Below, piece by piece: positions 1-64,000 of a stretch of DNA of 64,000 nt. Position 1 is the stretch's first letter; each line of letters opens with the position of its first letter. The translations under genes were made by a program, and so were the position numbers. Source of the DNA: Zetaproteobacteria bacterium (lineage in GTDB: Bacteria > Pseudomonadota > Zetaproteobacteria > Mariprofundales > Mariprofundaceae); contig RFFT01000036.1 in assembly GCA_003696795.1 (NCBI GenBank), forward strand, positions 5,128 through 69,127, read 5' to 3'. The notes below the pieces were generated by a model. It did no database searches. It was not told where the DNA came from and saw nothing but the letters and a program-made list of their open reading frames with translations.

Positions 1-2337
1 ACCCGCCAGGCGCGCGCGCGGGGATGGGACGTGACCATCGTGTCCACCGACAAGGATCTGATGCAACTGGTCGACGATCATGTCCGTTTGCTGGACACGA
101 TGCGCAACACCTCCTATGGCCCCGCCGAGGTACGCGAAAAATGGGGGGTTCCGCCGGAGCGGGTCCACGACCTGCTGGCGCTGACCGGCGACAGCTCGGA
201 CAACATCCCCGGCGTGCCCGGCATCGGCCCGAAAACGGCGGCCCAGTTGCTGGCCCAGTACGGCGATCTGGAAGGCGTGCTTCGCCATGCGCCCGAAATC
301 CGCCAGCGCAAGCGGCGCGAGAACCTGGTCGAGCACGCGGACGACGCGCGTCTGTCCTATCGTCTCGTCGCCCTGCATGACGAGGTGCCACTGCCTTGCA
401 CGCTGGACGACCTGGCGGCACGGGAACCCGACCGCACGCGGCTTGGCGCCCTGTTCCAAGAGCTTGAGTTCCGCCGACTGGCGCGGGAATTCGCCGACGC
501 GCCATCCGCCCCGCCGACCTCGACTCCGGCCCGGCAGGATCAGCGGGTCGACAACGAGGGGGCGCTCGCCGCCATGATCGCGCACCTGCGCGACGCCGAA
601 CTGCTGGCCATCGACACCGAAACCACCTCGCTAAACACGCGCGACGCCAAGCTGGTCGGCCTCGCCTTGGCCACCTCCGCCGAGCGCGCCTGGTACATTC
701 CCCTTGCGCACCAGGAACCCAACGCGCCGCAACTTTCCTGGGAGCGGGTGCGCGCGGCGCTGAAACCGATTCTCGAAGACGCCTCGCTGCCGAAGTGCGG
801 CCACAACCTGAAATACGACCTGCAGGTGCTGCGTCGCGCGGGGATCGAACTGGCCGGCATTCGTTTCGACTCGATGCTGCTCGCCTACTGCCTGCACCCC
901 GGCAAGTATCCCCCCAGCCTGGACAATGTGGCGCAGGACCATCTCGGCCATCGCTGCATCAGCTACGAACAGGTGGTCGGCAAGGGAGCAAAGAAGCTCA
1001 GCTTCGCCCAGGTGCCGATCGAACGCGCGCTTCCCTACGCCTGCGAGGACGCGGCGATCGCCTGGCAACTGAGCCGCAAGCTGAGCGCGCTGCTGGCCGA
1101 ACAACAACGGCTCAAGCGACACGACGACATCGAGCTGCCGCTGATGCATGTGCTGGCGGACATGGAGTGGCGGGGCGCGGGCATCGATCCGGACATGCTG
1201 GCACGCCTTTCGCACGCCTTTGGCGCGCGCCTGCGCGAACTCGAACAGGCCATTCATCGCGCCGCCGGCGAAACGTTCAACATTCATTCGCCACGCCAGC
1301 TGGGCGTACTGCTGTTCGAAAAGCTGGCCCTGCCCGGCGGCAAGAAAACCAAGTCCGGCCAATGGTCCACCACCCAGGACGTCCTGGAGACGCTGGCCGA
1401 GGAACACGAAGTCCCGCGCCTGATCCTCCAGGCGCGCGCATTGAGCAAGCTGAAATCGACCTATACCGACGCGCTCAGGCGTCTTGCGCATCCGGACACC
1501 AAGCGGGTGCATACCTCCTACAATCAAGCGATCACCACCACCGGGCGCCTGTCCTCGTCCGATCCCAATCTGCAGAACATTCCGGTGCGCAGCGCCGAGG
1601 GGCGGGAAATTCGCAAGGCCTTCGTCGCGCCGCCCGGCTTTGTCCTGCTCGCCGCCGATTATTCGCAGATCGAGCTGCGCCTGATGGCACACTTCTCCCG
1701 CGACGCGGCGCTGCTGCGCGCCTTTGCACAAGGGGAGGACATCCATGCGGCGACCGCGGCGGCGATCCATGGGGTGCCGTTGGAGGCGGTCAGCGGCGAG
1801 ATGCGCCGCGAGGCCAAGATCATCAATTTCGGCATCCTGTACGGCATGGGTCCATTTGGCTTGAGCAAGCAGTTGGGCATTTCGCGCGCCGAAGCCAGAG
1901 CCTTCATCGACGCCTATTTCGCGCGCCATCCCGACGTGCGCGCGTTTCTCGACCAAACCCTGGCGCATGCGCGCGAACACGGCCATGTCGAAACCCTGCT
2001 CGGCCACCGCGTGCCGATCCCGGACATCCATGCCAGAAACGGCATGCGCCGCCAGTACGCCGAACGCACGGCGATCAACGCGCCGCTGCAGGGCTCGGCG
2101 GCGGACATCATCAAGGTGGCCATGATCCGACTGCACCGCGAACTGCGCGCGCGCTGGCCTGAAGCGCACATGATTCTGCAGGTGCATGACGAACTGGTCG
2201 TCGAATGCCCCGCATCCGAGGCCGAACAAGTCGCCGCCGCCATGCGCAGGATCATGGAGCAGGCGGTGCAACTGCGCGTTCCCTTGGTGGTGGATATCGG
2301 ACAGGGACGCAACTGGTATGAAGCGCATCGGCTCTAG
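1..2337 (+). CDS. polA: DNA polymerase I; the 5' end lies upstream of the window
   Basis: The frame is open from base 1 (listed ORF 31..2337). It starts inside the 5' nuclease domain. It has the 3'-5' exo motif LAIDTETTSL and Pol I motifs A/B/C: DYSQIELR, RREAKIINFGILYGM, QVHDELVVE. Confidence 0.95.
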   Translation, partial: TRQARARGWDVTIVSTDKDLMQLVDDHVRLLDTMRNTSYGPAEVREKWGVPPERVHDLLALTGDSSDNIPGVPGIGPKTAAQLLAQYGDLEGVLRHAPEIRQRKRRENLVEHADDARLSYRLVALHDEVPLPCTLDDLAAREPDRTRLGALFQELEFRRLAREFADAPSAPPTSTPARQDQRVDNEGALAAMIAHLRDAELLAIDTETTSLNTRDAKLVGLALATSAERAWYIPLAHQEPNAPQLSWERVRAALKPILEDASLPKCGHNLKYDLQVLRRAGIELAGIRFDSMLLAYCLHPGKYPPSLDNVAQDHLGHRCISYEQVVGKGAKKLSFAQVPIERALPYACEDAAIAWQLSRKLSALLAEQQRLKRHDDIELPLMHVLADMEWRGAGIDPDMLARLSHAFGARLRELEQAIHRAAGETFNIHSPRQLGVLLFEKLALPGGKKTKSGQWSTTQDVLETLAEEHEVPRLILQARALSKLKSTYTDALRRLAHPDTKRVHTSYNQAITTTGRLSSSDPNLQNIPVRSAEGREIRKAFVAPPGFVLLAADYSQIELRLMAHFSRDAALLRAFAQGEDIHAATAAAIHGVPLEAVSGEMRREAKIINFGILYGMGPFGLSKQLGISRAEARAFIDAYFARHPDVRAFLDQTLAHAREHGHVETLLGHRVPIPDIHARNGMRRQYAERTAINAPLQGSAADIIKVAMIRLHRELRARWPEAHMILQVHDELVVECPASEAEQVAAAMRRIMEQAVQLRVPLVVDIGQGRNWYEAHRL

Positions 2338-3436
2338 CCTGCTGATCGCACTCATTCTGCTCGCCGGCTGTACCCACCGCCCCCCCGCGCCATCGCAGCC
2401 TACCTATCGCCCGGCGAGCTGGCGGCAATTGCCCGCCTGGCGCGGCAATGACCTGCGTCCCTCGCTTGCCGCCCTGCTGCAAAGTTGCAAGGCGCTGAAC
2501 ACGCGACCGGCCTGGCATGCGATCTGCGCCGTCGCAGGCAAGCTCGACGCCAACGACAACGCGCGTATCCGCGCCTTTTTCGAGCGCCACTTTCGTCCCT
2601 GGCAATTGCGCGATCGCCGCGGTCGACAACAAGGACTGATCACCGGCTACTACGAACCCATACTGCACGGCAGCCGCACGCCGGATGCGCGCTTCCGCTA
2701 TCCGGTCTATGGCGTACCGGACGATCTGCTGCGCATCGAGTTGGACGATGTCTATCCGCAGCTCAAGGGGCTGCGCCTGCGTGGCCGGCTGGTCGGCAAA
2801 CGTGTGGTTCCCTATTACACGCGCAAAGAGATCGAGGCGGGTAAGTCGCCCGTCGGCAAGGCGTTGCTTTGGGTGGATGATCCGATCGAACTGTTTTTCC
2901 TGCACGTGCAAGGCTCGGGCCGCATCCGCCTACAGGACGGCTCGTTGCTGCGCGTCGGCTACGCCGACCAGAATGGCCACCCCTACCGTTCGATCGGCAA
3001 GCGGCTTGTCGAGCAGGGCGAGTTGAGCTATGAGCAGGTATCGTTGCAATCGATCCGTGCTTGGGCCAGGGCGCACCCCGAACGCGTGCCCGCGCTGCTG
3101 GCCAGCAATCCGAGCTACGTATTCTTCCGCATCTTGCCCGACGACCTGACGGCGCCGCTCGGCGCCCTCGGCGTCCCCCTCACCGGCGGCTACAGCCTGG
3201 CCGTGGACCGGCGGGTGATTCCGCTCGGCGCGCCTGTCTATCTGGACACGCAATGGCCCAACGCGCGAAAACCCCTGCGGCGACTGATGATGGCGCAGGA
3301 TACCGGCGGCGCCATCAAGGGCGCGATCCGCGCCGATTTCTTTTGGGGGTCCGGCACGAAAGCGGGCGAACTGGCGGGACGCATGAAACAGGCGGGGCGC
3401 ATCTGGGTGCTGCTGCCACGCGGGCAAACCCCATGA
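2318..3436 (+). CDS. mltA: membrane-bound lytic murein transglycosylase A (lipoprotein)
   Basis: This is the internal ATG of ORF 2186..3436. It gives the signal/lipobox MKRIGSSLLIALILLAGC. The ITGYYEP, FFLHVQGSG and GAIKG...DFFWG regions are typical of MltA/3D-domain proteins. It overlaps the polA stop by 20 nt. Confidence 0.85.
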   Translation: MKRIGSSLLIALILLAGCTHRPPAPSQPTYRPASWRQLPAWRGNDLRPSLAALLQSCKALNTRPAWHAICAVAGKLDANDNARIRAFFERHFRPWQLRDRRGRQQGLITGYYEPILHGSRTPDARFRYPVYGVPDDLLRIELDDVYPQLKGLRLRGRLVGKRVVPYYTRKEIEAGKSPVGKALLWVDDPIELFFLHVQGSGRIRLQDGSLLRVGYADQNGHPYRSIGKRLVEQGELSYEQVSLQSIRAWARAHPERVPALLASNPSYVFFRILPDDLTAPLGALGVPLTGGYSLAVDRRVIPLGAPVYLDTQWPNARKPLRRLMMAQDTGGAIKGAIRADFFWGSGTKAGELAGRMKQAGRIWVLLPRGQTP

Positions 3437-4689
3437 GCGTCTGGCGCGCGCTGCTCTCGCGCAACATGTTGATCTGCGTCTTCACCGGCTTCACCTCCGG
3501 CCTGCCGCTCTATCTGCTGCTCAATCTGGTGCCCGCCTGGCTGCGCAGCGAGCAGGTGGATCTCGCCACGATCGGACTGTTCGCGCTGATCCAGTTTCCC
3601 TACACCTGGAAGTTCGTCTGGGCGCCGTTCCTCGATCGCTTCGCGTTGCCCTGGCTGGGCAGGCGGCGCGGCTGGATGCTGCTCAGCCAGCTCGCGCTGC
3701 TCGCGTTGATCGCCGCCCTGGGGGCGTTCCGACCCGGAGAGGATCTGGGCATGATCGTGCTGCTGGCCGTGCTGCTCGCGTTTCTCTCGGCCACCCAGGA
3801 CATTGCGCTGGACGCCTATCGGCGGGAGCTGCTTGCCGAGCGCGAACTGGGGCTTGGCAACGCGATCCATATCAACGCCTATCGCATCGCCGGGCTGGTG
3901 CCCGGCTCGCTGTCGCTGATTTTGGCCGACCACCTGCCGTGGCACACGGTGTTCGCGATCACTGCCTTGTTCATGCTGCCCGGCATGCTGATGACCCTGC
4001 TGGTCAAGGAACCCGATGTCGCAAGCCCGCCCCGCACCCTGCGCGAGGCGGTCGTGGAGCCCTTGCGCGAATTCTTTCAGCGCAAAGGGGTGCGCGACGC
4101 GCTCAGCGTCCTTGCCTTTCTGTTCCTATATAAACTGGGCGATAGCATGTGCACCGCGCTTGCCACCCCGTTTTATCTCGACATGGGGTACAGCAAGACC
4201 GAAATTGGCCTGATTGCGAAAAACGCCGGTCTCTGGCCGTCGGTGATCGGCGGCATTCTCGGCGGCCTGTGGATGATCCGTATCGGCATCAACAAGGCCT
4301 TGTGGCTGTTCGGCATCGTCCAGCTTGCCTCCATTCTCGGCTTCGCCTGGCTCGCTGCGCTCGGGCCGCATGCCTCCATCGATGCGACTGCCCTGGCGCA
4401 GCTTGCGCTGGTCATCGGCTTCGAAGCCTTCGGGGTCGGCGTTGGCACGGCGGCGTTCGTCGCCTTTATCGCCCACAGCACCCATCCCGCCTATACCGCG
4501 ACCCAATTCGCCCTGTTTACGAGCCTTGCCGCCATCCCGCGCACCTTCGTGAACGCCAGCACCGGTTGGATGGTCGAGCAGATGGGCTGGCTCGGCTTCT
4601 TCCTGCTCTGCGCTCTGCTCGCCATTCCGGGCATGTTGCTGTTGCTCAAGGTGGCGCCCTGGCATGGCGAGTGCCGCCGGGTTGTCTAA
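3433..4689 (+). CDS. ampG: AmpG-family muropeptide MFS permease
   Basis: The ATG at 3433 overlaps the mltA stop (ATGA). The protein is polytopic with an AmpG-like N-terminus ([10 protein letters not shown]...[17 protein letters not shown]). Confidence 0.85.
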
Positions 4690-4742
4690 CATGCGCGCGC
4701 TCCGTATGCTTCGCGCCTACCACGAACCATAGAGAGGAAGCC

Positions 4743-5087
4743 ATGGCGTTTGTTGTTACCCAGCTTTGCAAGGATTGCGTCGATACGGCCTGTGTCGCGG
4801 TGTGCCCGGTGGACTGCTTCTATCAGCCCAAGGAAATCACCGAGGAAACCCCGAACATGCTGTTCATCTCTCCCGAAGAGTGCATCGACTGCGCGGTATG
4901 CGAGCCGGAGTGCCCATGGGAAGCGATCTACCCGGAGGAGGATGTGCCCGAGGTCTTCGCGGGCGACATCGCGCTGAACGAGATGTGCGATACGCATCGC
5001 GAGCTGTTCGAACTGGCCGAGGTGGTCGAGAAGGAGCCGCCGACACCAGAGCAGGTGGCCGCCAACAAGGCCAAGTACGGTCTGTAA
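4743..5087 (+). CDS. 7Fe (3Fe-4S + 4Fe-4S) ferredoxin, FdxA type
   Basis: [22 protein letters not shown] (CxxCxxxxCxxxCP) plus [12 protein letters not shown]. It is the internal start of ORF 4149..5087. Confidence 0.85.
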
Positions 5088-5107
5088 TACCCTTGCTCCC
5101 GATTGCT

Positions 5108-5143
5108 GGCCCGCGCCGCAACCGGTTGGCGCGGGCCTTTTTT
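5108..5143 (+). terminator. rho-independent terminator after the ferredoxin gene
   Basis: GGCCCGCGCC-(10 nt loop)-GGCGCGGGCC followed by TTTTTT, starting 21 nt after the stop codon. Confidence 0.6.
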
Positions 5144-5157
5144 GTCGCCAACGAAGC

Positions 5158-6225
5158 ATGACCGAACCCGTCTCGATTCTCGAACTGGACCGTGGCGCGT
5201 TGGAAGCGTTATGTGCGCGCGCAGGCGCCAAACCGGTGCATGCCGAAGCCCTGCAGGCGCATGTCTTTCGCCGTGGCCGGCTGGATCTTGACGCGATCCC
5301 GGACCTGCCGCGCACCCTGCGCCACTGGCTTGCCCATCACCTGCGCACCGATCTGCCGCCCGTGCTCGCCCGCCGGCAATCGAGCGATGGCACGGAAAAG
5401 CTGCTATTGGGCATGGCGGACGGCAAGGAAGTCGAAACGGTCCTGATTCCGGCCGCCAAACGCCTGACCCAGTGCATCTCCACCCAGGTGGGCTGTGCAA
5501 TCGGCTGCACATTCTGCCTCACCGCATCCGCGGGGCTGGTTCGCCATCTTTCGACCGGCGAGATGGTCGCCCAGGTTATGGCCGCCTGGCGGCTGCGCGG
5601 CGAACGCGCACGCAACCTGGTGCTGATGGGCATGGGTGAACCGTTGCACAACTACGAAGCAGTGGCGCGATTCGTGCGCACCGCGACCGATCCGAAGGGA
5701 ATGGCCTTTTCGCCCAACCGCATCACGCTCTCGACCGCCGGACTCGTGCCGGGCATTCGCCGCATGCAGGCCGACGCACTACCCTGCAACCTGGCCGTCT
5801 CCCTGAACGCGACCACGGACGCGGTGCGCGACCGCATCATGCCCATCAATCGCAAATATCCGCTGGCCGAATTGCTTGCCGCGATCCGCGACTATATCGC
5901 CGCGCGCGGCGGTAAACGCGTCCTGATCGAATATGTGCTGCTGGACGGCATCAACGACACGCCCGCCGATGCCCGTCGCCTCAGCGGCCTGCTCGCCGAT
6001 CTCGACATCACGATCAATCTGCTGCCGTTCAACGCCCATGCCGCAGCCCCCTATGGGCGACCGGACGAGCGGCGGGTTGCCGCATTCCGCGACATCCTGC
6101 AGCAAGCTGGTTTCGTCACCGTGGTGCGCGATTCGCGCGGGCGGGACATCTCCGCCGCCTGCGGTCAATTGCGCACCGAGATCCGTCAGCGGCGGCGCAC
6201 TACTGAATATCCTTGTCCGGAATAA
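5158..6225 (+). CDS. rlmN: 23S rRNA/tRNA (adenine-C2)-methyltransferase, radical SAM
   Basis: Radical-SAM cluster motif CAIGCTFC, later GMGEPL, and the C-terminal catalytic Cys region DISAACGQL. Confidence 0.9.
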   Translation: MTEPVSILELDRGALEALCARAGAKPVHAEALQAHVFRRGRLDLDAIPDLPRTLRHWLAHHLRTDLPPVLARRQSSDGTEKLLLGMADGKEVETVLIPAAKRLTQCISTQVGCAIGCTFCLTASAGLVRHLSTGEMVAQVMAAWRLRGERARNLVLMGMGEPLHNYEAVARFVRTATDPKGMAFSPNRITLSTAGLVPGIRRMQADALPCNLAVSLNATTDAVRDRIMPINRKYPLAELLAAIRDYIAARGGKRVLIEYVLLDGINDTPADARRLSGLLADLDITINLLPFNAHAAAPYGRPDERRVAAFRDILQQAGFVTVVRDSRGRDISAACGQLRTEIRQRRRTTEYPCPE

Positions 6226-6895
6226 TCAACATCTCCACCCGTCGGTTGAGCTGACGTCCCGCCGCCGTTGCGTTGCTCGCCCGCGGCTGGGTTTCACCCG
6301 CACCGAAGGTATGAATGCGCGTGCCCGCAACCCCGCGCCGCATCAGATACGCCTTGACCGCCTCCGCCCTGCGCTCGGACAGCCGCTGATTGTAGGCTGC
6401 CGAACCGGTCGAGTCGGTATGCCCGGTGATCTCGATCGTGGTGCGCGAATAGCGTTTGAGAATGTCGGCCACCTTGTCCAGGGTGTCGTAAAAAGCAGGA
6501 TTGATCTCGGCAGAATCCACCGCGAACGAAACCTCGTTGCTCATCGTAATCTTCAGGTTCTCGTTCTTCAGCCGCTCGATCTCCACCTGATGCTGCGCCC
6601 GCTCGCGCGCCAACCGTTGCTCGAACTCGGCCTGCTGCTTGTCCATGTAATGCCCGACGCCGGCGCCGATCGCGCCTCCCGCCGCCGCGCCAATCAACGC
6701 ACCGCGCAAAGCGCCACCGGAATGGTCTCCCTGATAGCCGATCACGGCTCCGGCCAGCGCGCCCAGCGCCGCCCCCGCCGCCGCCGATTCCTTGGCATGC
6801 CGATTCGGATCGTCCGGCGTGGTGGCGCATGCGCTCAACATCGCCCCCACCGCGATCGTTCCCATCCATTTCCTGTTCATCGCCATCACCTCCAT
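6200..6895 (-). CDS. OmpA-family peptidoglycan-binding lipoprotein with a glycine-zipper segment
   Basis: Lipobox GAMLSAC. Gly-zipper GAALGALAGAVIG...GALIGAAAGGAIGAGVG. OmpA_C-like ITGHTDSTGSAAYNQRLSERRAEAV. Its start codon overlaps the GT2 stop by 1 nt. Confidence 0.8.
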   Translation of the reverse strand: MEVMAMNRKWMGTIAVGAMLSACATTPDDPNRHAKESAAAGAALGALAGAVIGYQGDHSGGALRGALIGAAAGGAIGAGVGHYMDKQQAEFEQRLARERAQHQVEIERLKNENLKITMSNEVSFAVDSAEINPAFYDTLDKVADILKRYSRTTIEITGHTDSTGSAAYNQRLSERRAEAVKAYLMRRGVAGTRIHTFGAGETQPRASNATAAGRQLNRRVEMLIIPDKDIQ

Positions 6896-8307
6896 CAGGC
6901 CCGCTTGTTCCAGCGGCCATGCCGCGTCATCTTACCCCAGCCACCTTTTTGGCGAAAGAGCCAACGCATGAACCCCATCAAACGAAAGAAGGCCACCATC
7001 TGCCGATAACCGAAGTTTTCCAACAAGGCCACAATCAGCAACACCAACACATGCCACGCTTTGGGATAGGTGTTGAACGACAACTCCTCAAGCAACAAGG
7101 CGGTAATCGAGAGCAATGTGCCCAGCGCAATCGCGGCGAACAGGAACACCAGAAACGTGGACCAGGCGATATAACCCCATAAATACAAAAGCAGCATCAG
7201 CACATAGCCGGCGATCTCGACCACCGGTCCCCACCATTCCACCACCACCATGAATGGGAACGCAAGCCATCCAACCACGCCCCCCCGGCGATGAAACAGA
7301 AGATCCCAATTCATCGTCAGGCTTTCCGAAACGCCGCGGTGCCACCGGACGCGCTGATTTTTCAGAATCCCCAGCCGCTCGGGCAATTCGGTCCAGCACA
7401 CCGCGTCGGCGATAAAGGTGATACGGTAGCGTTGTTTCCACTCCCGCATCTTGCGATGCAAACGCACCACCAACTCCATATCCTCGCCGACAGTATCCGT
7501 GCGATAACCGCCAACCGCGACCACCGCATCCTTGCGAAAGAGCCCGAATGCACCGGAGATGATCAGCAGACTGTTGACCAGTTCCCAGCCCAGGCGGCCG
7601 AACAGGAAGGCGCGCATGAACTCAACGATCTGAAACAGAGCCAATGGATTATTCGGCAGCCCCACCTTGAGCAGCACACCCTCGCGAATCTCGCAACCAT
7701 TGGCCGCGCGGATGATGCCTCCACAGGCGATCACCCGATCATCCTCCATGAATGGCCGCACCGCCCGCTGCAAACCCTGCTTGTGAATGATCGAGTCGGC
7801 GTCGACCGTGCAGAACAGCGGATAGCGAGAGACATTGATGCCCGCATTCAACGCATCCGCCTTGCCTCCGTTTTCCTTGTCCACCAGACAGAGGTTGGGG
7901 AAAACCGAAGAACGATAAATCGCGCGCACTGGCTTCGTCTCGATACGCTGCCAGTAAGGCTCCGGTATCTCCTCCATCGCAAACGCCTCGCGCACCACCC
8001 GCAAGGTATCGTCGCTGGAACCGTCATTGACGACAACCACCTCATGCTCGGGATAGTCCAACGCGAGCATCGACTGAATCGACGATACAATCGTGACTTC
8101 CTCATTGTAGGCGGGCACGAGCACGCTGATGGGAAGCTCGAATCCGGCGTAGATGGAGGGCAGCGCTGAGGCATCGACCGTCTCCAGATAACGCGAGATC
8201 GCCACCGATGCGCTCAAATTAAGCAGCAGGTATCCGCTATTGACCAAGGCAAAATAAACAAGGATCAATAGCTCGACGTCATGCACCAACTCCGGCGACA
8301 ACATCAA
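6895..8307 (-). CDS. processive family-2 glycosyltransferase (polysaccharide synthase-like, membrane-embedded)
   Basis: It has N- and C-terminal TM helices. Motifs: VPAYNEE, VVNDGSSDDT, TVDADS, GEDMEL, QRVRWHRG (the D, DxD, ED, QxxRW set of BcsA/PgaC/NodC-type synthases). Confidence 0.85.
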   Translation of the reverse strand: MMLSPELVHDVELLILVYFALVNSGYLLLNLSASVAISRYLETVDASALPSIYAGFELPISVLVPAYNEEVTIVSSIQSMLALDYPEHEVVVVNDGSSDDTLRVVREAFAMEEIPEPYWQRIETKPVRAIYRSSVFPNLCLVDKENGGKADALNAGINVSRYPLFCTVDADSIIHKQGLQRAVRPFMEDDRVIACGGIIRAANGCEIREGVLLKVGLPNNPLALFQIVEFMRAFLFGRLGWELVNSLLIISGAFGLFRKDAVVAVGGYRTDTVGEDMELVVRLHRKMREWKQRYRITFIADAVCWTELPERLGILKNQRVRWHRGVSESLTMNWDLLFHRRGGVVGWLAFPFMVVVEWWGPVVEIAGYVLMLLLYLWGYIAWSTFLVFLFAAIALGTLLSITALLLEELSFNTYPKAWHVLVLLIVALLENFGYRQMVAFFRLMGFMRWLFRQKGGWGKMTRHGRWNKRA

Positions 8308-9374
8308 GCCACCACGGTGCGCTCAGTCAACGCCTGCAACAGAGCATCGTGCGCGAAACGGTCCGGTGCATGCTCGATCATGCGCCGGATATTCTCTCTA
8401 TCGAGGTCCGGCAGGGAAATGATCGCCTGCACAGCGCGCACGCGCACCCAACGATTGCGATCCTCGGCGAGCTGGAGCAACCGCGCCACATCATCGCGAT
8501 TGCCGATGCGGCCCAACGCAATCGCGACCTGGGTACGGACCACCCATGATGGATGTCGGACAAGCGGGCGCACCATCGCCAGCGACCTCGCCAGCGGTAT
8601 GCGCCCCAGCAAATAGACGCATCCGGCGACGATATTCTCATCATGATCGTGCAAATACGCGCGCGCCACGCGCAGCGCATCCCGCGCATGAATCAGCTCG
8701 AGATAGCGGATCAGGCGCACGACATCCGTTGGTGACGCACGCAGCATCCAATCCGCCAACGGGGCGGACAGACGATCGGCCCCGATTTCCTGGAACAGGC
8801 CGGCAAGTCGATCCCGCGGCCAATGCCGGTGGCTGCTCAAACGGCGTAGCAAAGGCTCGATCGCCCGATCCGCATCGAGATGAACCAATGCCTCCATCGC
8901 GCTCAGAGACACAATATTTTGCGTATCATCCAGAAAGCGTTCCAGCACAGACCAATCGTCCGCCTCGCCGAAATCGCCCAGTGCGCGAAGAGCGCGCAAA
9001 CGGATGCGCAGATCGCGCGCGCGCAGTCGCACGCGCGCCCGTTCCACCAGGCCGTATCGATGGGCAAAATCGATCATCCGTTGGCGATAGTCCGCATCGT
9101 TGACCGCCTCGAACATGCGACACCACAAATCGATCACCGCGTCAAACACATAGCCGCGCAGCGGCGACAACGATACTTCTTCCCCCGCAAGCCAGCCCAG
9201 CATCGCGGACCTCCAGCGCAAACGCGCGACCCGTTTGCGACGCTGTCTGAACGAGAACAGCAAACGCAGGGCGATGATTTGCACAATCAGGAACAGCACC
9301 ATGGCCATGGACACCACGCCGATCCAGAAGAAAACCTCAACAATCGGGTCAGAAGCGGTATAAAAGTCCAACAT
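8304..9374 (-). CDS. membrane-anchored HEAT-repeat protein
   Basis: One N-terminal TM helix (FFWIGVVSMAMVLFLIVQIIALRLLF) followed by HEAT/PBS-lyase-like repeats (for example HPSWVVRTQVAIALGRIGNRDDVARLLQLAEDRNRWVRVRAVQAI). Its stop overlaps the GT2 start (ATGA). The start was chosen at MLDFY; 9398 or 9464 are also possible. Confidence 0.65.
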   Translation of the reverse strand: MLDFYTASDPIVEVFFWIGVVSMAMVLFLIVQIIALRLLFSFRQRRKRVARLRWRSAMLGWLAGEEVSLSPLRGYVFDAVIDLWCRMFEAVNDADYRQRMIDFAHRYGLVERARVRLRARDLRIRLRALRALGDFGEADDWSVLERFLDDTQNIVSLSAMEALVHLDADRAIEPLLRRLSSHRHWPRDRLAGLFQEIGADRLSAPLADWMLRASPTDVVRLIRYLELIHARDALRVARAYLHDHDENIVAGCVYLLGRIPLARSLAMVRPLVRHPSWVVRTQVAIALGRIGNRDDVARLLQLAEDRNRWVRVRAVQAIISLPDLDRENIRRMIEHAPDRFAHDALLQALTERTVVA

Positions 9375-10590
9375 GTCCACCCCACCGGTTATAGACATGC
9401 CCTTGATGATGGACGTGCAAGCCCCAGGCCGTTCCCCAGCGCGCATTCCACCAATGACGGCCATGCACAGTCACATTCCATACCGGAGTAATGGCCACCC
9501 GAGTCGGGCTGATACGCTCCACCTCCTTACCCACCGTATACGCCACGCCAAGCCGGTTATCGGTGGAATAATAATGATCCAGGGTCAGGACATGGTTCGA
9601 ACCGTTGCCGGCCTGAATCACCTGCGCCCAATTGAAGGTGTAGCTGGCGCGGAAGTTCCCGAAATACCGCTCCACCATCCCGCTGTAGGTCCAAGTTTGC
9701 GACTCGGGATAATGGGTCTGCCGCACACCCAGTTGCAGCCCCCAACCATCGGGTAGGGAAAGCAACGCGCCCCCCATCCACGAACTGCTGGGCATAAAGC
9801 GATGGCCGGGACTGAACTGGAGGTCGGCAAACAAATGCCCCCAATCCAGCACCGGAATCCCACCACCTACGGTTAGTTGCACATCCTGCAATTGATAACG
9901 TGTCACATTCTCCGCCATGGCATGAAACGAACGGTCTTGCGCGTCTTTCATGCGGAACGCCAGGTATTCGCTGGACCAATTGGCGAACCCATTGTTCAGT
10001 TGACTATAGGAGCCTCCCACTTCCAGCTCACGCTGCACACTCTTTTCCTCGCGCACCACCCGCTGCCTGTGCCGATGGAGAGACGGCGTGTCTTGCTCTC
10101 GCTGCCACCAATCGCGGTCGGGAAAGGCAATCGCGGCCTCGGTGCGGAACCAATCGACATCCACGCCCCCATGCTCCGCACCCGGGGTAGTCAGAATCTT
10201 CCACTCCAATTTCCAGGCATCCTCATAGCCGGGATTGCGCGCGCGCAACGCCTCCAGGATACGCAATGCGCGCGGGTAATCGCGCATCCAGGTATAAACT
10301 TGGGCCTGGCCGAAGAGATAATCGGCGTTTTGCCCATCCCGACGCAACAGCAACGCATATTGCGCCAACGCCTGTTGATAATGCCCCTGCCATGACAGCA
10401 GCCGCGCCAGCAGGAACCGCCCCTCCATATCCCGCGGCGCCTCTTGAAGATGTTGGCGCAACAGGCGTTCAGCCTGGACATACGCTCCCGCCTTCGCCAG
10501 ATCCCGAGCCCGCTGCACAGGCGACGATGCGTCCTGTGCCCACACGGCCTGAATCCATAGCAGCATCACAATCGTCAACCACCAGCGCAT
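9349..10590 (-). CDS. outer-membrane protein with an N-terminal TPR-like region and a C-terminal beta-barrel (PgaA/NfrA/YaiO-like architecture)
   Basis: Signal peptide MRWWLTIVMLLWIQAVWA/QD. TPR-like helices (AYVQAERLLRQHL..., YQQALAQYALLL..., YPRALRILEAL...). The C-terminal half has alternating aromatic/Gly strands and ends ...GLLYRF (terminal Phe). Confidence 0.65.
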   Translation of the reverse strand: MRWWLTIVMLLWIQAVWAQDASSPVQRARDLAKAGAYVQAERLLRQHLQEAPRDMEGRFLLARLLSWQGHYQQALAQYALLLRRDGQNADYLFGQAQVYTWMRDYPRALRILEALRARNPGYEDAWKLEWKILTTPGAEHGGVDVDWFRTEAAIAFPDRDWWQREQDTPSLHRHRQRVVREEKSVQRELEVGGSYSQLNNGFANWSSEYLAFRMKDAQDRSFHAMAENVTRYQLQDVQLTVGGGIPVLDWGHLFADLQFSPGHRFMPSSSWMGGALLSLPDGWGLQLGVRQTHYPESQTWTYSGMVERYFGNFRASYTFNWAQVIQAGNGSNHVLTLDHYYSTDNRLGVAYTVGKEVERISPTRVAITPVWNVTVHGRHWWNARWGTAWGLHVHHQGHVYNRWGGHVGLLYRF

Positions 10591-11018
10591 ATTCGCTCCC
10601 CTATCTTTTTTAGCCGGGCAACAAGTTCGCGCGGATAAAACGGCCGCCGGAGAAAGTCCTCAGCCCCTGCCTCAAGCATACGCACCGCCTCCTTCTCCTG
10701 AGTGCGGGACGTCAAAAACACGACCCGCACCGAACGCAGGCCGCGCTCCCGTATATGCGTAAGCAACTCCCCCCCGGAAACATAAGGGGGATTGATATCC
10801 GACACCACGATCACAGGCCCCTTAACGCGTTCCAGCCATTGCAATAGCTCCCTGCCATCCGCCACCGCTTGTACATCGAAGCCGGCACGGGTGAGAAAGA
10901 ACACGAGCAATTCCCGGATATCCGGGTCGACCTCCACCACAAGCACCAACGGTGTTGGCGGAATTCGCTTCGTCACATCCCCTCCCATGCCGCAATACTC
11001 TGGAAAACCTCTTCCCAT
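10575..11018 (-). CDS. stand-alone response-regulator receiver domain, atypical
   Basis: It has a CheY-like fold pattern (LVLVVEVDPDIRELL ... VIVVSDINPP ... VVFLTSR ... EDFLRRPF). Its stop overlaps the next gene by 16 nt. The start is uncertain (11018 or 10988). Confidence 0.75.
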   Translation of the reverse strand: MGRGFPEYCGMGGDVTKRIPPTPLVLVVEVDPDIRELLVFFLTRAGFDVQAVADGRELLQWLERVKGPVIVVSDINPPYVSGGELLTHIRERGLRSVRVVFLTSRTQEKEAVRMLEAGAEDFLRRPFYPRELVARLKKIGERICAGG

Positions 11019-11034
11019 TCTCCTGCGAAGTCAA

Positions 11035-11056
11035 ACGCTTGCGCGTTCGCAAGCGT
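11035..11056. promoter_or_regulatory. perfect 9-4-9 inverted repeat in a divergent intergenic region
   Basis: ACGCTTGCG-cgtt-CGCAAGCGT lies between the receiver gene (minus) and the esterase gene (plus). Function is unknown. Confidence 0.25.
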
Positions 11057-11092
11057 GGTGCGCACTAGGCGTTTGCGTTAGCATCCCCGGCG

Positions 11093-11785
11093 ATGCAAAG
11101 CTTGCCGCACATCACCCTTGAAACCGGCCCCAACCCTCGCGGAGCGGTCATCTGGCTGCATGGGCTCGGCGCGGATGGGCACGATTTCGAACCCATCGTG
11201 CTCCAGCTCGGTCTGCCGCGGGACATGCCGCTGCGCTTTATCTTCCCGCACGCGCCGGCCATGCCGGTAACCATCAACGGCGGCTATGTCATGCCGGCCT
11301 GGTACGATATCCGCCGCGACGATCTCGGTGTCGAACATGACGAGGCGGGCATCATGCGCTCCGCGCTTGCCATCCAGGCGCTGATCGAGCAGCAAAACAT
11401 GAAGGGAATCGACAACCGGCGCATTGTCCTGGCCGGCTTTTCCCAGGGCGCGGCGATGGCGCTCCATCTTGGACTTCGCCTGCGCGAGCGCCTGGCCGGC
11501 ATCATCGCGCTGTCCGGCTACCTGCTGCTGCCCGCGCGCCTAGCCAAGGAAGCCACAAGGGCGGCACTGGAAACGCCGGTGTTCATGGCCCATGGCCTGG
11601 ACGATCCCATCGTGCCCATCACGCTTGCCGAAGCGGCGCATGACCGGCTCGCAAGGCTCGGCGTCGAGGTCGCATGGCACACCTATCCGATGGCGCACCA
11701 GGTGTGCCCCGAGGAAGTTCGCGCCATCGGACGCTGGCTTCAGGAGATCTTGTCCAGCCCCGCCACTTCCTCCGCCTCGACATAA
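11093..11785 (+). CDS. carboxylesterase/phospholipase-family alpha/beta hydrolase
   Basis: WLHGLGADGHDF, nucleophile elbow GFSQGAAMAL, then AHGLDDPIVP and YPMAHQV (Ser-Asp-His triad pattern). Confidence 0.8.
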   Translation: MQSLPHITLETGPNPRGAVIWLHGLGADGHDFEPIVLQLGLPRDMPLRFIFPHAPAMPVTINGGYVMPAWYDIRRDDLGVEHDEAGIMRSALAIQALIEQQNMKGIDNRRIVLAGFSQGAAMALHLGLRLRERLAGIIALSGYLLLPARLAKEATRAALETPVFMAHGLDDPIVPITLAEAAHDRLARLGVEVAWHTYPMAHQVCPEEVRAIGRWLQEILSSPATSSAST

Positions 11786-12528
11786 ACGCATCCCGGATAC
11801 ACCGGACCGACATCGACGATATACCAGCAGCCGGCACGCAGGCCCAGCTCCACATCGAACACATCGCCCTCGCGCACCAGCTGCAGAATCGCGTCCGGCA
11901 GGCGAACGGGACCATAGTCCTGCTGCTGGCTGTCGAAACGAAACAGCACGCCATCCGCAACCAGCGCATAGGCGCGCGCATGCCCTTCGACGAAACGATC
12001 AAACGGCTTGCCACGCGCCTCCGGCGCCATCGCGCAGCCCGAACGCGCATAGTCGTAGAGCGCGCGTGCCAACACCGCGGCGCGCATCGCCTCCGGCACG
12101 ACCTCCTTCAACATCGCGTCGAATTCGAGGAACTGGCGACCGGGCCAATAGCCTCGATCGCGCAAAAAGGTGAACCAGCCGGCCAACACCTCCCCCGCGA
12201 CGCGAATCATCTCGCTATTGGCCGACTCGCGCAGCAAGAACCAGCCGACGAATTCGCGCACATGGCCGCTGTGCAAACGGGATAGCGGTGCCGCGCCCAA
12301 ATCGTGCGCCGGTTCGACATCGCCATCGAGCAACTGCATCATCTGCGCTTCCAGCGCGTCCTCCCATTCGCTCATCTCGCCCTGCTCGTCTTCGTCCATA
12401 TCCTGAAACAGGTCCGAGCAATGGACCAGGTAGCGCGCCAGTTGCTCGAACAACTCCGCTGTCTGTGCTGCGCTCGTGTTGGCGCGCTGTTGCAGATATT
12501 CATCCATCGCCTGCTGCAAGGCCAACAT
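11740..12528 (-). CDS. hypothetical protein (no recognisable domain), acidic N-terminal segment
   Basis: The internal ATG of ORF 11740..12714 is preceded by AAGGAGG. The protein has an acidic run DMDEDEQGEMSEWEDALE. The gene is divergent from efp. Confidence 0.55.
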   Translation of the reverse strand: MLALQQAMDEYLQQRANTSAAQTAELFEQLARYLVHCSDLFQDMDEDEQGEMSEWEDALEAQMMQLLDGDVEPAHDLGAAPLSRLHSGHVREFVGWFLLRESANSEMIRVAGEVLAGWFTFLRDRGYWPGRQFLEFDAMLKEVVPEAMRAAVLARALYDYARSGCAMAPEARGKPFDRFVEGHARAYALVADGVLFRFDSQQQDYGPVRLPDAILQLVREGDVFDVELGLRAGCWYIVDVGPVYPGCVYVEAEEVAGLDKIS

Positions 12529-12630
12529 CGTTTGTCCACCTCCTTGGCCGCGCTTGCCGATCACGCACGATCTAGCTATGTTGCGCCTGCCGCCGAAACG
12601 GCCAATACTATCGTATCGGGAGTCAGATGT

Positions 12631-13191
12631 ATGCAGATCAATGCCACCAGCATTCGTCCGGGAAATATCCTGCAAGTGGACGGCAGCCTTTGGCGGGTGA
12701 TGAAAACCCAGCATGTCACCCCCGGCAAGGGTGTGGCCTGCATGCAGGTCGAGATGCGCAACATCGAAACCGGCAACAAGACCAACAAGCGATTCAATTC
12801 AACCGAGCGCGTCGAGCGGGTCACCCTGTCCCAGCGCGAGATGCAGTTTCTGTATGCCGATGGCGACCAATATCATTTCATGGACATGGAAACCTACGAC
12901 CAGGTAACCCTGGGCCGCGACATGCTCGAACACGCGCTTCCCTACCTGTTGCCTGAAATGCAGGTGATCATCGAATTCCACGAAGACCGCCCGCTGAACG
13001 TGCAACTGCCGCAAACCGTGGTGCTGACCGTCGTCGAGTGCGACGCGGCGATCAAGGGACAAACGGCAACCGGCTCCTACAAGCCGGGCAAGCTTGAAAC
13101 CGGCGCGCCGATCATGGTGCCGCCCTATCTCGAGCCCGGCACGCGCGTGAAGGTGAACGCCGAAACCGGCGAATACATCGAGCGTGCCTGA
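12631..13191 (+). CDS. efp: elongation factor P
   Basis: MQINATSIRPGNILQVDG..., tip loop HVTPGKGVA, C-terminal IKGQTATGSYKPGKLETGAPIMVPPY. It is the internal start of ORF 12304..13191. Confidence 0.93.
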   Translation: MQINATSIRPGNILQVDGSLWRVMKTQHVTPGKGVACMQVEMRNIETGNKTNKRFNSTERVERVTLSQREMQFLYADGDQYHFMDMETYDQVTLGRDMLEHALPYLLPEMQVIIEFHEDRPLNVQLPQTVVLTVVECDAAIKGQTATGSYKPGKLETGAPIMVPPYLEPGTRVKVNAETGEYIERA

Positions 13192-13223
13192 ACACACCGG
13201 CCGGCCCGGGCATTGACGGGACC

Positions 13224-14705
13224 ATGACCATGCGCCGAGCGCTTGCCGTGCTCCTTGTCGCCGTTTGCGTCGCGCCGCTCGTGGCTGTCGCGGAGGAGGC
13301 GGTGGACCTGGCCACCGTCCTGCGCAAGGTGCTCGCCGCCCACCCCGAGCTGGACGTTGCGCGCATCGACAGCGCGATCGCGGATACGGCATCCGCACAG
13401 CTTGCCGGCATGCTCGATACGCGGGCCACCGCCAAAGCCGGCATCGCCCAGAATCAAACCCCGGTCAACAGCAGTTTCCAGCCGATCGAAACCCGCACCG
13501 CGCAGCTGACCGCCGGGTTGACCAAGCCGCTGGCCACGGGTGACACCGTGGGCGTCGCGCTGGATTACAACCGCAGCAAGCAACTGTTCAATTCGCCGTT
13601 CATCAGCCAGCTGGCGGCGATCAATCCATCCTATCAAAGCCAGCTCAACATCAGCATCCGTCACCCGCTTGCGCAGGGAAAGGGGTTGCCCGCTTATCAT
13701 CAGGGGCTGCGCGCGGCCAAGGCGCGCCAACATGCCAGCCGATGGCAGCAGCGCATCATCGCCCATCAACTTGCCCTGCAGGCCTTGAACCTGTTTTACC
13801 AACTCGCATTGGACGACATCAATCTTCACTTTGCGCGCCTGGCCGTACAACGCGCCGAACGCCTGCTCGCCTATCAGCGCAAGCGCGAGGCCTTCGGCCT
13901 AGTCGAGGAAAGCGACCGCCTGCAAGCGGCGGCATTGCTGGCCCAGCGGCGCACCCAACTGGCCGAGGCCGAGGCACGGCGGGCCAATGACCAGAGCGCC
14001 CTGAACCGGCTCATGTTGCGCGATCCCGACGCTCCGCTGCGTGTGCGCCTGCCCGAGGACCCTCCCGCATCCCACATCCCGTCCCTTGCGCAGGCTGTGG
14101 ACAACGCACGCGCGCATCGCGCCGAGCTGAAAGCCATCGAGGAGCAACTCCAGGCCGCCGAAGCCGAACTGGAGATCGCGCGCGACAAACTGCGCGCCCA
14201 GCTCGATCTGGTCGCCGAACTTGGCACGCGCGCGCTGTCCGGATCGGCGGGCACCACGCTCGCCCGCACCTTCAGCATCAACGACCATTATGCCGCGCTT
14301 TCGCTGGAATTCTCAGACGCGATCGAGGGGCGCGCCGAACGCGCCGCCGTCCGCGCGGCCGAACTCAAACGCGAACGCGCGCTGGCCGAGCGGCGCAAGG
14401 CGCTGGAAAGCATTCGCGACGAACTGGCACGCGCCGCCACCCAAATCCGCACCCTGGCGCCGACATTGCGCCTGGCACGCGTGCACGCCGCCGCCGAGCG
14501 CCGCAAATTTGCGCAGGAAATGACCCGCTATCGGCAAGGACGCAGCGATACGGCGAAGCTGATTCAGTTCGAAGGCGACCTGCATAACGCGGAGCTGCTC
14601 GCCGAGCTGAAACATGTGCAATGGCTGCTTGCCTGCCAACAATACCGCTGGGCGCAGGGCATGCTGCTTGCGGCACTGAACGTGCCGACTGCGAACGGGA
14701 GCTGA
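13224..14705 (+). CDS. TolC-family outer-membrane efflux protein
   Basis: Signal peptide MTMRRALAVLLVAVCVAPLVAVA. The two-repeat coiled-coil/beta pattern is typical of OEP/TolC proteins. Confidence 0.85.
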   Translation: MTMRRALAVLLVAVCVAPLVAVAEEAVDLATVLRKVLAAHPELDVARIDSAIADTASAQLAGMLDTRATAKAGIAQNQTPVNSSFQPIETRTAQLTAGLTKPLATGDTVGVALDYNRSKQLFNSPFISQLAAINPSYQSQLNISIRHPLAQGKGLPAYHQGLRAAKARQHASRWQQRIIAHQLALQALNLFYQLALDDINLHFARLAVQRAERLLAYQRKREAFGLVEESDRLQAAALLAQRRTQLAEAEARRANDQSALNRLMLRDPDAPLRVRLPEDPPASHIPSLAQAVDNARAHRAELKAIEEQLQAAEAELEIARDKLRAQLDLVAELGTRALSGSAGTTLARTFSINDHYAALSLEFSDAIEGRAERAAVRAAELKRERALAERRKALESIRDELARAATQIRTLAPTLRLARVHAAAERRKFAQEMTRYRQGRSDTAKLIQFEGDLHNAELLAELKHVQWLLACQQYRWAQGMLLAALNVPTANGS

Positions 14706-14711
14706 CTGCGG

Positions 14712-17700
14712 ATGCAACGGATGATCGCCTTCTTCGTCCGGCGCGGGGTTATCGTCAACCTGCTGTCGCTGTTTCTGCTGTTCGCCGGCATTTACGCGGC
14801 GCTGAACATTCAACGCGAGGCTTTTCCGAGCGTGAACTTCGATGTCGTGGTCATCAACGCCGCCTATCCCGGCGCCGCCCCGCGCGAAGTCGAGCGCCTG
14901 CTGGTCACCCCGATCGAACGCGAGTTGAAAGGCGTCAACGGCATCAATGCGATCCGCTCCACCGCCTATCTTGGCCGCATGCAAATCACGATCGAAGTCG
15001 ATCCGGACTACGAGGATCGCTCACGCCTGGTTTCCGACGTGCAGCAAGCCATCAACCGCGCCGACCTGCCAAGCGACCTGCCCGCCGATCCGCTGATCAC
15101 CGAGGTCAAGTCCGAAGAGGCGCCGGTGCTCACCTTTTCGATTTTCGGTGACTTTACCCCGCTTGAACTCAAGCGCTTATCGGACGAGATCGAGGACGAT
15201 GTGCTGGATATCGACGGCGTGGCGAGAGTGCTGGTGCAAGGCGACCGCAAGCGCGAAATCCGCATCGTGCCAAACCCGGTTAAAATGCGTGCGCATCGCG
15301 TATCGATCAACGACATCATCACCCTGGTTCGCGGCTGGAACATCGACGCTCCGGGCGGCCGGCTGAAAGCGCCGGAAGGGCAAAGCATCATTCGCATCAC
15401 CGGCGAATTCCGCTCCGCCGATGACGCCGCGCACCTTGTGCTGCGCGCCAACGACCGAGGCCAGGCCCTGTATCTGGGCGATGTGGCCGAGGTACGCGAA
15501 ACATTGGAGCAGCCCAGCCGCTATGTGGGCGCGCAAGGCAAGCCGGCGGTCAACATGATCGTGCTGAAGAAGGGCGACAAAGACATCATCGAACTCGTCG
15601 ATGCGGTACGCGCGTACCTGAAAACCGTGCCCCAGCGTTACGGTGACAGGGTGCAAGTACGCGTTTACAACGATTTCTCCACGATCACCCGCTTGCGTCT
15701 GGGGGTCTTGACCAGCAATGGCGCGATCGGCCTTGCGCTGGTGCTCTTGACTCTGCTTCTCTTCCTGCGTCCGGCGGTCGCGTTCACCACCGCCTGGGGG
15801 CTGCCGGTCATCTTCTTTTCCGGACTGTTGGTGCTCTATCTAGCCGGCGTCACACTGAACCTGTTGACCATGTTCGGCTTCATCATGGTGCTGGGGCTGA
15901 TGGTCGACGATGCAATCATCATCGGCGAAAACGCGACCTGGCATATGGAACGGGGATTGAGCCCGGAACAAGCCGCCATCGTGGGCACCAACGAACTGCT
16001 CGGACCGGTCTCCGCCACCGTGCTGACCACCATTGTCGCCTTCCTGCCCCTGATGCACATGGATGGCATCATCGGCAAGTTCGTGTTCTCGATCCCTGTT
16101 GTGGTGGTCGTGCTGCTGCTGTTCTCGTGGCTGGAGGCGATCTTCATCCTGCCCAATCATATCCGCGACGTGGCCAACCCGAACAAGCATCCGGGCGAGC
16201 GGCGACTGTTCGTCTGGCTCACCGGGCTTTATGCCCGGAGCCTGGAGAAGGCGCTGAAGTTGCGTTATCTCACCATCCTGCTCACGCTGATGGGCCTTGC
16301 CGGCGCTCTGATGCTGGCGACCCATATGAAATTCCAGCTGTTCCCCGCCGGCGCCGAAAGCACGTTCTATCTGCGCGTCAACCTGCCTCCCGGCACAACA
16401 CTCGAACAAACCTGGGACACCCTGGTACGCATCGACCGCGAAGTGCGCAAGCGCATCGATCCGGCCATCCTGGAAACGACGACGATGATCGCGGGCGAAA
16501 ACAGCGCCGATCAACGCGAGGCGCTGAAGCAACTGGGCGATCGCTTCGGCTTCGTGCGCGTGATCCTGATCCCATTCACCGAGCGATCGATCTCCGCGTA
16601 TACGGTCATGCAACGCATCCAGCGCGAGCTACCGCCGCTGTTCCCCAAGCTGGACATCAGTTTCGCGATGCAAAAGCCCGGCCCCCCGGTCGGACGCGCG
16701 CTGCAGGTCGAGCTCACCGGCAAGGACGAAACCGCGCTGACCCGGGTGGCCCGTCGGCTGGAGGCCATGCTGCGTGACATTCCGGGCGCGCACGCGATCG
16801 AATCGGATCTGGAGGCCGGCGACCCCGAGCTGCATATCGTGCTCGACCGCAAGCTGGCGGCCTATGCCGGCATCGATCTGGCCACCGTGGCCACCCATAT
16901 TCGGGCCGCGTTTGACGGCCTGCGCGTATCCACCCTGAAGCGCGGCAAGGAGGAAGTGGATGTCACCATCCGCTATCCCGAAGCGGCCAAGCATGATTTA
17001 CGCACCCTGTTGCAACTGGAAATTCCGAACCGACGCGGCGGCCTGATTCCGCTTGGGCGGGTGGCGCACCTGGCAAGCGCAAGCGGTCTGAACAGCGTGC
17101 GCCACAAGGATGGCAATCGGGTGATCAATGTTTCCGCGGAAGTGGATACGCAACGTCTCACCTCCAAGCAACTGAATCGCATCGTACGCGCACGCGCCGC
17201 GCAATGGCTGGGCGAGGATGCCGCCAGGGTCCATTATCATCTCGGTGGCGAGGAAGAGCGTAGCCAGGAATCCGTGCGTGGGCTGCTGTTCAGTTTCGTG
17301 TTCGCCCTGCTCGGCATCTTTGTGATTCTGGCCATCCAGTTCAACAGCATCGGCTATCCGATCCTGGTCATGCTGGCGATTCCGTTTGGCGCGATTGGCA
17401 TCGTCGTCGGCTTTTTCCTGCACGGACAACCGATCTCGTTCATGGCCCTGATGGGCTTCGTCGCGCTTTCCGGGGTGGTGGTCAACGCCTCGCTGGTCAT
17501 GGCGGTGTTCATCCAGCGCCAGCTTGCCGCGGGCGTTCCCTGGCGCAGTGCCATTGTCGAGAGCGGCAAGCGCCGGCTGCGCGCGGTGCTGCTGACCGCG
17601 ATCACCACCGTGGTCGGGCTACTGCCCACCGCCTACGGCTGGGGTGGCCACGATCCGTTCGTGGCGCCGATGGCGCTCGCGCTTTCCTGGGGGCTGATGT

Positions 17701-17795
17701 TCTCGACGGTGATTACCCTGTACTCGGTACCCGCCGCGCTCGGCATCGCGCTGGATGTCAAGCACCTGCTGCAGCGACTGGTGCGCCGGGGATAA
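14712..17795 (+). CDS. RND efflux transporter permease (AcrB/AcrD/AcrF family)
   Basis: 1027 aa with 12-TM topology and two large periplasmic loops. The N-terminus FFVRRGVIVNLLSLFLLFAGIYA...FPSV is typical of ACR_tran proteins. Confidence 0.92.
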   Translation: MQRMIAFFVRRGVIVNLLSLFLLFAGIYAALNIQREAFPSVNFDVVVINAAYPGAAPREVERLLVTPIERELKGVNGINAIRSTAYLGRMQITIEVDPDYEDRSRLVSDVQQAINRADLPSDLPADPLITEVKSEEAPVLTFSIFGDFTPLELKRLSDEIEDDVLDIDGVARVLVQGDRKREIRIVPNPVKMRAHRVSINDIITLVRGWNIDAPGGRLKAPEGQSIIRITGEFRSADDAAHLVLRANDRGQALYLGDVAEVRETLEQPSRYVGAQGKPAVNMIVLKKGDKDIIELVDAVRAYLKTVPQRYGDRVQVRVYNDFSTITRLRLGVLTSNGAIGLALVLLTLLLFLRPAVAFTTAWGLPVIFFSGLLVLYLAGVTLNLLTMFGFIMVLGLMVDDAIIIGENATWHMERGLSPEQAAIVGTNELLGPVSATVLTTIVAFLPLMHMDGIIGKFVFSIPVVVVVLLLFSWLEAIFILPNHIRDVANPNKHPGERRLFVWLTGLYARSLEKALKLRYLTILLTLMGLAGALMLATHMKFQLFPAGAESTFYLRVNLPPGTTLEQTWDTLVRIDREVRKRIDPAILETTTMIAGENSADQREALKQLGDRFGFVRVILIPFTERSISAYTVMQRIQRELPPLFPKLDISFAMQKPGPPVGRALQVELTGKDETALTRVARRLEAMLRDIPGAHAIESDLEAGDPELHIVLDRKLAAYAGIDLATVATHIRAAFDGLRVSTLKRGKEEVDVTIRYPEAAKHDLRTLLQLEIPNRRGGLIPLGRVAHLASASGLNSVRHKDGNRVINVSAEVDTQRLTSKQLNRIVRARAAQWLGEDAARVHYHLGGEEERSQESVRGLLFSFVFALLGIFVILAIQFNSIGYPILVMLAIPFGAIGIVVGFFLHGQPISFMALMGFVALSGVVVNASLVMAVFIQRQLAAGVPWRSAIVESGKRRLRAVLLTAITTVVGLLPTAYGWGGHDPFVAPMALALSWGLMFSTVITLYSVPAALGIALDVKHLLQRLVRRG

Positions 17796-18897
17796 GCTGT
17801 ACCGCGTGGATCGTGCGTCCGCCGTGCCGCACATCCAGCGCATCCAGAGCGGGCATCCCCAACGCCTGTACGCACGCCTGATCCGGCGCAAGCACCAGGC
17901 AACGCCAGCCAGCGAAGGCGTGCGCCAGATGTCTGCCGATTCGCGCATAAAGCGCCCGCGCATCGCCGCCGATGCGCCGACCATAGGGCGGATTCAGCAG
18001 CAGCACCCCCTGCTCACCCTCGCGGTCCAGGGCAAAAAAGTCGCGCTTCTCTATCGATAGCATCTCCTCGACCCCGGCGCAGGCCGCGTTGGCGCGGGTC
18101 CACGCAACCGCCCGCGGATCGAGGTCGCTGGCATGGATCCGCACGCTTGGCTTGCGCCGCATGCGTTCGGCGCGCGCCATCGCCTGCCGCCATCGGCGCA
18201 AGGTAAACCCCGGCCAACCGACGAAAGGGAAACGATGGTTCACCCCGGGCGCGCATTGCGCGGCCATCAGCGCGCCCTCAATGGCCAGCGTGCCCGAGCC
18301 GCACATCGGCACCCACAAGCGCTGCTCCGCACGCCAGTCCAGCCACTGCAGCAAAGCGGCGGCCAATGTCTCACGCAACGGCGCCCTGCCCGGGTATCGG
18401 CGATAGCCGCGTCGATCCAGGCGTTCGCCGGACGCATCCAGGCTCAATTGACAGCGATCATCGTACATGCGCAAATAGACCGTCAGTTCACGCGGGCGCC
18501 CGTCCGTTGCGTCCGCCCGGCGCAAGCGGGCGTGAACCGCATCGCGCAGTACCGCCTGCAACCGACCACTATGCAACAGCCGTGAACGATGACTTTCCGC
18601 GCGCACATGCACCTCGCCATCGCGCCGCACATAATGTTCCCAGCGCAGCCGACGCGCCTTGTTGAACAGCTCGGGAAACGAACACGCGCGAAATTCGGCC
18701 AGACGCACCAACAGCCGAGTGGGCACGCGGGCGCGCAGGCTGATCCGCATCAAGCCCGTGGGACTTACGCGAAACGCAACACCTCCATGCGCCGGGCGGA
18801 GTGTCCTGGCACCGAGCGCGGCGAGTTCGCGTGCCGCAATTGTTTCCAGACCGGGCAGCACCACCGCGAAAACATGCACACCATCGTCCATGCGCAC
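17758..18897 (-). CDS. THUMP-domain class I SAM-dependent RNA methyltransferase (RlmL/YpsC-like)
   Basis: N-terminal THUMP-like region and the methyltransferase motif LLLNPPYGRRIG. Confidence 0.8.
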   Translation of the reverse strand: MRMDDGVHVFAVVLPGLETIAARELAALGARTLRPAHGGVAFRVSPTGLMRISLRARVPTRLLVRLAEFRACSFPELFNKARRLRWEHYVRRDGEVHVRAESHRSRLLHSGRLQAVLRDAVHARLRRADATDGRPRELTVYLRMYDDRCQLSLDASGERLDRRGYRRYPGRAPLRETLAAALLQWLDWRAEQRLWVPMCGSGTLAIEGALMAAQCAPGVNHRFPFVGWPGFTLRRWRQAMARAERMRRKPSVRIHASDLDPRAVAWTRANAACAGVEEMLSIEKRDFFALDREGEQGVLLLNPPYGRRIGGDARALYARIGRHLAHAFAGWRCLVLAPDQACVQALGMPALDALDVRHGGRTIHAVQLIPGAPVAAAGA

Positions 18898-18978
18898 AGC
18901 CTAGCATGCGGGCACGCGCATTGCTTTTCTCCGCCCACCGCCTAGCCTTGCAGCAATGTTTTCGCGCAAGGAATCATC

Positions 18979-20379
18979 ATGCCGATCAATCTGCAACCGC
19001 TGACCATCTCCGGCAAGGAAGTCCTCCCTTTGATCGAGGGCGGCAAGGGCATCGCCGTTTCGACCGGTCAGTGTTCGGGTGCCTGGGCCGCAGCCGGTGG
19101 CGTTGGCACGTTCTCGGCCGTCAACGCCGACCGTGTCGATGAACATGGCAACATCGTCCGCACCGTGTTCCACGGGCGCACACGCAAGGAGCGCTTCGAG
19201 GAACTGATTACGCAGGCCATCGCAGGCGGCATCGCGCAGGCAAGAATCGCGCATGAGATCGCCGGCGGCGAAGGGCGTATCCATATGAACGTGCTGTGGG
19301 AAATGGGGGGTGCGGAACGCGTGCTGGAAGGCGTGATGCAGGGCGCCAAGGGGCTGATCCACGGCATCACCTGCGGTGCCGGCATGCCCTTCCGCCTGGC
19401 ACCGCTGGCCGCGAAATATCAGGTCTATTATTACCCGATCGTGTCTTCCGCGCGCGCCTTCCGCGCGCTGTGGCTGCGTTCCTATCGCAAAGTGCCCGAA
19501 TGGCTGGGCGGTGTGGTCTATGAGGATCCCTGGCTGGCCGGCGGCCATAATGGCCTGTCCAACTCGGAAAATCCCGACGCACCCGAACCTCCATACCCGC
19601 GCGTGGCCATGCTGCGCAAGACGATGAACGAGTTCGGCCTGGATCGGGTGCCGATCATCATGGCCGGCGGCGTGTGGTGGCTGAGCGAGTGGACGGACTG
19701 GCTGGACAATCCGGAAATCGGCCCGATCGCGTTCCAGTTCGGCACGCGCCCGCTGCTTACGCGCGAGAGTCCGATTTCGGATGCCTGGAAACAGCGGCTG
19801 CTGCGCCTGAAAAAGGGCGACGTACGGCTGAATCCGTTTTCGCCCACCGGCTTCTATTCATCGGCCGTATACAACGACTTCCTGCATGAGCTGTATACGC
19901 GGGCGGACACGGAAATGGCGTTCGTCGACCATCCCGCGGGCGACCACACCGAACCGTTCAGCTTTGGCGTGCGCAACAAGACCGTGTACCTCACCCGGCA
20001 CGACAAGAAGCGTGCGCTGGCCTACATCGCCGAGGGCCGAGCCAAGGCGCTGCCGACGCCGGACTCCACGCTGATTTTCGTCAGCGAGGAAAAAGCGCGC
20101 GAAATCCGCCAGGATCAACTCGATTGCATGGGTTGCCTATCGCAATGCAAATTCTCCAACTGGGCAACCAATGAACGCGGCACCACCGGACGTAAGGCCG
20201 ATCCCCGCAGCTTCTGCATCCAGAAAACGCTGCAGGAAATCGCCCACGGCGCGGATCCCGACAAGCATCTGATGTTCGCCGGCCATGCGGCCTATCGCTT
20301 CGCGCAGGATCCGTTCTACGCCGGCGGCTTCATCCCGACAGTCAAACAGCTCGTGCAACGCATCACCACCGGCTACTAG
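18979..20379 (+). CDS. nitronate monooxygenase / 2-nitropropane dioxygenase-family FMN oxidoreductase (long form)
   Basis: IEGGKGIAVS...GGVGTFSAV and IIMAGGVW resemble NMO-type TIM-barrel flavoproteins. The assignment rests on family resemblance only. Confidence 0.6.
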   Translation: MPINLQPLTISGKEVLPLIEGGKGIAVSTGQCSGAWAAAGGVGTFSAVNADRVDEHGNIVRTVFHGRTRKERFEELITQAIAGGIAQARIAHEIAGGEGRIHMNVLWEMGGAERVLEGVMQGAKGLIHGITCGAGMPFRLAPLAAKYQVYYYPIVSSARAFRALWLRSYRKVPEWLGGVVYEDPWLAGGHNGLSNSENPDAPEPPYPRVAMLRKTMNEFGLDRVPIIMAGGVWWLSEWTDWLDNPEIGPIAFQFGTRPLLTRESPISDAWKQRLLRLKKGDVRLNPFSPTGFYSSAVYNDFLHELYTRADTEMAFVDHPAGDHTEPFSFGVRNKTVYLTRHDKKRALAYIAEGRAKALPTPDSTLIFVSEEKAREIRQDQLDCMGCLSQCKFSNWATNERGTTGRKADPRSFCIQKTLQEIAHGADPDKHLMFAGHAAYRFAQDPFYAGGFIPTVKQLVQRITTGY

Positions 20380-20385
20380 CCGACG

Positions 20386-22338
20386 CTAGGCAAGGCCAAG
20401 ACGCTTGCGCATCGCCGCCATATGCGCCTCGGCCTCTTCCCTCGCCTCCGGCGAGTCGTGATCGCGATCCACCCAGCGCAGCGCGCGCGCATCGATTTCC
20501 GACAAAAAGGGCGACGGCGCGCATTTCTCCACCTGACCATAGCGCCGGCGCTGCCTGGCATGGCTCAAGGTGAGATGAAAACGCGCGCGGGTCATCGCCA
20601 CATACATCAGCCGGCGCTCCTCCTCCATACGCTGCTCCTCCACCGCCTGGCGATGCGGAAACACGCCATCCTCCAGCCCGACCACATAGACATGGTCGAA
20701 CTCCAATCCCTTGGCCGCATGCACGGTCATCAGGCGGACCTGCCCCGTCGGTTCCTCATCCTCGCGCTCGGCCATCAGGAACACCTGTTGCAGAAACGCA
20801 TCCAGTTTGCCTCCCGCCGCGGCATGACGCAGCCACCAACGCCTGAGTTCCCGCAGATTGCCCAGCCGACGTTCCAATTGCCGTTCGTCCTCGGCCTCCC
20901 GTCGCAGCGCGCGCTCCAGACCGCTCTCCTCCAGCAACAGATCGAACGCCTGCTCCGGAGCAAGCCGGGCGAACGCTTGCGCCAGCCGGTCGATCATGGC
21001 ACCGAACGCGCGCAATTGCTCGCCGCGCCGATGCGTCAGTGCATCGTGCTGGCACGCCGCCAGCAGGGAACAGCCATGCGCTTCGGCGAACATGCCTAGT
21101 TCACTCAACGCCCGGTCGCCGATGCCACGACGGGGTCGGGCAATCGCGCGCATGAAGGCCAGATCGTCATCCGGATTTTGGATCAGGCGCATATAGGCCA
21201 GGGCATCCTGAATTTCCGCCCGCTCGAAGAACGACAGCCCGCCACTGACATGGTACGGAATGCGCTGCTCGCGCAACGCCATCTCCAGCGCGCGCGACTG
21301 ATACGACGCGCGGTACAGGACGCAAAACGCATCCCAGCCGGCCTCCGTGGTGGCATGGCGGGCCCGAATATCCCCGGCCACGCGCCTGGCCTCCTCTTCC
21401 GGTGTCGGACAACTCCATACCCGCACCGGCTTGCCCGGTCCGAGGTTCGAGCGCAAGGTTTTGCCCAAGCGCTCTCCGTTGTGCGCAATCAGGGTATTCG
21501 ACGCCTGCAGAATCGCGCCTGTGGAGCGATAGTTCTCCTCCAGCCGAATGACGGTCAAGGAAGGATAGTCGCGCTCCAGTTGGAACAGATTGCGCACCTC
21601 CGCCCCGCGCCAGCCATAGATCGACTGATCGTCATCGCCCACCACCGTCAAGTTGCCGTCCGCGGGCACCAGCAGACGCAACAAGGCGTACTGCACACGG
21701 CTTGAATCCTGATATTCATCGACAAGGAAATGCCGCGCGCGCATGCGCCACAGTGCGCGCACCTCGTCATGGTTCTCAAGCAGACGAATCGGCAATACCA
21801 TCAAATCGTCGAAATCGACCGCATTCATACGCGCAAGCAACGCATCGTAGCGGGCACGGATGTCCGCGACACGATCGGCATCGGCACCCTGCAGCATGCC
21901 GTTTTTCAACAGCGACACCCGCCTGAGCACCTGCTCCACCTGCTCGCTGTCGGCCGGCAGCTTCATCTCGGCCAGCACCGAGCGCATAGCGGATTTTTGC
22001 TCGCTGGTGCCAAACACGCTCAAGTTCGCGCCCCGTTCGACCAACCCCGCATGTTCGCGCACGATGGCCAGTCCCAATGCATGAAACGTGCAGATGCGCA
22101 ATCCGTTGGCCAGGTCACCCAGCCGCGCAGCCAGCCTGTCACGCATCTCGCGCGCCGCCTTGTTGGTGAAGGTCACCGCGGTGATCGCGTCCGGCGGCAC
22201 ATCGCGTTCGATCAGCGCGGCGATACGCTCGGTAATCACCCGTGTCTTGCCCGAACCCGCCCCGGCGAGCACCAGCAACGGGCCACCACGGTGGAACACC
22301 GCGCGATATTGCGCCTCGTTCAGCTTCGCGCCCGACAT
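20386..22338 (-). CDS. rep: ATP-dependent DNA helicase Rep (UvrD/Rep superfamily 1)
   Basis: GAGSGKT, FLVDEYQDS, VGDDDQSIYGWRGA, TVHAAKGLEFDHVYV. A length of about 650 aa fits Rep better than UvrD. Confidence 0.85.
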   Translation of the reverse strand: MSGAKLNEAQYRAVFHRGGPLLVLAGAGSGKTRVITERIAALIERDVPPDAITAVTFTNKAAREMRDRLAARLGDLANGLRICTFHALGLAIVREHAGLVERGANLSVFGTSEQKSAMRSVLAEMKLPADSEQVEQVLRRVSLLKNGMLQGADADRVADIRARYDALLARMNAVDFDDLMVLPIRLLENHDEVRALWRMRARHFLVDEYQDSSRVQYALLRLLVPADGNLTVVGDDDQSIYGWRGAEVRNLFQLERDYPSLTVIRLEENYRSTGAILQASNTLIAHNGERLGKTLRSNLGPGKPVRVWSCPTPEEEARRVAGDIRARHATTEAGWDAFCVLYRASYQSRALEMALREQRIPYHVSGGLSFFERAEIQDALAYMRLIQNPDDDLAFMRAIARPRRGIGDRALSELGMFAEAHGCSLLAACQHDALTHRRGEQLRAFGAMIDRLAQAFARLAPEQAFDLLLEESGLERALRREAEDERQLERRLGNLRELRRWWLRHAAAGGKLDAFLQQVFLMAEREDEEPTGQVRLMTVHAAKGLEFDHVYVVGLEDGVFPHRQAVEEQRMEEERRLMYVAMTRARFHLTLSHARQRRRYGQVEKCAPSPFLSEIDARALRWVDRDHDSPEAREEAEAHMAAMRKRLGLA

Positions 22339-22411
22339 GGCCGCGCAGCCTATGCACGCGCACGACGCGCGCAAGCCTGGCCGAGCCGCGTCGGCACCCT
22401 ATAATTCATCT

Positions 22412-23776
22412 ATGGACATCCCGGCGCATGTGTTTCGCGAGTACGACATCCGAGGTCTGGCCGGCAGCGAACTGGACGAGGATTTCGCCTATCGGCTGGG
22501 CATGGCGTTCGCCGCCTTGCTCGATACCCCGCCCGACACGCCGCTGGTGGTGGGTAGGGATGTGCGCCTTTCCGGCCCCCGCCTGCAACGCGCTGCGATG
22601 CGCGGTCTGCGGGATGCCGGTCGCGATGTGTGCGACATCGGCATTGCCCCCTCGCCGCTCGCCTATTACTGCGTGTTCCAATATCGACTGGCCGGCTGCC
22701 TGCATGTGACCGCCAGCCACAACCCGGCGGCCTACAACGGCTTCAAGATGATGCGTGGCCGCGACAGCCTGCATGGCGCGGAGTTGACACGCCTGCGCGC
22801 GCTGGTCGCGCAAGCGCCGGCATCGACGCACAGGCGGCGCGGTCGCTATACCCAACGGGACTTTAGCGACGCCTATATCGCGCATCTCGCCGCCGACTGT
22901 ACCCTCGACCGCCCCTTGCGGGTGGCCATCGATGCCGGCAACGGGCCATCCGGCCTGATTGCCGCCCGACTGTACCGGCGCCTGGGGTGCCAGGTGGTCG
23001 AACTGTATTGCGAACCGGACGGGCGCTTTCCCCATCATCACCCGGACCCAAGCGTTGCGGAAAACCTGCGCGACCTGGCCGCATGCGTGCGCCGCGAGCG
23101 CTGCGACCTCGGCATTGCGTTCGATGGCGATGGAGACCGCATTGGTGTGGTCGATGAAACGGGTACGGTCATCAGTCCCGACATGCTGCTCCTGGTACTC
23201 GCCCGCGACCTCTTACGCACCCATCCTGGCGCGACGATCATCTCCGAGGTCAAATCCTCCGCGCAACTGTATCGCGGCATCCGGGAGGCGGGTGGCAAAC
23301 CATTGATGTGGCGCACCGGGCATTCGCCGATCAAGGCCAAGATGCGCGAAAGCGGCGCGCTGTTGGCCGGTGAAATGAGCGGGCACATCTTCTTCGCCGA
23401 TCGATATTTCGGCGTTGACGACGCCGTCTATGCGGGCGCACGGCTGATGCAGGTGCTCGCGGCGCAACATGCGCCGCTGTCTTCGCTATTGGCCGATATT
23501 CCGCGCATGTGCGCAACGCCGGAAATTCGGCTGCCATGTCCGGAACCGTTGAAGTTCGAACTCGTGGAACAGGCCATCACGCATTTCCGCGCCCAGGGAT
23601 ATGCGCCCATCACGATCGACGGCATGCGCCTGCACCTGGACGAGGACTGCTGGGGACTGCTGCGCGCCTCGAACACCCAGGACGCGCTTGTGCTGCGCTT
23701 TGAAGCGCCGAATCCGACGCGCCTTGCCGAGGTGCGCCGCCTGATCGAAGACTGGCTGCGACCACGTCTTGCCTAA
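22412..23776 (+). CDS. phosphomannomutase/phosphoglucomutase
   Basis: FREYDIRG, phosphoserine loop VTASHNPAAYNGFK, metal site FDGDGDR, GEMSGH. It is the internal start of ORF 22088..23776. Confidence 0.9.
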   Translation: MDIPAHVFREYDIRGLAGSELDEDFAYRLGMAFAALLDTPPDTPLVVGRDVRLSGPRLQRAAMRGLRDAGRDVCDIGIAPSPLAYYCVFQYRLAGCLHVTASHNPAAYNGFKMMRGRDSLHGAELTRLRALVAQAPASTHRRRGRYTQRDFSDAYIAHLAADCTLDRPLRVAIDAGNGPSGLIAARLYRRLGCQVVELYCEPDGRFPHHHPDPSVAENLRDLAACVRRERCDLGIAFDGDGDRIGVVDETGTVISPDMLLLVLARDLLRTHPGATIISEVKSSAQLYRGIREAGGKPLMWRTGHSPIKAKMRESGALLAGEMSGHIFFADRYFGVDDAVYAGARLMQVLAAQHAPLSSLLADIPRMCATPEIRLPCPEPLKFELVEQAITHFRAQGYAPITIDGMRLHLDEDCWGLLRASNTQDALVLRFEAPNPTRLAEVRRLIEDWLRPRLA

Positions 23777-25785
23777 TCCACCGCCACCCGCTCGGGACGC
23801 CAGAACTGCGCCATACGGGAATCCAGCGCAATCTCGCAATACGCGGCATGCGCCTCACGAATCAAGGCATGATCGGCCACGACATCCACCACGCGAAAAC
23901 CCGCCTCGCCGCTTTGCTGCACCCCCAGCGCATCCCCCGCGCCGCGCATCTCGAGGTCGGCCTCGGCCAGGGCCAGTCCATCATGGCAATCGACCATGGT
24001 GGCCAACCGCCTCCGTCCCGCCTCGCCCAGCGCCTCATCGGTAAGCAGGATGCAATACCCTTGCGCGCTGGCTCGCCCGACACGCCCACGCAACTGATGC
24101 AACTGCGCCAGCCCATAGCGTTCGGCGCGTTCGATCACAATCAAGCGCGCCTCGGGCACATTGACGCCGACCTCGATCACGGTGGTGGCAACCAGCAAGC
24201 GACAATCGCCCTCGGCAAAGGCATGCAACCGTGTCCGCTTGTCCGCGCCCTTCAGGCGCCCGTGCAGCCCCAACACGCCCGCGTCGGGAAAGCGCGCACG
24301 TAACCACGCCACGCGCTGCTCCACCGACACCCCGTCCTCCCGCGCCTCGACATGCGGCACAATCCAGTAAATGCGGCCGCCATCCGCCAGAATACGCCGC
24401 ATCCCGGCCAACAGTGCCGGCATGCGCTCCACGGTTAGCACCCGCGTCTCGACCGGCTTGCGTCCCGGCGGCATGCCGCGCATCAGACTCAGATCCATAT
24501 CGCCGTACAACGCGAGCGCCAGCGAGCGCGGAATTGGCGTCGCCGTCATCGCCAACAGATGCACCGCGTCCGCATGACCGGCATGGGGATGCTCGGCCAA
24601 CGCCCAGCGTTGCCGCACACCAAACCGATGCTGTTCATCGACGATGGCCAGTCCCAAACGATGAAAGTGCACGTCCTCGCGCAACAACGCATGGGTTCCG
24701 ACCACGCAGGCGATCCGCCCCTCGGCCAAATCGCGCAGCAGCCGTCTGCGCTCCGCCGTGCGCATACCACCGGTCAGCAAGGCCGGCGCGCAACCCAGCG
24801 GCGCAAGCAGCGCACGGAGCCCCGCCGCATGCTGCGCGGCCAGCACCTCGGTCGGCGCCAACAGCGCGCCCTGCCAACCGTTGTCATGCGCATGCGCCAA
24901 CGCCAAGGCCGCAATCCATGTCTTCCCCGCGCCGACGTCCCCCTGCAACAGGCGATGCATGCGCCGACCGGTGTATAGGTCCGCCTTGATCTCGCGCCAG
25001 GCGCCGGCTTGCGCGTCGGTCAAAGGATGCGGCAAACTGGCGATGAGTCTCGCAGCAAGCGTATCATGCCGCATCGCCGGTGCCGGCTTGCGTGCCGCCT
25101 GACGCTTGCGCCGTATCAGCGTCAGATAGACCCAGATTTCCTCCAGCTTGATGCGCGTAAGACAAGCCCGCCTGTCGGTTGCGATATCCGGCGCATGGAT
25201 GCCCCGCAACGCCTGCGCCAGGGACAATGGCGAAAACCGCGCCAGCTGCGCATCCAGCGGCGAACTTGCCTCCAGCGGCAGGCGGGCAAGCAACCAGCCG
25301 ATCCACCCTGCCAGCCGACGACTGGAAAAGCCGGCCAACGCCGAATACAGGGGCGTGATCCCGGGTGTGAAGCGATCAAGGGGCAGCCATTCGGGATGAC
25401 TCATCCGCCATTGCCCCCGCCACAACTCCGCCCGCCCGCGCACGGTGAGTCTTTGCCCGGGCGCAAGCCGCGCATCCCGCAGCAGATAGGGGGAGTGGAA
25501 AAAGCTCAGCACGATTTCGCCCGTCTCGTCCGCAAGCCGCACCAGCACCCGCATCCGCCGCCCCTGTCCCTCGGCGCGTCGCGCAAGCACCCGACCGCCA
25601 ACACGCGCCTCCTCGCCGGGACGCAACGCCGCAACCGGCGTAAGCGTCCGATCATCGCGATAACCCTTCGGCAAGTGCAGCAGAAGATCGCCCGCCGTCT
25701 TCATGCCCTGCGCCTGGAGCCGACGTTCGGCCGCAGCCCCGATACCCTCCACCCAGCCAAGCGGGCGCAGCAGATAGTCATACAT
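23773..25785 (-). CDS. recG: ATP-dependent DNA helicase RecG
   Basis: N-terminal wedge region, GDVGAGKT, VDEQHRFG, MTATPIPRS, LHGRLK. The start was chosen at MYDYLLRPL. Confidence 0.92.
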   Translation of the reverse strand: MYDYLLRPLGWVEGIGAAAERRLQAQGMKTAGDLLLHLPKGYRDDRTLTPVAALRPGEEARVGGRVLARRAEGQGRRMRVLVRLADETGEIVLSFFHSPYLLRDARLAPGQRLTVRGRAELWRGQWRMSHPEWLPLDRFTPGITPLYSALAGFSSRRLAGWIGWLLARLPLEASSPLDAQLARFSPLSLAQALRGIHAPDIATDRRACLTRIKLEEIWVYLTLIRRKRQAARKPAPAMRHDTLAARLIASLPHPLTDAQAGAWREIKADLYTGRRMHRLLQGDVGAGKTWIAALALAHAHDNGWQGALLAPTEVLAAQHAAGLRALLAPLGCAPALLTGGMRTAERRRLLRDLAEGRIACVVGTHALLREDVHFHRLGLAIVDEQHRFGVRQRWALAEHPHAGHADAVHLLAMTATPIPRSLALALYGDMDLSLMRGMPPGRKPVETRVLTVERMPALLAGMRRILADGGRIYWIVPHVEAREDGVSVEQRVAWLRARFPDAGVLGLHGRLKGADKRTRLHAFAEGDCRLLVATTVIEVGVNVPEARLIVIERAERYGLAQLHQLRGRVGRASAQGYCILLTDEALGEAGRRRLATMVDCHDGLALAEADLEMRGAGDALGVQQSGEAGFRVVDVVADHALIREAHAAYCEIALDSRMAQFWRPERVAVD

Positions 25786-25839
25786 GGCGCAATGTTGACA
25801 CGTCGCGCGGGCCGAACACAAACGCGCCGCACTTTTTGC

Positions 25840-25868
25840 TTGTCTGTGCACCGCCGTTGGCCTAAAGT
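25840..25868 (+). promoter_or_regulatory. candidate sigma70-type promoter for rpmB
   Basis: TTGTCT-N17-TAAAGT lies 27 nt upstream of the ATG. GGAGG (25883-25887) sits 8 nt before the start codon. Confidence 0.3.
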
Positions 25869-25895
25869 GCGCCCCCGATTTTGGAGGTGTCACTC

Positions 25896-26087
25896 ATGGC
25901 CAAACGTTGCGAAATCTGTGGAAAGGGTCCGATGACCGGCAACAACGTCAGTCACGCCCACAATACCAGCCGCCGTCGTTTCCTGCCGAATCTCAAGCAG
26001 GTGCGCGCAATCGTCGGCGGCCGGGTGAGCCGCATCAAGGTTTGTACCCGGTGTCTGCGTTCGGGCAAGGTCGTCAAGGCGGCCTGA
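25896..26087 (+). CDS. rpmB: 50S ribosomal protein L28 (short, about 63 aa form)
   Basis: [37 protein letters not shown]... A good Shine-Dalgarno sequence precedes it. Confidence 0.9.
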
Positions 26088-26111
26088 TCCGACCGTCATT
26101 CAGCCAGTTAC

Positions 26112-26136
26112 GGGGCGCCGCACGGCGCCCCTTTTT
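26112..26136. terminator. hairpin terminator between convergent rpmB and ridA
   Basis: GGGGCGCC-gcac-GGCGCCCC followed by TTTTT on the plus strand. It abuts the ridA stop. Confidence 0.55.
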
Positions 26137-26525
26137 CATGCCTTGGGCACACGCGCGACCACCTCGATCTCAACCTTGGCCCCAAGCGGCAACGCGGCCA
26201 CGGCCACGGTTGCGCGCGCGGGACGATGGGCACCAAGCCATTCGGCATACAAGCCGTTGACCTCGGAAAAATCGTCCATGTCGGTCAGAAAAATCGTCGC
26301 CTTCACAATATCCTGCTCCGAGCACCCCGCCTCGGCAAGCACGGCGGACAGGTTGCGCATCGCTTGGCGCGCCTGCGCGGCCACATCCACCCCCGCCAGT
26401 CGCCCCGTTTCGGGTATCAGTCCGATCTGCCCCGAGGCATAGAGCATCCCGTCGCATACCATGGCCTGGCTGTATGGTCCCACGGCCCTGGGTGCCGCCT
26501 CGCTGTGAATCGCTTTCATCGTCAT
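26136..26525 (-). CDS. ridA: RidA/YjgF-family reactive-intermediate deaminase
   Basis: APRAVGPYSQA...ASGQIG...and the C-terminal ATVAVAALPLGAKVEIE. Its start overlaps the spoT stop (ATGA). Confidence 0.9.
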   Translation of the reverse strand: MTMKAIHSEAAPRAVGPYSQAMVCDGMLYASGQIGLIPETGRLAGVDVAAQARQAMRNLSAVLAEAGCSEQDIVKATIFLTDMDDFSEVNGLYAEWLGAHRPARATVAVAALPLGAKVEIEVVARVPKA

Positions 26526-28648
26526 GATTCCTCCTCGCTATGTTTGCGCGCACCGAAAATGCCGCGCAATGTTTCTCCGATCCCCCGGGCCATCCCCTTG
26601 AGTCCCACGCGATTGCGCCGCTCCACGCGCACCACACCGGGCACCCGCTTGAGCGCACGCAACAGCTCGGCCAGTTGCCGCCGGTCCTCGACGCTGACCA
26701 GAAACAGCAGTTCGGTCATCGCGCCGGCCCGCTGATGCAGTTGCAGATCCTCGATGCTCGATCGCCCCTCCGCGATACACTGGGACACGCGTGCCAGCAT
26801 ACCGCGCTCGTTGCGCGTCAGCACGCGGATGCCGGTCAGGAACGTCTTGCCCGGTTCCGGCAGCCAGTGGACCTCGATCCAGTCCTTGTCGTCACCACGC
26901 ACCTCGGGACATTTGCGATGGTGCAACACCATGCCGCGTCCGGTGACGAATTGGCCCAGCACCGGATCGCCGGGAATCGGATGGCAGCATTCGGCCGCAT
27001 GCATCAAGGTCCGCTCCATACCCCGCATCTTGAAGCGTCGCATACCGCGGTCGCTCGCCGCCTCGAGCAGGGCATGCACCGGAATGTCGCCGCGCCCGAG
27101 CTTCTCGAGCAAGGCCTGTTCATCGGCACAGCCAAAATGACGGCACAATTCGGGGCTGGCATGCTCGCGCCCCAGCGCCTCGCGCAGAAACTTGCGCCCG
27201 ATACGTCGGCTGACTTCCCGCTCCTGACGGCGAAACCAAGCGCGAATGGCCTGCCGCGCGCGGGGGGTACGCACATATTGCAACCATTGCCGGCTCGGCG
27301 TCTGATCCGGACTGACCATCACCTCGATCTGATCGCCATTGCGCAGCCGCTGCTGGAAGTCGGCCATCTCCCCATTGATACGCACGCCGATGCAATGATT
27401 GCCCACATCGGTGTGCACCGCATAAGCGAAATCCAGCGGCGTGGCGCCGCGCGGCAATGCGAAGATGTCGCCGTCGCGGCTGAACACGTACACCTCCTGC
27501 ACGAACAGGTCGAGGCGCACATCCTCGAGAAACTCAGATGGGTCCTCGCTCTGCTGAATCAGTTCGGTGAGATGCTTGAGCCATTTGAAGCTTTCGCGAT
27601 CGCGCGCGTCGGCATCGTCGCTCTTGTACAGCCAGTGCGCGGCCACGCCGTCCTCCGCGTAGCTATGCATCGCCTCGGTGCGGATCTGCACCTCGATGCG
27701 AAAATTCTCCGGCCCGATCACCGCCGTGTGCAACGATTGGTAGCCGTTCGGCTTCGGCAGCGCGATATAGTCCTTGAAGCGTCCGGGCACCGGGCGATAC
27801 AGTCCATGCACCAGCCCCAGCGCCTTGTAGCAGGACGGGATGTCGGCAACGATGACGCGAAACGCGACCAGGTCATAAATCTCATCGAAATTGACATGCT
27901 TGCGCTGCATCTTCTGATGAATGCTGTACAGGTGCTTCATCCGCCCCTGCACACGCGCCTCCATGCCGTTGCGCTTGAGCGCCTCCTGAATAATGCCTTC
28001 CAGGTGCTTGCGCGTGCGACCCAGCTCCTCGATCCGGTCGGCCATCTTTTCAACCAAGCGTTGGTAGGCCTCGGGCTCGGTATGCGCAAAGGCCAGGTCC
28101 TCCATCTCCTGCTTGATCCAGTGCATGCCCAAACGATGGGCCAGCGGAGAATAGATCTGCAGCGTTTCCTCCGCGATGCGCCGACGCTTGGCTTCCGGCA
28201 GAAAGCTCAAGGTGCGCATATTGTGCAGCCGGTCCGCCAGCTTGATGATCAACACACGCACATCGCGCGCCGTGGCCAGCAACATCTTGCGGAAGTTTTC
28301 CGCCTGCTTGTGTTCCGAGGAATGAAAGCGAATCTGGCCGACCTTGGTCACCCCGTCGACCAACCGGGCCACCTCCGCACCAAAGCGGGACTCGATGTCC
28401 TCGAGCGTGACATCGGTGTCCTCCACCGTATCGTGCAGGATCGCAGCCACGATGCTCGCCTCGTCCATGCGGATCGAAGCCAATATATCGGCCACCGCCA
28501 GCGGATGCACAATGTAGGGCTCGCCGGACGAGCGAAACTGTCCGGCATGGGCGTGGGCCGCAAAGACATAGGCGCGATTGATCCGTTCGATGTCCATGCG
28601 CGGCGCATAGCTGCGCACACGCTCGGTGATTTCGTAGATTCGGCTCAC
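26522..28648 (-). CDS. spoT: bifunctional (p)ppGpp synthetase/hydrolase
   Basis: HD domain (HPLAVA...LHDTVEDT), RelA/SpoT synthetase domain (YRSLHT-like GYQSLHTAV), TGS and a C-terminal ACT-like domain. Confidence 0.93.
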   Translation of the reverse strand: MSRIYEITERVRSYAPRMDIERINRAYVFAAHAHAGQFRSSGEPYIVHPLAVADILASIRMDEASIVAAILHDTVEDTDVTLEDIESRFGAEVARLVDGVTKVGQIRFHSSEHKQAENFRKMLLATARDVRVLIIKLADRLHNMRTLSFLPEAKRRRIAEETLQIYSPLAHRLGMHWIKQEMEDLAFAHTEPEAYQRLVEKMADRIEELGRTRKHLEGIIQEALKRNGMEARVQGRMKHLYSIHQKMQRKHVNFDEIYDLVAFRVIVADIPSCYKALGLVHGLYRPVPGRFKDYIALPKPNGYQSLHTAVIGPENFRIEVQIRTEAMHSYAEDGVAAHWLYKSDDADARDRESFKWLKHLTELIQQSEDPSEFLEDVRLDLFVQEVYVFSRDGDIFALPRGATPLDFAYAVHTDVGNHCIGVRINGEMADFQQRLRNGDQIEVMVSPDQTPSRQWLQYVRTPRARQAIRAWFRRQEREVSRRIGRKFLREALGREHASPELCRHFGCADEQALLEKLGRGDIPVHALLEAASDRGMRRFKMRGMERTLMHAAECCHPIPGDPVLGQFVTGRGMVLHHRKCPEVRGDDKDWIEVHWLPEPGKTFLTGIRVLTRNERGMLARVSQCIAEGRSSIEDLQLHQRAGAMTELLFLVSVEDRRQLAELLRALKRVPGVVRVERRNRVGLKGMARGIGETLRGIFGARKHSEEES

Positions 28649-28723
28649 CGCGTGGCCGCGAACATCACGCCACGCGCTTCAGGTTTCATCGGTCACATCG
28701 GCAACGCGGACACGCGGCGACAC

Positions 28724-28978
28724 TTACTGCCCGTCCTCCGGCGCCTCCGCCGCTTCCTCCTGCTGGCGCGCACGTGCTTCCAGCTCAAACAATGTCTCCC
28801 AGGTGATATGCCCGGCCCCGATCTCGCGCAGGGCGTGCACCGTCACCTTGTCGCCCTGATCGTCGCCGAGCCGGGGCATCCCCTTGAGCAATTGACGCGC
28901 ACGGCGCGACGCCAACAGCACCATCTCAAAGCGATTGGGATAATGACGAATGCAATCTTCCACCGTTACGCGAGCCAT
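28724..28978 (-). CDS. rpoZ: DNA-directed RNA polymerase subunit omega
   Basis: MARVTVEDCIRHYPNRFEMVLLASRRARQL. It is the internal start of ORF 28724..29143. Confidence 0.9.
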   Translation of the reverse strand: MARVTVEDCIRHYPNRFEMVLLASRRARQLLKGMPRLGDDQGDKVTVHALREIGAGHITWETLFELEARARQQEEAAEAPEDGQ

Positions 28979-29012
28979 CTGGCACCACCTCCATCTTGCG
29001 AATGCGCCAAAC

Positions 29013-31379
29013 CTAGGAAGCGTCCGGGCAAAAGGCAACCCGTACCAACGCGCTGAACGCATCCGGCGAGAACGGCTTCTGGATGAAGCCGGCCAGCCTC
29101 TTGCCCTTGAAATGCGCGGTCGCTTCCTCCTCGCTGTAGCCACTGGTCAGAATCACGCGCACATCCGGATCGATGCGGCACAGCTCGCGATAGCAGGTCT
29201 TGCCATCCATGCGTGGCATGGTCATATCCAGCACCACCCCGGTGATATCGCGATGATGCGCGCGGAACAGTTCGACGGCACGCTCCCCATCCTCCGCCTG
29301 CAGCACATCAAACCCCATCTCGGACAGGATCAAGCAGGCCAATTCGCGAATCGCCTGCTCATCGTCGACAACCAGCACCAGCCCGCTCAAGCCGCCAGGC
29401 AGCGGCGCCTCCGGCTCGGCGGAAGTGATGGCCGGACACTCGCCTTCGGCAAGCGCGGGAAACAGGACGCGAATCGTCGTGCCGTCCCCCGGCTCGCTAT
29501 ACACGCGGATCGCGCCATGATGCCCGCGCACGATCCCCAACATCGCACTCATTCCCAGCCCACGGCCAGTAAACTTGGTCGTGAAGAATGGATCGAACAT
29601 CTGACGCTGGGTATCCTTGTCCATGCCACAACCGGTATCCGACACCTCGAGATAGACATAGCGGCCCGGCTTCGCCTGCTCATCCGCAATCGAGTCCGCA
29701 AGATAGGCCCGATCAACCTCCATCACCCCGGTGGCCAGCGCAATCACGCCCGGCTGCTCGCCGATCGCCTCGTTGGCATTGGTAATCAGGTTCATGATTA
29801 CCTGTTGCAATTGCGCCTGATCCCCCTCGATGGCCGGCAGCGCGACGGACAGGCGATAACGAAGGCTGATCTGCTTGCCGATCGACACATCCAGCAGCAT
29901 GGCCATCTCGCGCACCAACCGCGACAAGTCCAGCCGCTTGAGCACGAACGCCCCCTTGCCCGAATAGGCCAGCATTTGCTGGCACAAGTCCGCCGCGCGC
30001 TTCGCGCTCTGCTCAATACGCGCCAGTTTTTCATGCGCCGGCGACTCCGGCGGCAGCGCCCGTCGGGCCAGCGACGCATTGCCCATCACCGCGGTCAGGA
30101 TGTTGTTGAAGTCGTGCGCAATGCCGCCGGCCAAAACACCCAGGCTCTCCAGCCGTTGCGCGTGCTCCAGGCGCGCCGCGCGTTCGCGCGCCTCGGTGAC
30201 ATCGTGAAACACAAGCACCCGCCGTTTGCCATCCTCGCCTGCCGGCGCAATACTGTATTCTACGCATAAACCATCGCCCGACTTGGTCACCAGCGCGGCC
30301 TCGCCGCGGTGTGTATCGCGGTCGGCCAGCGCCTGACTCATATCGCCGCAACATGCCTGATCCCGCGCGCCGGACAGGCAGTCCACCGACCTGCCGATCA
30401 GCTCGTCTGCGCGGTAGCCGGTCAGCGCCTCGGCGGCGGCGTTGAGATAACGGATGGTCAGCGATTCATCCAAAATCAGCACCGCCTCGGCGGCATGTTT
30501 CAAGGCCATGGCCAGCACCGCGTTCTCATCGCGTACGTCCCTCAATGCCGCCATCTCCTCTTGCAGTCGCGCATGCGCCGCATCACGCGCACGCAGGGAA
30601 AGATGCAGATGCCGCAGCAACCAAGCCATGTATGCGACGAGCAGCAGCACCAGCGCGATCAACCCCAGGCGATTGCGCCGCACATCCTCCATATAGCGCG
30701 CATGAAACGCCTCGAACGCCTTACCCACCAACGCAACGTTTTCCGGCGTGCCACAATGCACCGCGGTATCCATCTCGCGCCGCAAATGCGTCAAGCGGTC
30801 GAGCATCACATGCACATGCCGCCCCAGAACCGCCAGGGCCGGATCCCGCTCCAGCCGAGCGCGCGCACGCTCGATTCGGGCCTTCAGGAATCGGTTGTCC
30901 GGCTCCAGCAGCAACTGATAGGCATCGCGATTCAGCCGCAGCAATGCCTGCGCATGCACACCATCCCTCGCCACGGCCTGTTCCACCAGCGTGGCCAGAT
31001 AGCGCTGGGAATTCATCATGATCCCCAGGTCGCGTTTGAAGTGATCGATCGCGTCCAGTTGCGTACCGACCGACGCACGCAACGCCCGCAGCGCATCCGC
31101 CAGTTGCAACCCGGCCAGCAGTTGCTCCAGCGAACGCTCGGTCTCGGCCAGCGCGGCGGCATCGCGGGTCCGGTCATCGAAGTGCGCCAGGCGCCGGTTG
31201 AACAGCAACAACATCCCCTCTTCGCTTTGCGTGTCCAGCCGCAGCACCCGCTCAAGCAATGCATGCACCCGCGCATAGCGCGCGGCATCGAAGCTGCTCA
31301 AATGGCGATACTGCATCAGCGCAACCACGGCGAGCATGAGCAGCAGCGCCCAGTGCGCGCGCATGCCGAACCGCTTCAC
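29013..31379 (-). CDS. hybrid sensor histidine kinase/response regulator with a periplasmic all-helical sensor domain, PAS, HisKA, HATPase and REC
   Basis: TM1 AHWALLLMLAVVALM, a periplasmic helical region of about 200 aa, then TM2 LGLIALVLLLVAYMAWLL. PAS, H-box GGIAHDFNNIL, G-boxes DTGCGMD and GRGLGMS. REC: LVVDDE...VLDMTMPRMDG...IQKPF. Confidence 0.88.
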   Translation of the reverse strand: MKRFGMRAHWALLLMLAVVALMQYRHLSSFDAARYARVHALLERVLRLDTQSEEGMLLLFNRRLAHFDDRTRDAAALAETERSLEQLLAGLQLADALRALRASVGTQLDAIDHFKRDLGIMMNSQRYLATLVEQAVARDGVHAQALLRLNRDAYQLLLEPDNRFLKARIERARARLERDPALAVLGRHVHVMLDRLTHLRREMDTAVHCGTPENVALVGKAFEAFHARYMEDVRRNRLGLIALVLLLVAYMAWLLRHLHLSLRARDAAHARLQEEMAALRDVRDENAVLAMALKHAAEAVLILDESLTIRYLNAAAEALTGYRADELIGRSVDCLSGARDQACCGDMSQALADRDTHRGEAALVTKSGDGLCVEYSIAPAGEDGKRRVLVFHDVTEARERAARLEHAQRLESLGVLAGGIAHDFNNILTAVMGNASLARRALPPESPAHEKLARIEQSAKRAADLCQQMLAYSGKGAFVLKRLDLSRLVREMAMLLDVSIGKQISLRYRLSVALPAIEGDQAQLQQVIMNLITNANEAIGEQPGVIALATGVMEVDRAYLADSIADEQAKPGRYVYLEVSDTGCGMDKDTQRQMFDPFFTTKFTGRGLGMSAMLGIVRGHHGAIRVYSEPGDGTTIRVLFPALAEGECPAITSAEPEAPLPGGLSGLVLVVDDEQAIRELACLILSEMGFDVLQAEDGERAVELFRAHHRDITGVVLDMTMPRMDGKTCYRELCRIDPDVRVILTSGYSEEEATAHFKGKRLAGFIQKPFSPDAFSALVRVAFCPDAS

Positions 31380-32388
31380 CGTTCACGCCTCCCGAAGTTT
31401 TCCGGCGCAAGCCAAATGCGCTCTTTAGGCTCCAGCGACCTACCTTGATACTCGCCGACCAGCGAATACAGGAAGGCGATGATGGCGCGAAGATCGCGCT
31501 CCGGAATCTCGCGTCCAAGCTGATAGCGCGCCATGGTGCGAATCGCGCCGGCCAATGTGCGCTGGCTGCCGTCATGAAAATAGGGCGCGGTCAAAACCGC
31601 CAAGCGCAAGGATGGAACCTTGAACACATGCATATCCTCCGCCTTGCCGGTCACATTGAAACGCCCGCGATCGATCGCGCGATCGCTGGGATGGTCGGCG
31701 AAATAGTCGCCCATCACGCCGAGCACCTGAAACAGATTGCCGCCCACATTGCGTCCCTGATGACACGCCACGCAACCATAGGACTTGAACAGCGCATAGC
31801 CCCGCTTTGCCTCCGCGCTGATCGCGTTCGTATCGCCAAGCAGATAGCGATCGAAGCGCGCGCCGGTCGTAATCAGCGTGCGCTCGAACTCGGCGATCGC
31901 CCGTTTGATGCGTGCTGCGGTGATCCCGCCGCCGAACACGCGCCTAAATGCCCGCCGATATTCGGCATCGGCGCGAAGGCGCGCCACCACCGCAGGCCAG
32001 CGGTTGGCCATCTCGGCATGCCCGGTGACCGGTCCGTCGATCTGCGCCTCCAGGCTCGCCGCGCGCCCATCCCAAAACTGGGCCAGGTTCAGCGCCGCAT
32101 TGAACACGGTCGGGCTGTTGGCCTCGCCCTCTCGCCCGTTGACACCGAACGAATGCGCAAGCCCATCCGCGCCGCCCATATCCTTGATGTCATGACAATG
32201 CGCGCAGGAAATCGAATTGTCGACGGACAGACGCGTATCGAAGAACAGCTTGCGCCCCAGCGCGGCGCGCGCCTTGTCCACCGGCAACGCTTCCAGCGGC
32301 TGGATGGGTTCCACATTGAGATCGACCGCACCCGCATGCGCAATGGACAGCCAGCCAACCGCCAGCGCGATCCATACCCGGCTAAGCA

Positions 32389-32392
<4 letters not shown>
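31376..32392 (-). CDS. di-haem cytochrome c peroxidase (CCP/MauG family)
   Basis: Signal peptide plus two CxxCH motifs (CAHCH, CVACH). Both its start and its stop overlap neighbours by ATGA. Confidence 0.88.
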
Positions 32393-33203
<811 letters not shown>

Positions 33204-33216
33204 CTAGCAGCAGCGC

Positions 33217-34902
33217 CTAACCCCCGCCAGCGTGCAACGAAAGCCCGCTCAACAATCCGATCAAGGCGGCATTGTAATCAATGGCCGGTTCGTTCGTCGC
33301 ATAGGAGCGCGCATCATCCGCATAGCTGTACACCCCGCGTCCTCGCGGCGCCACGCCGTCCTGCGCACCTTGGTTCGGACCGCCGACCAAAAAGCCCGGC
33401 GCATGCTCCGCCCAGCGCATATGCGGATGACGCACACTGACCTCGCCGACCCCGGTCACAAAAGAACGACCAAACGGATTGCGTCCAAGCAAAAAGTCCG
33501 CCTGCCATTGCGCAGCAGTGAGATAGTCGCGATTCCCGCTCAACCGGTAGGCCGCAAGCAAGGTGTTGCCATGTTCAGCGGCGACCTTGTTCGATCCCCA
33601 AATAAAACGGGTATCGGCCAGCCCGTAGGGATTGTCCCTGCTGCGTTGCAACAAGGACGACGCGCGCGCCAACAGCAGTCGACGCAATCTGGCCGCAAGC
33701 GCATGGTCCACATCGGAGAGCATCAAATAATGCACAACCCCAAGCGGCGCCGGATTCTTCCAACCAAAATAGGTGTAGCGAACCGCTGGCGCATAACGCC
33801 GGATCGCGCGCGCAAAACGCGCCTCACCAGTAAGACGGAACAGCTCAACCGCGGCCCAGAAACGATCGTCCTGATCGGTACGCAGGGTTTCCTCGTTGTC
33901 GATCGCGGAATACAGGTACTTGCCCGATCCACTGTCGTCACCCTCGTGCCACGCCACTTCCTGCTTCTTGATTCCCAGCAGCGAATCCCAGGCGGCCAAC
34001 GCCGCATGCCGATAGCGTGCGGCGCGCGCATGATCGAAAGGCAAGTATATACGCGCCGCCATAGCCATCGCAGCGGCAAACTTCGCCGTATCCGAACTGG
34101 CCGGTGCGAACAGGAAGCGTGGCTGCCGATCTCCCACCGGCGATCCGTGCGGCGGCCAGCGCTTCCCCGAAAGTTTGCGATAGACCGCCCCGTCCGGTCG
34201 CTGCATGCGCAGCATCCAATCCAGCTCCACCGCGATCTCGTCCAGCATGTCCGGCAGCCCGTTGCCGCTCTCTGGAATATGCAGCCAACCATCACCGCGC
34301 AAGCGCGCGTCTTGCTCAAAAGCATCGAGCAGACGCGCGACCGTGACCGAAGCGGTGGCGATATATTTCCCGAAATCGCCCGCATCATGCCATCCACCAT
34401 GGGCATCGACCCGAGTCCCGGCGGCATGCCAGCGGTCCGCATGCGCAATCCGGCCATCCCGCTGGTGGCAAGCCGCATGTCCAAGGCCGGTTTCGCGATC
34501 GGCCACGGCTTGTCCACAGCGCTGCAAATAATAGCTGCGCAACAGCAGGCGCAGCAGCGGACGATAGACATCATGCGCCACATGAAGCACAGGCGAACGC
34601 ATGCCGGCACCCTCGATGCGATAGCGCCCGGATTTAAGCGCGGAAACATCGAGCCGCCACACGGGCTGGTCGGCCCATGGATCACGCGCCGCGGCATGCG
34701 CCTCAAGCCGCATAAGCGGCTTTCCGCTGGACAGATCCAGCACGCGCAGCGCCCCGTCCGGCTTGGGCGCATGCACGATCAGCACCTCCTTCACCGCCTC
34801 CGGCGTATATCCCTGCTGGTTGAGCACAATCACCCCGGCGTTCGCCGAAACCGGCAACAGACCGACAAACGCGAGCCCGGCAAGCCTCCGCATCCTAGGC
34901 AA
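33217..34902 (-). CDS. secreted glycoside hydrolase family 9 (endoglucanase-type) with an N-terminal Ig-like domain
   Basis: Signal peptide MPRMRRLAGLAFVGLLPVSANA. GH9 signature HGGWHDAGDFGKY. FWAAVELF and GGPN near the C-terminus. Confidence 0.8.
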   Translation of the reverse strand: MPRMRRLAGLAFVGLLPVSANAGVIVLNQQGYTPEAVKEVLIVHAPKPDGALRVLDLSSGKPLMRLEAHAAARDPWADQPVWRLDVSALKSGRYRIEGAGMRSPVLHVAHDVYRPLLRLLLRSYYLQRCGQAVADRETGLGHAACHQRDGRIAHADRWHAAGTRVDAHGGWHDAGDFGKYIATASVTVARLLDAFEQDARLRGDGWLHIPESGNGLPDMLDEIAVELDWMLRMQRPDGAVYRKLSGKRWPPHGSPVGDRQPRFLFAPASSDTAKFAAAMAMAARIYLPFDHARAARYRHAALAAWDSLLGIKKQEVAWHEGDDSGSGKYLYSAIDNEETLRTDQDDRFWAAVELFRLTGEARFARAIRRYAPAVRYTYFGWKNPAPLGVVHYLMLSDVDHALAARLRRLLLARASSLLQRSRDNPYGLADTRFIWGSNKVAAEHGNTLLAAYRLSGNRDYLTAAQWQADFLLGRNPFGRSFVTGVGEVSVRHPHMRWAEHAPGFLVGGPNQGAQDGVAPRGRGVYSYADDARSYATNEPAIDYNAALIGLLSGLSLHAGGG

Positions 34903-37486
34903 GCAACGGTGGCGCCTGGCGCGCGCGCAACATTTCGGTGATCTTGGCAGCCGAGGCCGGACGCCCGAAATAGTATCCCTGTGCCTCGTCGCAGCCGAAT
35001 TCGCGCAGGAACTTCAACTGCGCCGCGTTTTCCACACCTTCGGCCAGCACGCGCAAATTCAACGTCTTGGCCATGGCCATGATCGTGATCGCGATCGCCG
35101 CATCCAGGTCATCGCTGGGCAAGCCACGCACAAAGGAGCGATCGATCTTCAGGGTGTCGATATCGAAGCGCTTGAGATAGGCAAGCGACGAATAGCCGGT
35201 GCCAAAATCATCCAATGCCAGGCTGGCGCCGAGCGCCTTCATGCGCTTGAGCACCGCCATGCAATCGTCCGGGTCCTCCATCAACGCGCTTTCGGTCAAT
35301 TCCAACTCGAGCATGCCCGGCTCCAGTGCATGACGACGCAACACCTCGCCAAGATAATGGGGCAGCCCCTGATCATGCAATTGCACGGCGGACAGGTTGA
35401 CCGCCATGCGCACGTTCATCCCCTGCCGACGCCATGCGGCCTGTTGCCGGCAGGCTTCCTCCAGCACCCAGGCGCCAAGCGGCACGATCAGCCCCGACGC
35501 CTCGGCCACCTCAATGAATTCGCCCGGATTCATCAGCCCCTGTTCCGGGTGATGCCAGCGCACCAGCGCCTCGACCCCAACGATATGGCCATTGGCCAGT
35601 TCCACCTGCGGCTGGTAATACAGTTCGAGCTGCCGCTGCTCCAGCGCCCGCGCCAACGCCTGCCGGATGCGCTGGCGACGCCGCACTCGCTGGCGCATCT
35701 CCTCGGCAAAGAACGCGTAACGCCGCGGCGCCTTCTGCGCCCCCTCAAGCGCAATCGAAGCCTGCCTGAGCAGCACCTCGGGCTCGGCGGCATCCTCGGG
35801 AAAGCGGCTGATCCCGATCCGCACATGCAACTGCATATTGCTTCCCTGCCAGGCCACGGCCTGCTGCATGGCACGCTGAATCTCCTCGATCATGCGCTCG
35901 ACAGCCGCCAGCTGGCGCACCCCGCGCAACAGAAGCGCGAACTCGTCGCCGCCCAGGCGGGCCACGCAATGGCGCGCCCCGAGTGTGGCACGCAACTGCC
36001 CCGCCACCAGTTGCAGAACCGCATCGCCGACCGTATGCCCGAACATCTCGTTGACCAGCTTGAACTCGTCGATATCGCACAGCACAACGGCAAGCCCCTC
36101 CCCCGCCGCCTTCGCCTCCTCGATCGCCGTGCTCAACTCGTCGAGAAACAGGGTGCGGTTGGGCAGGTTGGTCAAGGCGTCATAGTGCGCCAAGCGCTGG
36201 GTCTGCAGTTCGGCCAGCTTGCGGTCCGTTATATCCGCGAACGAGATCACCTGATGCCGCAGCCGTCCCGCCCCATCGCGCACCCACACAATGCTCCGCC
36301 ATTCGGGAAACGTTTCGCCGCTCTTGCGCCGGCTCCACAACTCGCCCTGCCAAACCCCGTCGCGGCTCAATGCCTCTTTTTGGGCGCGAAAAAAAGCCTC
36401 GTTCTGCCGCCCGGAATCGAGGATATCCAGCATCGCCCCTTCCGCCTCCCGCGCCGGATAGCCGGTAATGGTCGTGAACGCGCGATTGACACGCAAAATC
36501 CGCCCCGACGCATCGACGATCATGATCGCCAGGGGGCTTTCGCGAAACACCGACGCGGCCAACTGCAGATCCGCCATCGCTTGCCGATATTGCTCGGCAA
36601 GCAATACATGCGCGACCTGGTCGGCAAGTTCTCCCGCGAACGCGATTTCGTCCGCCTGCCATTCGCCCGCGCCATCCCGCGCAAAGATCGCAAGCCCCAT
36701 AAGCTCGCCCATCACGCGCACACCCGCGGCCAGCCATGATCCCGCCCGCGCGGGAACCAACGCGCTGACAACATCGCGTTCCGCCTCGTCCACCGCCAAC
36801 ACGCCCTGCATCTCGACCGAGTCCAGGCACGATTGCGCATCGCCCAACGCGACCGCGGGAAGCGCCTCCGCCTCACCCCACGCCTGCACGCAGTGCAGCC
36901 GCCGACGTTCATCATCCATGCGCCATATGCGCACAGCATCGAGCGCCAATGCGCGCGCAGCCGTGTCGCACAGGCAGGCAAGCTTGGCGGACACATCGGG
37001 CGCATCCTTCAAGCCGCGCGCCAGCGCCCGCATCGCCGCGTGCCTGGCCGCCTGTCGCGCCTCCATGGCGCGCGCGCGCTGTTCCATCCGCCAGCGCTCG
37101 GTGATATCCCGCGCGATGCCGAGAATGCCATCGAATCGGCCATCCGCGAACAAGGCCACGCTGTCCACCTCGGCCATGAAACGCTGTCCCTGCGCGCCAA
37201 CGATGCCCAACCGGTAGCGCGTATGCCGTGTCCGGCCCTGCTGTTTATCGGCGAACATCCGCTCGGCCAACGGAACATCCCCGTCCGCCACAAAATGTCG
37301 GAACGCGCGCCCCAACGCCTGCTCGCGGCGATAACCGAGCTTGGCCAGCGCCGCGTCGTTGATCATGCTCAAGCAACCCGTCGCATCGAGACGGAACACG
37401 AAATCGTCGAACATGTTCCAGAACGTGTCATCGTCAACCATCGTGCCGGCGCGACCGGAAAGCCCGCGCTTATCGTCCGCCATCAT
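34895..37486 (-). CDS. PAS-GAF-PAS-GGDEF-EAL signalling protein (diguanylate cyclase/phosphodiesterase)
   Basis: RLGGDEFALL (intact GGDEF), EALVRW, DDFGTGYSSL, and the PAS/GAF region upstream. The start is uncertain (37543, 37486 or 37441). Confidence 0.88.
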   Translation of the reverse strand: MMADDKRGLSGRAGTMVDDDTFWNMFDDFVFRLDATGCLSMINDAALAKLGYRREQALGRAFRHFVADGDVPLAERMFADKQQGRTRHTRYRLGIVGAQGQRFMAEVDSVALFADGRFDGILGIARDITERWRMEQRARAMEARQAARHAAMRALARGLKDAPDVSAKLACLCDTAARALALDAVRIWRMDDERRRLHCVQAWGEAEALPAVALGDAQSCLDSVEMQGVLAVDEAERDVVSALVPARAGSWLAAGVRVMGELMGLAIFARDGAGEWQADEIAFAGELADQVAHVLLAEQYRQAMADLQLAASVFRESPLAIMIVDASGRILRVNRAFTTITGYPAREAEGAMLDILDSGRQNEAFFRAQKEALSRDGVWQGELWSRRKSGETFPEWRSIVWVRDGAGRLRHQVISFADITDRKLAELQTQRLAHYDALTNLPNRTLFLDELSTAIEEAKAAGEGLAVVLCDIDEFKLVNEMFGHTVGDAVLQLVAGQLRATLGARHCVARLGGDEFALLLRGVRQLAAVERMIEEIQRAMQQAVAWQGSNMQLHVRIGISRFPEDAAEPEVLLRQASIALEGAQKAPRRYAFFAEEMRQRVRRRQRIRQALARALEQRQLELYYQPQVELANGHIVGVEALVRWHHPEQGLMNPGEFIEVAEASGLIVPLGAWVLEEACRQQAAWRRQGMNVRMAVNLSAVQLHDQGLPHYLGEVLRRHALEPGMLELELTESALMEDPDDCMAVLKRMKALGASLALDDFGTGYSSLAYLKRFDIDTLKIDRSFVRGLPSDDLDAAIAITIMAMAKTLNLRVLAEGVENAAQLKFLREFGCDEAQGYYFGRPASAAKITEMLRARQAPPLLA

Positions 37487-37916
37487 CGCCGTCTGTCTCG
37501 GTCTTGCCGTCAAGACGCGCCTGGCCCACCCGACCCAGCACATGCCGCACCCGCTCGATCAGCGTGTCGGCATCAACCGGCTTGACCAGCACGTCGCGCG
37601 CACCACCCTCGATCGCCAAGGTGCGCGAATCGCGATCATCCAGCGCGGTGACCATGATCACCGGAATCGACGCCGTCGCCGCATCTGCCTTAAGCCGCCG
37701 CAACACATCGAACCCGCTGACGCGCGGCATCAGCACATCGAGCAGAATCAGGTCCGGCTGCCACTGCGGCGCGCGGGCCAACGCCGCCTCGCCGCTGTCC
37801 GCCGTTTCCACCTCCACCCCGGGGATGCGCTGCAACAGACCCTCCAGCAGCAGGCGATTCGAGGGATGATCATCCACCACGAGCACCTTCAACCCCTGTT
37901 TCCTTCCCTCATCCAT
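37470..37916 (-). CDS. single-domain response regulator (CheY-like)
   Basis: VLVVDDHP...LILLDVLMPRVSG...VIMVTA...VLVKPV. Its start overlaps the upstream CheY stop by 8 nt. Confidence 0.85.
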   Translation of the reverse strand: MDEGRKQGLKVLVVDDHPSNRLLLEGLLQRIPGVEVETADSGEAALARAPQWQPDLILLDVLMPRVSGFDVLRRLKADAATASIPVIMVTALDDRDSRTLAIEGGARDVLVKPVDADTLIERVRHVLGRVGQARLDGKTETDGDDGGR

Positions 37917-38286
37917 GTCGGCCGGCCTCCAGCATGTCGCGCACCCGCGCGCGCAGTGCATCGATCTCGAACGGTTTGCTGATATAGCCGTCAAACCCCT
38001 CGGCCAACAACTGTTCCTCCTCGCCCAGCATCGCGCATGCCGTCAACGCCACCACCGGAATATCGCGCGTGCGCGCATCCGCCCGAATGCGCGCCAGGGC
38101 CGCCGGCCCGTCCAGCCCGGGCATGCGCACATCCAGCAACACCAGATCCGGTCGCTCGGCAATGGTCAACGCCACCGCCTGTTCTCCATCCGCGGCAGTC
38201 AACACCCGATGCCCGTCCAGTTTCAGTACATCCCGGGCCAGTTCCAGGTTAAGTGCCTCATCGTCGGCAACCACAATGCAACTCAT
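37909..38286 (-). CDS. single-domain response regulator (CheY/DivK-like)
   Basis: IVVADDE...LVLLDVRMPGLDG...VVALTA...GFDGYISKPF. Its start overlaps the kinase stop (ATGA). Confidence 0.88.
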   Translation of the reverse strand: MSCIVVADDEALNLELARDVLKLDGHRVLTAADGEQAVALTIAERPDLVLLDVRMPGLDGPAALARIRADARTRDIPVVALTACAMLGEEEQLLAEGFDGYISKPFEIDALRARVRDMLEAGRHG

Positions 38287-41006
38287 GACTGATCCTCACT
38301 CACACAGCAATCGCCGCCCGCCGCAACGGCTCGTTGCACGCGCTGTTGCAGGCGCGCAAGCATCGCCTCGGAATCCACCTCGCCCTCGCGCACATGAACG
38401 CAGCCGAATGACGCGGTCAGACATCCTTTCGCCTGGCCGGCCAGCGGGAAGCGATGCAGCCGGATGCGCAAGCGCACCTTCTCCGCGACCCGCCGCGCCT
38501 CCTCCAGCGAAATGCCGGGCAAAACCAGCACGAACCCGGCCTCCTCGCTGCGCACCAACACATCGCCCTTGCGAATAATCGCATAGACGATCTCCACCAT
38601 GTCCTTCAACGCCGCAACGGCCCAACGCATGCCGTGCCGTCGCATATATGCCTCATAGCCGTCAAGCCGCCAACCGACCAGCGCAAATTGCTGACCATAA
38701 CGCTCGGTACGGCTGCATTCCTGCTTCAACCTCCGCCTCAGGTAACGAGGGTTGTAGCAGCGCAGCACACTGTCCATCAACCGCGCTTGCGCGGGATACA
38801 TCATCTCCAGCGTACGCAGCTCGCGCAGCAGCTCCTCGCGACTGGTCGTCCCCTTGGACAGCACCTGCTCGACCTCGCGCCCCAAACGCATGACCTCCGC
38901 GCGCGTCAAGTCCTTGGCGGTAAACACGATCACCGGAATATCGCGGGCGGTGGGATGCCGCTTGAGCGCATCGACCACATCGAAGCCGCTCATGTCCGGC
39001 ATCATCAAATCGAGAATGATCAAGTCCGGCTCATGCTCGATGGCCGCGCGCAAGCCATCCTTCCCACGCGCGGCCAACAGGATACGGTACCCCTGCCCGT
39101 GCAGCGCCTCCTTGATGTATTCGCGCACACACGCATCGTCATCGATAACCAAAATGGTCATCACCCGCGGGCGCGCGCCGAAGCGGTCGTGACGCGCGAT
39201 CATATCCACCAGTTCGGTCCGCGTGAGCCGCTTGTCCACCGTATCGACGGTCCCCAGCGAAAAACGCGGCGCCTGCGCGTCACCACCGAGCAGCACCAAC
39301 GAAGCTCCGCGTGTCGCCTTGCTGTTGCGCAGTCGACTCATGCGTCGATAGACATCGGCGGGATCCTTGGGCAGGCCGACCATGATCAGGAACGGCGCCC
39401 GCTCGGCGGCCATGCGTTCCACCTCATCCAACGCGCAAATACTCGCCGTATAGCTCTCCCGCTCCAAAATTTCGACCACCCGCGCCGCCCGCGCATGGTC
39501 ATCGTCCACAATCAGGATATGGGGCAGGACATCCGACGCATCCGCGGCCTCCTCGACCACCTGCACACCCGCGTCCGCCTCGTCCGCCACCGCTGGGGCT
39601 TGCGCCGCGACATCCAACGCGCGTACCGGGCGCGCGGGCAACGAGAACGTAAAGCGGCTGCCCTCGCCGGGGACGCTTTCAACCTCGATGTCCCCTCCCT
39701 GGATCTCCAGCATGCGGCGCACCAGGGCAAGCCCCAGTCCGGTGCCTCCATAGCTACGGGCCAGCCCGCCGTCCACCTGCACGAACGGCTCGAAAATACG
39801 TTCCAGGTCTTCCTTGGCGATGCCGATTCCGTTGTCCCGCACATATCCTTCCAGCACGGTTTCGCCATTGCGCTCCAGCAGCCCATACCCCGCCACAATC
39901 TCCCCCCCTTCGGGGGTGAACTTGATCGCGTTGCCAATCAATTGCATCCACACCTGCCGCAGCTTGACCGCATCGAGATACAACGCATGGTCGTCGTCCG
40001 GTCGCCGTACCGCAATGCGTTGCGCCTTGCGCTCGGCCATGGGCTTCAGTTGCGTGAGCACTTCGTCCAACACCATGCCCACGCTGCACGCCTCCTCATG
40101 AATCTCCATCATGCCCGACTCGATCTTGGACAAATCGAGCAGGCCGTTGATCAGCTCCAGCAATTGCTTGCCCGCCTGGTTGATATGCTCGAGATAGGTG
40201 CGTTGCCTGCGCTCGTCGATGCTCGCGCGCGGACTGAGCAGCAGATCGGAAAATCCGATGATCGCATTCAATGGCGTACGCAATTCGTGGCTGGTATTGG
40301 CCAAAAATTGACTCTTTGCCTCATTCGCCTGTCGCAACGCCTCGTTCATCAGTTCCAATTCGATTTCACGGTTGCGCAACAAGCGGTTCGCGCGTTCGAT
40401 TTCGCGCGCATGCTCCTGCATATGGCGCACGCGCTCCTCGCTCGCCTGTCTCAGGCGTTCAAGCTTCTGCAGGTTGGACAGCGCCATCGCGCATGCCGCA
40501 GCCAGGATGCGCACCAACCCCTCGTCGTCCCCGTCGAAACATCCACCGCCACGCTTGTCGCACAGATACAGCGCGCCCATGATCTGGCCAGCGAACTCGA
40601 TCGGCGCGCCGAGCAGACAACGCATCGGCGGATGATGTTCGGGAAAACCGGAGAACGCCTCATGCGCGCCGATCTCGTCGATACGCACAACCCTGCCTTC
40701 ACGCCAAATCAGGCCGAGCAGCCCTTTTCCCTCGGGCGGACGCCCAATGGCGTCGATCGTGCGCTGACTCATGCCCAGCGACACAAAACGCAGCTCGCCC
40801 TCCTCCATCCAGGCAAGCATCGCGTAGCGAGCCTGGGTGACACGCTGCGCAAGCCCCGCCACGCGCTTGAGCATGGTGGCCTGATCCTCGGCCGAGGAGA
40901 GGGTAAACATGGCCTCGGCGATCGCCTGCTCGCGCCGAACCTGGCGCCTCAGGCGCGCATGCAACGCCTCCGCGGAGCTCAGGGCAGACGCGCCATCCTT
41001 GGGCAT
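38283..41006 (-). CDS. cytoplasmic GAF - HisKA/HATPase - pseudo-receiver - receiver - degenerate GGDEF multidomain sensor kinase
   Basis: H-box SHELRTPLNAIIGF. G-boxes DNGIGI and GGTGLGLALV. REC1 lacks the acceptor Asp (FLIMVGLP). REC2 is canonical (LIILDLMMPDMSG...FTAKD). The C-terminal GGDEF-like domain carries SEEAGF in place of GGDEF. The start was chosen at MPKDGAS, 1 nt after the upstream stop. Confidence 0.85.
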   Translation of the reverse strand: MPKDGASALSSAEALHARLRRQVRREQAIAEAMFTLSSAEDQATMLKRVAGLAQRVTQARYAMLAWMEEGELRFVSLGMSQRTIDAIGRPPEGKGLLGLIWREGRVVRIDEIGAHEAFSGFPEHHPPMRCLLGAPIEFAGQIMGALYLCDKRGGGCFDGDDEGLVRILAAACAMALSNLQKLERLRQASEERVRHMQEHAREIERANRLLRNREIELELMNEALRQANEAKSQFLANTSHELRTPLNAIIGFSDLLLSPRASIDERRQRTYLEHINQAGKQLLELINGLLDLSKIESGMMEIHEEACSVGMVLDEVLTQLKPMAERKAQRIAVRRPDDDHALYLDAVKLRQVWMQLIGNAIKFTPEGGEIVAGYGLLERNGETVLEGYVRDNGIGIAKEDLERIFEPFVQVDGGLARSYGGTGLGLALVRRMLEIQGGDIEVESVPGEGSRFTFSLPARPVRALDVAAQAPAVADEADAGVQVVEEAADASDVLPHILIVDDDHARAARVVEILERESYTASICALDEVERMAAERAPFLIMVGLPKDPADVYRRMSRLRNSKATRGASLVLLGGDAQAPRFSLGTVDTVDKRLTRTELVDMIARHDRFGARPRVMTILVIDDDACVREYIKEALHGQGYRILLAARGKDGLRAAIEHEPDLIILDLMMPDMSGFDVVDALKRHPTARDIPVIVFTAKDLTRAEVMRLGREVEQVLSKGTTSREELLRELRTLEMMYPAQARLMDSVLRCYNPRYLRRRLKQECSRTERYGQQFALVGWRLDGYEAYMRRHGMRWAVAALKDMVEIVYAIIRKGDVLVRSEEAGFVLVLPGISLEEARRVAEKVRLRIRLHRFPLAGQAKGCLTASFGCVHVREGEVDSEAMLARLQQRVQRAVAAGGDCCVSEDQS

Positions 41007-41007
41007 T

Positions 41008-41589
41008 TCAAACGGTATGGGATATGCGTCGTCGGAACGCGCGGGTGGCTTCCAGCGCAATGCGCAACTCACCCAGCTGCACCGGCTTGCCCAGCACCAC
41101 ATCGGCCTGCTGCCGCAGTTTGCGCCGAATCTCCGGCCGATCATAGCCTGCGGTGATCACGATGATATCCATATCCCCGCGCAATTCGTCATCGGCGCGC
41201 AAGCGACGCAGCACCTCCAGCCCATCGATGCCGGGCATGAAGATATCGAGCAACAGGATGTCCGGCCGCCAGCGTCCAATCTCGACCAGACCGGTATAGC
41301 CGTCCTCCACGGACTTGACCTCCGCGTCGGGCCAGCACTGCTTCGTCATATCGCTGAGCAGCATGCACACGGAAGGCTCGTCATCCACGATCAGCACGCG
41401 CAGCGGACGCCCCATGTCCAGCATGCCGCGTTCGCGCATGAACGCCTCCAGAGAGGCTTCAGGGATGCGCCAATGCCCACCGGGTGTCTGCACCCCCTGC
41501 AGCAGACCATTGGCGATCCAACGTTTTACGGTATTGAGTCCGACACCGAGTCGGCGGGCGACATCGCCCGTAGTAAGATATCCAGCCAT
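41008..41589 (-). CDS. DNA-binding response regulator with an N-terminal excisionase/MerR-type HTH and a C-terminal receiver
   Basis: LTTGDVARRLGVGLNTVKRWIANGLL...GGHWRI (HTH_17-like), followed by VLIVDDEP...ILLLDIFMPGIDG...VITAG...VLGKPV. Confidence 0.8.
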   Translation of the reverse strand: MAGYLTTGDVARRLGVGLNTVKRWIANGLLQGVQTPGGHWRIPEASLEAFMRERGMLDMGRPLRVLIVDDEPSVCMLLSDMTKQCWPDAEVKSVEDGYTGLVEIGRWRPDILLLDIFMPGIDGLEVLRRLRADDELRGDMDIIVITAGYDRPEIRRKLRQQADVVLGKPVQLGELRIALEATRAFRRRISHTV

Positions 41590-41608
41590 GCGCGAAGTCT
41601 AGCCAGGG

Positions 41609-42577
41609 CTAGGCGAGGGAGCAAGAGGATTGGATGTTTTTCTCGTTTTGGATGCTTGACACCATGCGCGCCACCTCATCCCGCGTCATGCCTTCCTCCG
41701 CCAACAAACGACACAGCGTTTGCGCAAACGCCCGCCGCAGCTCCGCCACCTGCCCTTCCCGAAGGCGACCGCGCGCATGCGCGATACGCAAGGCGATCTC
41801 AAAGCCCTCCGAATCGACACGCGCCTTGCGCCGGTAAAACTCACCCCCCATTCGGCGCCGGGAATGCGACCCACGCACACCACTCGGGATGCGGTATCCC
41901 GCCGGAATCGAGCGAATGAAATAAAACCTTCGCCCCGCCGCGGCGTAGCGCATCCAGGTATGAAAGTCCTCGGACACATGGTAGGCGGGAAACGGTTGAC
42001 GCAGCGCCAGCGCGATGCGCACGCTGGTTGCCGAGGTCAGGTTCACATAGCCGCTGCGCAGCCCCATCTCAAGCCATACATCCTCTCCCGTCGGCGGACG
42101 GCGCAATGCGGACTGAATCTGCCGAATGGAGGGGCTGAGCCTGGCTGCGGGCACGGTACGACCCAACTCGTCGATCACGCGAAACGGACTATAGACCACG
42201 TCCACCCGTCGATGACGCGCAAACACGGCGCGCGTGCGCACCAGTCGCGCCGGATGCGCGGTATCGTCGGCGTCGAGAAACAGGGCGATTTCAGCTCCCA
42301 GACGCGCCGCATAACGCAAGGCGCGGTTGCGACAATAACCGGGGCCGCGGCGCGCGCGGTTGTACAACACATGGATACGTTCCGGAAAACGTGCGCGCAA
42401 GGCGTTGAGTTCCACCCGCACGCCCGCATCGGGAGACGCGTCATCGACCAACACCAAACGCCAGCGATCATCCGTTTGCGCAAACAACGAGGCGATGGCG
42501 GCACGCAACCATCGTCGCCCCAAGGGGTGCTCCCGATAATGCGGCATGATGAAGCAAGCATCCGGCATGCAGCGCAT
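41609..42577 (-). CDS. family-2 glycosyltransferase (soluble GT-A type)
   Basis: FIMPHYRE (the IPxYN position), LVLVDDASPD, FLDADD. The ORF's listed N-terminus runs through the tRNA and terminator, so the start must be at or below 42598. I chose 42577 but cannot resolve it further. Confidence 0.72.
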   Translation of the reverse strand: MRCMPDACFIMPHYREHPLGRRWLRAAIASLFAQTDDRWRLVLVDDASPDAGVRVELNALRARFPERIHVLYNRARRGPGYCRNRALRYAARLGAEIALFLDADDTAHPARLVRTRAVFARHRRVDVVYSPFRVIDELGRTVPAARLSPSIRQIQSALRRPPTGEDVWLEMGLRSGYVNLTSATSVRIALALRQPFPAYHVSEDFHTWMRYAAAGRRFYFIRSIPAGYRIPSGVRGSHSRRRMGGEFYRRKARVDSEGFEIALRIAHARGRLREGQVAELRRAFAQTLCRLLAEEGMTRDEVARMVSSIQNEKNIQSSCSLA

Positions 42578-42610
42578 ATTCCATGCATCCTCCCGCATAC
42601 GCAACGCCGC

Positions 42611-42636
42611 AAAAAGAAAGCGCCCCGATGGGGCGC
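42611..42636 (-). terminator. rho-independent terminator after tRNA-Thr
   Basis: On the minus strand: GCGCCCC-atc-GGGGCGC followed by TTTCTTTTT. Confidence 0.6.
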
Positions 42637-42643
42637 CAAACCG

Positions 42644-42719
42644 TGGAGCCGATGAGCGGACTCGAACCGCTGACCTGCTCATTACGAGTGAGCTGCTCTA
42701 CCAGCTGAGCTACATCGGC
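42644..42719 (-). tRNA. tRNA-Thr (anticodon CGU), CCA encoded
   Basis: Minus strand GCCGATG-TA-GCTC-AGCTGGTA-GAGC-A-GCTCA-CTCGTAA-TGAGC-AGGTC-AGCGG-TTCGAGT-CCGCT-CATCGGC-T-CCA. All four stems are fully paired and the anticodon loop reads CT-CGT-AA. Confidence 0.9.
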
Positions 42720-42777
42720 ATCGCCAGCAAGCGACGGGCGCGCATTGTAGCGCGAGAATTCGAATGCTCAATGAAAA

Positions 42778-43152
42778 TCATCGCGCGCTCAATTCGAGCA
42801 CATTGCGATCCGGATCACGACAAAACAGGGCGCGCCGTCCCGAACGGCTCATGGTATAAGCCCAGCCGATCGCATCGAGCCGGGCACGCAGCGCCTCCAG
42901 ATCCTCCACCGCCAACGCCAGATGCCAATCCCGTCCGCCGTGCGTAGGACGCGTGCAACCCGTACAGGGATCGTCCAAGCGCATCAAGTGCAGCGACTGC
43001 CCATCGGCCAACGCGTACCAGATGCCATCGAAACCAAGCGCCGGACGCGGCAGGCGCGTCAAGCCGAGCACTCCCTCGTAAAATCGCGCGGCGCGCTCGA
43101 GATCCGCCACCAGCAAAGCCACATGATCGATGCGCATCATGCGTCCAATCAT
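42778..43152 (-). CDS. VOC-family (glyoxalase/bleomycin-resistance/dioxygenase fold) protein
   Basis: [26 protein letters not shown]...[12 protein letters not shown]... The start could be 43152, 43140 or 43137. Confidence 0.8.
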
Positions 43153-43178
43153 TGTCTGAAAGGAGGTTTACTGCAACA

Positions 43179-44054
43179 ATGCGCAGCCTTATGAATGCAC
43201 GAATCCTTGACGGCAAAGCGCTGGCGGACCGGTTGCGCGGGGAAATGACCTCCGAAATCGAAGCCTTGCGCGCGCGCCACGGGCGCGCGCCGGGATTGGC
43301 GGTAATCATCGTCGGCGACGATCCAGCCTCTCATGTCTATGTACGCAACAAAAAGCTCGCCTGCGAGAAGGTCGGCATCCGCTCGTTCACCCACGCATTG
43401 CCGGCGGACACCAGTCAGCAGCACCTGCTCGGCCTGATCGGCGAACTCAACCAAGACCCCAGGGTCGATGGCATCCTGGTCCAATTGCCGGTGCCGACGC
43501 ACATCCGCCCCGACGCGGTGATCGAGGCCATCGATCCGGCGAAGGACGTGGACGGCTTTCACCCCTACAATCTCGGCCGCCTGGCCGCGCGCCAGCCGGC
43601 GCTCCGCTCCTGCACGCCGGCCGGCTGCATGAAGCTGATCGAGGAAACCGGCGTCAACCTGCATGGCAAGGAATGTGTCGTGGTCGGCGCATCCAATATC
43701 GTCGGCCGCCCGATGGCGCTCGAGCTGCTGCTCGCCGGCGCGACGGTGACCGTCTGCCATCGTTTCACGCAGGACCTGGCCAAGCACGTAGCGCGCGCCG
43801 AGATACTCGTCGCGGCGGCCGGTAAGCGCGGGTTGATTCGTGGCGAATGGATCCGACCGGGCGCAATCGTGATCGATGTCGGCATCCATCGCCTGGAGGA
43901 TGGTCGCTTGACCGGCGACGTCGAGTTCGCGACGGCGGCCGAACGCGCCGCCTGGATCACGCCCGTGCCCGGCGGGGTTGGCCCGATGACGATCACGATG
44001 CTGCTGGCCAACACGATCCAGGCATTCCGCACCCATCTTGGAGACGAGACATGA
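43179..44054 (+). CDS. folD: bifunctional 5,10-methylene-THF dehydrogenase/cyclohydrolase
   Basis: ILDGKALA..., [36 protein letters not shown] lies 12 nt upstream of the ATG at 43179. Confidence 0.92.
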
Positions 44055-45151
44055 GCGAACTCGCCAAAACCCCGCTGTATGACGAACATGTCGCCCTGGG
44101 CGGCAAAATCGTACCCTTCGCCGGTTTCGCCATGCCGGTGCAGTATCCCGCGGGCGCGTTGAAGGAATATCATGCCGTGCGCGCCGACGATGGCGGCGGC
44201 CTGTTCGACATCTCGCATATGGGCCAGATACGCGTGCGCGGCGCCCAGGCGCTCGATTTTCTGCAATATGTGACCAGCAACGACGTCGCGCGCCTGGTCG
44301 ATGGCCAGGTGCAGTATGCCGCGCTGCTGAACGACGATGGCACCTTCATCGACGACATCACCACCTATCGGCTGGCCGAGGATCACTACTACCTGTGCGT
44401 CAATGCCGCGAACCGGCACAAGGATGTGGCCCATCTCAAGGCGCAGGCCGCACACTTCGACGTTCACATCGAGGATGAGTCGGAGCGCACCACGCTGCTG
44501 GCGCTGCAGGGCGCGCGCGCGGCATCCATCCTGGCCCCATGGGTAAATATCGACCTTGGCGCCATCGGCTACTACCGCTTCGCCACCGCCGACATCGAAG
44601 GGAGAAAAGTCATGATCTCGCGCACCGGCTACACCGGCGAGGATGGCTTCGAGCTGTATCTTCCCAACGCGCTGGCCGTCTCCTGCTGGCGGGCATTGCT
44701 GGCGCGGGGCGCCGCCCCGATCGGACTGGCCGCGCGTGACATGCTGCGCACGGAGATGGGCTATGCGCTGTACGGGCATGAGATCAGCGATGCGGTCACC
44801 CCGGTGGAGGCGGGCCTGATGTGGATCACCAAGCTCGACAAGGGCGCGTTTATCGGTCGCGACGCCGTGGCCGCGCGGCTGGCGCAAGGGCCCCGCCAAC
44901 GCCTGATCGGGCTGCGCCTGACCGAACGCGGCATTCCGCGCGAGCATTATCGCGTGCTGGCAGAGGGGCGCCCGGTGGGTTCGGTAACCTCGGGCATGTT
45001 CAGCCCGCTGCTGGGTACAGGTGTTGCGCTGGCCTATGTCGATAGCGAACATCTCGCTGCGGACAATCTATGCGTGGAAATCCGCAATCGCGCGATACCC
45101 GCCGAGCGCGTGCGACCGCCGTTTGTGCGCAGCCGGGTCAAAAAGGGATAA
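44051..45151 (+). CDS. gcvT: glycine cleavage system aminomethyltransferase (T protein)
   Basis: [27 protein letters not shown]..., [12 protein letters not shown]. Its ATG overlaps the folD stop (ATGA). Confidence 0.93.
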
Positions 45152-45176
45152 TCACGAACAACAAGGAGCAACAACC

Positions 45177-45551
45177 ATGACCATCCCCGCGGATCTCAAA
45201 TACACCAAGGAACATGAATGGGTGCGCATCGATGGCGATACGGCAACCATCGGCATCACCGACCACGCCCAGGAGGCGTTGGGCGACATCGTGTTCGTCG
45301 AACTGCCCGAGGTGGGCCGCCAGCTTTCGCCCGGCGAGGCGTTTGCCGTGGTTGAATCGGTCAAGGCGGTATCCGATGTGTATGCTCCGGTGGGCGGCGA
45401 AGTCATCGAGGTCAACAATCTGCTGGAAAGCGAACCGGAAAAGGTCAACACCGACGCCTACGGCGAGGGATGGATCGCCAAGGTGCGCATGAACGGCGAC
45501 ACGGTCGAACTGCTCGACGAGGCCACCTACACCACCTACCTTGAAGAATAG
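45177..45551 (+). CDS. gcvH: glycine cleavage system H protein
   Basis: YTKEHEWVR..., lipoyl-lysine motif [14 protein letters not shown]. Confidence 0.93.
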
Positions 45552-45581
45552 CTCGCGGCAGCAACGCTGAAAGGATAGATC

Positions 45582-46928
45582 ATGCGCTTTCTACCGCATA
45601 CCGACGAGGACCGTCGGCAAATGCTCGAAACGATTGGTGTCAGCTCCGTGGATGCGTTGTTCGCCGACATCCCCGAACGCTTTCACCTGCAACCGGGCAG
45701 CCTGAAGCTGCCGCCGGCGGCCAGCGAGGCGGCCATCGTGCGCAGCTTCCGCCAAGCCGCCGAAGCCAACCGGCATGCCGGCAACACGCGCTGCTTTCTC
45801 GGCGGCGGCACGTATCACCACTTCATTCCGGCGGCCATCGACTATGTCATTTTACGCGGCGAATTCCTGACCGCCTACACGCCCTATCAGCCGGAAATCA
45901 GCCAGGGCACGCTGCAGGCGCTGTTCGAGTTTCAAACCATGATCGCGCGACTGACCGGCATGGATGTGGCCAATGCATCGATGTACGACGCAGCCACGGC
46001 GACCGCCGAGGCCGCACTGATGGCGCGGCGCATCACCCGGCGCGACAAAGTCTTGCTGGCCGGCAGCGTCAACCCACGCTACCGCGCGGTCACGCGCAAT
46101 TATCTGTCTCGCCTGGACGGCGACTGCGACATCCTCGCCACACCTCCGTTCACGACCGATGCCGAGGCGCTGGCACAACACATCGATGCGCGCACGGCCT
46201 GCGTCATCGTGCAATATCCGGACTTCTACGGCACCGTGTATTCACTGGCGCCATTGCGCGCTGCCTGCGATACCCATGGGGCCCTGCTGGTGGTCTGCTT
46301 CTCCGATGCCACCGCGTTCGGGTTGATCGAAGCGCCGGGCGCCATGGGCGCGGATATTGTGGTCGGTTCGGGTCAGGCGTTGGGCATTCCGATGGGCTTC
46401 GGCGGCCCACATATCGGCCTGTTCGCCTGTCGCCAACGGTTCGTCCGCCAGATGCCGGGACGCGTATGCGGGATGACCGAAGATCGCCATGGCAAGCGCG
46501 GTTTCGTGCTCACCTTGTCCACCCGCGAGCAACATATCCGGCGCGAAAAAGCGACCAGCAATATCTGCTCGAATCAGGGCCTGATGTGCACCGCCAATGC
46601 CTGCTATCTCGCCCTACTCGGCGATGCCGGCCTGCGGGAGGTGGCTGCGCGCAGCCATGCGGCGCTCGCGCGCCTGGTCCAGAGCCTGCCCGCCGGCGTC
46701 CAGGCGGCTGCGGGTCCGCGCTACCACGAGACCGTGTTGAGCTTCGCGGACCAGCAAGCGCGCGAACGTTTTCTCACGGCGGCGCGCGCGGCGGACATCT
46801 TCGCCGGCATCCCGTTGGAGCACCTCGAACCCGGGCTGCCCGCGCGTCACCTGCTGGTCGCCACCACCGAAATGATCGAGCAGGCCGACGTGGACGAATA
46901 CCTCGCTTTACTGGAGCAATACGCATGA
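45582..46928 (+). CDS. gcvPA: glycine dehydrogenase (decarboxylating) subunit 1
   Basis: MRFLPHTDEDRRQML...TPYQPEISQGTLQALFEFQTMI (N-terminal half of a split P protein). Confidence 0.92.
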   Translation: MRFLPHTDEDRRQMLETIGVSSVDALFADIPERFHLQPGSLKLPPAASEAAIVRSFRQAAEANRHAGNTRCFLGGGTYHHFIPAAIDYVILRGEFLTAYTPYQPEISQGTLQALFEFQTMIARLTGMDVANASMYDAATATAEAALMARRITRRDKVLLAGSVNPRYRAVTRNYLSRLDGDCDILATPPFTTDAEALAQHIDARTACVIVQYPDFYGTVYSLAPLRAACDTHGALLVVCFSDATAFGLIEAPGAMGADIVVGSGQALGIPMGFGGPHIGLFACRQRFVRQMPGRVCGMTEDRHGKRGFVLTLSTREQHIRREKATSNICSNQGLMCTANACYLALLGDAGLREVAARSHAALARLVQSLPAGVQAAAGPRYHETVLSFADQQARERFLTAARAADIFAGIPLEHLEPGLPARHLLVATTEMIEQADVDEYLALLEQYA

Positions 46929-48415
46929 CCAACGCCAACGCAAGCGGCACGCGCGGACTGATGCACGAGGAACCGCTGCTGTTCGAGCGCGCACACCGCA
47001 ACGCCGAAGCCATTGCCCTGCCCGGCATTGCGGATGACACAGCGGATGCAACGCTGGCCGACTTCCTTCGCCGCACGCCCGCCGGCATCCCCGGCCTGTC
47101 GGAACCGGAGGTTGTGCGTCACTTCGTGCGTCTATCGCAGTGGAATCATGGCATCGAGACCGGATTCTATCCGCTCGGCTCGTGCACGATGAAATACAAT
47201 CCGCGCGTGCACGAGCACCTCGTGCGCCTGCCGGGGTTGGCCGATGTGCATCCGGAGCAACCCGAGGACACCGTGCAGGGGTTGCTTGCGCTGCTGTACC
47301 GGTTGCAGCAGGCGCTGGGCGAAATCAGCGGCTTGCCACACGTGACCCTGCAGCCCGCGGCAGGCGCGCATGGTGAGCTGACCGGCATCATGATGATCCG
47401 CGCGTGGCACGACAGCCGCGGCGATCATCAGCGACGTATCGTGCTCGTGCCCGATTCGGCGCACGGCACGAATCCTGCCTCTGCCGCCCTCGCCGGCATG
47501 CGTACCGTCGAGCTGAAGTCCGCGGCCAACGGTCAAATCGATCTCGACGAACTGTCCGCAAAGTTGAGCGACGAGGTCGCCGCGTTGATGCTGACCAATC
47601 CGAACACGACCGGCCACTTTGAAAGTCGCATCGCGGACATCTGCGCGCGCGTGCACGAGGCCGGCGCGCTGGTCTATGGCGACGGCGCGAACCTGAATGC
47701 GCTCGTCGGCAAGGCGCGACCGGGCGATATGGGCATCGACTGCCTGCATATCAATGTGCACAAGACCTTCTCCACCCCGCACGGCGGCGGCGGGCCCGGC
47801 GCAGGGCCGGTGGCGGTCAACGACACGCTGGCCCCGTTCCTGCCCGTGCCGCGCATCGAGGCGCGCGACGGACATTTTGTGATCGTGCGGGAAGATGAGC
47901 ACAGCATCGGCCCGGTGTTCGGCGCGCTCGGCCAGGTCGGAGTGCTGCTGCGCGCGCTGGCCTACATCATGGCCTTCGGCAGGGAGCACCTGCATCGCAT
48001 TGCCGAAGATGCGGTGCTCAACGCGAACTACATCCTGCATCGCCTGAAAGATGCCTACCACGTACCGTTTCCCGGACTGTGCAAGCATGAGTGTCTGCTG
48101 ACCGACAAGCTGCAGAACCGGCATGGCATCAAGACGCTGGACATCGCCAAGCGCCTGATCGACTTGGGCTTTCACCCGATGACGGTCTATTTTCCACTCA
48201 TCGTGCACGGCGCGATGCTGATCGAGCCGACCGAGAGCGAATCGAAGCAGACCATCGACGCGTTCTGCGACGCGATGCTCGAGATCGCCGAATCCTGCGC
48301 AAAGGGCGACATCGAGGCGCTCCAGCAAGCGCCAATGCTCCCCATCCGCACACGGCTGGACGAAACCAGCGCCGCACGACGACCGAGGCTTGTGTGGAAA
48401 GATGACAGAAACTAG
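46925..48415 (+). CDS. gcvPB: glycine dehydrogenase (decarboxylating) subunit 2
   Basis: GFYPLGSCTMKYNP..., and the PLP-lysine region NVHKTFSTPHGGGGPG. Its ATG overlaps the gcvPA stop (ATGA). Confidence 0.92.
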   Translation: MTNANASGTRGLMHEEPLLFERAHRNAEAIALPGIADDTADATLADFLRRTPAGIPGLSEPEVVRHFVRLSQWNHGIETGFYPLGSCTMKYNPRVHEHLVRLPGLADVHPEQPEDTVQGLLALLYRLQQALGEISGLPHVTLQPAAGAHGELTGIMMIRAWHDSRGDHQRRIVLVPDSAHGTNPASAALAGMRTVELKSAANGQIDLDELSAKLSDEVAALMLTNPNTTGHFESRIADICARVHEAGALVYGDGANLNALVGKARPGDMGIDCLHINVHKTFSTPHGGGGPGAGPVAVNDTLAPFLPVPRIEARDGHFVIVREDEHSIGPVFGALGQVGVLLRALAYIMAFGREHLHRIAEDAVLNANYILHRLKDAYHVPFPGLCKHECLLTDKLQNRHGIKTLDIAKRLIDLGFHPMTVYFPLIVHGAMLIEPTESESKQTIDAFCDAMLEIAESCAKGDIEALQQAPMLPIRTRLDETSAARRPRLVWKDDRN

Positions 48416-49622
48416 GGCAGGCCCGGGCGACAGCGCGCGTTTCACCCGCCTGCTGTTGCTGACCGGATCCCTGATCGCGCTCGGCTTCGCTGCCTATTAC
48501 GCCATTGGCGACGGCCAACAAATCCTGATGTGGCTTGCTCTCGCCATCGGCCTGCTGCTGGCGCTATGTTTTCAGCTCTGCCTTGTCGGCTATGCGCATG
48601 CGGCGCTCCACCTCGCGGGCGCCGTGGTCACGTGTGGCATGTTGTTGGGCATCCATCTGCAAATGGAAGCCATGGTATGGATGCCCTACGCCTGCTTGTC
48701 CATGTTTGTGCTGATGCGCTGGCAAGCGCTGCCTTGGACGCTATCGATGCTTTTCGCCACCTTGCTCATGGCCTTGTTCGACCCCCGCGTGTCCAGCTAT
48801 CCGCCCAATATGTTGATCGGCGCACTACTGAGCCAACTGACCGGTATCATCGTGTTCGTGCTGGCCTTGCGCCAACAGGATCAAATGCGCAAGGTGCGCA
48901 TGCAACTGGTCCAGCGCGAGGCCGAACAACGCCGCATGCGGACATTAAACGACATCTCGGCCGGTATCGCCCACTTGATCAACAACAGCATGCAGGTCGT
49001 GCACGGCGGGGCCTTCCTGCTGCGCGATCATCTGCAGACGCCGGAGGGACTGACATTGTTGCGCGACATAGAGGGCAAGGCGGAAGAAACCTGCGGACTG
49101 GCGCGCAAACTCCTGTACTGCGCACGCAATATGACCCCCGAATGGCAAACCAAAGATCTCGCTGCCCTGATACGCGATTGGTTCGCTAACGAACGTACCC
49201 AGGCCATGCCACGCACCCGCTTGCGATTACCCCAGAGGCCTGTGGTCTGTCGTTTGGACGTCACCCTGATGCATGAGGTGCTACGTGAGCTGTGGAACAA
49301 TGCACGTGAAGCTGGAGCCCACAACATTGAGATCAGCCTCACCGCCGACGGCGCGCAAGGATGCCTGATCCAGGTGCGCGACGACGGCCATGGCTTTGAC
49401 ACAGCGAAACTGGAGCAGGCGTTCGATCCATTCTATTCCACCCGCTTTCTGGGGCGCGGGCTGGGGCTCCCCGCTGCCCGCGGCATTGTGGAGCTGCACG
49501 ATGGGACGATCTCCATCGAAAACAACGAGACGCAAGGCTGCACTGTCACCCTGAGCCTACCGCGCATCAACGATGTGCAGGGCCAGCAGGAAGACCCGCA
49601 GAACGAACACTCAGGCGCTTAA
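48390..49622 (+). CDS. polytopic membrane sensor histidine kinase
   Basis: About 5-6 TM helices, then H-box ISAGIAHLINNSMQVV, N-box ELWNNAREAG, DDGHGFD, FDPFYSTR, GRGLGLPAARG. It overlaps the gcvPB 3' end by 26 nt; an alternative ATG is at 48402. Confidence 0.8.
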   Translation: MCGKMTETRAGPGDSARFTRLLLLTGSLIALGFAAYYAIGDGQQILMWLALAIGLLLALCFQLCLVGYAHAALHLAGAVVTCGMLLGIHLQMEAMVWMPYACLSMFVLMRWQALPWTLSMLFATLLMALFDPRVSSYPPNMLIGALLSQLTGIIVFVLALRQQDQMRKVRMQLVQREAEQRRMRTLNDISAGIAHLINNSMQVVHGGAFLLRDHLQTPEGLTLLRDIEGKAEETCGLARKLLYCARNMTPEWQTKDLAALIRDWFANERTQAMPRTRLRLPQRPVVCRLDVTLMHEVLRELWNNAREAGAHNIEISLTADGAQGCLIQVRDDGHGFDTAKLEQAFDPFYSTRFLGRGLGLPAARGIVELHDGTISIENNETQGCTVTLSLPRINDVQGQQEDPQNEHSGA

Positions 49623-50781
49623 ACTCGCGCGCCACGCGGGCCAGACAATCCTCGATCGCGACTCCCTGGAAATAATTGCCGACCAGCCCCAAAGGCTGTC
49701 CTTCCAACGCGGCGTTCAGGGCGGCAATGCGCGCGTGATGCGTCGCATCCGGCGACGGCAGCCGATTGCGCTTGCCAGCCAAGCGGCGCACCACACTTTG
49801 CTCCACACCAAGCACCGCGCCGATATGCGCCAACTGCCCCTCCGCATCCAACCGCCCCGGTCGGAAATGGAAGGTGAATCCACGCCATTGCGGATGCGGC
49901 ACCACGTCGCGCGAAACCATCGAGTAAAACGCGTCGTCCACCGCGATCAAGCCCGCCAATGGCGGCAAGCCGACCTGCGCGCGCGGAACGGCCACCGCCA
50001 CCGATTCCACACTCGCCTCGGCAATCCCGGAAAGCATACCGGCGATCTGAGGCGACACCTCAGCCAGCAGTTGCGCCGCCACCGGCGCAGGCGTGGCGCA
50101 TACGACGCGCGCGCCATGCAACACGCCCCCGTCGGTGACCACCTCGAATCCCCCCGCCACGCGGCGCAACGCGCGCACCGGATGATTGAGGCGACAATCG
50201 CATTGCGCGGCCAATGTCGTTGCAATCTGCATGAGTCCGCCCGGCAGGGTAAAACTGCGCGGCACCCGCTTGTCGCGAGCGCGACGGCGAAACAACAGAT
50301 CCGCCGGAACATTGTCCGCCGGCTGGCAGATCACCGCGGCAAACGCATGGCGCAACACCCGCTCGTAATTTCCCCTTCCAAGCAGGCGTCGGTAATAGCC
50401 GGCCACTGTACGCCCACGCTTGCTCAGCCATGGCAACTGCCAGGCATGCAACATGAGCTCCAGCCAGTTCAGCCGTGCGGCGACCGCATACGATCGACCA
50501 TCCTGCCAAAGGCGATATGGCAGCCGCTCGCGCAGCACCAGGCGATCGATGAGTCCCAACTCGCGCATGATTTGCAGCAGACGGCCATAGGAATTGAAAC
50601 AAGTATGCGCACCCAGTTCCAACCAGAAACCGTCATCGCCGACGGCGGTGTGCAGACAACCTCCGACCCGCGACGAGGCTTCCAGCACACACACGCGCAT
50701 GCCAGCCTGCCGCGCATAATGCGCCATGCCCAGCCCACTGATGCCGGCACCGATCACGATCATATCGAATGAGCGCATCAT
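49567..50781 (-). CDS. FAD-dependent oxidoreductase, protoporphyrinogen oxidase (HemY/PPOX)-like
   Basis: Dinucleotide fold DMIVIGAGISGLGMAHY...VLEASSRVGG. FTLPGGLMQI. C-terminal GNYFQGVAIEDC resembles HemY. Confidence 0.65.
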   Translation of the reverse strand: MMRSFDMIVIGAGISGLGMAHYARQAGMRVCVLEASSRVGGCLHTAVGDDGFWLELGAHTCFNSYGRLLQIMRELGLIDRLVLRERLPYRLWQDGRSYAVAARLNWLELMLHAWQLPWLSKRGRTVAGYYRRLLGRGNYERVLRHAFAAVICQPADNVPADLLFRRRARDKRVPRSFTLPGGLMQIATTLAAQCDCRLNHPVRALRRVAGGFEVVTDGGVLHGARVVCATPAPVAAQLLAEVSPQIAGMLSGIAEASVESVAVAVPRAQVGLPPLAGLIAVDDAFYSMVSRDVVPHPQWRGFTFHFRPGRLDAEGQLAHIGAVLGVEQSVVRRLAGKRNRLPSPDATHHARIAALNAALEGQPLGLVGNYFQGVAIEDCLARVAREFKRLSVRSAGLPAGPAHR

Positions 50782-50834
50782 GCGCGCACACTAACACGCG
50801 CCGCGATCTCGGGCACCGCGTGGATTTTCCGCCT

Positions 50835-52660
50835 ATGCTGAACCATAATCGGGATATGGGGGAAGAAGCGAAACAAACCGCTTGCGATCAATATCAGCAG
50901 CAAGTGCTGCGCCTGATTTTCCTGATCTCGATCCCAACCATGGCCTTCTTCGCCGGGCTGAACCTGTGGCACGATCATCTCGTGCTGGGAGTGGCTGAAA
51001 TTCTGCTCGACCTGTGCTTTCTGGTCTGCCTGCTGTTCTTCCTGCAAAACACGCATCTTGAACTCGTGCGCCGGTTTCTGCTGGTCAGCGGATTCGTGAT
51101 CTTCACCCTGTTGTTCATCGACGGCGGCATCGAGGATTCGGGGCTGTACTGGGGCATGATCTTCCCGATGCTGGCTTATCCACTGTTCGGCTGGTCCCGC
51201 GCACGCCGGCAAATGACCGTGTTCGCCACAACCCTTGCAGCGGTCGTGCTGGCTCACCTTGTGTTCGGCCCCTTCCTGCCCTATGCCCCGATCGAGCTGT
51301 TCATGGCCGCGATCATGTTGCTGTTCTTCGCCGCAATGGCCCATATCTTCGAAACGCATCGCGCGCGGGAATACGCCCGCTTGGTGGAGGCCCGCGACCA
51401 GTTGCAACAGGCGCGCGACCATCTCGAACATGAAGTGCAACGGCGTACGGCCTCGCTGGAACAGACGACCGTCAAGCTGCGCGAGGAAATCGCGGCGCGC
51501 GAACGGATGCAACAACAATTGGCGCAGACCCAGAAACTTGAGGCGATGGGCACCATCGTCGGACGCCTTACCCATGACTTCAGCAACTTCCTGAGCGCCA
51601 TGATGGCCAATGTCTATATGCTGGAAAAAAGACATCGTTGAACGATGAAGCGCGCAGGCGACTGGCGATGATGGACCGGGAAATCAAGCAATGCACGGAA
51701 ATGATCAATCGCCTGCGCATGTTCGCGCATCCGGAAGCGGACGAGAAAAAGCCCATTCCGGCCGCGCGCTTCATGCTCGAATCGGGCGAGCTGATCCGCA
51801 TGTCGCTGCCGGAAAATGTGGATTTCGAGCGTGACATCAGGCTGCCCGAAGACGTCGCCATGCTGGGCGATGCGAACCAATTGAAACAGATGTTGATCAA
51901 CCTGAGCAACAATGCAGTGCATGCGTTGCGCAACTGCGCACAACCGCGCATCCGCCTGCGTGCGCGCCTGGCCACCGCCGAGGAACTTGCGCGCCTGCCG
52001 CACGAGGCCGACCGCGCCTTGCTGCTGTGCATCGAGGACAACGGCGCCGGAATGAGCGAAGAGGTGCGCGCGCGCATCTTTGATCCCTTTTTCACCACCA
52101 AGCCCGCCGGCGAGGGAACCGGGCTGGGGCTCTCCATGGTCCATGCCGCGGTGCGGGCGCATGGCGGCGCCATCACCGTGCACAGCGCACCGGAAGCCGG
52201 CACGCGCATAGAGATCACGTTGCCGCTCACCGCCAATTCCGCAACCCAAACCGCCGCCCAGCGCAACGCGGAGCCCGTCCCCGGCCATGGCGAGACCCTG
52301 CTGCTCATCGACGATGACACTTTTCTGCTGCAAACCAACGCCGAACTGCTGCGTTCGATCGGCTATCAGGTGCTGACCGCCGAAAACGGCGAACAGGCGC
52401 TACGACTGGCCGCGGAGAAAGGCGAGCGCATTGCCGCGATCGTATCGGACATCGTGATGCCCGAAATGTCCGGGCCGGAAACGATCCAACGCCTTGCCGA
52501 TGCCGGATTCCAGCGTCCTACCATGTTCATCACCGGCTACGACCAGGACCAGCAGGCGAACAAGCTGCCCGCAGGGCTCAAGGCACCCGTCTTGCGCAAA
52601 CCCGTGCACATCGCCGAGCTGTCCCGCGCCCTTGCCCAATTGTTGGCCGCGTCGCGCTGA
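50835..52660 (+). pseudogene. hybrid sensor histidine kinase/response regulator interrupted by a frameshift at an A6 run (fragments ..51641 and 51638..52660)
   Basis: Fragment 1 has polytopic TM helices, a coiled coil and the H-box GRLTHDFSNFLSAMMANVYMLEK, then a stop 3 codons after A6 (51625-51630). Fragment 2 continues the DHp helix (..SLNDEARRRLAMMDREIKQCTEMINRLRMFA), then HATPase (NLSNNAVHA, DNGAGM, GTGLGLSMV) and REC (LLLIDDD...VSDIVMPEMSG...FITGY). The 5' start is uncertain (50769, 50835 or 50856). Confidence 0.6.
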
Positions 52661-52677
52661 CGCGCTACGATCCAGGC

Positions 52678-53835
52678 ATGCGCAGAATCGAAACCATTGA
52701 GCCTTTTCGGGTGATGCAACTGCTGGAGCGGGCCAAACAATTGGAGGCTGCGGGCCGCCATATCGTGCATATGGAAATCGGCGAGCCGGACTTCCCGACG
52801 CCGCCCAGCGTCATCGAGGCCGCGCATCACGCGCTCGACACCCATGGCCAGTTCTACACACCATCCACCGGCCTTCCCGAACTGCGGCACGCCCTGTCCG
52901 ACTGGTATCGGCGAGAATACGGCGTCGAGGTCGCACCCGAACGCATTCTGATCACGCCGGGCACTTCCGGCGCGTTCAGCCTGCTGTATGCCGTATTGCT
53001 CGAGAACGGCGAATCGGTGCTGCTGTCCGACCCCGGCTATCCCTGCCAGCGGAACTTCATCCGCTTGGCCGGCGGGGAACCCATCGCCGTGCCGGTCGGC
53101 CCGGACACACGTTACCATCTATCAGCCGAACTGATTGAAACGCATTGGCGACGGGATACGCGCGCGGCGGTGCTGATCAATCCATCCAATCCCACCGGCA
53201 CGCTGATTCACGACGACGCGCTGGCTGAACTTGCCGCATGCTGCCGCGATCGCGGCGGGTATCTGATCTCCGACGAGATCTATCATGGCCTGACCTACGG
53301 CGCGCGCGCGCGCACGGCGCTCGCGTTCGACGATCAGGCCATCGTCGTCAACGGCTTTTCCAAGCGTTGGGCCATGACCGGGTGGCGCATCGGCTGGATC
53401 ATCGTACCCGAAACGCTGATCGACGCCTGTCGGCGGGTCATGCAGAACATCTTCATCGCCGCGCCCACCCTGTCGCAATACGCCGCCCTCGCGGCGCTGG
53501 ATGCCGAGCGCGAGGTTGAACACATGCGCACGTCCTATGCCGAACGCCGCGCAGCCTTGTTGGCCAGCCTGCCGCAACTGGGCTTCGAGATCGTGGTCGA
53601 ACCGCAGGGCGCGTTCTACATCTATGCCAATGTGCGCCGTCTGACCGATGATGCGACTGCGTTCTGCCATGCGCTGCTGGAGCAAGCCGGCGTGGCCATC
53701 ACGCCGGGTGCGGATTTCGGACAACACCAAGCCAACACGCACGTGCGCTTCTCCTACGCCACCGGCCTGGATGACATTCGGCAGGGGATCGCTAGAATCA
53801 CCGACTTTCTGGCCGACACCGGCCACACATCATAA
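52678..53835 (+). CDS. PLP-dependent aminotransferase, class I/II (aspartate/aromatic type)
   Basis: GEPDFPTP..., INPSNPTG, and the PLP-lysine motif [16 protein letters not shown]. Confidence 0.88.
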
Positions 53836-53855
53836 CCACGCGGAGTTCCTCGCAC

Positions 53856-56510
53856 ATGTTCAAGTTCCTGACCAAGCTGTTCGGCAGCCGCAACGATCGC
53901 ATTCTCAAACAGATGTATCCGCTGGTCGAACGCATCAACGCGCTGGAACCAACGATGCAGGCCCTGAGCGATGAACAGCTCGCGGGCCAAACCGCTCTGT
54001 TCAAGCAACGCCTGGAACAAGGCGAAAGCCTGGATGAACTGTTGCCCGAGGCCTTTGCGACCTGCCGCGAGGCGTCCCGGCGCGTGTTGGGCATGCGGCA
54101 CTACGATGTGCAGTTGATCGGCGGCATGGTGCTGCACCAGGGCAAGATCGCGGAGATGAAGACCGGCGAGGGCAAAACGCTGATGGCCACGCTGCCGGTC
54201 TATCTGAATGCGCTGACCGGACGCGGCGTGCACGTGGTCACGGTTAACGACTATCTCGCCAAACGCGATGCGGAATGGATGGGCAAGCTGTATGCCTTTC
54301 TCGGGCTATCCACCGGGGTGATCGTGCATGGCCTGGACAACGACCAGCGCCGCGCGGCCTATGCGGCCGATGTCACCTATGGCACGAACAACGAGTTCGG
54401 CTTCGACTATCTGCGCGACAACATGGCCTTTGCGCGCGAGGACCTCGTGCAACGCGAATACCACTTCGCCATCGTGGACGAAGTGGATTCGATCCTGATC
54501 GACGAGGCGCGCACGCCGCTGATCATCTCCGGGCCGGCCGAGCAGGCCACGGACCTGTACAAGCGCGCCGATGCATTGATCCGGCAACTCGATGAAAGCG
54601 ATTACGAGAAGGACGAGAAGGACAAGACCGTCGCGTTCACCGAACAGGGGATGGAACACATCGAACGGCTGTGCCGTGAGGCCGGCCTGCTCACCCAGGG
54701 CAATCTGTACGATCCCGAAAACGTGAACCTGATGCATGCGATCACCCAATCGTTGCGCGCGCACACGCTGTTCACGCGCGAGGTGGACTACATCGTGCGC
54801 GGTGGCGAGGTGATCATCATCGACGAGTTCACCGGCCGTATGATGCCTGGCCGGCGATACTCCGACGGCCAACACCAGGCGCTGGAAGCCAAAGAAGGCG
54901 TCGAGGTCCAACCGGAAAACCAAACGCTGGCCTCGATCACGTTCCAGAACTATTTCCGGCTGTACGAGAAACTGGCGGGTATGACCGGCACGGCGGATAC
55001 GGAGGCCGAGGAGTTCCAGAAGATCTACAACCTCGAGGTTGTGATCGTGCCCACCAACAAGCCGATGATCCGCAAGGATCTGCCGGACCTCGTGTTCCGC
55101 GATATGGAGGACAAGTACGAAGCCATCGTGCGCGACATCATCGGCACGCACAAAAGCGGCGCGCCGATCCTGATCGGCACGACTTCGATCGAGAAATCCG
55201 AGTATCTGTCCTCCTTGCTCAAGAAAAAGGGCATTCGCCATGAGGTGCTCAATGCCAAGCATCATGAACGCGAGGCGGAAATCGTGGCCCAGGCCGGACG
55301 CAAAAATGCGGTCACGATCGCGACCAATATGGCCGGGCGCGGCACGGACATCATGCTGGGCGGCAACCCGGACATGATGATTGCGGCACTGCCCGACAAT
55401 CTCAGCGAGGAAGAGCGCCAGAAACGCGCCGAGGAGATCCGCGCCCGCTGCAAGGCCGAACACGACGAGGTCGTCGCCGCCGGCGGTCTGCATATCGTCG
55501 GCACCGAGCGACATGAATCCCGCCGTATCGACAACCAGTTGCGTGGCCGCGCCGGTCGTCAAGGCGATCCGGGGGTCACCCGCTTCTACCTGTCGCTCGA
55601 AGATGATCTGATGCGCATCTTCGGTGGCGAGAAGATGCAGGCCATGCTGACCAAGATGGGCTTCGAGAAAGGAGAAGCCATCGAGCATCCATGGATCAGC
55701 AAGTCCATCGAAAACGCGCAAAAGAAGGTCGAGGGTCGCAACTTCGACATCCGCAAGCAGTTGCTCGAATACGACGATGTAATGAACAAGCAGCGCGAGG
55801 TGATCTACGCCCAGCGTCGCGAGCTGCTGATGGCCGACGATGTACGCGATGTGATCGAGGACATGCAGCGCGATTATGCCGAGCGGCTGAGCGACGAGTT
55901 CCTGCAGGGGCATCCCGAGCAATGGGACCTGGATGGCCTGAAGAAGGCCTTGCACGAACAATTGTCGATCCAGTGCGATCCCGCTGCGTGGCTTGCGGAC
56001 GACGCGGTCGAGACGGCCGAGGACATGACGGAGAAAATCGTCTCCGCGATGCGCGCGCATATGGATGCCAAGGAGGCGCTGACCGGTGGCGAGCAGATGC
56101 GCGCGTTCGAGAAATTCCTGCTGTTGCAGATCCTGGACACCCTGTGGAAGGAACACCTGCTGGCCATGGACCACCTGCGCCAGAGCGTAGGGTTGCGCGG
56201 CTATGCGCAAAAGCAGCCCATTCAGGAATACAAGCGTGAATCGTTCGAGCTGTTCTCCACCATGCTGGCGCGCATCCGCGAGGAAACGATGCGCGCGTTG
56301 CACAATGTGCAGGTCGAGCAGCCGCGCGAAGCGGTCGAGCCGCCGCGCGCGGCGAGCGCCCCGGAGCAGGTGCGCTACAGCCATGGCGAGGAAGAGCCGC
56401 AAGCGGCACCTCAAACCTTTCGGCGCGGCAAGCCGAAAGTCGGGCGCAACGATCCTTGCCCTTGCGGCTCGGGCAAGAAATACAAGCAGTGCCACGGGAA
56501 GCGCCGCTGA
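53856..56510 (+). CDS. secA: preprotein translocase ATPase SecA
   Basis: [53 protein letters not shown], and the C-terminal zinc motif [14 protein letters not shown]. Confidence 0.96.
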
Positions 56511-57715
56511 TGGCCGTGAATCCTCCGCGCTTGCCCCCGCCGTTGCCGGTACCCGGCTTTCGGATCGGTGTCGGCTCCTGTGGCGTCAAGGCGCCGGAGC
56601 TGGCCGGAACACGTCCGGATGTGGCGTTGATTCATGCCCTGGTCGACTGTCATGCGGCCGGCGTGTTCACGCAGAACCGGCTGCGCGCGGCCTGCGTATC
56701 GCTTGGCGAGGCAACGCTGCAACAAAACGGCGATTGCATCCGGGGCATCGTCGCCAACAGCGGCAACGCGAATGCCGCCACCGGCAGCAATGAGGAAGGC
56801 TGGGCGCGCGCGATGATTGCCGCGGCGGCCGGCGCGATCGGTGTGCGCAGTGAACAAATGCTGTCCGCCTCCACCGGTGTGATCGGCGAACCCTTCCCGA
56901 TCGACCGTGTCGAGCAGGGCATCGGCGAGGCGGCGGCATGCAAGGCCGGGTGGCAGGACGCCGCGGAGGCCATCCGCACCACCGATACGTTCGCCAAATG
57001 GACCTCGCGTCGTGTCGGCCCGTACACGATTACCGGCATCGCCAAGGGCAGCGGCATGATCCATCCCAACATGGCCACCATGCTTGCATTCATCGCCACC
57101 GACGCACCGCTGGCGCAAAAGCAATTGCAGCCCATGCTGCGGGCTGCAGTCGAGCGTTCATTCAACGCGATCAGCGTGGACGGCGACACCTCGACGAACG
57201 ATACCGTCTATCTTCTCGCCAGCGGTCTGGGCCTGGGACTGCCGCCGATGGGAAAGACGCGGACGTTTGAGCACGCCTTGCATGAGGTATGCCGGGAACT
57301 GGCGCAAATGATCGTGCGCGACGGCGAAGGCGTCAGCAAATTCGTGACCATTCATGTCACCGGCGCCAGGAACGAGTCCGAGGCGCGTCATGTTGGCCGC
57401 ACGATCGCAACCTCGCCGCTGGTCAAGACCGCGTTTGCCGGCTCCGATGCAAACTGGGGCCGCATCGTCGCCGCGGCCGGCAACGCCGGCATCGACTTCG
57501 ATCCCCGGCGCATCTCGTTGCGCTGCGATGACGTGGTCATGCTCGAACGCGGCGAACTGCATCCCGACTACCGCGATGCGGACGGCATGGCCGTGTTCGC
57601 GCGTGACGAGTTCTCGATCACCCTCGATCTTGGCATGGGACAGGCGCAGAGCACGGTGTGGACCGGCGACCTGACCCATGACTATATCACAATCAACGCC
57701 GAATACCGGACCTGA
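56510..57715 (+). CDS. argJ: bifunctional glutamate N-acetyltransferase / amino-acid acetyltransferase
   Basis: GF...GVKA..., self-cleavage region HPNMATMLAFIATDA, and the C-terminus DLTHDYITINAEYRT. Its ATG overlaps the secA stop by 1 nt. Confidence 0.92.
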   Translation: MAVNPPRLPPPLPVPGFRIGVGSCGVKAPELAGTRPDVALIHALVDCHAAGVFTQNRLRAACVSLGEATLQQNGDCIRGIVANSGNANAATGSNEEGWARAMIAAAAGAIGVRSEQMLSASTGVIGEPFPIDRVEQGIGEAAACKAGWQDAAEAIRTTDTFAKWTSRRVGPYTITGIAKGSGMIHPNMATMLAFIATDAPLAQKQLQPMLRAAVERSFNAISVDGDTSTNDTVYLLASGLGLGLPPMGKTRTFEHALHEVCRELAQMIVRDGEGVSKFVTIHVTGARNESEARHVGRTIATSPLVKTAFAGSDANWGRIVAAAGNAGIDFDPRRISLRCDDVVMLERGELHPDYRDADGMAVFARDEFSITLDLGMGQAQSTVWTGDLTHDYITINAEYRT

Positions 57716-57725
57716 TCGCGTAGCC

Positions 57726-58130
57726 ATGGCCAGCACCGCGCGCAACAAACAGCGCATCGCCCTGGTTGCCGCTTTTGGACCCGACCGACACTTCCTGCTG
57801 CTCAAGCGGCCGGACGCGGTGCACCAAGGCGGACTCTGGTCGCTGCCCGGCGGGAAGCTGGAGCCAGACGAGTCCCCACTGGCCGCCGCGCAGCGGGAGC
57901 TTGCGGAGGAAACCGGCCTGGAAGGTCGGGATTGGCGCGCATTGGGCACACACGAGCATTGTTATCCCGACCGCGCCCTTCGTTTCCATCTCTTTGCCTG
58001 CCGGATACCCCATGCACCATCGAAGCCAGAAGCGCGTTGGCGCTGGACCAGCTTGGCCGAAGCGCGTTCGCTGCCGATGCCCGCAGCCAACGCGGGCCTG
58101 CTTCGCCTGATCGCCAGAGCGAACCCTTAG
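57726..58130 (+). CDS. Nudix hydrolase (MutT-like 8-oxo-dGTP diphosphatase candidate)
   Basis: Nudix box GGKLEPDESPLAAAQRELAEETGL. Its position downstream of secA/argJ matches mutT in many gammaproteobacteria. Confidence 0.78.
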   Translation: MASTARNKQRIALVAAFGPDRHFLLLKRPDAVHQGGLWSLPGGKLEPDESPLAAAQRELAEETGLEGRDWRALGTHEHCYPDRALRFHLFACRIPHAPSKPEARWRWTSLAEARSLPMPAANAGLLRLIARANP

Positions 58131-58135
58131 GGCCG

Positions 58136-59026
58136 CTATACTTTGCGTGGCTTCTTTGCGCGAGCGCGCGGATGCGCCTGATCGTATGCCTCGGTAAGCC
58201 TGGCGATATCAAGATGCGTATAGCGCTCGGTCGTGGCCAGGGAAGCATGGCCGAGCAGCTCTTGAATCGCACGCAGGTCGCTACCGCCGGCCAGAAGATG
58301 GGTGGCATACGAATGACGCAGCCGGTGCGGCGTCACGGAGATGTCCGCGCCGGCATGCATGGCCCGGGCCTTGAGCATGCGTTGCACGCTGCGCACGGAA
58401 AGGCGTCCTCCCCGTCGATTCAGAAACACCGCCTGCGTTCCCGTGGCCGGACGCGCATCAAGATAGTCGGCAAGCAGCCTGGCCGCGCGCTCGGGAATCG
58501 GCACGATGCGCTCCTTGCGTCCCTTGCCCAACACGCGCAACTCCCGCGCCGCCAAATCGATATCCTCCATATTCAGGCCAACCGCCTCCGATACGCGCAA
58601 TCCACATCCATACATGACCGCCAGCAAGGCCAGGTCGCGCGTTTCATCGGTGCAGCCCGCATCGTGCAGCAATGCCTGTGCCTGTTCGGGCGGCAAGGCA
58701 CGGGGCAAACGCTTGGGCTGCTTGGGCGCGCGCAGACCCAGGCAAGGATTGGAGGCGCAGAAACCTTCGCGGACACAATAGCCGAACAAGGCAGACAGCG
58801 CCGACAAGCGGCGCGCCAACGTGCTTGCCGCCTTGCCTTCCGCATGTCCTCGCACCAGCCAGTCCTGCACATGCTGGCGCCCAATCTCGGCCAACGCGCA
58901 ATCGCCGCGTTGGGCCAGAAACGAACGCAAATCCCGCCGGTAAGCGGCGACGGTGTTGGGCGAGGCTAGCCGAACCTCGGCCAATTCCACCAAAAAACGT
59001 TCAATCGCCGCCGAAAGACGCATCAA
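58136..59026 (-). CDS. xerC: site-specific tyrosine recombinase, XerC-like
   Basis: HRLRHSYATHLL...IQELLGHASLATTERYTHLD...YDQAHPRA. The C-terminus and the DUF484-type neighbour favour XerC over XerD. Confidence 0.8.
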   Translation of the reverse strand: MMRLSAAIERFLVELAEVRLASPNTVAAYRRDLRSFLAQRGDCALAEIGRQHVQDWLVRGHAEGKAASTLARRLSALSALFGYCVREGFCASNPCLGLRAPKQPKRLPRALPPEQAQALLHDAGCTDETRDLALLAVMYGCGLRVSEAVGLNMEDIDLAARELRVLGKGRKERIVPIPERAARLLADYLDARPATGTQAVFLNRRGGRLSVRSVQRMLKARAMHAGADISVTPHRLRHSYATHLLAGGSDLRAIQELLGHASLATTERYTHLDIARLTEAYDQAHPRARAKKPRKV

Positions 59027-60114
59027 TCACGACTCCAAACCTCAACACGGCCGCCGCCCAACGCCTTGGACACATACATCGCCTCGTCAGCCCGCTGAAT
59101 CAGCTGTTGCACCTGCCAATCTTCGCCGGCCGGACTGACCGCAAGGCCAAAGCTTGCGGACAGCGCATGCCCTTCCAACGGTTCATCGGTAATCGCCTTG
59201 AGCATGCGTTCAGCGATTTGCCTGGCGCGCTCCAACGAACAGCCTGGCAATAGCACCACAAACTCGTCGCCCCCCATGCGAATCAACGGATCCTGCGCGC
59301 GCATGAAACGCCGCAGGCGGACGCAAAGCTCGCTCAACGCACGATCGCCAAAATCGTGACCATGCTCATCGTTCAGGCGCTTGAAACAGTCCATATCGAT
59401 ATACAGGCAGGCAACCGGCGCGTGTCCAAACCATTGCGACAGCGGTTGATGACTGCGCGGCTGCAGAAAGCGCCGGTTGCGGCTGCCGGTCAATGTGTCG
59501 GTCACGCTCATGCGTGCCAACCTTGCCTGCGCAACCGCATTCTCCAACGACAAGCTCAGCACCTGACCAAGATGCATGAGAAAGTCGGTGCCCTGTCCCG
59601 GCGCGAAACGGTTGCGATCGATCGCGCCCAGCCCGAGCACGCCGAATGGCTGTTCCAATTCTCCCAGTGTCAATAACGCCAACGAACCGAGATGGGCATC
59701 GGCGGAAGTAAGCCAAGCGAACCCATCATGGTTCAGCTGCAACAAGGTCACCTGCTGCCGGTTCAACCCCATCGCCGCGATTTCACCCTGCTCCAGCCAG
59801 ACCAGGTCGCGCTCGGACAAAGATTGCATGGATTGATTGCCCATGAAACTCGCGCGATCGAACCAGAAACGGGCGAAATCGAGATCGAACTGCGCGCGCA
59901 AACCACGCAGCAAGGTGAAACACAGGTCTTCAGGGTCTGTACAGCGCAGCACGCTCGCTTCCAGTTCGAACATGCGCCGGAACAACTGCTCGTTGGTACG
60001 CAGGCGCTGCATCACCCGTGCGACATATTGGCGCAACTCCCGGTTTTCAGCGGCCAGCTTTTGCATTCGACGCGAGGAAATATCCTGAATCTTTGCAGCG
60101 TTGTCTTCACTCAT
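59023..60114 (-). CDS. diguanylate cyclase with an N-terminal DUF484(YigA)-like coiled-coil/GAF-like domain
   Basis: The N-terminal half has the pattern L..ENReL...NEQLFRRMFELE...FGVLGLGAIDRNRFAPGQGTDFL. C-terminal GGDEF: RMGGDEFVVLL with an RxxD I-site (RAQD) 5 residues upstream. Its stop overlaps the xerC start (ATGA). Confidence 0.82.
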   Translation of the reverse strand: MSEDNAAKIQDISSRRMQKLAAENRELRQYVARVMQRLRTNEQLFRRMFELEASVLRCTDPEDLCFTLLRGLRAQFDLDFARFWFDRASFMGNQSMQSLSERDLVWLEQGEIAAMGLNRQQVTLLQLNHDGFAWLTSADAHLGSLALLTLGELEQPFGVLGLGAIDRNRFAPGQGTDFLMHLGQVLSLSLENAVAQARLARMSVTDTLTGSRNRRFLQPRSHQPLSQWFGHAPVACLYIDMDCFKRLNDEHGHDFGDRALSELCVRLRRFMRAQDPLIRMGGDEFVVLLPGCSLERARQIAERMLKAITDEPLEGHALSASFGLAVSPAGEDWQVQQLIQRADEAMYVSKALGGGRVEVWSRD

Positions 60115-60731
60115 TCCTCAACCCTCCGTCGTGCCTCGTCCAGAGACAGCACTCCGCCTGAGAGCACCAGCTTCATGCCCTCCTCCACGCTGATATCCAT
60201 ACGCGTCAAGTCCTCAGGTGCGACAAACAACAACCAGCCCGTGGTGGGCAGCGGCGTGGAGGGCACAAACACGGCGAGACAACGCGCGCCACCGGCCTCC
60301 GCGGGCATGTGTCCCTCGCCGGTCACAAAGCCAATCGCCCATTGTCCTGGCTTCGGAAACGGCACCAGCACCACCTCTCGAAACGCGCGAGAGCTATCGC
60401 TGAACAGGGTTCCCAACAACTGCCGGGTGGTCTTGTGCACCGTGCGAATCAACGGAATCCGTTCCATCAGACGATCGAACAGGCGCATCAGCCTCCGCCC
60501 CAGCACATGGGTAGTGACCGCGCCCACCACGATGATGAAGACCACGGCCAGCAGCACCCCAAAGCCCGGGATTTCCATGCCCAGCCAGCTCGCGGGTTGA
60601 TAAGCCGCGGGCAACAGCGCCAGCGCTTTGTCCGAAAGCTTGAGCAACCAATCAACGATGGCCACGGTGACCAGCAAGGGGGCCAGCGCGATCACCCCGG
60701 CGATCAGATAACGACGCAGCGCGCCCATCAT
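60111..60731 (-). CDS. DUF502-family membrane protein
   Basis: LRRYLIAGVIALAPLLVTVAIVDWL..., IPGFGVLLAVVFIIVVG..., IPLIRTVH, VLVPFP. It has ATGA overlaps at both ends. Confidence 0.8.
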   Translation of the reverse strand: MMGALRRYLIAGVIALAPLLVTVAIVDWLLKLSDKALALLPAAYQPASWLGMEIPGFGVLLAVVFIIVVGAVTTHVLGRRLMRLFDRLMERIPLIRTVHKTTRQLLGTLFSDSSRAFREVVLVPFPKPGQWAIGFVTGEGHMPAEAGGARCLAVFVPSTPLPTTGWLLFVAPEDLTRMDISVEEGMKLVLSGGVLSLDEARRRVEE

Positions 60732-61597
60732 GATGCGGGATGCAGCGCCCTGTCCAACGACAGGAAGGTTGGGAGCTGAGACGAAGCCTGGACGACCGTT
60801 TCCAGGAAGCGCACCGTCTCCGGATGTGGATGGGCAATCAGAATGCAGCGCGCGTGCTCTGCGCATGCCAATGCGCGTTGCCAGGCGCGGCGCAGCGAAT
60901 CGGGATCCGTCCGATGGTCGAGAAACAGGCGCCGACTACCCCAGACAATACCCGCCTCCCGCGCCACCTGTGCGGCCACCGAGTCCTTGTGCGTGCGCGA
61001 ATCCACGAAAAAAAGCCCGTGTTCACGGCACAACTCCATCACCCATTGCATGAGCGGTCGCTCCCGGGTAAGTCGCGACCCCATGTGATTGTTCACCCCG
61101 ACCGCAAACGGCACACGCGCCAGATCCTGCTCGAACACCTTGCGCACCTCTTCCCTGGCCATACCAACGCGCAAAAACGCCGGCGACATATGCGCGGCAA
61201 GATAGGGGTTGTCCGGCTGCATGGGCAAATGCAGCATCACAAGTTGCCCGGCCCGATGCGCCCGGCGCGCACTCTCGCCAGCCAACGGCGCATCGGGCAA
61301 CACCGAAATGGCCAGCGGAATATGCAGCGCCAGCAGACGTTCCAAAGCCCGCCGATCATAACCAATATCATCCACGATCAACGCCAAGCCCGTGGTCGGC
61401 GAAGGCGCTGGTACCGGCGGCGTCGGCGCCGTCGGCACCTGAGAGAAATCCTCGAACACCGGCGCGTTCGGCGGGATGGCGGCAACCTTCGGCTTCGGCG
61501 CCGGTCGCGGTTGAACAAGAATGAGCAACACCACCAGCGCCACGACGCCGCCCAACAACAGAGCCAGCCAGCGTGCGCCCCTTTGGCGCTCAGTCAT
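60728..61597 (-). CDS. divergent polysaccharide deacetylase family protein (YibQ-like)
   Basis: N-terminal TM helix, then LALIVDDIGYD...IPLAISVLP...MLHLPMQP...VGVNNHMGS. Confidence 0.82.
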   Translation of the reverse strand: MTERQRGARWLALLLGGVVALVVLLILVQPRPAPKPKVAAIPPNAPVFEDFSQVPTAPTPPVPAPSPTTGLALIVDDIGYDRRALERLLALHIPLAISVLPDAPLAGESARRAHRAGQLVMLHLPMQPDNPYLAAHMSPAFLRVGMAREEVRKVFEQDLARVPFAVGVNNHMGSRLTRERPLMQWVMELCREHGLFFVDSRTHKDSVAAQVAREAGIVWGSRRLFLDHRTDPDSLRRAWQRALACAEHARCILIAHPHPETVRFLETVVQASSQLPTFLSLDRALHPAS

Positions 61598-61629
61598 GCG
61601 ACCGCCCGAACCGCCGCACGTTCAGCGCG

Positions 61630-62955
61630 CTATTGCCGGCGCAGCGCATGCAACCCCTTGAGCAGATCCAGCGCCCGCTGCAGCTGCACATCGCGCGCCA
61701 AACGCTGGCGCATCGCCGCGCTGGCCAGCTTGGGCTCCTCCGCTTTGCGCTCCTTGCCATGCTTGCCGTTGCCGTTATCCAGGTGCCCCCTCAAGTCGCG
61801 TTCCGAAATACCCGCAATATGGGGTTTCTTTTCATCCCGCGGCGGCAATGGGACAAAGGCGACCTTAATGTCCGGCTCGATGCCGGTGGCCTGAATCGAC
61901 CGTCCACTCGGGGTGTAATACAACGCGGTCGTGACCTTGATCGCGGTGCCGTCCTGCAGCGGCACGACCGACTGCACCGAACCCTTGCCAAAACTTCGCT
62001 CACCGAGCAGCACCGCGCGATGATGATCCTGCAATGCGCCGCTGACGATCTCTGCCGCCGAGGCAGTACCCTGATTGATCAGTACAATCAATGGCTTGCC
62101 ACGCAGGATATCGCCGGGATGGGCATCAAACGAAAGATTCCTGCCCACCCGCGACTTCGTGCTGACGATATTTCCCTTGTCGAGGAACAAGTCGGAGACC
62201 TTCACCGCTTGGTCGAGCAGTCCACCAGGATTATTGCGCAGATCGAGCACCGCGCCGTCCAGCGGATGGCCCGCGCGCTTCTCCAACGCGGCAACCTGCT
62301 CGCGCAATGTGGACGCGGTCTTTTCCTGGAACTGGGTGATGCGCAGGTAGGCGAAGTGATTGTCGAGAAAATCGCTCTTGACCGATTTGACATGGATGAT
62401 GTCGCGAACCACGCGCACATCGAACGGCGCATCGGTACCCTTGCGGAAGATGGTCAGCACGACCGGCGTACCCGGCTTGCCCCGCATTCGTTTGACCGCC
62501 TCCGGCAACGACATGTCTCGCGCCAGTTCACCATCGATCTTAATAATCAGGTCACCAGCATGCAGTCCGGCCCGATCGCCCGGGGTATCCTCGATCGGCG
62601 CGACGATGCGAATCCCGCCTTCAGCCGAGGTGATTTCGATGCCCACGCCGCCAAACTCTCCCGTCGTATCCACCTGCATCTGCTTGTACATGTCCTTGTC
62701 GAGATACAGCGAATGGGGATCGAGATGGGAAAGCATGCCGGCCAAGGCGCCATCGATCAGCTGCTCGTCCGTCACCTCCTTGACATAGGAGCGGCGCACC
62801 AGCTCCATGACCTGGGAGAATTTCTGCAGTTGACGATAGTCCGTTGCCGCTTTCGCCTGTTGATAGCCATGCCCCGGATTCCAGGCCAGCGCCGCCGCTG
62901 CCAGCACGACCACGAAACCCGCGACCAACGTGAACCGGCGTTTCCAGTTATTCAT
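61630..62955 (-). CDS. S41 carboxy-terminal processing protease (Ctp/Prc family)
   Basis: PDZ region (GIEI...GDRAGLHAGDLIIKIDG), DLRNNPGG, catalytic GTASAAEIVSGALQD and SFGKGSVQ. Confidence 0.9.
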   Translation of the reverse strand: MNNWKRRFTLVAGFVVVLAAAALAWNPGHGYQQAKAATDYRQLQKFSQVMELVRRSYVKEVTDEQLIDGALAGMLSHLDPHSLYLDKDMYKQMQVDTTGEFGGVGIEITSAEGGIRIVAPIEDTPGDRAGLHAGDLIIKIDGELARDMSLPEAVKRMRGKPGTPVVLTIFRKGTDAPFDVRVVRDIIHVKSVKSDFLDNHFAYLRITQFQEKTASTLREQVAALEKRAGHPLDGAVLDLRNNPGGLLDQAVKVSDLFLDKGNIVSTKSRVGRNLSFDAHPGDILRGKPLIVLINQGTASAAEIVSGALQDHHRAVLLGERSFGKGSVQSVVPLQDGTAIKVTTALYYTPSGRSIQATGIEPDIKVAFVPLPPRDEKKPHIAGISERDLRGHLDNGNGKHGKERKAEEPKLASAAMRQRLARDVQLQRALDLLKGLHALRRQ

Positions 62956-62975
62956 CGTTCACCCCTTCACAAAAA

Positions 62976-64000
62976 TCAGCGACCGCACCAGCGCCTCGGA
63001 TTCACCGGCCTGCCGCGGTCGCGCACTTCAAAGTACAGCCGCACCTGGCTGCTCCAACCGGTATTGCCCGCCGTTGCCAGACGTTCACCCTGTTCCACCC
63101 AGTCGCCGACCTGCCAATAGAGCGCATTATTATGCGCATAAACACTGAGGATGCCATCACCGTGATCGACGATCATCATCAATCCATAACCGCCAAACCA
63201 GTCGGCATAGCGCACCCGTCCGGCAGCGATCGCGCGCACCTCGCGCGAGCCGCGCGGCGCCATCTCCACTCCGGCCAAACGCGGTCGATTGGGTGCCGGA
63301 CGGGCTCCGAATCCGGCCACGATGCGTCCCTTGCGCAAGGGCCAGGGCAAGCGCCCCTTCAACGCGCGCACCGGTCGGTGCCCCTGAAGCTGGCGCTCCG
63401 GCTGCAACAGGCCCCGTGCGATGCCATGCAGCAAATCGCGCAGGGCCTGTTCCTGTTCGGCAAGCTCGCGATCGCGCTGCTTTTTCAGGCGCACATCGGC
63501 ATCGATGCGACGAATCATCGCCCGCTTTGCCGCAAGCTGACGCCGCAACGCCTGTTCCGCGGCCTGTTTCTCGCGCCATGCCTGCTTCAGCGAATCACGC
63601 TGGGCAGCCAACTCCTGCTCCAACCGCGCCAGTCTCCGCACGTCGTCGGCCAACCGCGCGCGCGCGCGCTGCTGGTCACGCATGAGATAATGCAACAGAT
63701 AACGGCGATGCGGAATTTCATTGATCGCCACCCCACCCAGCAACATTTGCCATGGCGTAAATTGGCCGGTCCGTTTCCATGCGGCCACCGCCTCGCGCAG
63801 CAACCGTTCACGCAACTCCTCGATCTCCCGCTCCAACGCCTTGCGCTGTTGTTGCAGCGCCCGCACGCGGCGATCAACGGCGCGGAAAGCCTGCTCCGCC
63901 TGCTCCCGTGCCCGCGATGCCTGCACCAAATGCATATCCTGCTCGCGCAATTCGCGCAGCAGGCCCCCCAGCCGCGCTTCGAGCCGCGCCCGCAGGCGCG
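62976..64000 (-). CDS. EnvC-like murein hydrolase activator (coiled coil plus M23/LytM domain); the 5' end lies beyond the window
   Basis: A long Gln/Arg/Glu-rich coiled coil, then the LytM-like C-terminus GYGLMMIVDHGDGILSVYAHN...GNTGWSSQVRLYFEVR. The frame stays open to base 64000. Confidence 0.85.
   Translation of the reverse strand, partial: RLRARLEARLGGLLRELREQDMHLVQASRAREQAEQAFRAVDRRVRALQQQRKALEREIEELRERLLREAVAAWKRTGQFTPWQMLLGGVAINEIPHRRYLLHYLMRDQQRARARLADDVRRLARLEQELAAQRDSLKQAWREKQAAEQALRRQLAAKRAMIRRIDADVRLKKQRDRELAEQEQALRDLLHGIARGLLQPERQLQGHRPVRALKGRLPWPLRKGRIVAGFGARPAPNRPRLAGVEMAPRGSREVRAIAAGRVRYADWFGGYGLMMIVDHGDGILSVYAHNNALYWQVGDWVEQGERLATAGNTGWSSQVRLYFEVRDRGRPVNPRRWCGR

Follow-up and report, generated by a model that had tools for sequence, protein, structure and literature searches.

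Four minus-strand genes at positions 6895-11018 of the window, the whole 64,000-nucleotide stretch of zetaproteobacterial DNA analysed here, probably encode a member of a widespread, uncharacterised four-part synthase-dependent polysaccharide system. Systems of this kind (cellulose, PNAG, alginate, Pel, Nfr) hold a central place in biofilm biology, and the cassette represents a new arrangement, in which a receiver domain and a HEAT-repeat membrane protein, the latter invariant, accompany the synthase. No published characterisation of a receiver–HEAT–GT2 cassette was found in the literature. The original prediction, made from the sequence, was of a five-gene exopolysaccharide machine with unusual partners; a processive GT2 working with a TPR/barrel protein is retained from it, while the OmpA-type lipoprotein that it counted as a member is not. 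Characterising the cassette would define one or more new polymers, give the YaiO barrel family its first function, and possibly reveal phosphorylation-based switching of a glycan synthase. Iron-oxidising Zetaproteobacteria already have a candidate matrix-polysaccharide locus in the xag-like sfz stalk cluster, and the cassette is a second one.

The ORF map places five co-directional minus-strand ORFs at 6200-11018, with a divergent intergenic region beyond them:

10575..11018, minus strand, receiver gene (longest ORF, 147 aa)
9349..10590, minus strand, gene for the TPR and YaiO-family barrel protein (413 aa)
8304..9374, minus strand, HEAT-repeat gene (product ~356 aa; the longest ORF extends to 9464)
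6895..8304 (ATG start) or 6895..8307 (TTG start), minus strand, GT2 synthase gene (469 aa)
6200..6880, minus strand, gene for a YiaD-family OmpA-like lipoprotein (longest ORF up to 6895)
11019..11092, no strand, divergent intergenic region between the receiver gene and a plus-strand carboxylesterase gene (from the ORF map)

The five ORFs, their motifs and their domains are as originally described, but two of the junctions are not, nor does the label of an atypical receiver suit the family as a whole (see below). The 16-nt overlap between the receiver and barrel genes (10575/10590) is present in the sequence, and the 26-nt overlap between the barrel and HEAT genes (9349/9374) holds on the assumption that translation of the HEAT gene begins with the ATG at 9374; corresponding overlaps exist between the orthologues of two related loci, L001 and L002. 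At 8304-8307, where an ATGA had been claimed, the sequence reads cTTGATGt, and the HEAT/GT2 junction is either TGATG with a 1-nt overlap (ATG start) or TTGA with a 4-nt overlap (TTG start). The 1-nt overlap claimed at 6895 applies to the longest-ORF reading only. For the lipoprotein a start at 6880 is preferred, given the GGAGG at 6893-6889 and its signal sequence MNRKWMGTIAVGAMLSAC; the GT2 stop is then separated from this start by 14 nt. The region 11019..11092 is presumed to hold the promoter of the cassette, with no match to the sigma-70 consensus within it; the gene facing the cassette across it encodes an Abhydrolase_2 protein. Terminator-like and promoter-like matches within the five-gene block did not exceed chance level.

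The core of the cassette is a membrane-embedded GT2; it has a single TM helix at the N-terminus and four at the C-terminus, together with a GT-A domain and interface helices. The processive-synthase motifs were all recovered (NDGS, DKENGGKAD, VDADS, GEDMEL, QRVRW) and do not vary among 18 homologues, the invariant residues including D94, D168-A-D170, G273-E274-D275 and Q317-R-V-R-W321; the C-terminus carries a conserved WGxMTR motif. Pfam returned GT2 families and Chitin_synth_2. For the AF2 model (pTM 0.79), the highest-ranking Foldseek matches were the hyaluronan synthases of Chlorella virus and Xenopus, BcsA and chitin synthases (TM-scores 0.60-0.65). In motifs, TM bundle and BcsA/HAS/chitin-synthase fold the protein thus agrees with membrane-embedded processive GT2 synthases.

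The predicted exporter has a signal peptide (…AVWA/QD), a TPR arm at about residues 24-166, a flexible linker, a YaiO barrel at 186-412 and a C-terminal Phe (…LLYRF), confirming the bipartite TPR and barrel layout that had been read from the sequence. It matched TIGR04390 at 110.7 bits (cut-off 32), PF19413 at 55.5 bits (cut-off 23.9) and TPR_19. Failure to model as an outer-membrane barrel had been named as a refutation; the AF2 model (pLDDT 92.5) shows 14 strands over 186-412 with the TPR arm in front. Family scores, barrel model, signal peptide and C-terminal aromatic residue together place the protein in the YaiO family. Foldseek ranked BcsC first and aligned the PgaA barrel at a TMt of 0.51. 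The protein is probably the outer-membrane export component.

That the cassette is a plain orthologue of Pga (PNAG), Nfr (poly-ManNAc) or Xanthomonas Xag is highly improbable. PgaC is indeed the nearest named enzyme of the GT2 (25% identity to the E. coli protein over 299 aa, E = 6e-25), and PgaC_IcaA (TIGR03937) its best NCBIfam match, but at 130.8 bits it falls far under the equivalog cut-off of 422.3. The same is true of the BcsA model TIGR03030 on the GT2 (46.6 bits, cut-off 699.1) and of the PgaA (21.6 bits, cut-off 366.65) and BcsC (16.2 bits, cut-off 858) models on the barrel protein. The match of the GT2 to NfrB is limited to 61 aa at E = 4e-4, the NfrA barrel gave no significant match to the cassette's barrel protein, and by BLAST the HEAT protein matches neither PgaD nor YbcH. 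Pfam and NCBIfam profiles found no PilZ, BcsB, T2SSE_N/MshEN or GGDEF/EAL domain among the four cassette proteins, the window contains no polymer-modifying enzyme, and the genes neighbouring the cassette include no deacetylase. The stated absence of PgaB/PgaD, BcsB, PilZ and MshEN is therefore borne out by profile and BLAST comparisons, no orthology to a characterised locus with the same components emerged, and by these sequence measures the cassette is not Pga, Bcs or Nfr. A link to Xag is suggested by the HEAT–GT2–barrel order of the Xanthomonadales relatives, in which the GT2 stands second as in xagABCD. Xag-like synthases, however, are ~690-aa proteins joining T2SSE_N(MshEN) to GT2, with a BcsB-like protein alongside (PMC8250860, PMC4643136), and these published descriptions set the cassette apart, apparently, from Xag. 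Moreover, there is no Xanthomonas protein among the best 120 relatives of a Stenotrophomonas member, and X. oryzae xag primers match no locus above chance.

In overall design the cassette nevertheless recalls several known systems. PgaABCD/HmsHFRS likewise combines an inner-membrane GT2 of similar size with a small membrane partner (PgaD) and a TPR and barrel exporter (PgaA); it differs in having the PgaB deacetylase and a 137-aa PgaD where the cassette has a ~356-aa HEAT solenoid protein and a receiver gene, and the exporter of the cassette is a 14-stranded member of the YaiO family. BcsABC shares the processive GT2 with QRxRW, GED (TED-like) and DxD motifs and a TPR and barrel exporter, BcsC being the best structural match, but it has PilZ on the synthase, BcsB, BcsZ and an exporter of ~1150 aa against 413 aa here. 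NfrBA-YbcH of E. coli and Xag/Sfz are likewise synthase-dependent cassettes of three or four genes that include a GT2, and Nfr has a TPR-containing outer-membrane protein as well; their synthases carry the c-di-GMP-binding MshEN/T2SSE_N that the 469-aa GT2 lacks, and the GT2 of the cassette is partnered instead by a receiver and a HEAT protein. NfrB measures 745 aa and Sfz2 roughly 690 aa, and the Sfz system has a BcsB-like partner (PMC8669469, PMC8250860); the Xag polymer is likewise unidentified (PMC8042644). The E. coli yaiS–yaiP–yaiX–yaiO operon, itself uncharacterised, couples the name-giving YaiO barrel to the membrane GT2 YaiP, whose GT-A domain shares 27% identity with that of the cassette GT2; the operon differs by a deacetylase and an IS2-disrupted acyltransferase, and by having no HEAT protein, receiver or TPR arm. 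By structure, the GT2 model comes closest to the class I hyaluronan synthases (Chlorella virus, Xenopus), which are similar in length and TM arrangement, but sequence identity is only 14-17% and they act alone, with no HEAT protein, receiver or outer-membrane pore.

Linkage was analysed in 82 loci taken from at least 598 genomic relatives, and the GT2 with its neighbours is found in at least about 600 species genomes of more than 10 phyla, monoderms included, plus archaea. RefSeq annotation of the cassette is generic only. What is conserved across these loci is receiver–(barrel)–HEAT–GT2. The HEAT gene lies beside the GT2 gene in 73/73 loci (directly upstream in 63), and a receiver is encoded upstream of the GT2 in 55/67, bearing out the claim that these two are non-canonical partners of the synthase. 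Synthase and TPR/barrel exporter are encoded together not only in the overlapping genes of the window: a YaiO barrel occurs near the GT2 in 48 of the 67 related loci. Massilia, Thiovibrio and Mesorhizobium share the gene order, and their genes overlap as well. A barrel-less receiver–HEAT–GT2 set is present in Clostridium and on a Haloarcula plasmid; Deinococcus has TPR–HEAT–GT2 with no barrel and no annotated receiver; and three Xanthomonadales-type loci with complete upstream flanks (L025, L026 and L029) lack a receiver.

The loci without a barrel bear on a second alternative, that the GT2–HEAT product is not a secreted polymer but a glycolipid, NodC-like chito-oligosaccharides or a periplasmic glucan, with the YaiO barrel an accessory of another role. 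We consider this improbable. The core does occur without a barrel in monoderms and archaea, and in 19/67 loci no barrel lies within 7 kb, some diderms among them (Massilia, Pseudomarimonas); related GT2s elsewhere have been annotated as monoglucosyl-diacylglycerol synthase (PMC4643136), and the lack of a polymer-modifying enzyme in the window would also fit. Monoderm and archaeal synthases, however, need no outer-membrane pore. The QRxRW/GED/DxD set, the hyaluronan-synthase-like fold and the C-terminal TM bundle typify processive translocating synthases, and in Proteobacteria the TPR and barrel gene is translationally coupled within the cassette, its product sharing the architecture of BcsC and PgaA. 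These features favour a secreted polysaccharide.

The HEAT protein matched HEAT_2 at 2.4e-23 (Pfam). In the window its N-terminal TM helix is followed by RQRRKRVARLRWR, and a TM helix with a K/R-rich stretch behind it was present in 64/64 orthologues. From these sequences we infer a single-pass inner-membrane protein with a cytoplasmic solenoid, which may serve as a synthase co-subunit or regulatory adaptor.

A receiver fold is indicated by the Pfam match to Response_reg (3.2e-22; 79.2 bits, cut-off 30.2), and the likely start is GTG 10977 or ATG 10989 (~134-138 aa). When aligned with CheY and with orthologues, the window receiver has E12, V13, D57, T87 and R109; the catalytic quintet D12, D13, D57, T87, K109 is thus incomplete (D13V, K109R), with D57 and T87 kept. 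The receiver of the closest relative has E57 and R109. The family, on the other hand, is canonical (D/E12-D13-D57-T/S87-K109), with D13 in 49/60 and K109 in 58/60, and 'atypical' is therefore apt for the window copy and not for its relatives. Judged by these residues, the window receiver is probably a phosphorylation-independent (pseudo-receiver) subunit, and no kinase is encoded near the window cassette. In other genomes PAS/GAF histidine kinases, Hpt proteins and Hpt-REC-GGDEF cyclases often flank the cassette.

A working model can be drawn from these observations. The 469-aa GT2 would polymerise a nucleotide sugar and move the chain across the membrane by a channel of its own TM helices, the substrate most likely being a UDP-hexose or UDP-HexNAc because the nearest relatives are PgaC and the chitin and hyaluronan synthases. 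Its obligate partner would be the single-pass protein with the HEAT solenoid on the cytoplasmic side, and the stand-alone receiver would provide the regulatory input, in most lineages after phosphorylation by a PAS/GAF hybrid kinase–Hpt relay, often with a REC-GGDEF cyclase alongside. Linkage and topology suggest that the solenoid might couple the state of the receiver to the synthase. In diderms the chain would be handed to the periplasmic TPR arm and leave through the 14-stranded YaiO-type barrel, and in the zetaproteobacterial copy the receiver, without D13 and K109, would act as a pseudo-receiver subunit. The phosphorelay part of the model cannot hold literally for the window copy, with its degenerate receiver and no nearby kinase. 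More speculatively, receiver–HEAT–GT2 could be an ancient, self-contained switchable synthase, extending from haloarchaea to Proteobacteria, gated post-translationally by a two-component phosphorelay instead of or besides c-di-GMP; the receiver would dock on the membrane-tethered HEAT solenoid, and the YaiO pore would have been added later in diderms. We regard this extension as possible but doubtful. If true, synthase-dependent systems would gain a new class, and single-domain response regulators a new output mechanism.

To our knowledge, every synthase-dependent system so far characterised (Bcs, Pga, Alg, Pel, Nfr) is gated by c-di-GMP, through PilZ, MshEN, GGDEF I-site or PgaCD-type receptors. 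Such gating has been described for Nfr (PMC8669469). In the same machine, c-di-GMP might accordingly be the true post-translational signal, the HEAT protein being a PgaD- or BcsB-like structural co-subunit, possibly the c-di-GMP receptor itself, and the receiver controlling only a linked cyclase or upstream steps, with no contact to the synthase. REC-GGDEF-REC fusions do substitute for the stand-alone receiver in loci of Gemmatimonadota, Myxococcota and Marinimicrobia, and Hpt-REC-GGDEF genes adjoin the Burkholderiales cassettes. This explanation is unlikely, however: the fusions match GGDEF weakly (1e-7 to 1e-11), so that these domains may be degenerate, the archaeal locus and the majority of the proteobacterial ones have just a bare receiver, and profile searches of the four proteins found no PilZ, MshEN or GGDEF/EAL domain and hence no receptor of the GGDEF I-site or degenerate-EAL type. 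Phosphorelay input through the receiver stays the preferred model for most lineages.

The lipoprotein encoded downstream of the GT2 is best regarded as a resident neighbour outside the conserved cassette, possibly co-transcribed with it here. It has a lipobox (MLSAC), OmpA_C and a glycine zipper, and belongs to the YiaD family (NF053611, 245.1 bits, cut-off 175). Its proposed partnership with the synthase did not hold across genomes: OmpA matches occurred in 2/82 related loci and were adjacent in none, and in the closest relative a Mur ligase gene takes its place. Base composition separates it as well, as its GC3 of 0.78 is flank-like, whereas the four cassette genes, at 0.64-0.73, are lower than the flanks.

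The receiver, the TPR and YaiO barrel protein, the HEAT protein and the GT2 synthase of the window are one instance of a receiver–HEAT–GT2(–YaiO) system that is very widespread and uncharacterised, and that is a variant of synthase-dependent exopolysaccharide secretion not previously described in the literature we found. The original prediction of an exopolysaccharide machine was broadly right, except that conservation and composition removed its fifth component, an OmpA-type lipoprotein. The five genes are co-directional on the minus strand, as had been proposed, in both the ORF map and the reverse-strand sequence.

Genes of the block, from the ORF map
10575-11018, minus strand, receiver ORF
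9349-10590, minus strand, TPR and barrel ORF
8304-9374, minus strand, HEAT ORF (the longest ORF extends to 9464)
6895-8304/8307, minus strand, GT2 ORF
6200-6895, minus strand, OmpA-like (yiaD) ORF, longest reading

The 16-nt (10575/10590) and 26-nt (9349/9374) overlaps were both confirmed. At the HEAT/GT2 junction, where ATGA had been read, the actual sequence is cTTGATGt, and the genes overlap by 1 nt with an ATG start or by 4 nt with a TTG start. The 1-nt overlap described at 6895 is true of the longest yiaD ORF only; a start at 6880 is favoured by GGAGG at 6893-6889 and by the lipoprotein signal MNRKWMGTIAVGAMLSAC, and leaves a 14-nt gap after GT2. Promoter-like and terminator-like matches within the five-gene block were at chance level. 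The convergent rlmN (plus strand, ending at 6225) and yiaD (minus strand, ending at 6200) overlap by 26 nt at their 3′ ORF ends, so that a terminator has no room between them.

Profile searches assigned all five proteins to families. The receiver matched Response_reg (3.2e-22), the HEAT protein HEAT_2 (2.4e-23), and the barrel protein TPR_19 and the YaiO barrel, with 110.7 bits to TIGR04390 (cut-off 32) over model positions 2-230 of 230. The GT2 matched GT2 families and Chitin_synth_2; its best NCBIfam match was PgaC_IcaA, at 130.8 bits against a cut-off of 422. The fifth protein is a YiaD family lipoprotein (245 bits, cut-off 175). All of the processive-synthase motifs originally quoted for the GT2 are present and invariant across 18 homologues (56-75% identity). 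The AF2 model of the enzyme, built from an 18-sequence alignment (pLDDT 76.6, pTM 0.79), has a GT-A domain and interface helices between one long helix at the N-terminus and four at the C-terminus, and its top PDB matches are hyaluronan synthases, from Chlorella virus and Xenopus (TM-scores 0.60-0.65), followed by BcsA and chitin synthases. The GT2 is predicted to be a processive, channel-forming synthase, and its nearest relatives suggest a polymer of HexNAc or hexose. Within its C-terminal cytoplasmic tail (residues ~440-469, window 6895-7000), W456-G457-x-M459-x-R461 is invariant in the 18 homologues; the HEAT protein or the receiver may dock at this motif.

For the barrel protein a word-indexed homology search returned 4 matches only, and the model was built from 47 sequences taken from a full HMMER scan with 2339 relatives. 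The predicted outer-membrane barrel modelled well (pLDDT 92.5), with TPR helices at 24-166, a disordered linker at 168-182 and 14 beta-strands at 186-412. BcsC was the best PDB match, followed by general porins and the PgaA barrel, all with low TM-scores; the protein is related to the TPR-porin exporters but distinct and smaller. In all 64 HEAT orthologues examined, the N-terminal TM helix is followed by more Lys/Arg than precede it, which places the solenoid in the cytoplasm, on the same side as the receiver and the GT2 catalytic domain. No close relative of the GT2, HEAT or barrel protein with a solved structure came up in PDB sequence searches, and the HEAT matches were artificial alphaRep proteins.

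At E <= 1e-20 the GT2 family counts over 8000 database proteins, and contigs limited to one genome per species contain at least 598 relatives. ORFs were called in 82 loci and scored first by phmmer and then by profile HMMs made from the hits. A HEAT gene was present in all 73 loci that had 1.2 kb or more of upstream sequence. It lay immediately 5′ of GT2 in 63 and elsewhere in the locus in 10, namely nine Nitrospira loci and one Pseudomonadota MAG (L016). HEAT is an obligate, cytoplasm-facing partner of GT2. Of the 67 loci whose upstream flank reached 3.5 kb or more, 55 had the receiver upstream on the same strand; the YaiO barrel was found in 48/67 related loci. The receiver is linked to the cassette, and a TPR and 14-strand barrel protein belongs to it in diderms. 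The barrel gene sits between receiver and HEAT in Proteobacteria, 3′ of GT2 in Lysobacter, Stenotrophomonas and Marinimicrobia, and on the opposite strand in Nitrospira. Pfam-labelled gene calls gave the order receiver–YaiO–HEAT–GT2, with overlapping genes, in Massilia, Thiovibrio and Mesorhizobium ciceri pMESCI01.

These four genes recur together as a neighbourhood, and the OmpA-like gene does not: it was detected in 2/82 loci, adjacent in none, and in the closest relative (GT2 75% identical) receiver–TPR/YaiO–HEAT–GT2 is followed by a Mur ligase instead. GC3 is 0.64-0.73 in the cassette genes, compared with 0.76-0.85 in the flanks and 0.78 in yiaD, and by this measure the cassette looks acquired and yiaD resident. 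Together, linkage counts and GC3 argue for a conserved system of four genes rather than five, and the lipoprotein was dropped as a partner. BLAST single-linkage clustering of neighbourhood ORFs, confounded by shadow ORFs, yielded no additional conserved family.

The proposed distinction from Pga, Bcs and Nfr was borne out by failed cut-offs and matches. PgaC is the nearest enzyme to the window GT2 (25% identity over 299 aa, E = 6e-25). Identity with Pga was rejected because the window proteins fail the PgaC and PgaA equivalog thresholds, PgaB is absent and the HEAT protein has no match to PgaD. Bcs was likewise rejected, with failed thresholds, no PilZ and no BcsB. Compared with the NfrB-type system (PMC8669469), the GT2 reaches only E = 4e-4 to NfrB, MshEN is absent, and no cassette protein significantly matched the NfrA barrel or YbcH. 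The polymer made by Xanthomonas xagABCD has yet to be defined (PMC8042644). In stalk-forming iron oxidisers the xag-like cluster is described as encoding a BcsB-like protein and a ~690-aa T2SSE_N and GT2 synthase (PMC4643136, PMC8250860), an architecture unlike that of the window cassette. Xag orthology was rejected indirectly, through this published Sfz2/XagB-like architecture, so that Xag is set apart by description and not by sequence. X. oryzae xagA-D primers gave no match above chance in the 82 loci, and the top 120 of a homology search seeded with a Stenotrophomonas member contained no Xanthomonas protein.

YaiO takes its name from E. coli, where it lies in a locus whose YaiP is distantly related to the window GT2.

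L085, E. coli K-12 NC_000913.3, 380069-384616, co-directional: yaiS (deacetylase), yaiP (membrane GT2), yaiX (IS2-split acyltransferase), yaiO (barrel)

The block looks like a cryptic, inactivated synthase-dependent polysaccharide locus, and with the cassette it indicates that there is more than one pairing of YaiO barrels with membrane GT2s. In the full-text literature we found neither a study of either pairing nor a paper that links YaiO and HEAT proteins with GT2 synthases. In Stenotrophomonas ginsengisoli (L029:9713-12139) the barrel gene is followed by that of an 809-aa Sulfatase (PF00884) protein; this superfamily, to which polymer-decorating transferases of the BcsG, OpgB and LtaS types belong, suggests that the polymer may be modified there.

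The system also extends beyond diderms. Clostridium caldaquaticum has receiver–HEAT–GT2 without the barrel, Deinococcus radiophilus a TPR protein–HEAT–GT2 arrangement, and two Halanaerobiales loci (L074, L075) HEAT–GT2 with no receiver detected nearby. A Haloarcula halophila plasmid (NZ_CP119560.1; L087:3481-6428) carries a PAS kinase and, further along, receiver–HEAT–GT2–GAF kinase; its core genes overlap and its GT2 is 42% identical. The core in a haloarchaeon implies either inter-domain transfer or great age. In the records of all these loci the RefSeq product names are generic.

In other loci the cassette has signalling genes as neighbours: REC-PAS-PAS-HisKA-HATPase and GAF-PAS-HisKA-HATPase-REC hybrid kinases, Hpt proteins and Hpt-REC-GGDEF cyclases. 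In four loci two-receiver proteins were found.

Two-receiver proteins
L052:4461-5927
L060:3951-5483, Candidatus Neomarinimicrobiota, (Hpt)-REC-GGDEF-REC in place of the stand-alone receiver
L049:3809-5755
L079:4266-5918, Gemmatimonadales, in place of the stand-alone receiver, GGDEF not detected

Among these four, the (Hpt)-REC-GGDEF-REC fusion also stands in for the stand-alone receiver in the Myxococcota locus (more weakly) and in the unclassified bacterial MAG, and the C-terminal REC of the fusions is the orthologue of the stand-alone receiver. In most lineages a relay of hybrid kinases and Hpt proteins, often accompanied by a linked diguanylate cyclase, would set the receiver state; the HEAT solenoid would read that state and pass the signal to the synthase, and the chain would be handed to the TPR arm and leave via the barrel. 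The main rival takes the same cyclases as pointing to c-di-GMP as the true effector, with HEAT as a PgaD- or BcsB-like co-subunit; the GGDEF matches in the fusions are weak (1e-7 to 1e-11), and these domains may be degenerate.

Across 60 sequences (59 orthologues and the window copy) the receiver family keeps its catalytic residues: D/E12, D13 (49/60), D57 (52/60), T/S87 and K109 (58/60). The window receiver has V13 and R109, and that of the closest relative (L084:204-593) E57 and R109 (K109R). Glutamate replacing the phospho-acceptor Asp57 is a classic phospho-mimic, and with K109R it points to a receiver locked in one signalling state in the zetaproteobacterial lineage. Judged by these residues, the receiver is degenerate in the window lineage and probably a phosphorylation-independent subunit in this MAG. 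No kinase gene lies within the annotated neighbourhood of the window cassette.

One flank holds MltA and an AmpG-like MFS permease of peptidoglycan recycling (window 2186-4689), and the other an OEP and AcrB RND efflux pair (13224-17795), with no membrane-fusion protein gene seen between the two among the scanned ORFs. Between the carboxylesterase and efp genes, a 324-aa minus-strand ORF (11740-12714) without a Pfam match shares a few tens of bases with each and is a candidate gene.

Follow-up and report, generated by a model that had tools for sequence, protein, structure and literature searches.

Two known designs bring c-di-GMP into a histidine kinase. SgmT of Myxococcus xanthus has a GGDEF domain with a dead A-site and a live I-site and binds c-di-GMP, and its partner, the response regulator DigR, carries a C-terminal HTH_Xre domain (PMC3509222). 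ShkA of Caulobacter crescentus is a hybrid kinase with DHp, CA, pseudo-receiver and receiver domains that lacks a GGDEF domain, uses the pseudo-receiver itself to bind c-di-GMP and passes its signal via the Hpt protein ShpA to TacA (PMC7010744). PleD and PopA, also from Caulobacter, share the architecture REC-REC'-GGDEF, and PopA has lost its A-site and kept its I-site. DibA and DosP are PAS-GGDEF-EAL phosphodiesterases. Here, we describe a signalling locus from a Mariprofundaceae genome that resembles each of these systems in part.

Layout of the locus

The locus lies within the window, a 64,000-nt stretch of a 1.55-Mb Mariprofundaceae (Zetaproteobacteria) assembly. A sequence-only reading had described six tightly packed minus-strand genes followed by a GH9 gene, and this was borne out by the ORFs, the Pfam domains and the junctions. 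All seven minus-strand ORFs are present, encoding in order a GT2 glycosyltransferase, an HTH_17-REC regulator, a hybrid kinase, two single-domain receivers (CheY1 and CheY2), a PAS-GAF-PAS-GGDEF-EAL enzyme and the GH9 protein (Table 1). The first junction read from the sequence is a 19-nt gap, not the 20 nt given earlier; the 1-nt gap (regulator/kinase), the ATGA overlap of 4 nt (kinase/CheY1), the 8-nt overlap (CheY1/CheY2) and the 17-nt overlap (CheY2/GGDEF-EAL gene) stand, and the GGDEF-EAL gene overlaps the GH9 gene by 8 nt. The domain counts were also right. Four of the five receivers retain the DD, D, T/S and K residues and one has Gly in place of the phospho-Asp. The GGDEF motif of the kinase is degenerate (EEAGF), and that of the enzyme is intact in the translation, as are its EAL, DDFGTGYSS, KID, EGVE and QGY motifs.

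Table 1. Positions of the genes, domains and sites of the locus, numbered from the first letter of the window.
Feature	Position	Strand	Basis or remark
GH9 glycoside hydrolase, secreted	33217..34902	-	Pfam Glyco_hydro_9 E 2e-76
PAS-GAF-PAS-GGDEF-EAL c-di-GMP enzyme, 863 aa	34895..37486	-	Pfam, motifs
Enzyme EAL	34958-35662	-	Pfam E 1e-75
Enzyme GGDEF	35723-36190	-	Pfam E 8e-40
Enzyme second PAS	36218-36547	-	
Enzyme GAF	36608-36976	-	
Enzyme first PAS	37103-37411	-	
CheY2, second single-domain receiver	37470..37916	-	Pfam Response_reg E 6e-29
CheY1, single-domain receiver	37909..38286	-	Pfam Response_reg E 5e-26
Hybrid histidine kinase, cytoplasmic, 907 aa	38283..41006	-	Pfam, motif alignment, AlphaFold2/Foldseek
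Kinase degenerate GGDEF (residues 744-898)	38313-38777	-	Pfam; motif reads EEAGF
RxxD I-site (R812xxD815), predicted c-di-GMP-binding	38562..38573	-	R812, D815, K843 invariant in 38 family members
Kinase receiver (residues 618-727), D666 at 39009-39011	38826-39155	-	Pfam
Kinase pseudo-receiver (residues ~497-603), G544 replacing phospho-Asp at 39375-39377	39198-39518	-	
Kinase HATPase	39630-39974	-	Pfam HATPase_c E 3e-25
Kinase HisKA, H240 at 40287-40289	40113-40319	-	Pfam E 1e-19
Kinase GAF	40479-40889	-	Pfam GAF_2 E 1e-14
DNA-binding response regulator	41008..41589	-	first gene of conserved cassette
Regulator receiver, C-terminal	41053-41397	-	Pfam Response_reg E 4e-20
Regulator HTH_17 (excisionase/MerR-type), N-terminal	41428-41580	-	Pfam E 3e-15
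GT2 glycosyltransferase, soluble, 322 aa	41609..42577	-	Pfam Glycos_transf_2 E 2e-19
tRNA-Thr strong terminator-like hairpin and T-run	42619-42637 plus T-run		ends 13-34 nt before GT2 start
tRNA-Thr(CGT)	42644..42719	-	ARAGORN, Rfam
tRNA-Thr promoter-like site	42744-42771		consensus scan

Several junction sizes vary with the choice of start codon, and all remain within ~30 nt under the alternatives. For CheY2 the alternative is an in-frame TTG or GTG that lies 24-30 nt downstream, after a purine-rich stretch, and for the GGDEF-EAL gene an ATG at ~37440; the public gene call gives the kinase 925 aa from a TTG at 41060. Such packing is widespread in the window. A crude GC3-based gene call puts 27 of the 36 same-strand neighbour pairs no more than 20 nt apart, nine of them with an overlap of exactly 4 nt, and gives a coding coverage of ~95%. 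Tight junctions are thus the norm in this genome and say little about a functional unit, a caution that extends to any streamlined genome, where same-strand runs and start/stop overlaps alone do not define one. A gap-size comparison with the congeneric genome G001 was discarded as invalid, since on the G001 contig the GC3-based call reached a coverage of only 68%. Promoter and terminator counts at the locus were not above those of shuffled sequence, and only the tRNA-Thr signals stood out; the consensus scan placed no terminator-like site at any junction of the array. The tRNA was the sole match in an Rfam search, with no riboswitch or other RNA, and none of the seven proteins reached an equivalog cut-off in NCBIfam.

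The kinase and its C-terminal module

The kinase has the order DHp, CA, pseudo-receiver, phosphorylatable receiver. Its H-box, SHELRTP, is invariant in 26 orthologs, and six further residues (G544, D666, K718, R812, D815 and K843) do not vary among 38 relatives. The first two of the latter mark the phospho-Asp positions of the pseudo-receiver, where all 38 relatives have Gly, and of the second receiver, to which K718 also belongs. The pseudo-receiver matches PF00072 only at E 0.005, but across the whole model, and is predicted by AlphaFold2 to adopt a receiver-like alpha/beta fold (pLDDT ~80-89). The C-terminal half of the kinase, where pseudo-receiver, receiver and GGDEF domain form one module, is PleD-like: PleD is its best PDB match by sequence (phmmer; two stretches), and the top nine Foldseek matches are all PleD, with E values of 9e-27 to 3e-24 over ~460 columns. 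The TM-score with PleD is low (0.38) because the domain orientation in the AlphaFold2 model is uncertain (pTM 0.44).

Within the GGDEF domain, RKGD is followed after five residues by EEAGF. The former aligns to the I-site R359xxD362 of PleD and the latter to its GGEEF. A motif alignment revealed the RxxD together with a degenerate A-site in 26/26 kinase orthologs. The 38 relatives are only 41-66% identical overall, and among them the I-site is fixed while the A-site is degenerate and drifts freely. Judged by these residues, the cyclase site is dead and the putative c-di-GMP I-site (R812xxD815, K843) invariant. A degenerate GGDEF motif with an invariant RxxD, as in SgmT, suggests that c-di-GMP probably feeds into the kinase, a flow opposite to that proposed in the sequence-only reading.

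This copy of the kinase has no hydrophobic segment, no transmembrane sensor and no HAMP domain. Nearly all relatives carry a transmembrane sensor and HAMP; full-length orthologs are 1147-1269 aa long, with two hydrophobic segments and HAMP where tested, and the N-terminal part absent here amounts to ~295 aa. A search of this genome for the missing part returned only two marginal matches (E ~0.005), both to its HAMP end. Short soluble kinases also occur in other lineages, including one whole clade, suggesting that the short form is a viable state. The cassette has no Hpt gene. Four Hpt domains are encoded elsewhere in the genome, so a relay from D666 to an unlinked regulator may exist.

Conservation of the cassette and of its neighbours

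A core triad of regulator, kinase and CheY1 is syntenic in Mariprofundaceae, and the same triad is carried by Ferrovum (Ferrovum myxofaciens) and related contigs. CheY1 lies directly downstream of the kinase in 25/25 ortholog loci and in all seven extra contexts, and the regulator directly upstream of it in 19/23 testable loci and also in the Ferrovum-like contigs. CheY1 forms its own orthogroup, and the kinase, CheY1 and regulator trees separate into the same two clades. In the closest clade the triad is extended by CheY2 and the GGDEF-EAL enzyme. CheY2 is an orthogroup separate from CheY1, with orthologs in this clade only (G001, G169, G314, G296, L166 and L167), and in G001, G169, G314, L166 and L167 an enzyme ortholog follows it, giving the five-gene form. 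A kinase ortholog is absent from G002, G003 and G004. The cassette of G001 sits between a TPR-sulfotransferase gene and pgl, two genes that abut in the congener G002. The five signalling genes are thus inherited together and come or go as one block. Across the searched genomes and contigs, the cassette is essentially confined to Zetaproteobacteria and Ferrovum, and no Myxococcus record was among the matches listed.

In Ferrovum-like relatives a REC-HD-GYP gene adjoins the triad, so that in both lineages either a GGDEF-EAL or a REC-HD-GYP gene stands beside it; most loci of the distant clade have no c-di-GMP enzyme in that place. Clustering of the flanking ORFs of 26 loci revealed no conserved neighbour besides receivers, kinase and GGDEF-EAL enzyme. 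The enzyme itself has neither a receiver nor an RxxD I-site. Its best NCBIfam match is the phosphodiesterase DibA, at 599 bits against a cut-off of 980 bits. Two further ideas about these proteins were set aside. The enzyme lacks the PAS-PAS-GAF region of the 1319-aa G001 protein, as if N-terminally truncated, but a metagenomic relative is also short (889 aa). CheY2 could be the detached receiver of the enzyme, since it is the best match (41.5%) of the REC-HD-GYP receiver, but the two are not sisters in the receiver tree and the idea is unsupported. By its adjacency, the enzyme may be linked to the kinase. The regulator matches the TIGR01764 'excise' domain above the NCBIfam cut-off. A PDB search with it returned generic receiver matches only, with no characterised HTH_17-REC protein, and a literature search on HTH_17 or excisionase-type response regulators found nothing relevant.

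The two outer genes have a different history. GT2 is restricted to the genus, where it is found in 4/4 congeners. In G002 it follows tRNA-Thr(CGT), with a convergent long ORF next and no cassette, and in G001 it and the cassette are on different contigs. GT2 therefore belongs to the tRNA-Thr block and not to the cassette. Its Pfam matches are to GT2 alone, with neither PilZ nor another c-di-GMP-binding domain among them, and it lacks a hydrophobic segment; being neither membrane-embedded nor equipped with PilZ, it does not fit a c-di-GMP-gated polysaccharide synthase of the BcsA or PgaC type. GH9, which carries a CelD_N domain and an N-terminal hydrophobic segment, belongs to a gmk-spoT-recG block: GH9-gmk-spoT-recG are syntenic in G001, where pgl-zwf-gnd on the opposite strand separate GH9 from the cassette, and GH9-gmk-spoT (the contig ends inside spoT) are found in G002 without the cassette. 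Both genes adjoin the cassette here because the small genome has lost its spacers. Of the six genes whose joint conservation the sequence-only reading proposed to test, the five signalling genes hold together in the closest clade and GT2 drops out as unlinked. The suggestion that a phosphorelay reaches glycan enzymes is thereby unsupported, GT2 and GH9 both lying outside the unit, each with flanking synteny of its own.

Proposed function and comparison with known systems

Collectively, these results make it fairly probable, in our estimate, that the locus holds a five-gene signalling cassette, passed on, gained or lost as a block and built around a c-di-GMP-gated kinase, with GT2 and GH9 as unrelated neighbours. 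A ligand bound by the GAF domain would set autophosphorylation at H240. Phosphate would then pass to the HTH_17-REC regulator as the transcriptional output, to CheY1, which would serve as sink or allosteric modulator, and to D666 in the receiver of the kinase itself. Binding of c-di-GMP at the I-site would shift the C-terminal module on the kinase core and so gate the output, as in SgmT and by analogy with ShkA. The neighbouring GGDEF-EAL enzyme would set local c-di-GMP under its own PAS and GAF inputs and, perhaps with CheY2 linking it back to the kinase, a loop between phosphorylation and c-di-GMP would result. The earlier proposal of a phosphorelay feeding c-di-GMP turnover is half retained in this scheme: c-di-GMP enzymes do recur beside the triad, but the enzyme has no receiver through which the phosphorelay could feed it directly, and the I-site suggests the reverse flow.

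Degenerate GGDEF domains without ligand binding exist, and the genes could accordingly form an ordinary two-component system whose GGDEF domain is inert, as the many distant-clade loci with no c-di-GMP enzyme nearby would allow. We consider this unlikely, as R812, D815 and K843 are invariant across 38 sequences of such divergence whose A-site drifts, and two kinds of c-di-GMP enzyme recur beside the triad in two lineages. Slightly less likely still is a single functional operon of all six or seven genes, with a branched phosphorelay from the kinase governing c-di-GMP turnover as well as the glycan enzymes GT2 and GH9. The uniform strand, the range of junctions from the 19-nt gap to the 17-nt overlap and their lack of terminator-like sites agree with one transcript, and, since hardly any space is left for a separate promoter, it is physically plausible that transcription in this genome reads through from GT2 to GH9. 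L167 also has a GT2 gene 1.5 kb upstream of its cassette, although an unrelated one. Against this, tight junctions are the background state of the genome, none of the relatives examined links GT2 or GH9 to the cassette, each of the two keeps its own flanking synteny, and neither the domain content of GT2 (no membrane segment, no c-di-GMP-binding domain) nor that of the receiver-less enzyme fits such control.

The absence of the N-terminal ~295 aa, the long branch of this copy in the kinase tree and the lack of a kinase ortholog in G002, G003 and G004 could instead mark a decaying remnant, a cassette being lost from a reduced genome and packed merely by deletions. This we regard as very improbable. 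The five ORFs run intact across 6.7 kb, free of frameshifts and stops, every catalytic and phospho-acceptor residue is retained, and the kinase keeps 159/162 family-invariant positions, inside the family range of 97.5-100%; the short soluble kinases of other lineages, one an entire clade, argue the same way.

Zetaproteobacteria are the main neutrophilic marine iron-oxidisers and Ferrovum the main acidophilic ones, and both build extracellular stalks or slime. As the cassette is essentially limited to these two groups in the searched genomes and contigs and its kinase probably reads c-di-GMP directly, it is a testable candidate for a switch between attached and free-living growth, for which the orthologs of M. 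ferrooxydans and Ferrovum offer cultured starting points. According to a pan-genome study, Zetaproteobacteria are enriched in c-di-GMP signalling (PMC8250860). In a bolder version, which we think unlikely, the cassette would be a feedback switch complete in itself that couples phosphorylation and c-di-GMP. It would have been swapped horizontally between Zetaproteobacteria and Ferrovum, its kinase would both sense c-di-GMP and control the enzymes of c-di-GMP synthesis or breakdown, and the switch would set sessile versus motile growth. If true, the kinase would act through CheY2 on the GGDEF-EAL enzyme, or on REC-HD-GYP in Ferrovum-like relatives; sessile growth would mean stalks or EPS in neutrophilic marine and acidophilic iron-oxidisers alike; and the sensor-less copy in a 1.55-Mb genome would show that the loop needs no periplasmic input.

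Compared by published description and motifs, the kinase has much of its design in common with SgmT: both are cytoplasmic, with GAF at the N-terminus, then HisKA, HATPase and a receiver, and GGDEF at the C-terminus, and both are paired with a DNA-binding response regulator. The kinase described here carries an additional pseudo-receiver, placed between its ATPase and receiver domains, its gene is always followed by that of a single-domain receiver, and most members of its family are membrane-bound with a periplasmic sensor and HAMP. The regulator has an N-terminal HTH_17 and then REC, whereas DigR has REC and then HTH_Xre, and the two genes are adjacent here and orphans in Myxococcus. With ShkA the kinase shares the hybrid order of DHp, CA, pseudo-receiver and receiver and, by prediction, c-di-GMP as an input. 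Unlike in ShkA, the predicted binding site lies on a GGDEF domain, and the linker joining the two receivers is without the 'DDR' motif, its consensus reading ISRHGR followed by a variable stretch; the cassette also contains no Hpt gene.

For the C-terminal 420 residues of the kinase PleD is the best match in sequence as in fold, across all three domains and with the I-site residues aligned, and the dead A-site with a kept I-site recalls PopA. In contrast to both, the module is fused to a histidine kinase and its predicted pseudo-receiver lacks helix alpha-4, and the pseudo-receiver precedes the phosphorylatable receiver, an order reversed in PleD. The enzyme resembles DibA and DosP in having intact GGDEF and EAL domains behind PAS/GAF sensors, and differs from them in its N-terminal sensor set. 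The sequence-only reading went too far in stating that known paradigms do not predict the wiring, as part of the design can be seen in each of SgmT, ShkA and PleD/PopA. The kinase joins two known c-di-GMP input designs, the I-site-only GGDEF domain of SgmT and the pseudo-receiver layout of ShkA, and it is this combination that is new.

Composition and limits of the gene run

Seven minus-strand ORFs follow one another across positions 33217-42577, beside a tRNA-Thr(CGT) gene. The domain content described in the sequence-only reading was confirmed by Pfam, while its interpretation, that these genes form one branched phosphorelay feeding c-di-GMP turnover and glycan enzymes, was only partly supported. 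None of the seven proteins is covered by a curated family, and no paper on this cassette was found in the literature.

Genes of the run and the adjoining tRNA gene, with domains in N- to C-terminal order
Feature	Position	Strand	Content
tRNA-Thr(CGT)	42644-42719	-	same strand as the seven ORFs
GT2	41609-42577	-	soluble family-2 glycosyltransferase (Pfam)
Regulator	41008-41589	-	HTH_17, receiver (Pfam)
Kinase, 907 aa	38283-41006	-	GAF, HisKA, HATPase, receiver, GGDEF (Pfam)
CheY1	37909-38286	-	receiver only (Pfam)
CheY2	37470-37916	-	receiver only (Pfam)
c-di-GMP enzyme	34895-37486	-	PAS, GAF, PAS, GGDEF, EAL (Pfam)
GH9	33217-34902	-	CelD_N, GH9, N-terminal hydrophobic segment (Pfam)

From GT2 to GH9 the junctions are gaps of 19 and 1 nt followed by overlaps of 4, 8, 17 and 8 nt; the start codons of some ORFs are ambiguous, and all junctions stay within ~30 nt under any plausible start. 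Calling genes in the 64-kb window by a crude GC3-based method gave ~95% coding coverage and a gap of 20 nt or less at 27 of 36 same-strand neighbour pairs, with an exact 4-nt overlap in nine. Six tight junctions in series are about what this genome gives anywhere, and the packing is not special. Scanned for promoters and terminators, the region did not exceed shuffled sequence in number of sites; only tRNA-Thr stood out, with a promoter-like site of its own and a strong hairpin plus T-run. Within 42577-42644, this terminator-like hairpin and T-run end 13-34 nt short of the GT2 start codon, leaving essentially no room here for a promoter of GT2's own.

The sequence-only reading counted GT2 within a six-gene array, with GH9 directly after it; the contexts of both genes in relatives argue against their belonging to the signalling unit. 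GT2 was found in the genus only. In the congener G002 it lies 257 nt beyond tRNA-Thr(CGT), with a convergent ORF as the next long one; in the congener G001, GT2 and the cassette lie on different contigs. The order GH9-gmk-spoT-recG is kept in G001, where the opposite-strand genes pgl-zwf-gnd stand between GH9 and the cassette, and GH9-gmk-spoT is kept in G002, whose contig ends inside spoT. Since GT2 and GH9 each keep their own context, the seven-gene run is, as judged from gene order, three units in contact: tRNA-Thr with GT2, the five-gene cassette from regulator to c-di-GMP enzyme, and GH9 with gmk.

In this genome only, a di-haem cytochrome c peroxidase gene and a gene for a 788-aa hybrid kinase lie between gmk and spoT (29013-32392); in both congeners spoT follows gmk after ~400 nt. 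A second GH9 paralog (contig C72 5017-6465, L066) is 35% identical to the GH9 of the window. Beyond the two congeners, a sample of 110 other genomes of the family gave one weak match to GH9, at 31% identity.

The signalling cassette in relatives

At all 25 ortholog loci the gene immediately downstream of the kinase is a CheY1 ortholog, and the one immediately upstream is an HTH_17-REC ortholog at 19 of the 23 loci whose sequence reaches far enough to judge it. Clustering of all flanking ORFs at these loci revealed no further conserved neighbour of this core triad. Only the clade nearest this genome (57-60% identity) extends the triad by CheY2 and the PAS/GAF-GGDEF-EAL enzyme: they are present in G001, in two other relatives (G169 and G314) and on two metagenome contigs, one of which stops inside the enzyme gene. 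The contig of another relative, G296, stops just past CheY2, and contig L166 has 8-nt overlaps as in this genome. In G001 the five genes are located between a TPR-sulfotransferase gene and a convergent pgl, which abut with nothing in between in G002. The five genes are thus gained or lost as a block. The cassette makes a clean 9.5-kb presence/absence difference between G001 (L013 7165-16715) and G002 (L075 6655-6682). Its flanks in G001, pgl-zwf-gnd, mog and the TPR-sulfotransferase gene, occur nowhere in the 64-kb window. Of the six-gene block, the five signalling genes recur together in this nearest clade; GT2 lies apart from them in G001 and occurs without them in G002.

The kinase family is narrow in range. 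Its named relatives are from Mariprofundaceae and other Zetaproteobacteria. Of 401 genomes sampled across the phylum, 35 have a full-length ortholog, this genome included; the matches are confined to Mariprofundaceae (32 of 109 genomes) and a sister family within its order (2 of 3). The same triad is also present in the betaproteobacterium Ferrovum myxofaciens, with a kinase identity of 55%, where a REC-HD-GYP gene and an MCP gene lie beside it, divergently transcribed. Two related assemblies share this arrangement; on a fourth contig the REC-HD-GYP gene comes after CheY1 and is co-directional with it. Two lineages therefore have a c-di-GMP enzyme, degradative or bifunctional, adjoining the triad, and its type differs between them. 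The kinase tree places the Ferrovum group inside the clade of this genome's copy. The receiver tree resolved five clean orthogroups, and the same two-clade split was seen in CheY1 and in the receivers of the regulator and the kinase, as expected if the triad was inherited as a unit. Ferrovum and related copies (L161, L162, L164 and L168) are 54-56% identical to the window kinase, compared to 43-50% for most Mariprofundaceae copies. This suggests that the triad was exchanged horizontally between two lineages of iron oxidisers.

The kinase sensor region and C-terminal module

Full-length kinase orthologs have 1147-1269 aa, with two hydrophobic segments enclosing a loop of ~150-210 aa that is probably periplasmic. 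A HAMP domain follows these segments in every full-length ortholog checked, and several match the PilJ sensor model. The copy studied here lacks hydrophobic segments and begins at the GAF domain, 1 nt past the regulator stop codon. When the entire assembly (107 contigs, 1.55 Mb, 97.5% complete) was searched for the missing N-terminal part, only two marginal matches (E ~0.005) appeared, both to the HAMP end. This copy keeps 159 of 162 family-invariant positions (97.5-100% in other members) and looks like a working cytoplasmic variant rather than a pseudogene. Short kinases also occur in a 60%-identical relative, where the 850-aa protein is encoded close behind the regulator as here, and throughout a separate monophyletic clade of ~900 aa (P0103-P0118; L079; Mariprofundus-type contigs) that lacks the transmembrane sensor and HAMP, so the soluble form arose more than once in the family.

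Kinase residues ~497-603, which separate the ATPase domain from the receiver, give a weak match to the receiver model (E 0.005) that nevertheless spans the full model. All phospho-acceptor residues are kept in the other four receivers of the run. The H-box is invariant among 26 orthologs, all of which carry Gly in place of the phospho-Asp in this pseudo-receiver and retain the Asp of the second receiver. The GGDEF catalytic motif (A-site), EEAGF in this kinase, is degenerate and variable in every ortholog, while the RxxD (I-site) motif five residues upstream is present in all. In a 38-sequence alignment (41-66% identity to this copy), G544 of the pseudo-receiver, D666 of the receiver, K718, the I-site residues R812 and D815, and K843 are invariant. 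The best PDB match of the C-terminal 418 residues is PleD, in alignment with which RKGD corresponds to R359xxD362, EEAGF to GGEEF and, by counting along the alignment, K843 to R390. An AlphaFold2 model (mean pLDDT 78.7, pTM 0.44) contains a receiver-like fold without helix alpha-4, a canonical receiver and a GGDEF fold; its top nine Foldseek matches are all PleD structures (E 9e-27 to 3e-24), with all three domains aligned.

Proposed workings and known systems

The GGDEF and EAL motifs of the c-di-GMP enzyme are all intact. The enzyme has 863 aa here and 889 aa in a metagenomic relative; in G001 it has 1319 aa (L013 12756-16715), with an extra N-terminal PAS-PAS-GAF region, and its sensor set evidently changes fast. 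It has no receiver, so a relay into c-di-GMP turnover would need CheY2 as a go-between. None of the four Hpt domains of the genome lies within the cassette, and the genome has ten GGDEF domains. The proposed relay into c-di-GMP turnover gains from the recurrence of a c-di-GMP enzyme beside the triad and is weakened by this need for CheY2. The REC-HD-GYP protein of the Ferrovum-like relatives could itself accept phosphate, without a go-between.

We propose that the GAF domain sets autophosphorylation at the H-box residue H240, from which phosphate would pass to the HTH_17-REC regulator as output, to CheY1 as sink or modulator, and to D666. Binding of c-di-GMP at R812, D815 and K843 may reposition the C-terminal module and thereby gate the kinase; the GGDEF-EAL enzyme encoded next to it, responding to inputs at its own PAS and GAF domains, presumably sets the local c-di-GMP level.

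In a pan-genome study of Zetaproteobacteria, domains for c-di-GMP signalling were noted only as being enriched in general (PMC8250860). Among known systems, SgmT/DigR, ShkA and PleD/PopA come closest. GGDEF-type c-di-GMP receptors are marked by a dead A-site combined with a live I-site, as was shown by experiment for the kinase SgmT (PMC3509222), and this kinase, a predicted receptor, has the same dead A-site and intact I-site motif. In ShkA, c-di-GMP releases autoinhibition and the domain order is CA, pseudo-receiver, receiver (PMC7010744), an order that this kinase shares. PleD is matched by the three C-terminal domains, both by sequence and by fold. Each of these systems fits only part of the design.
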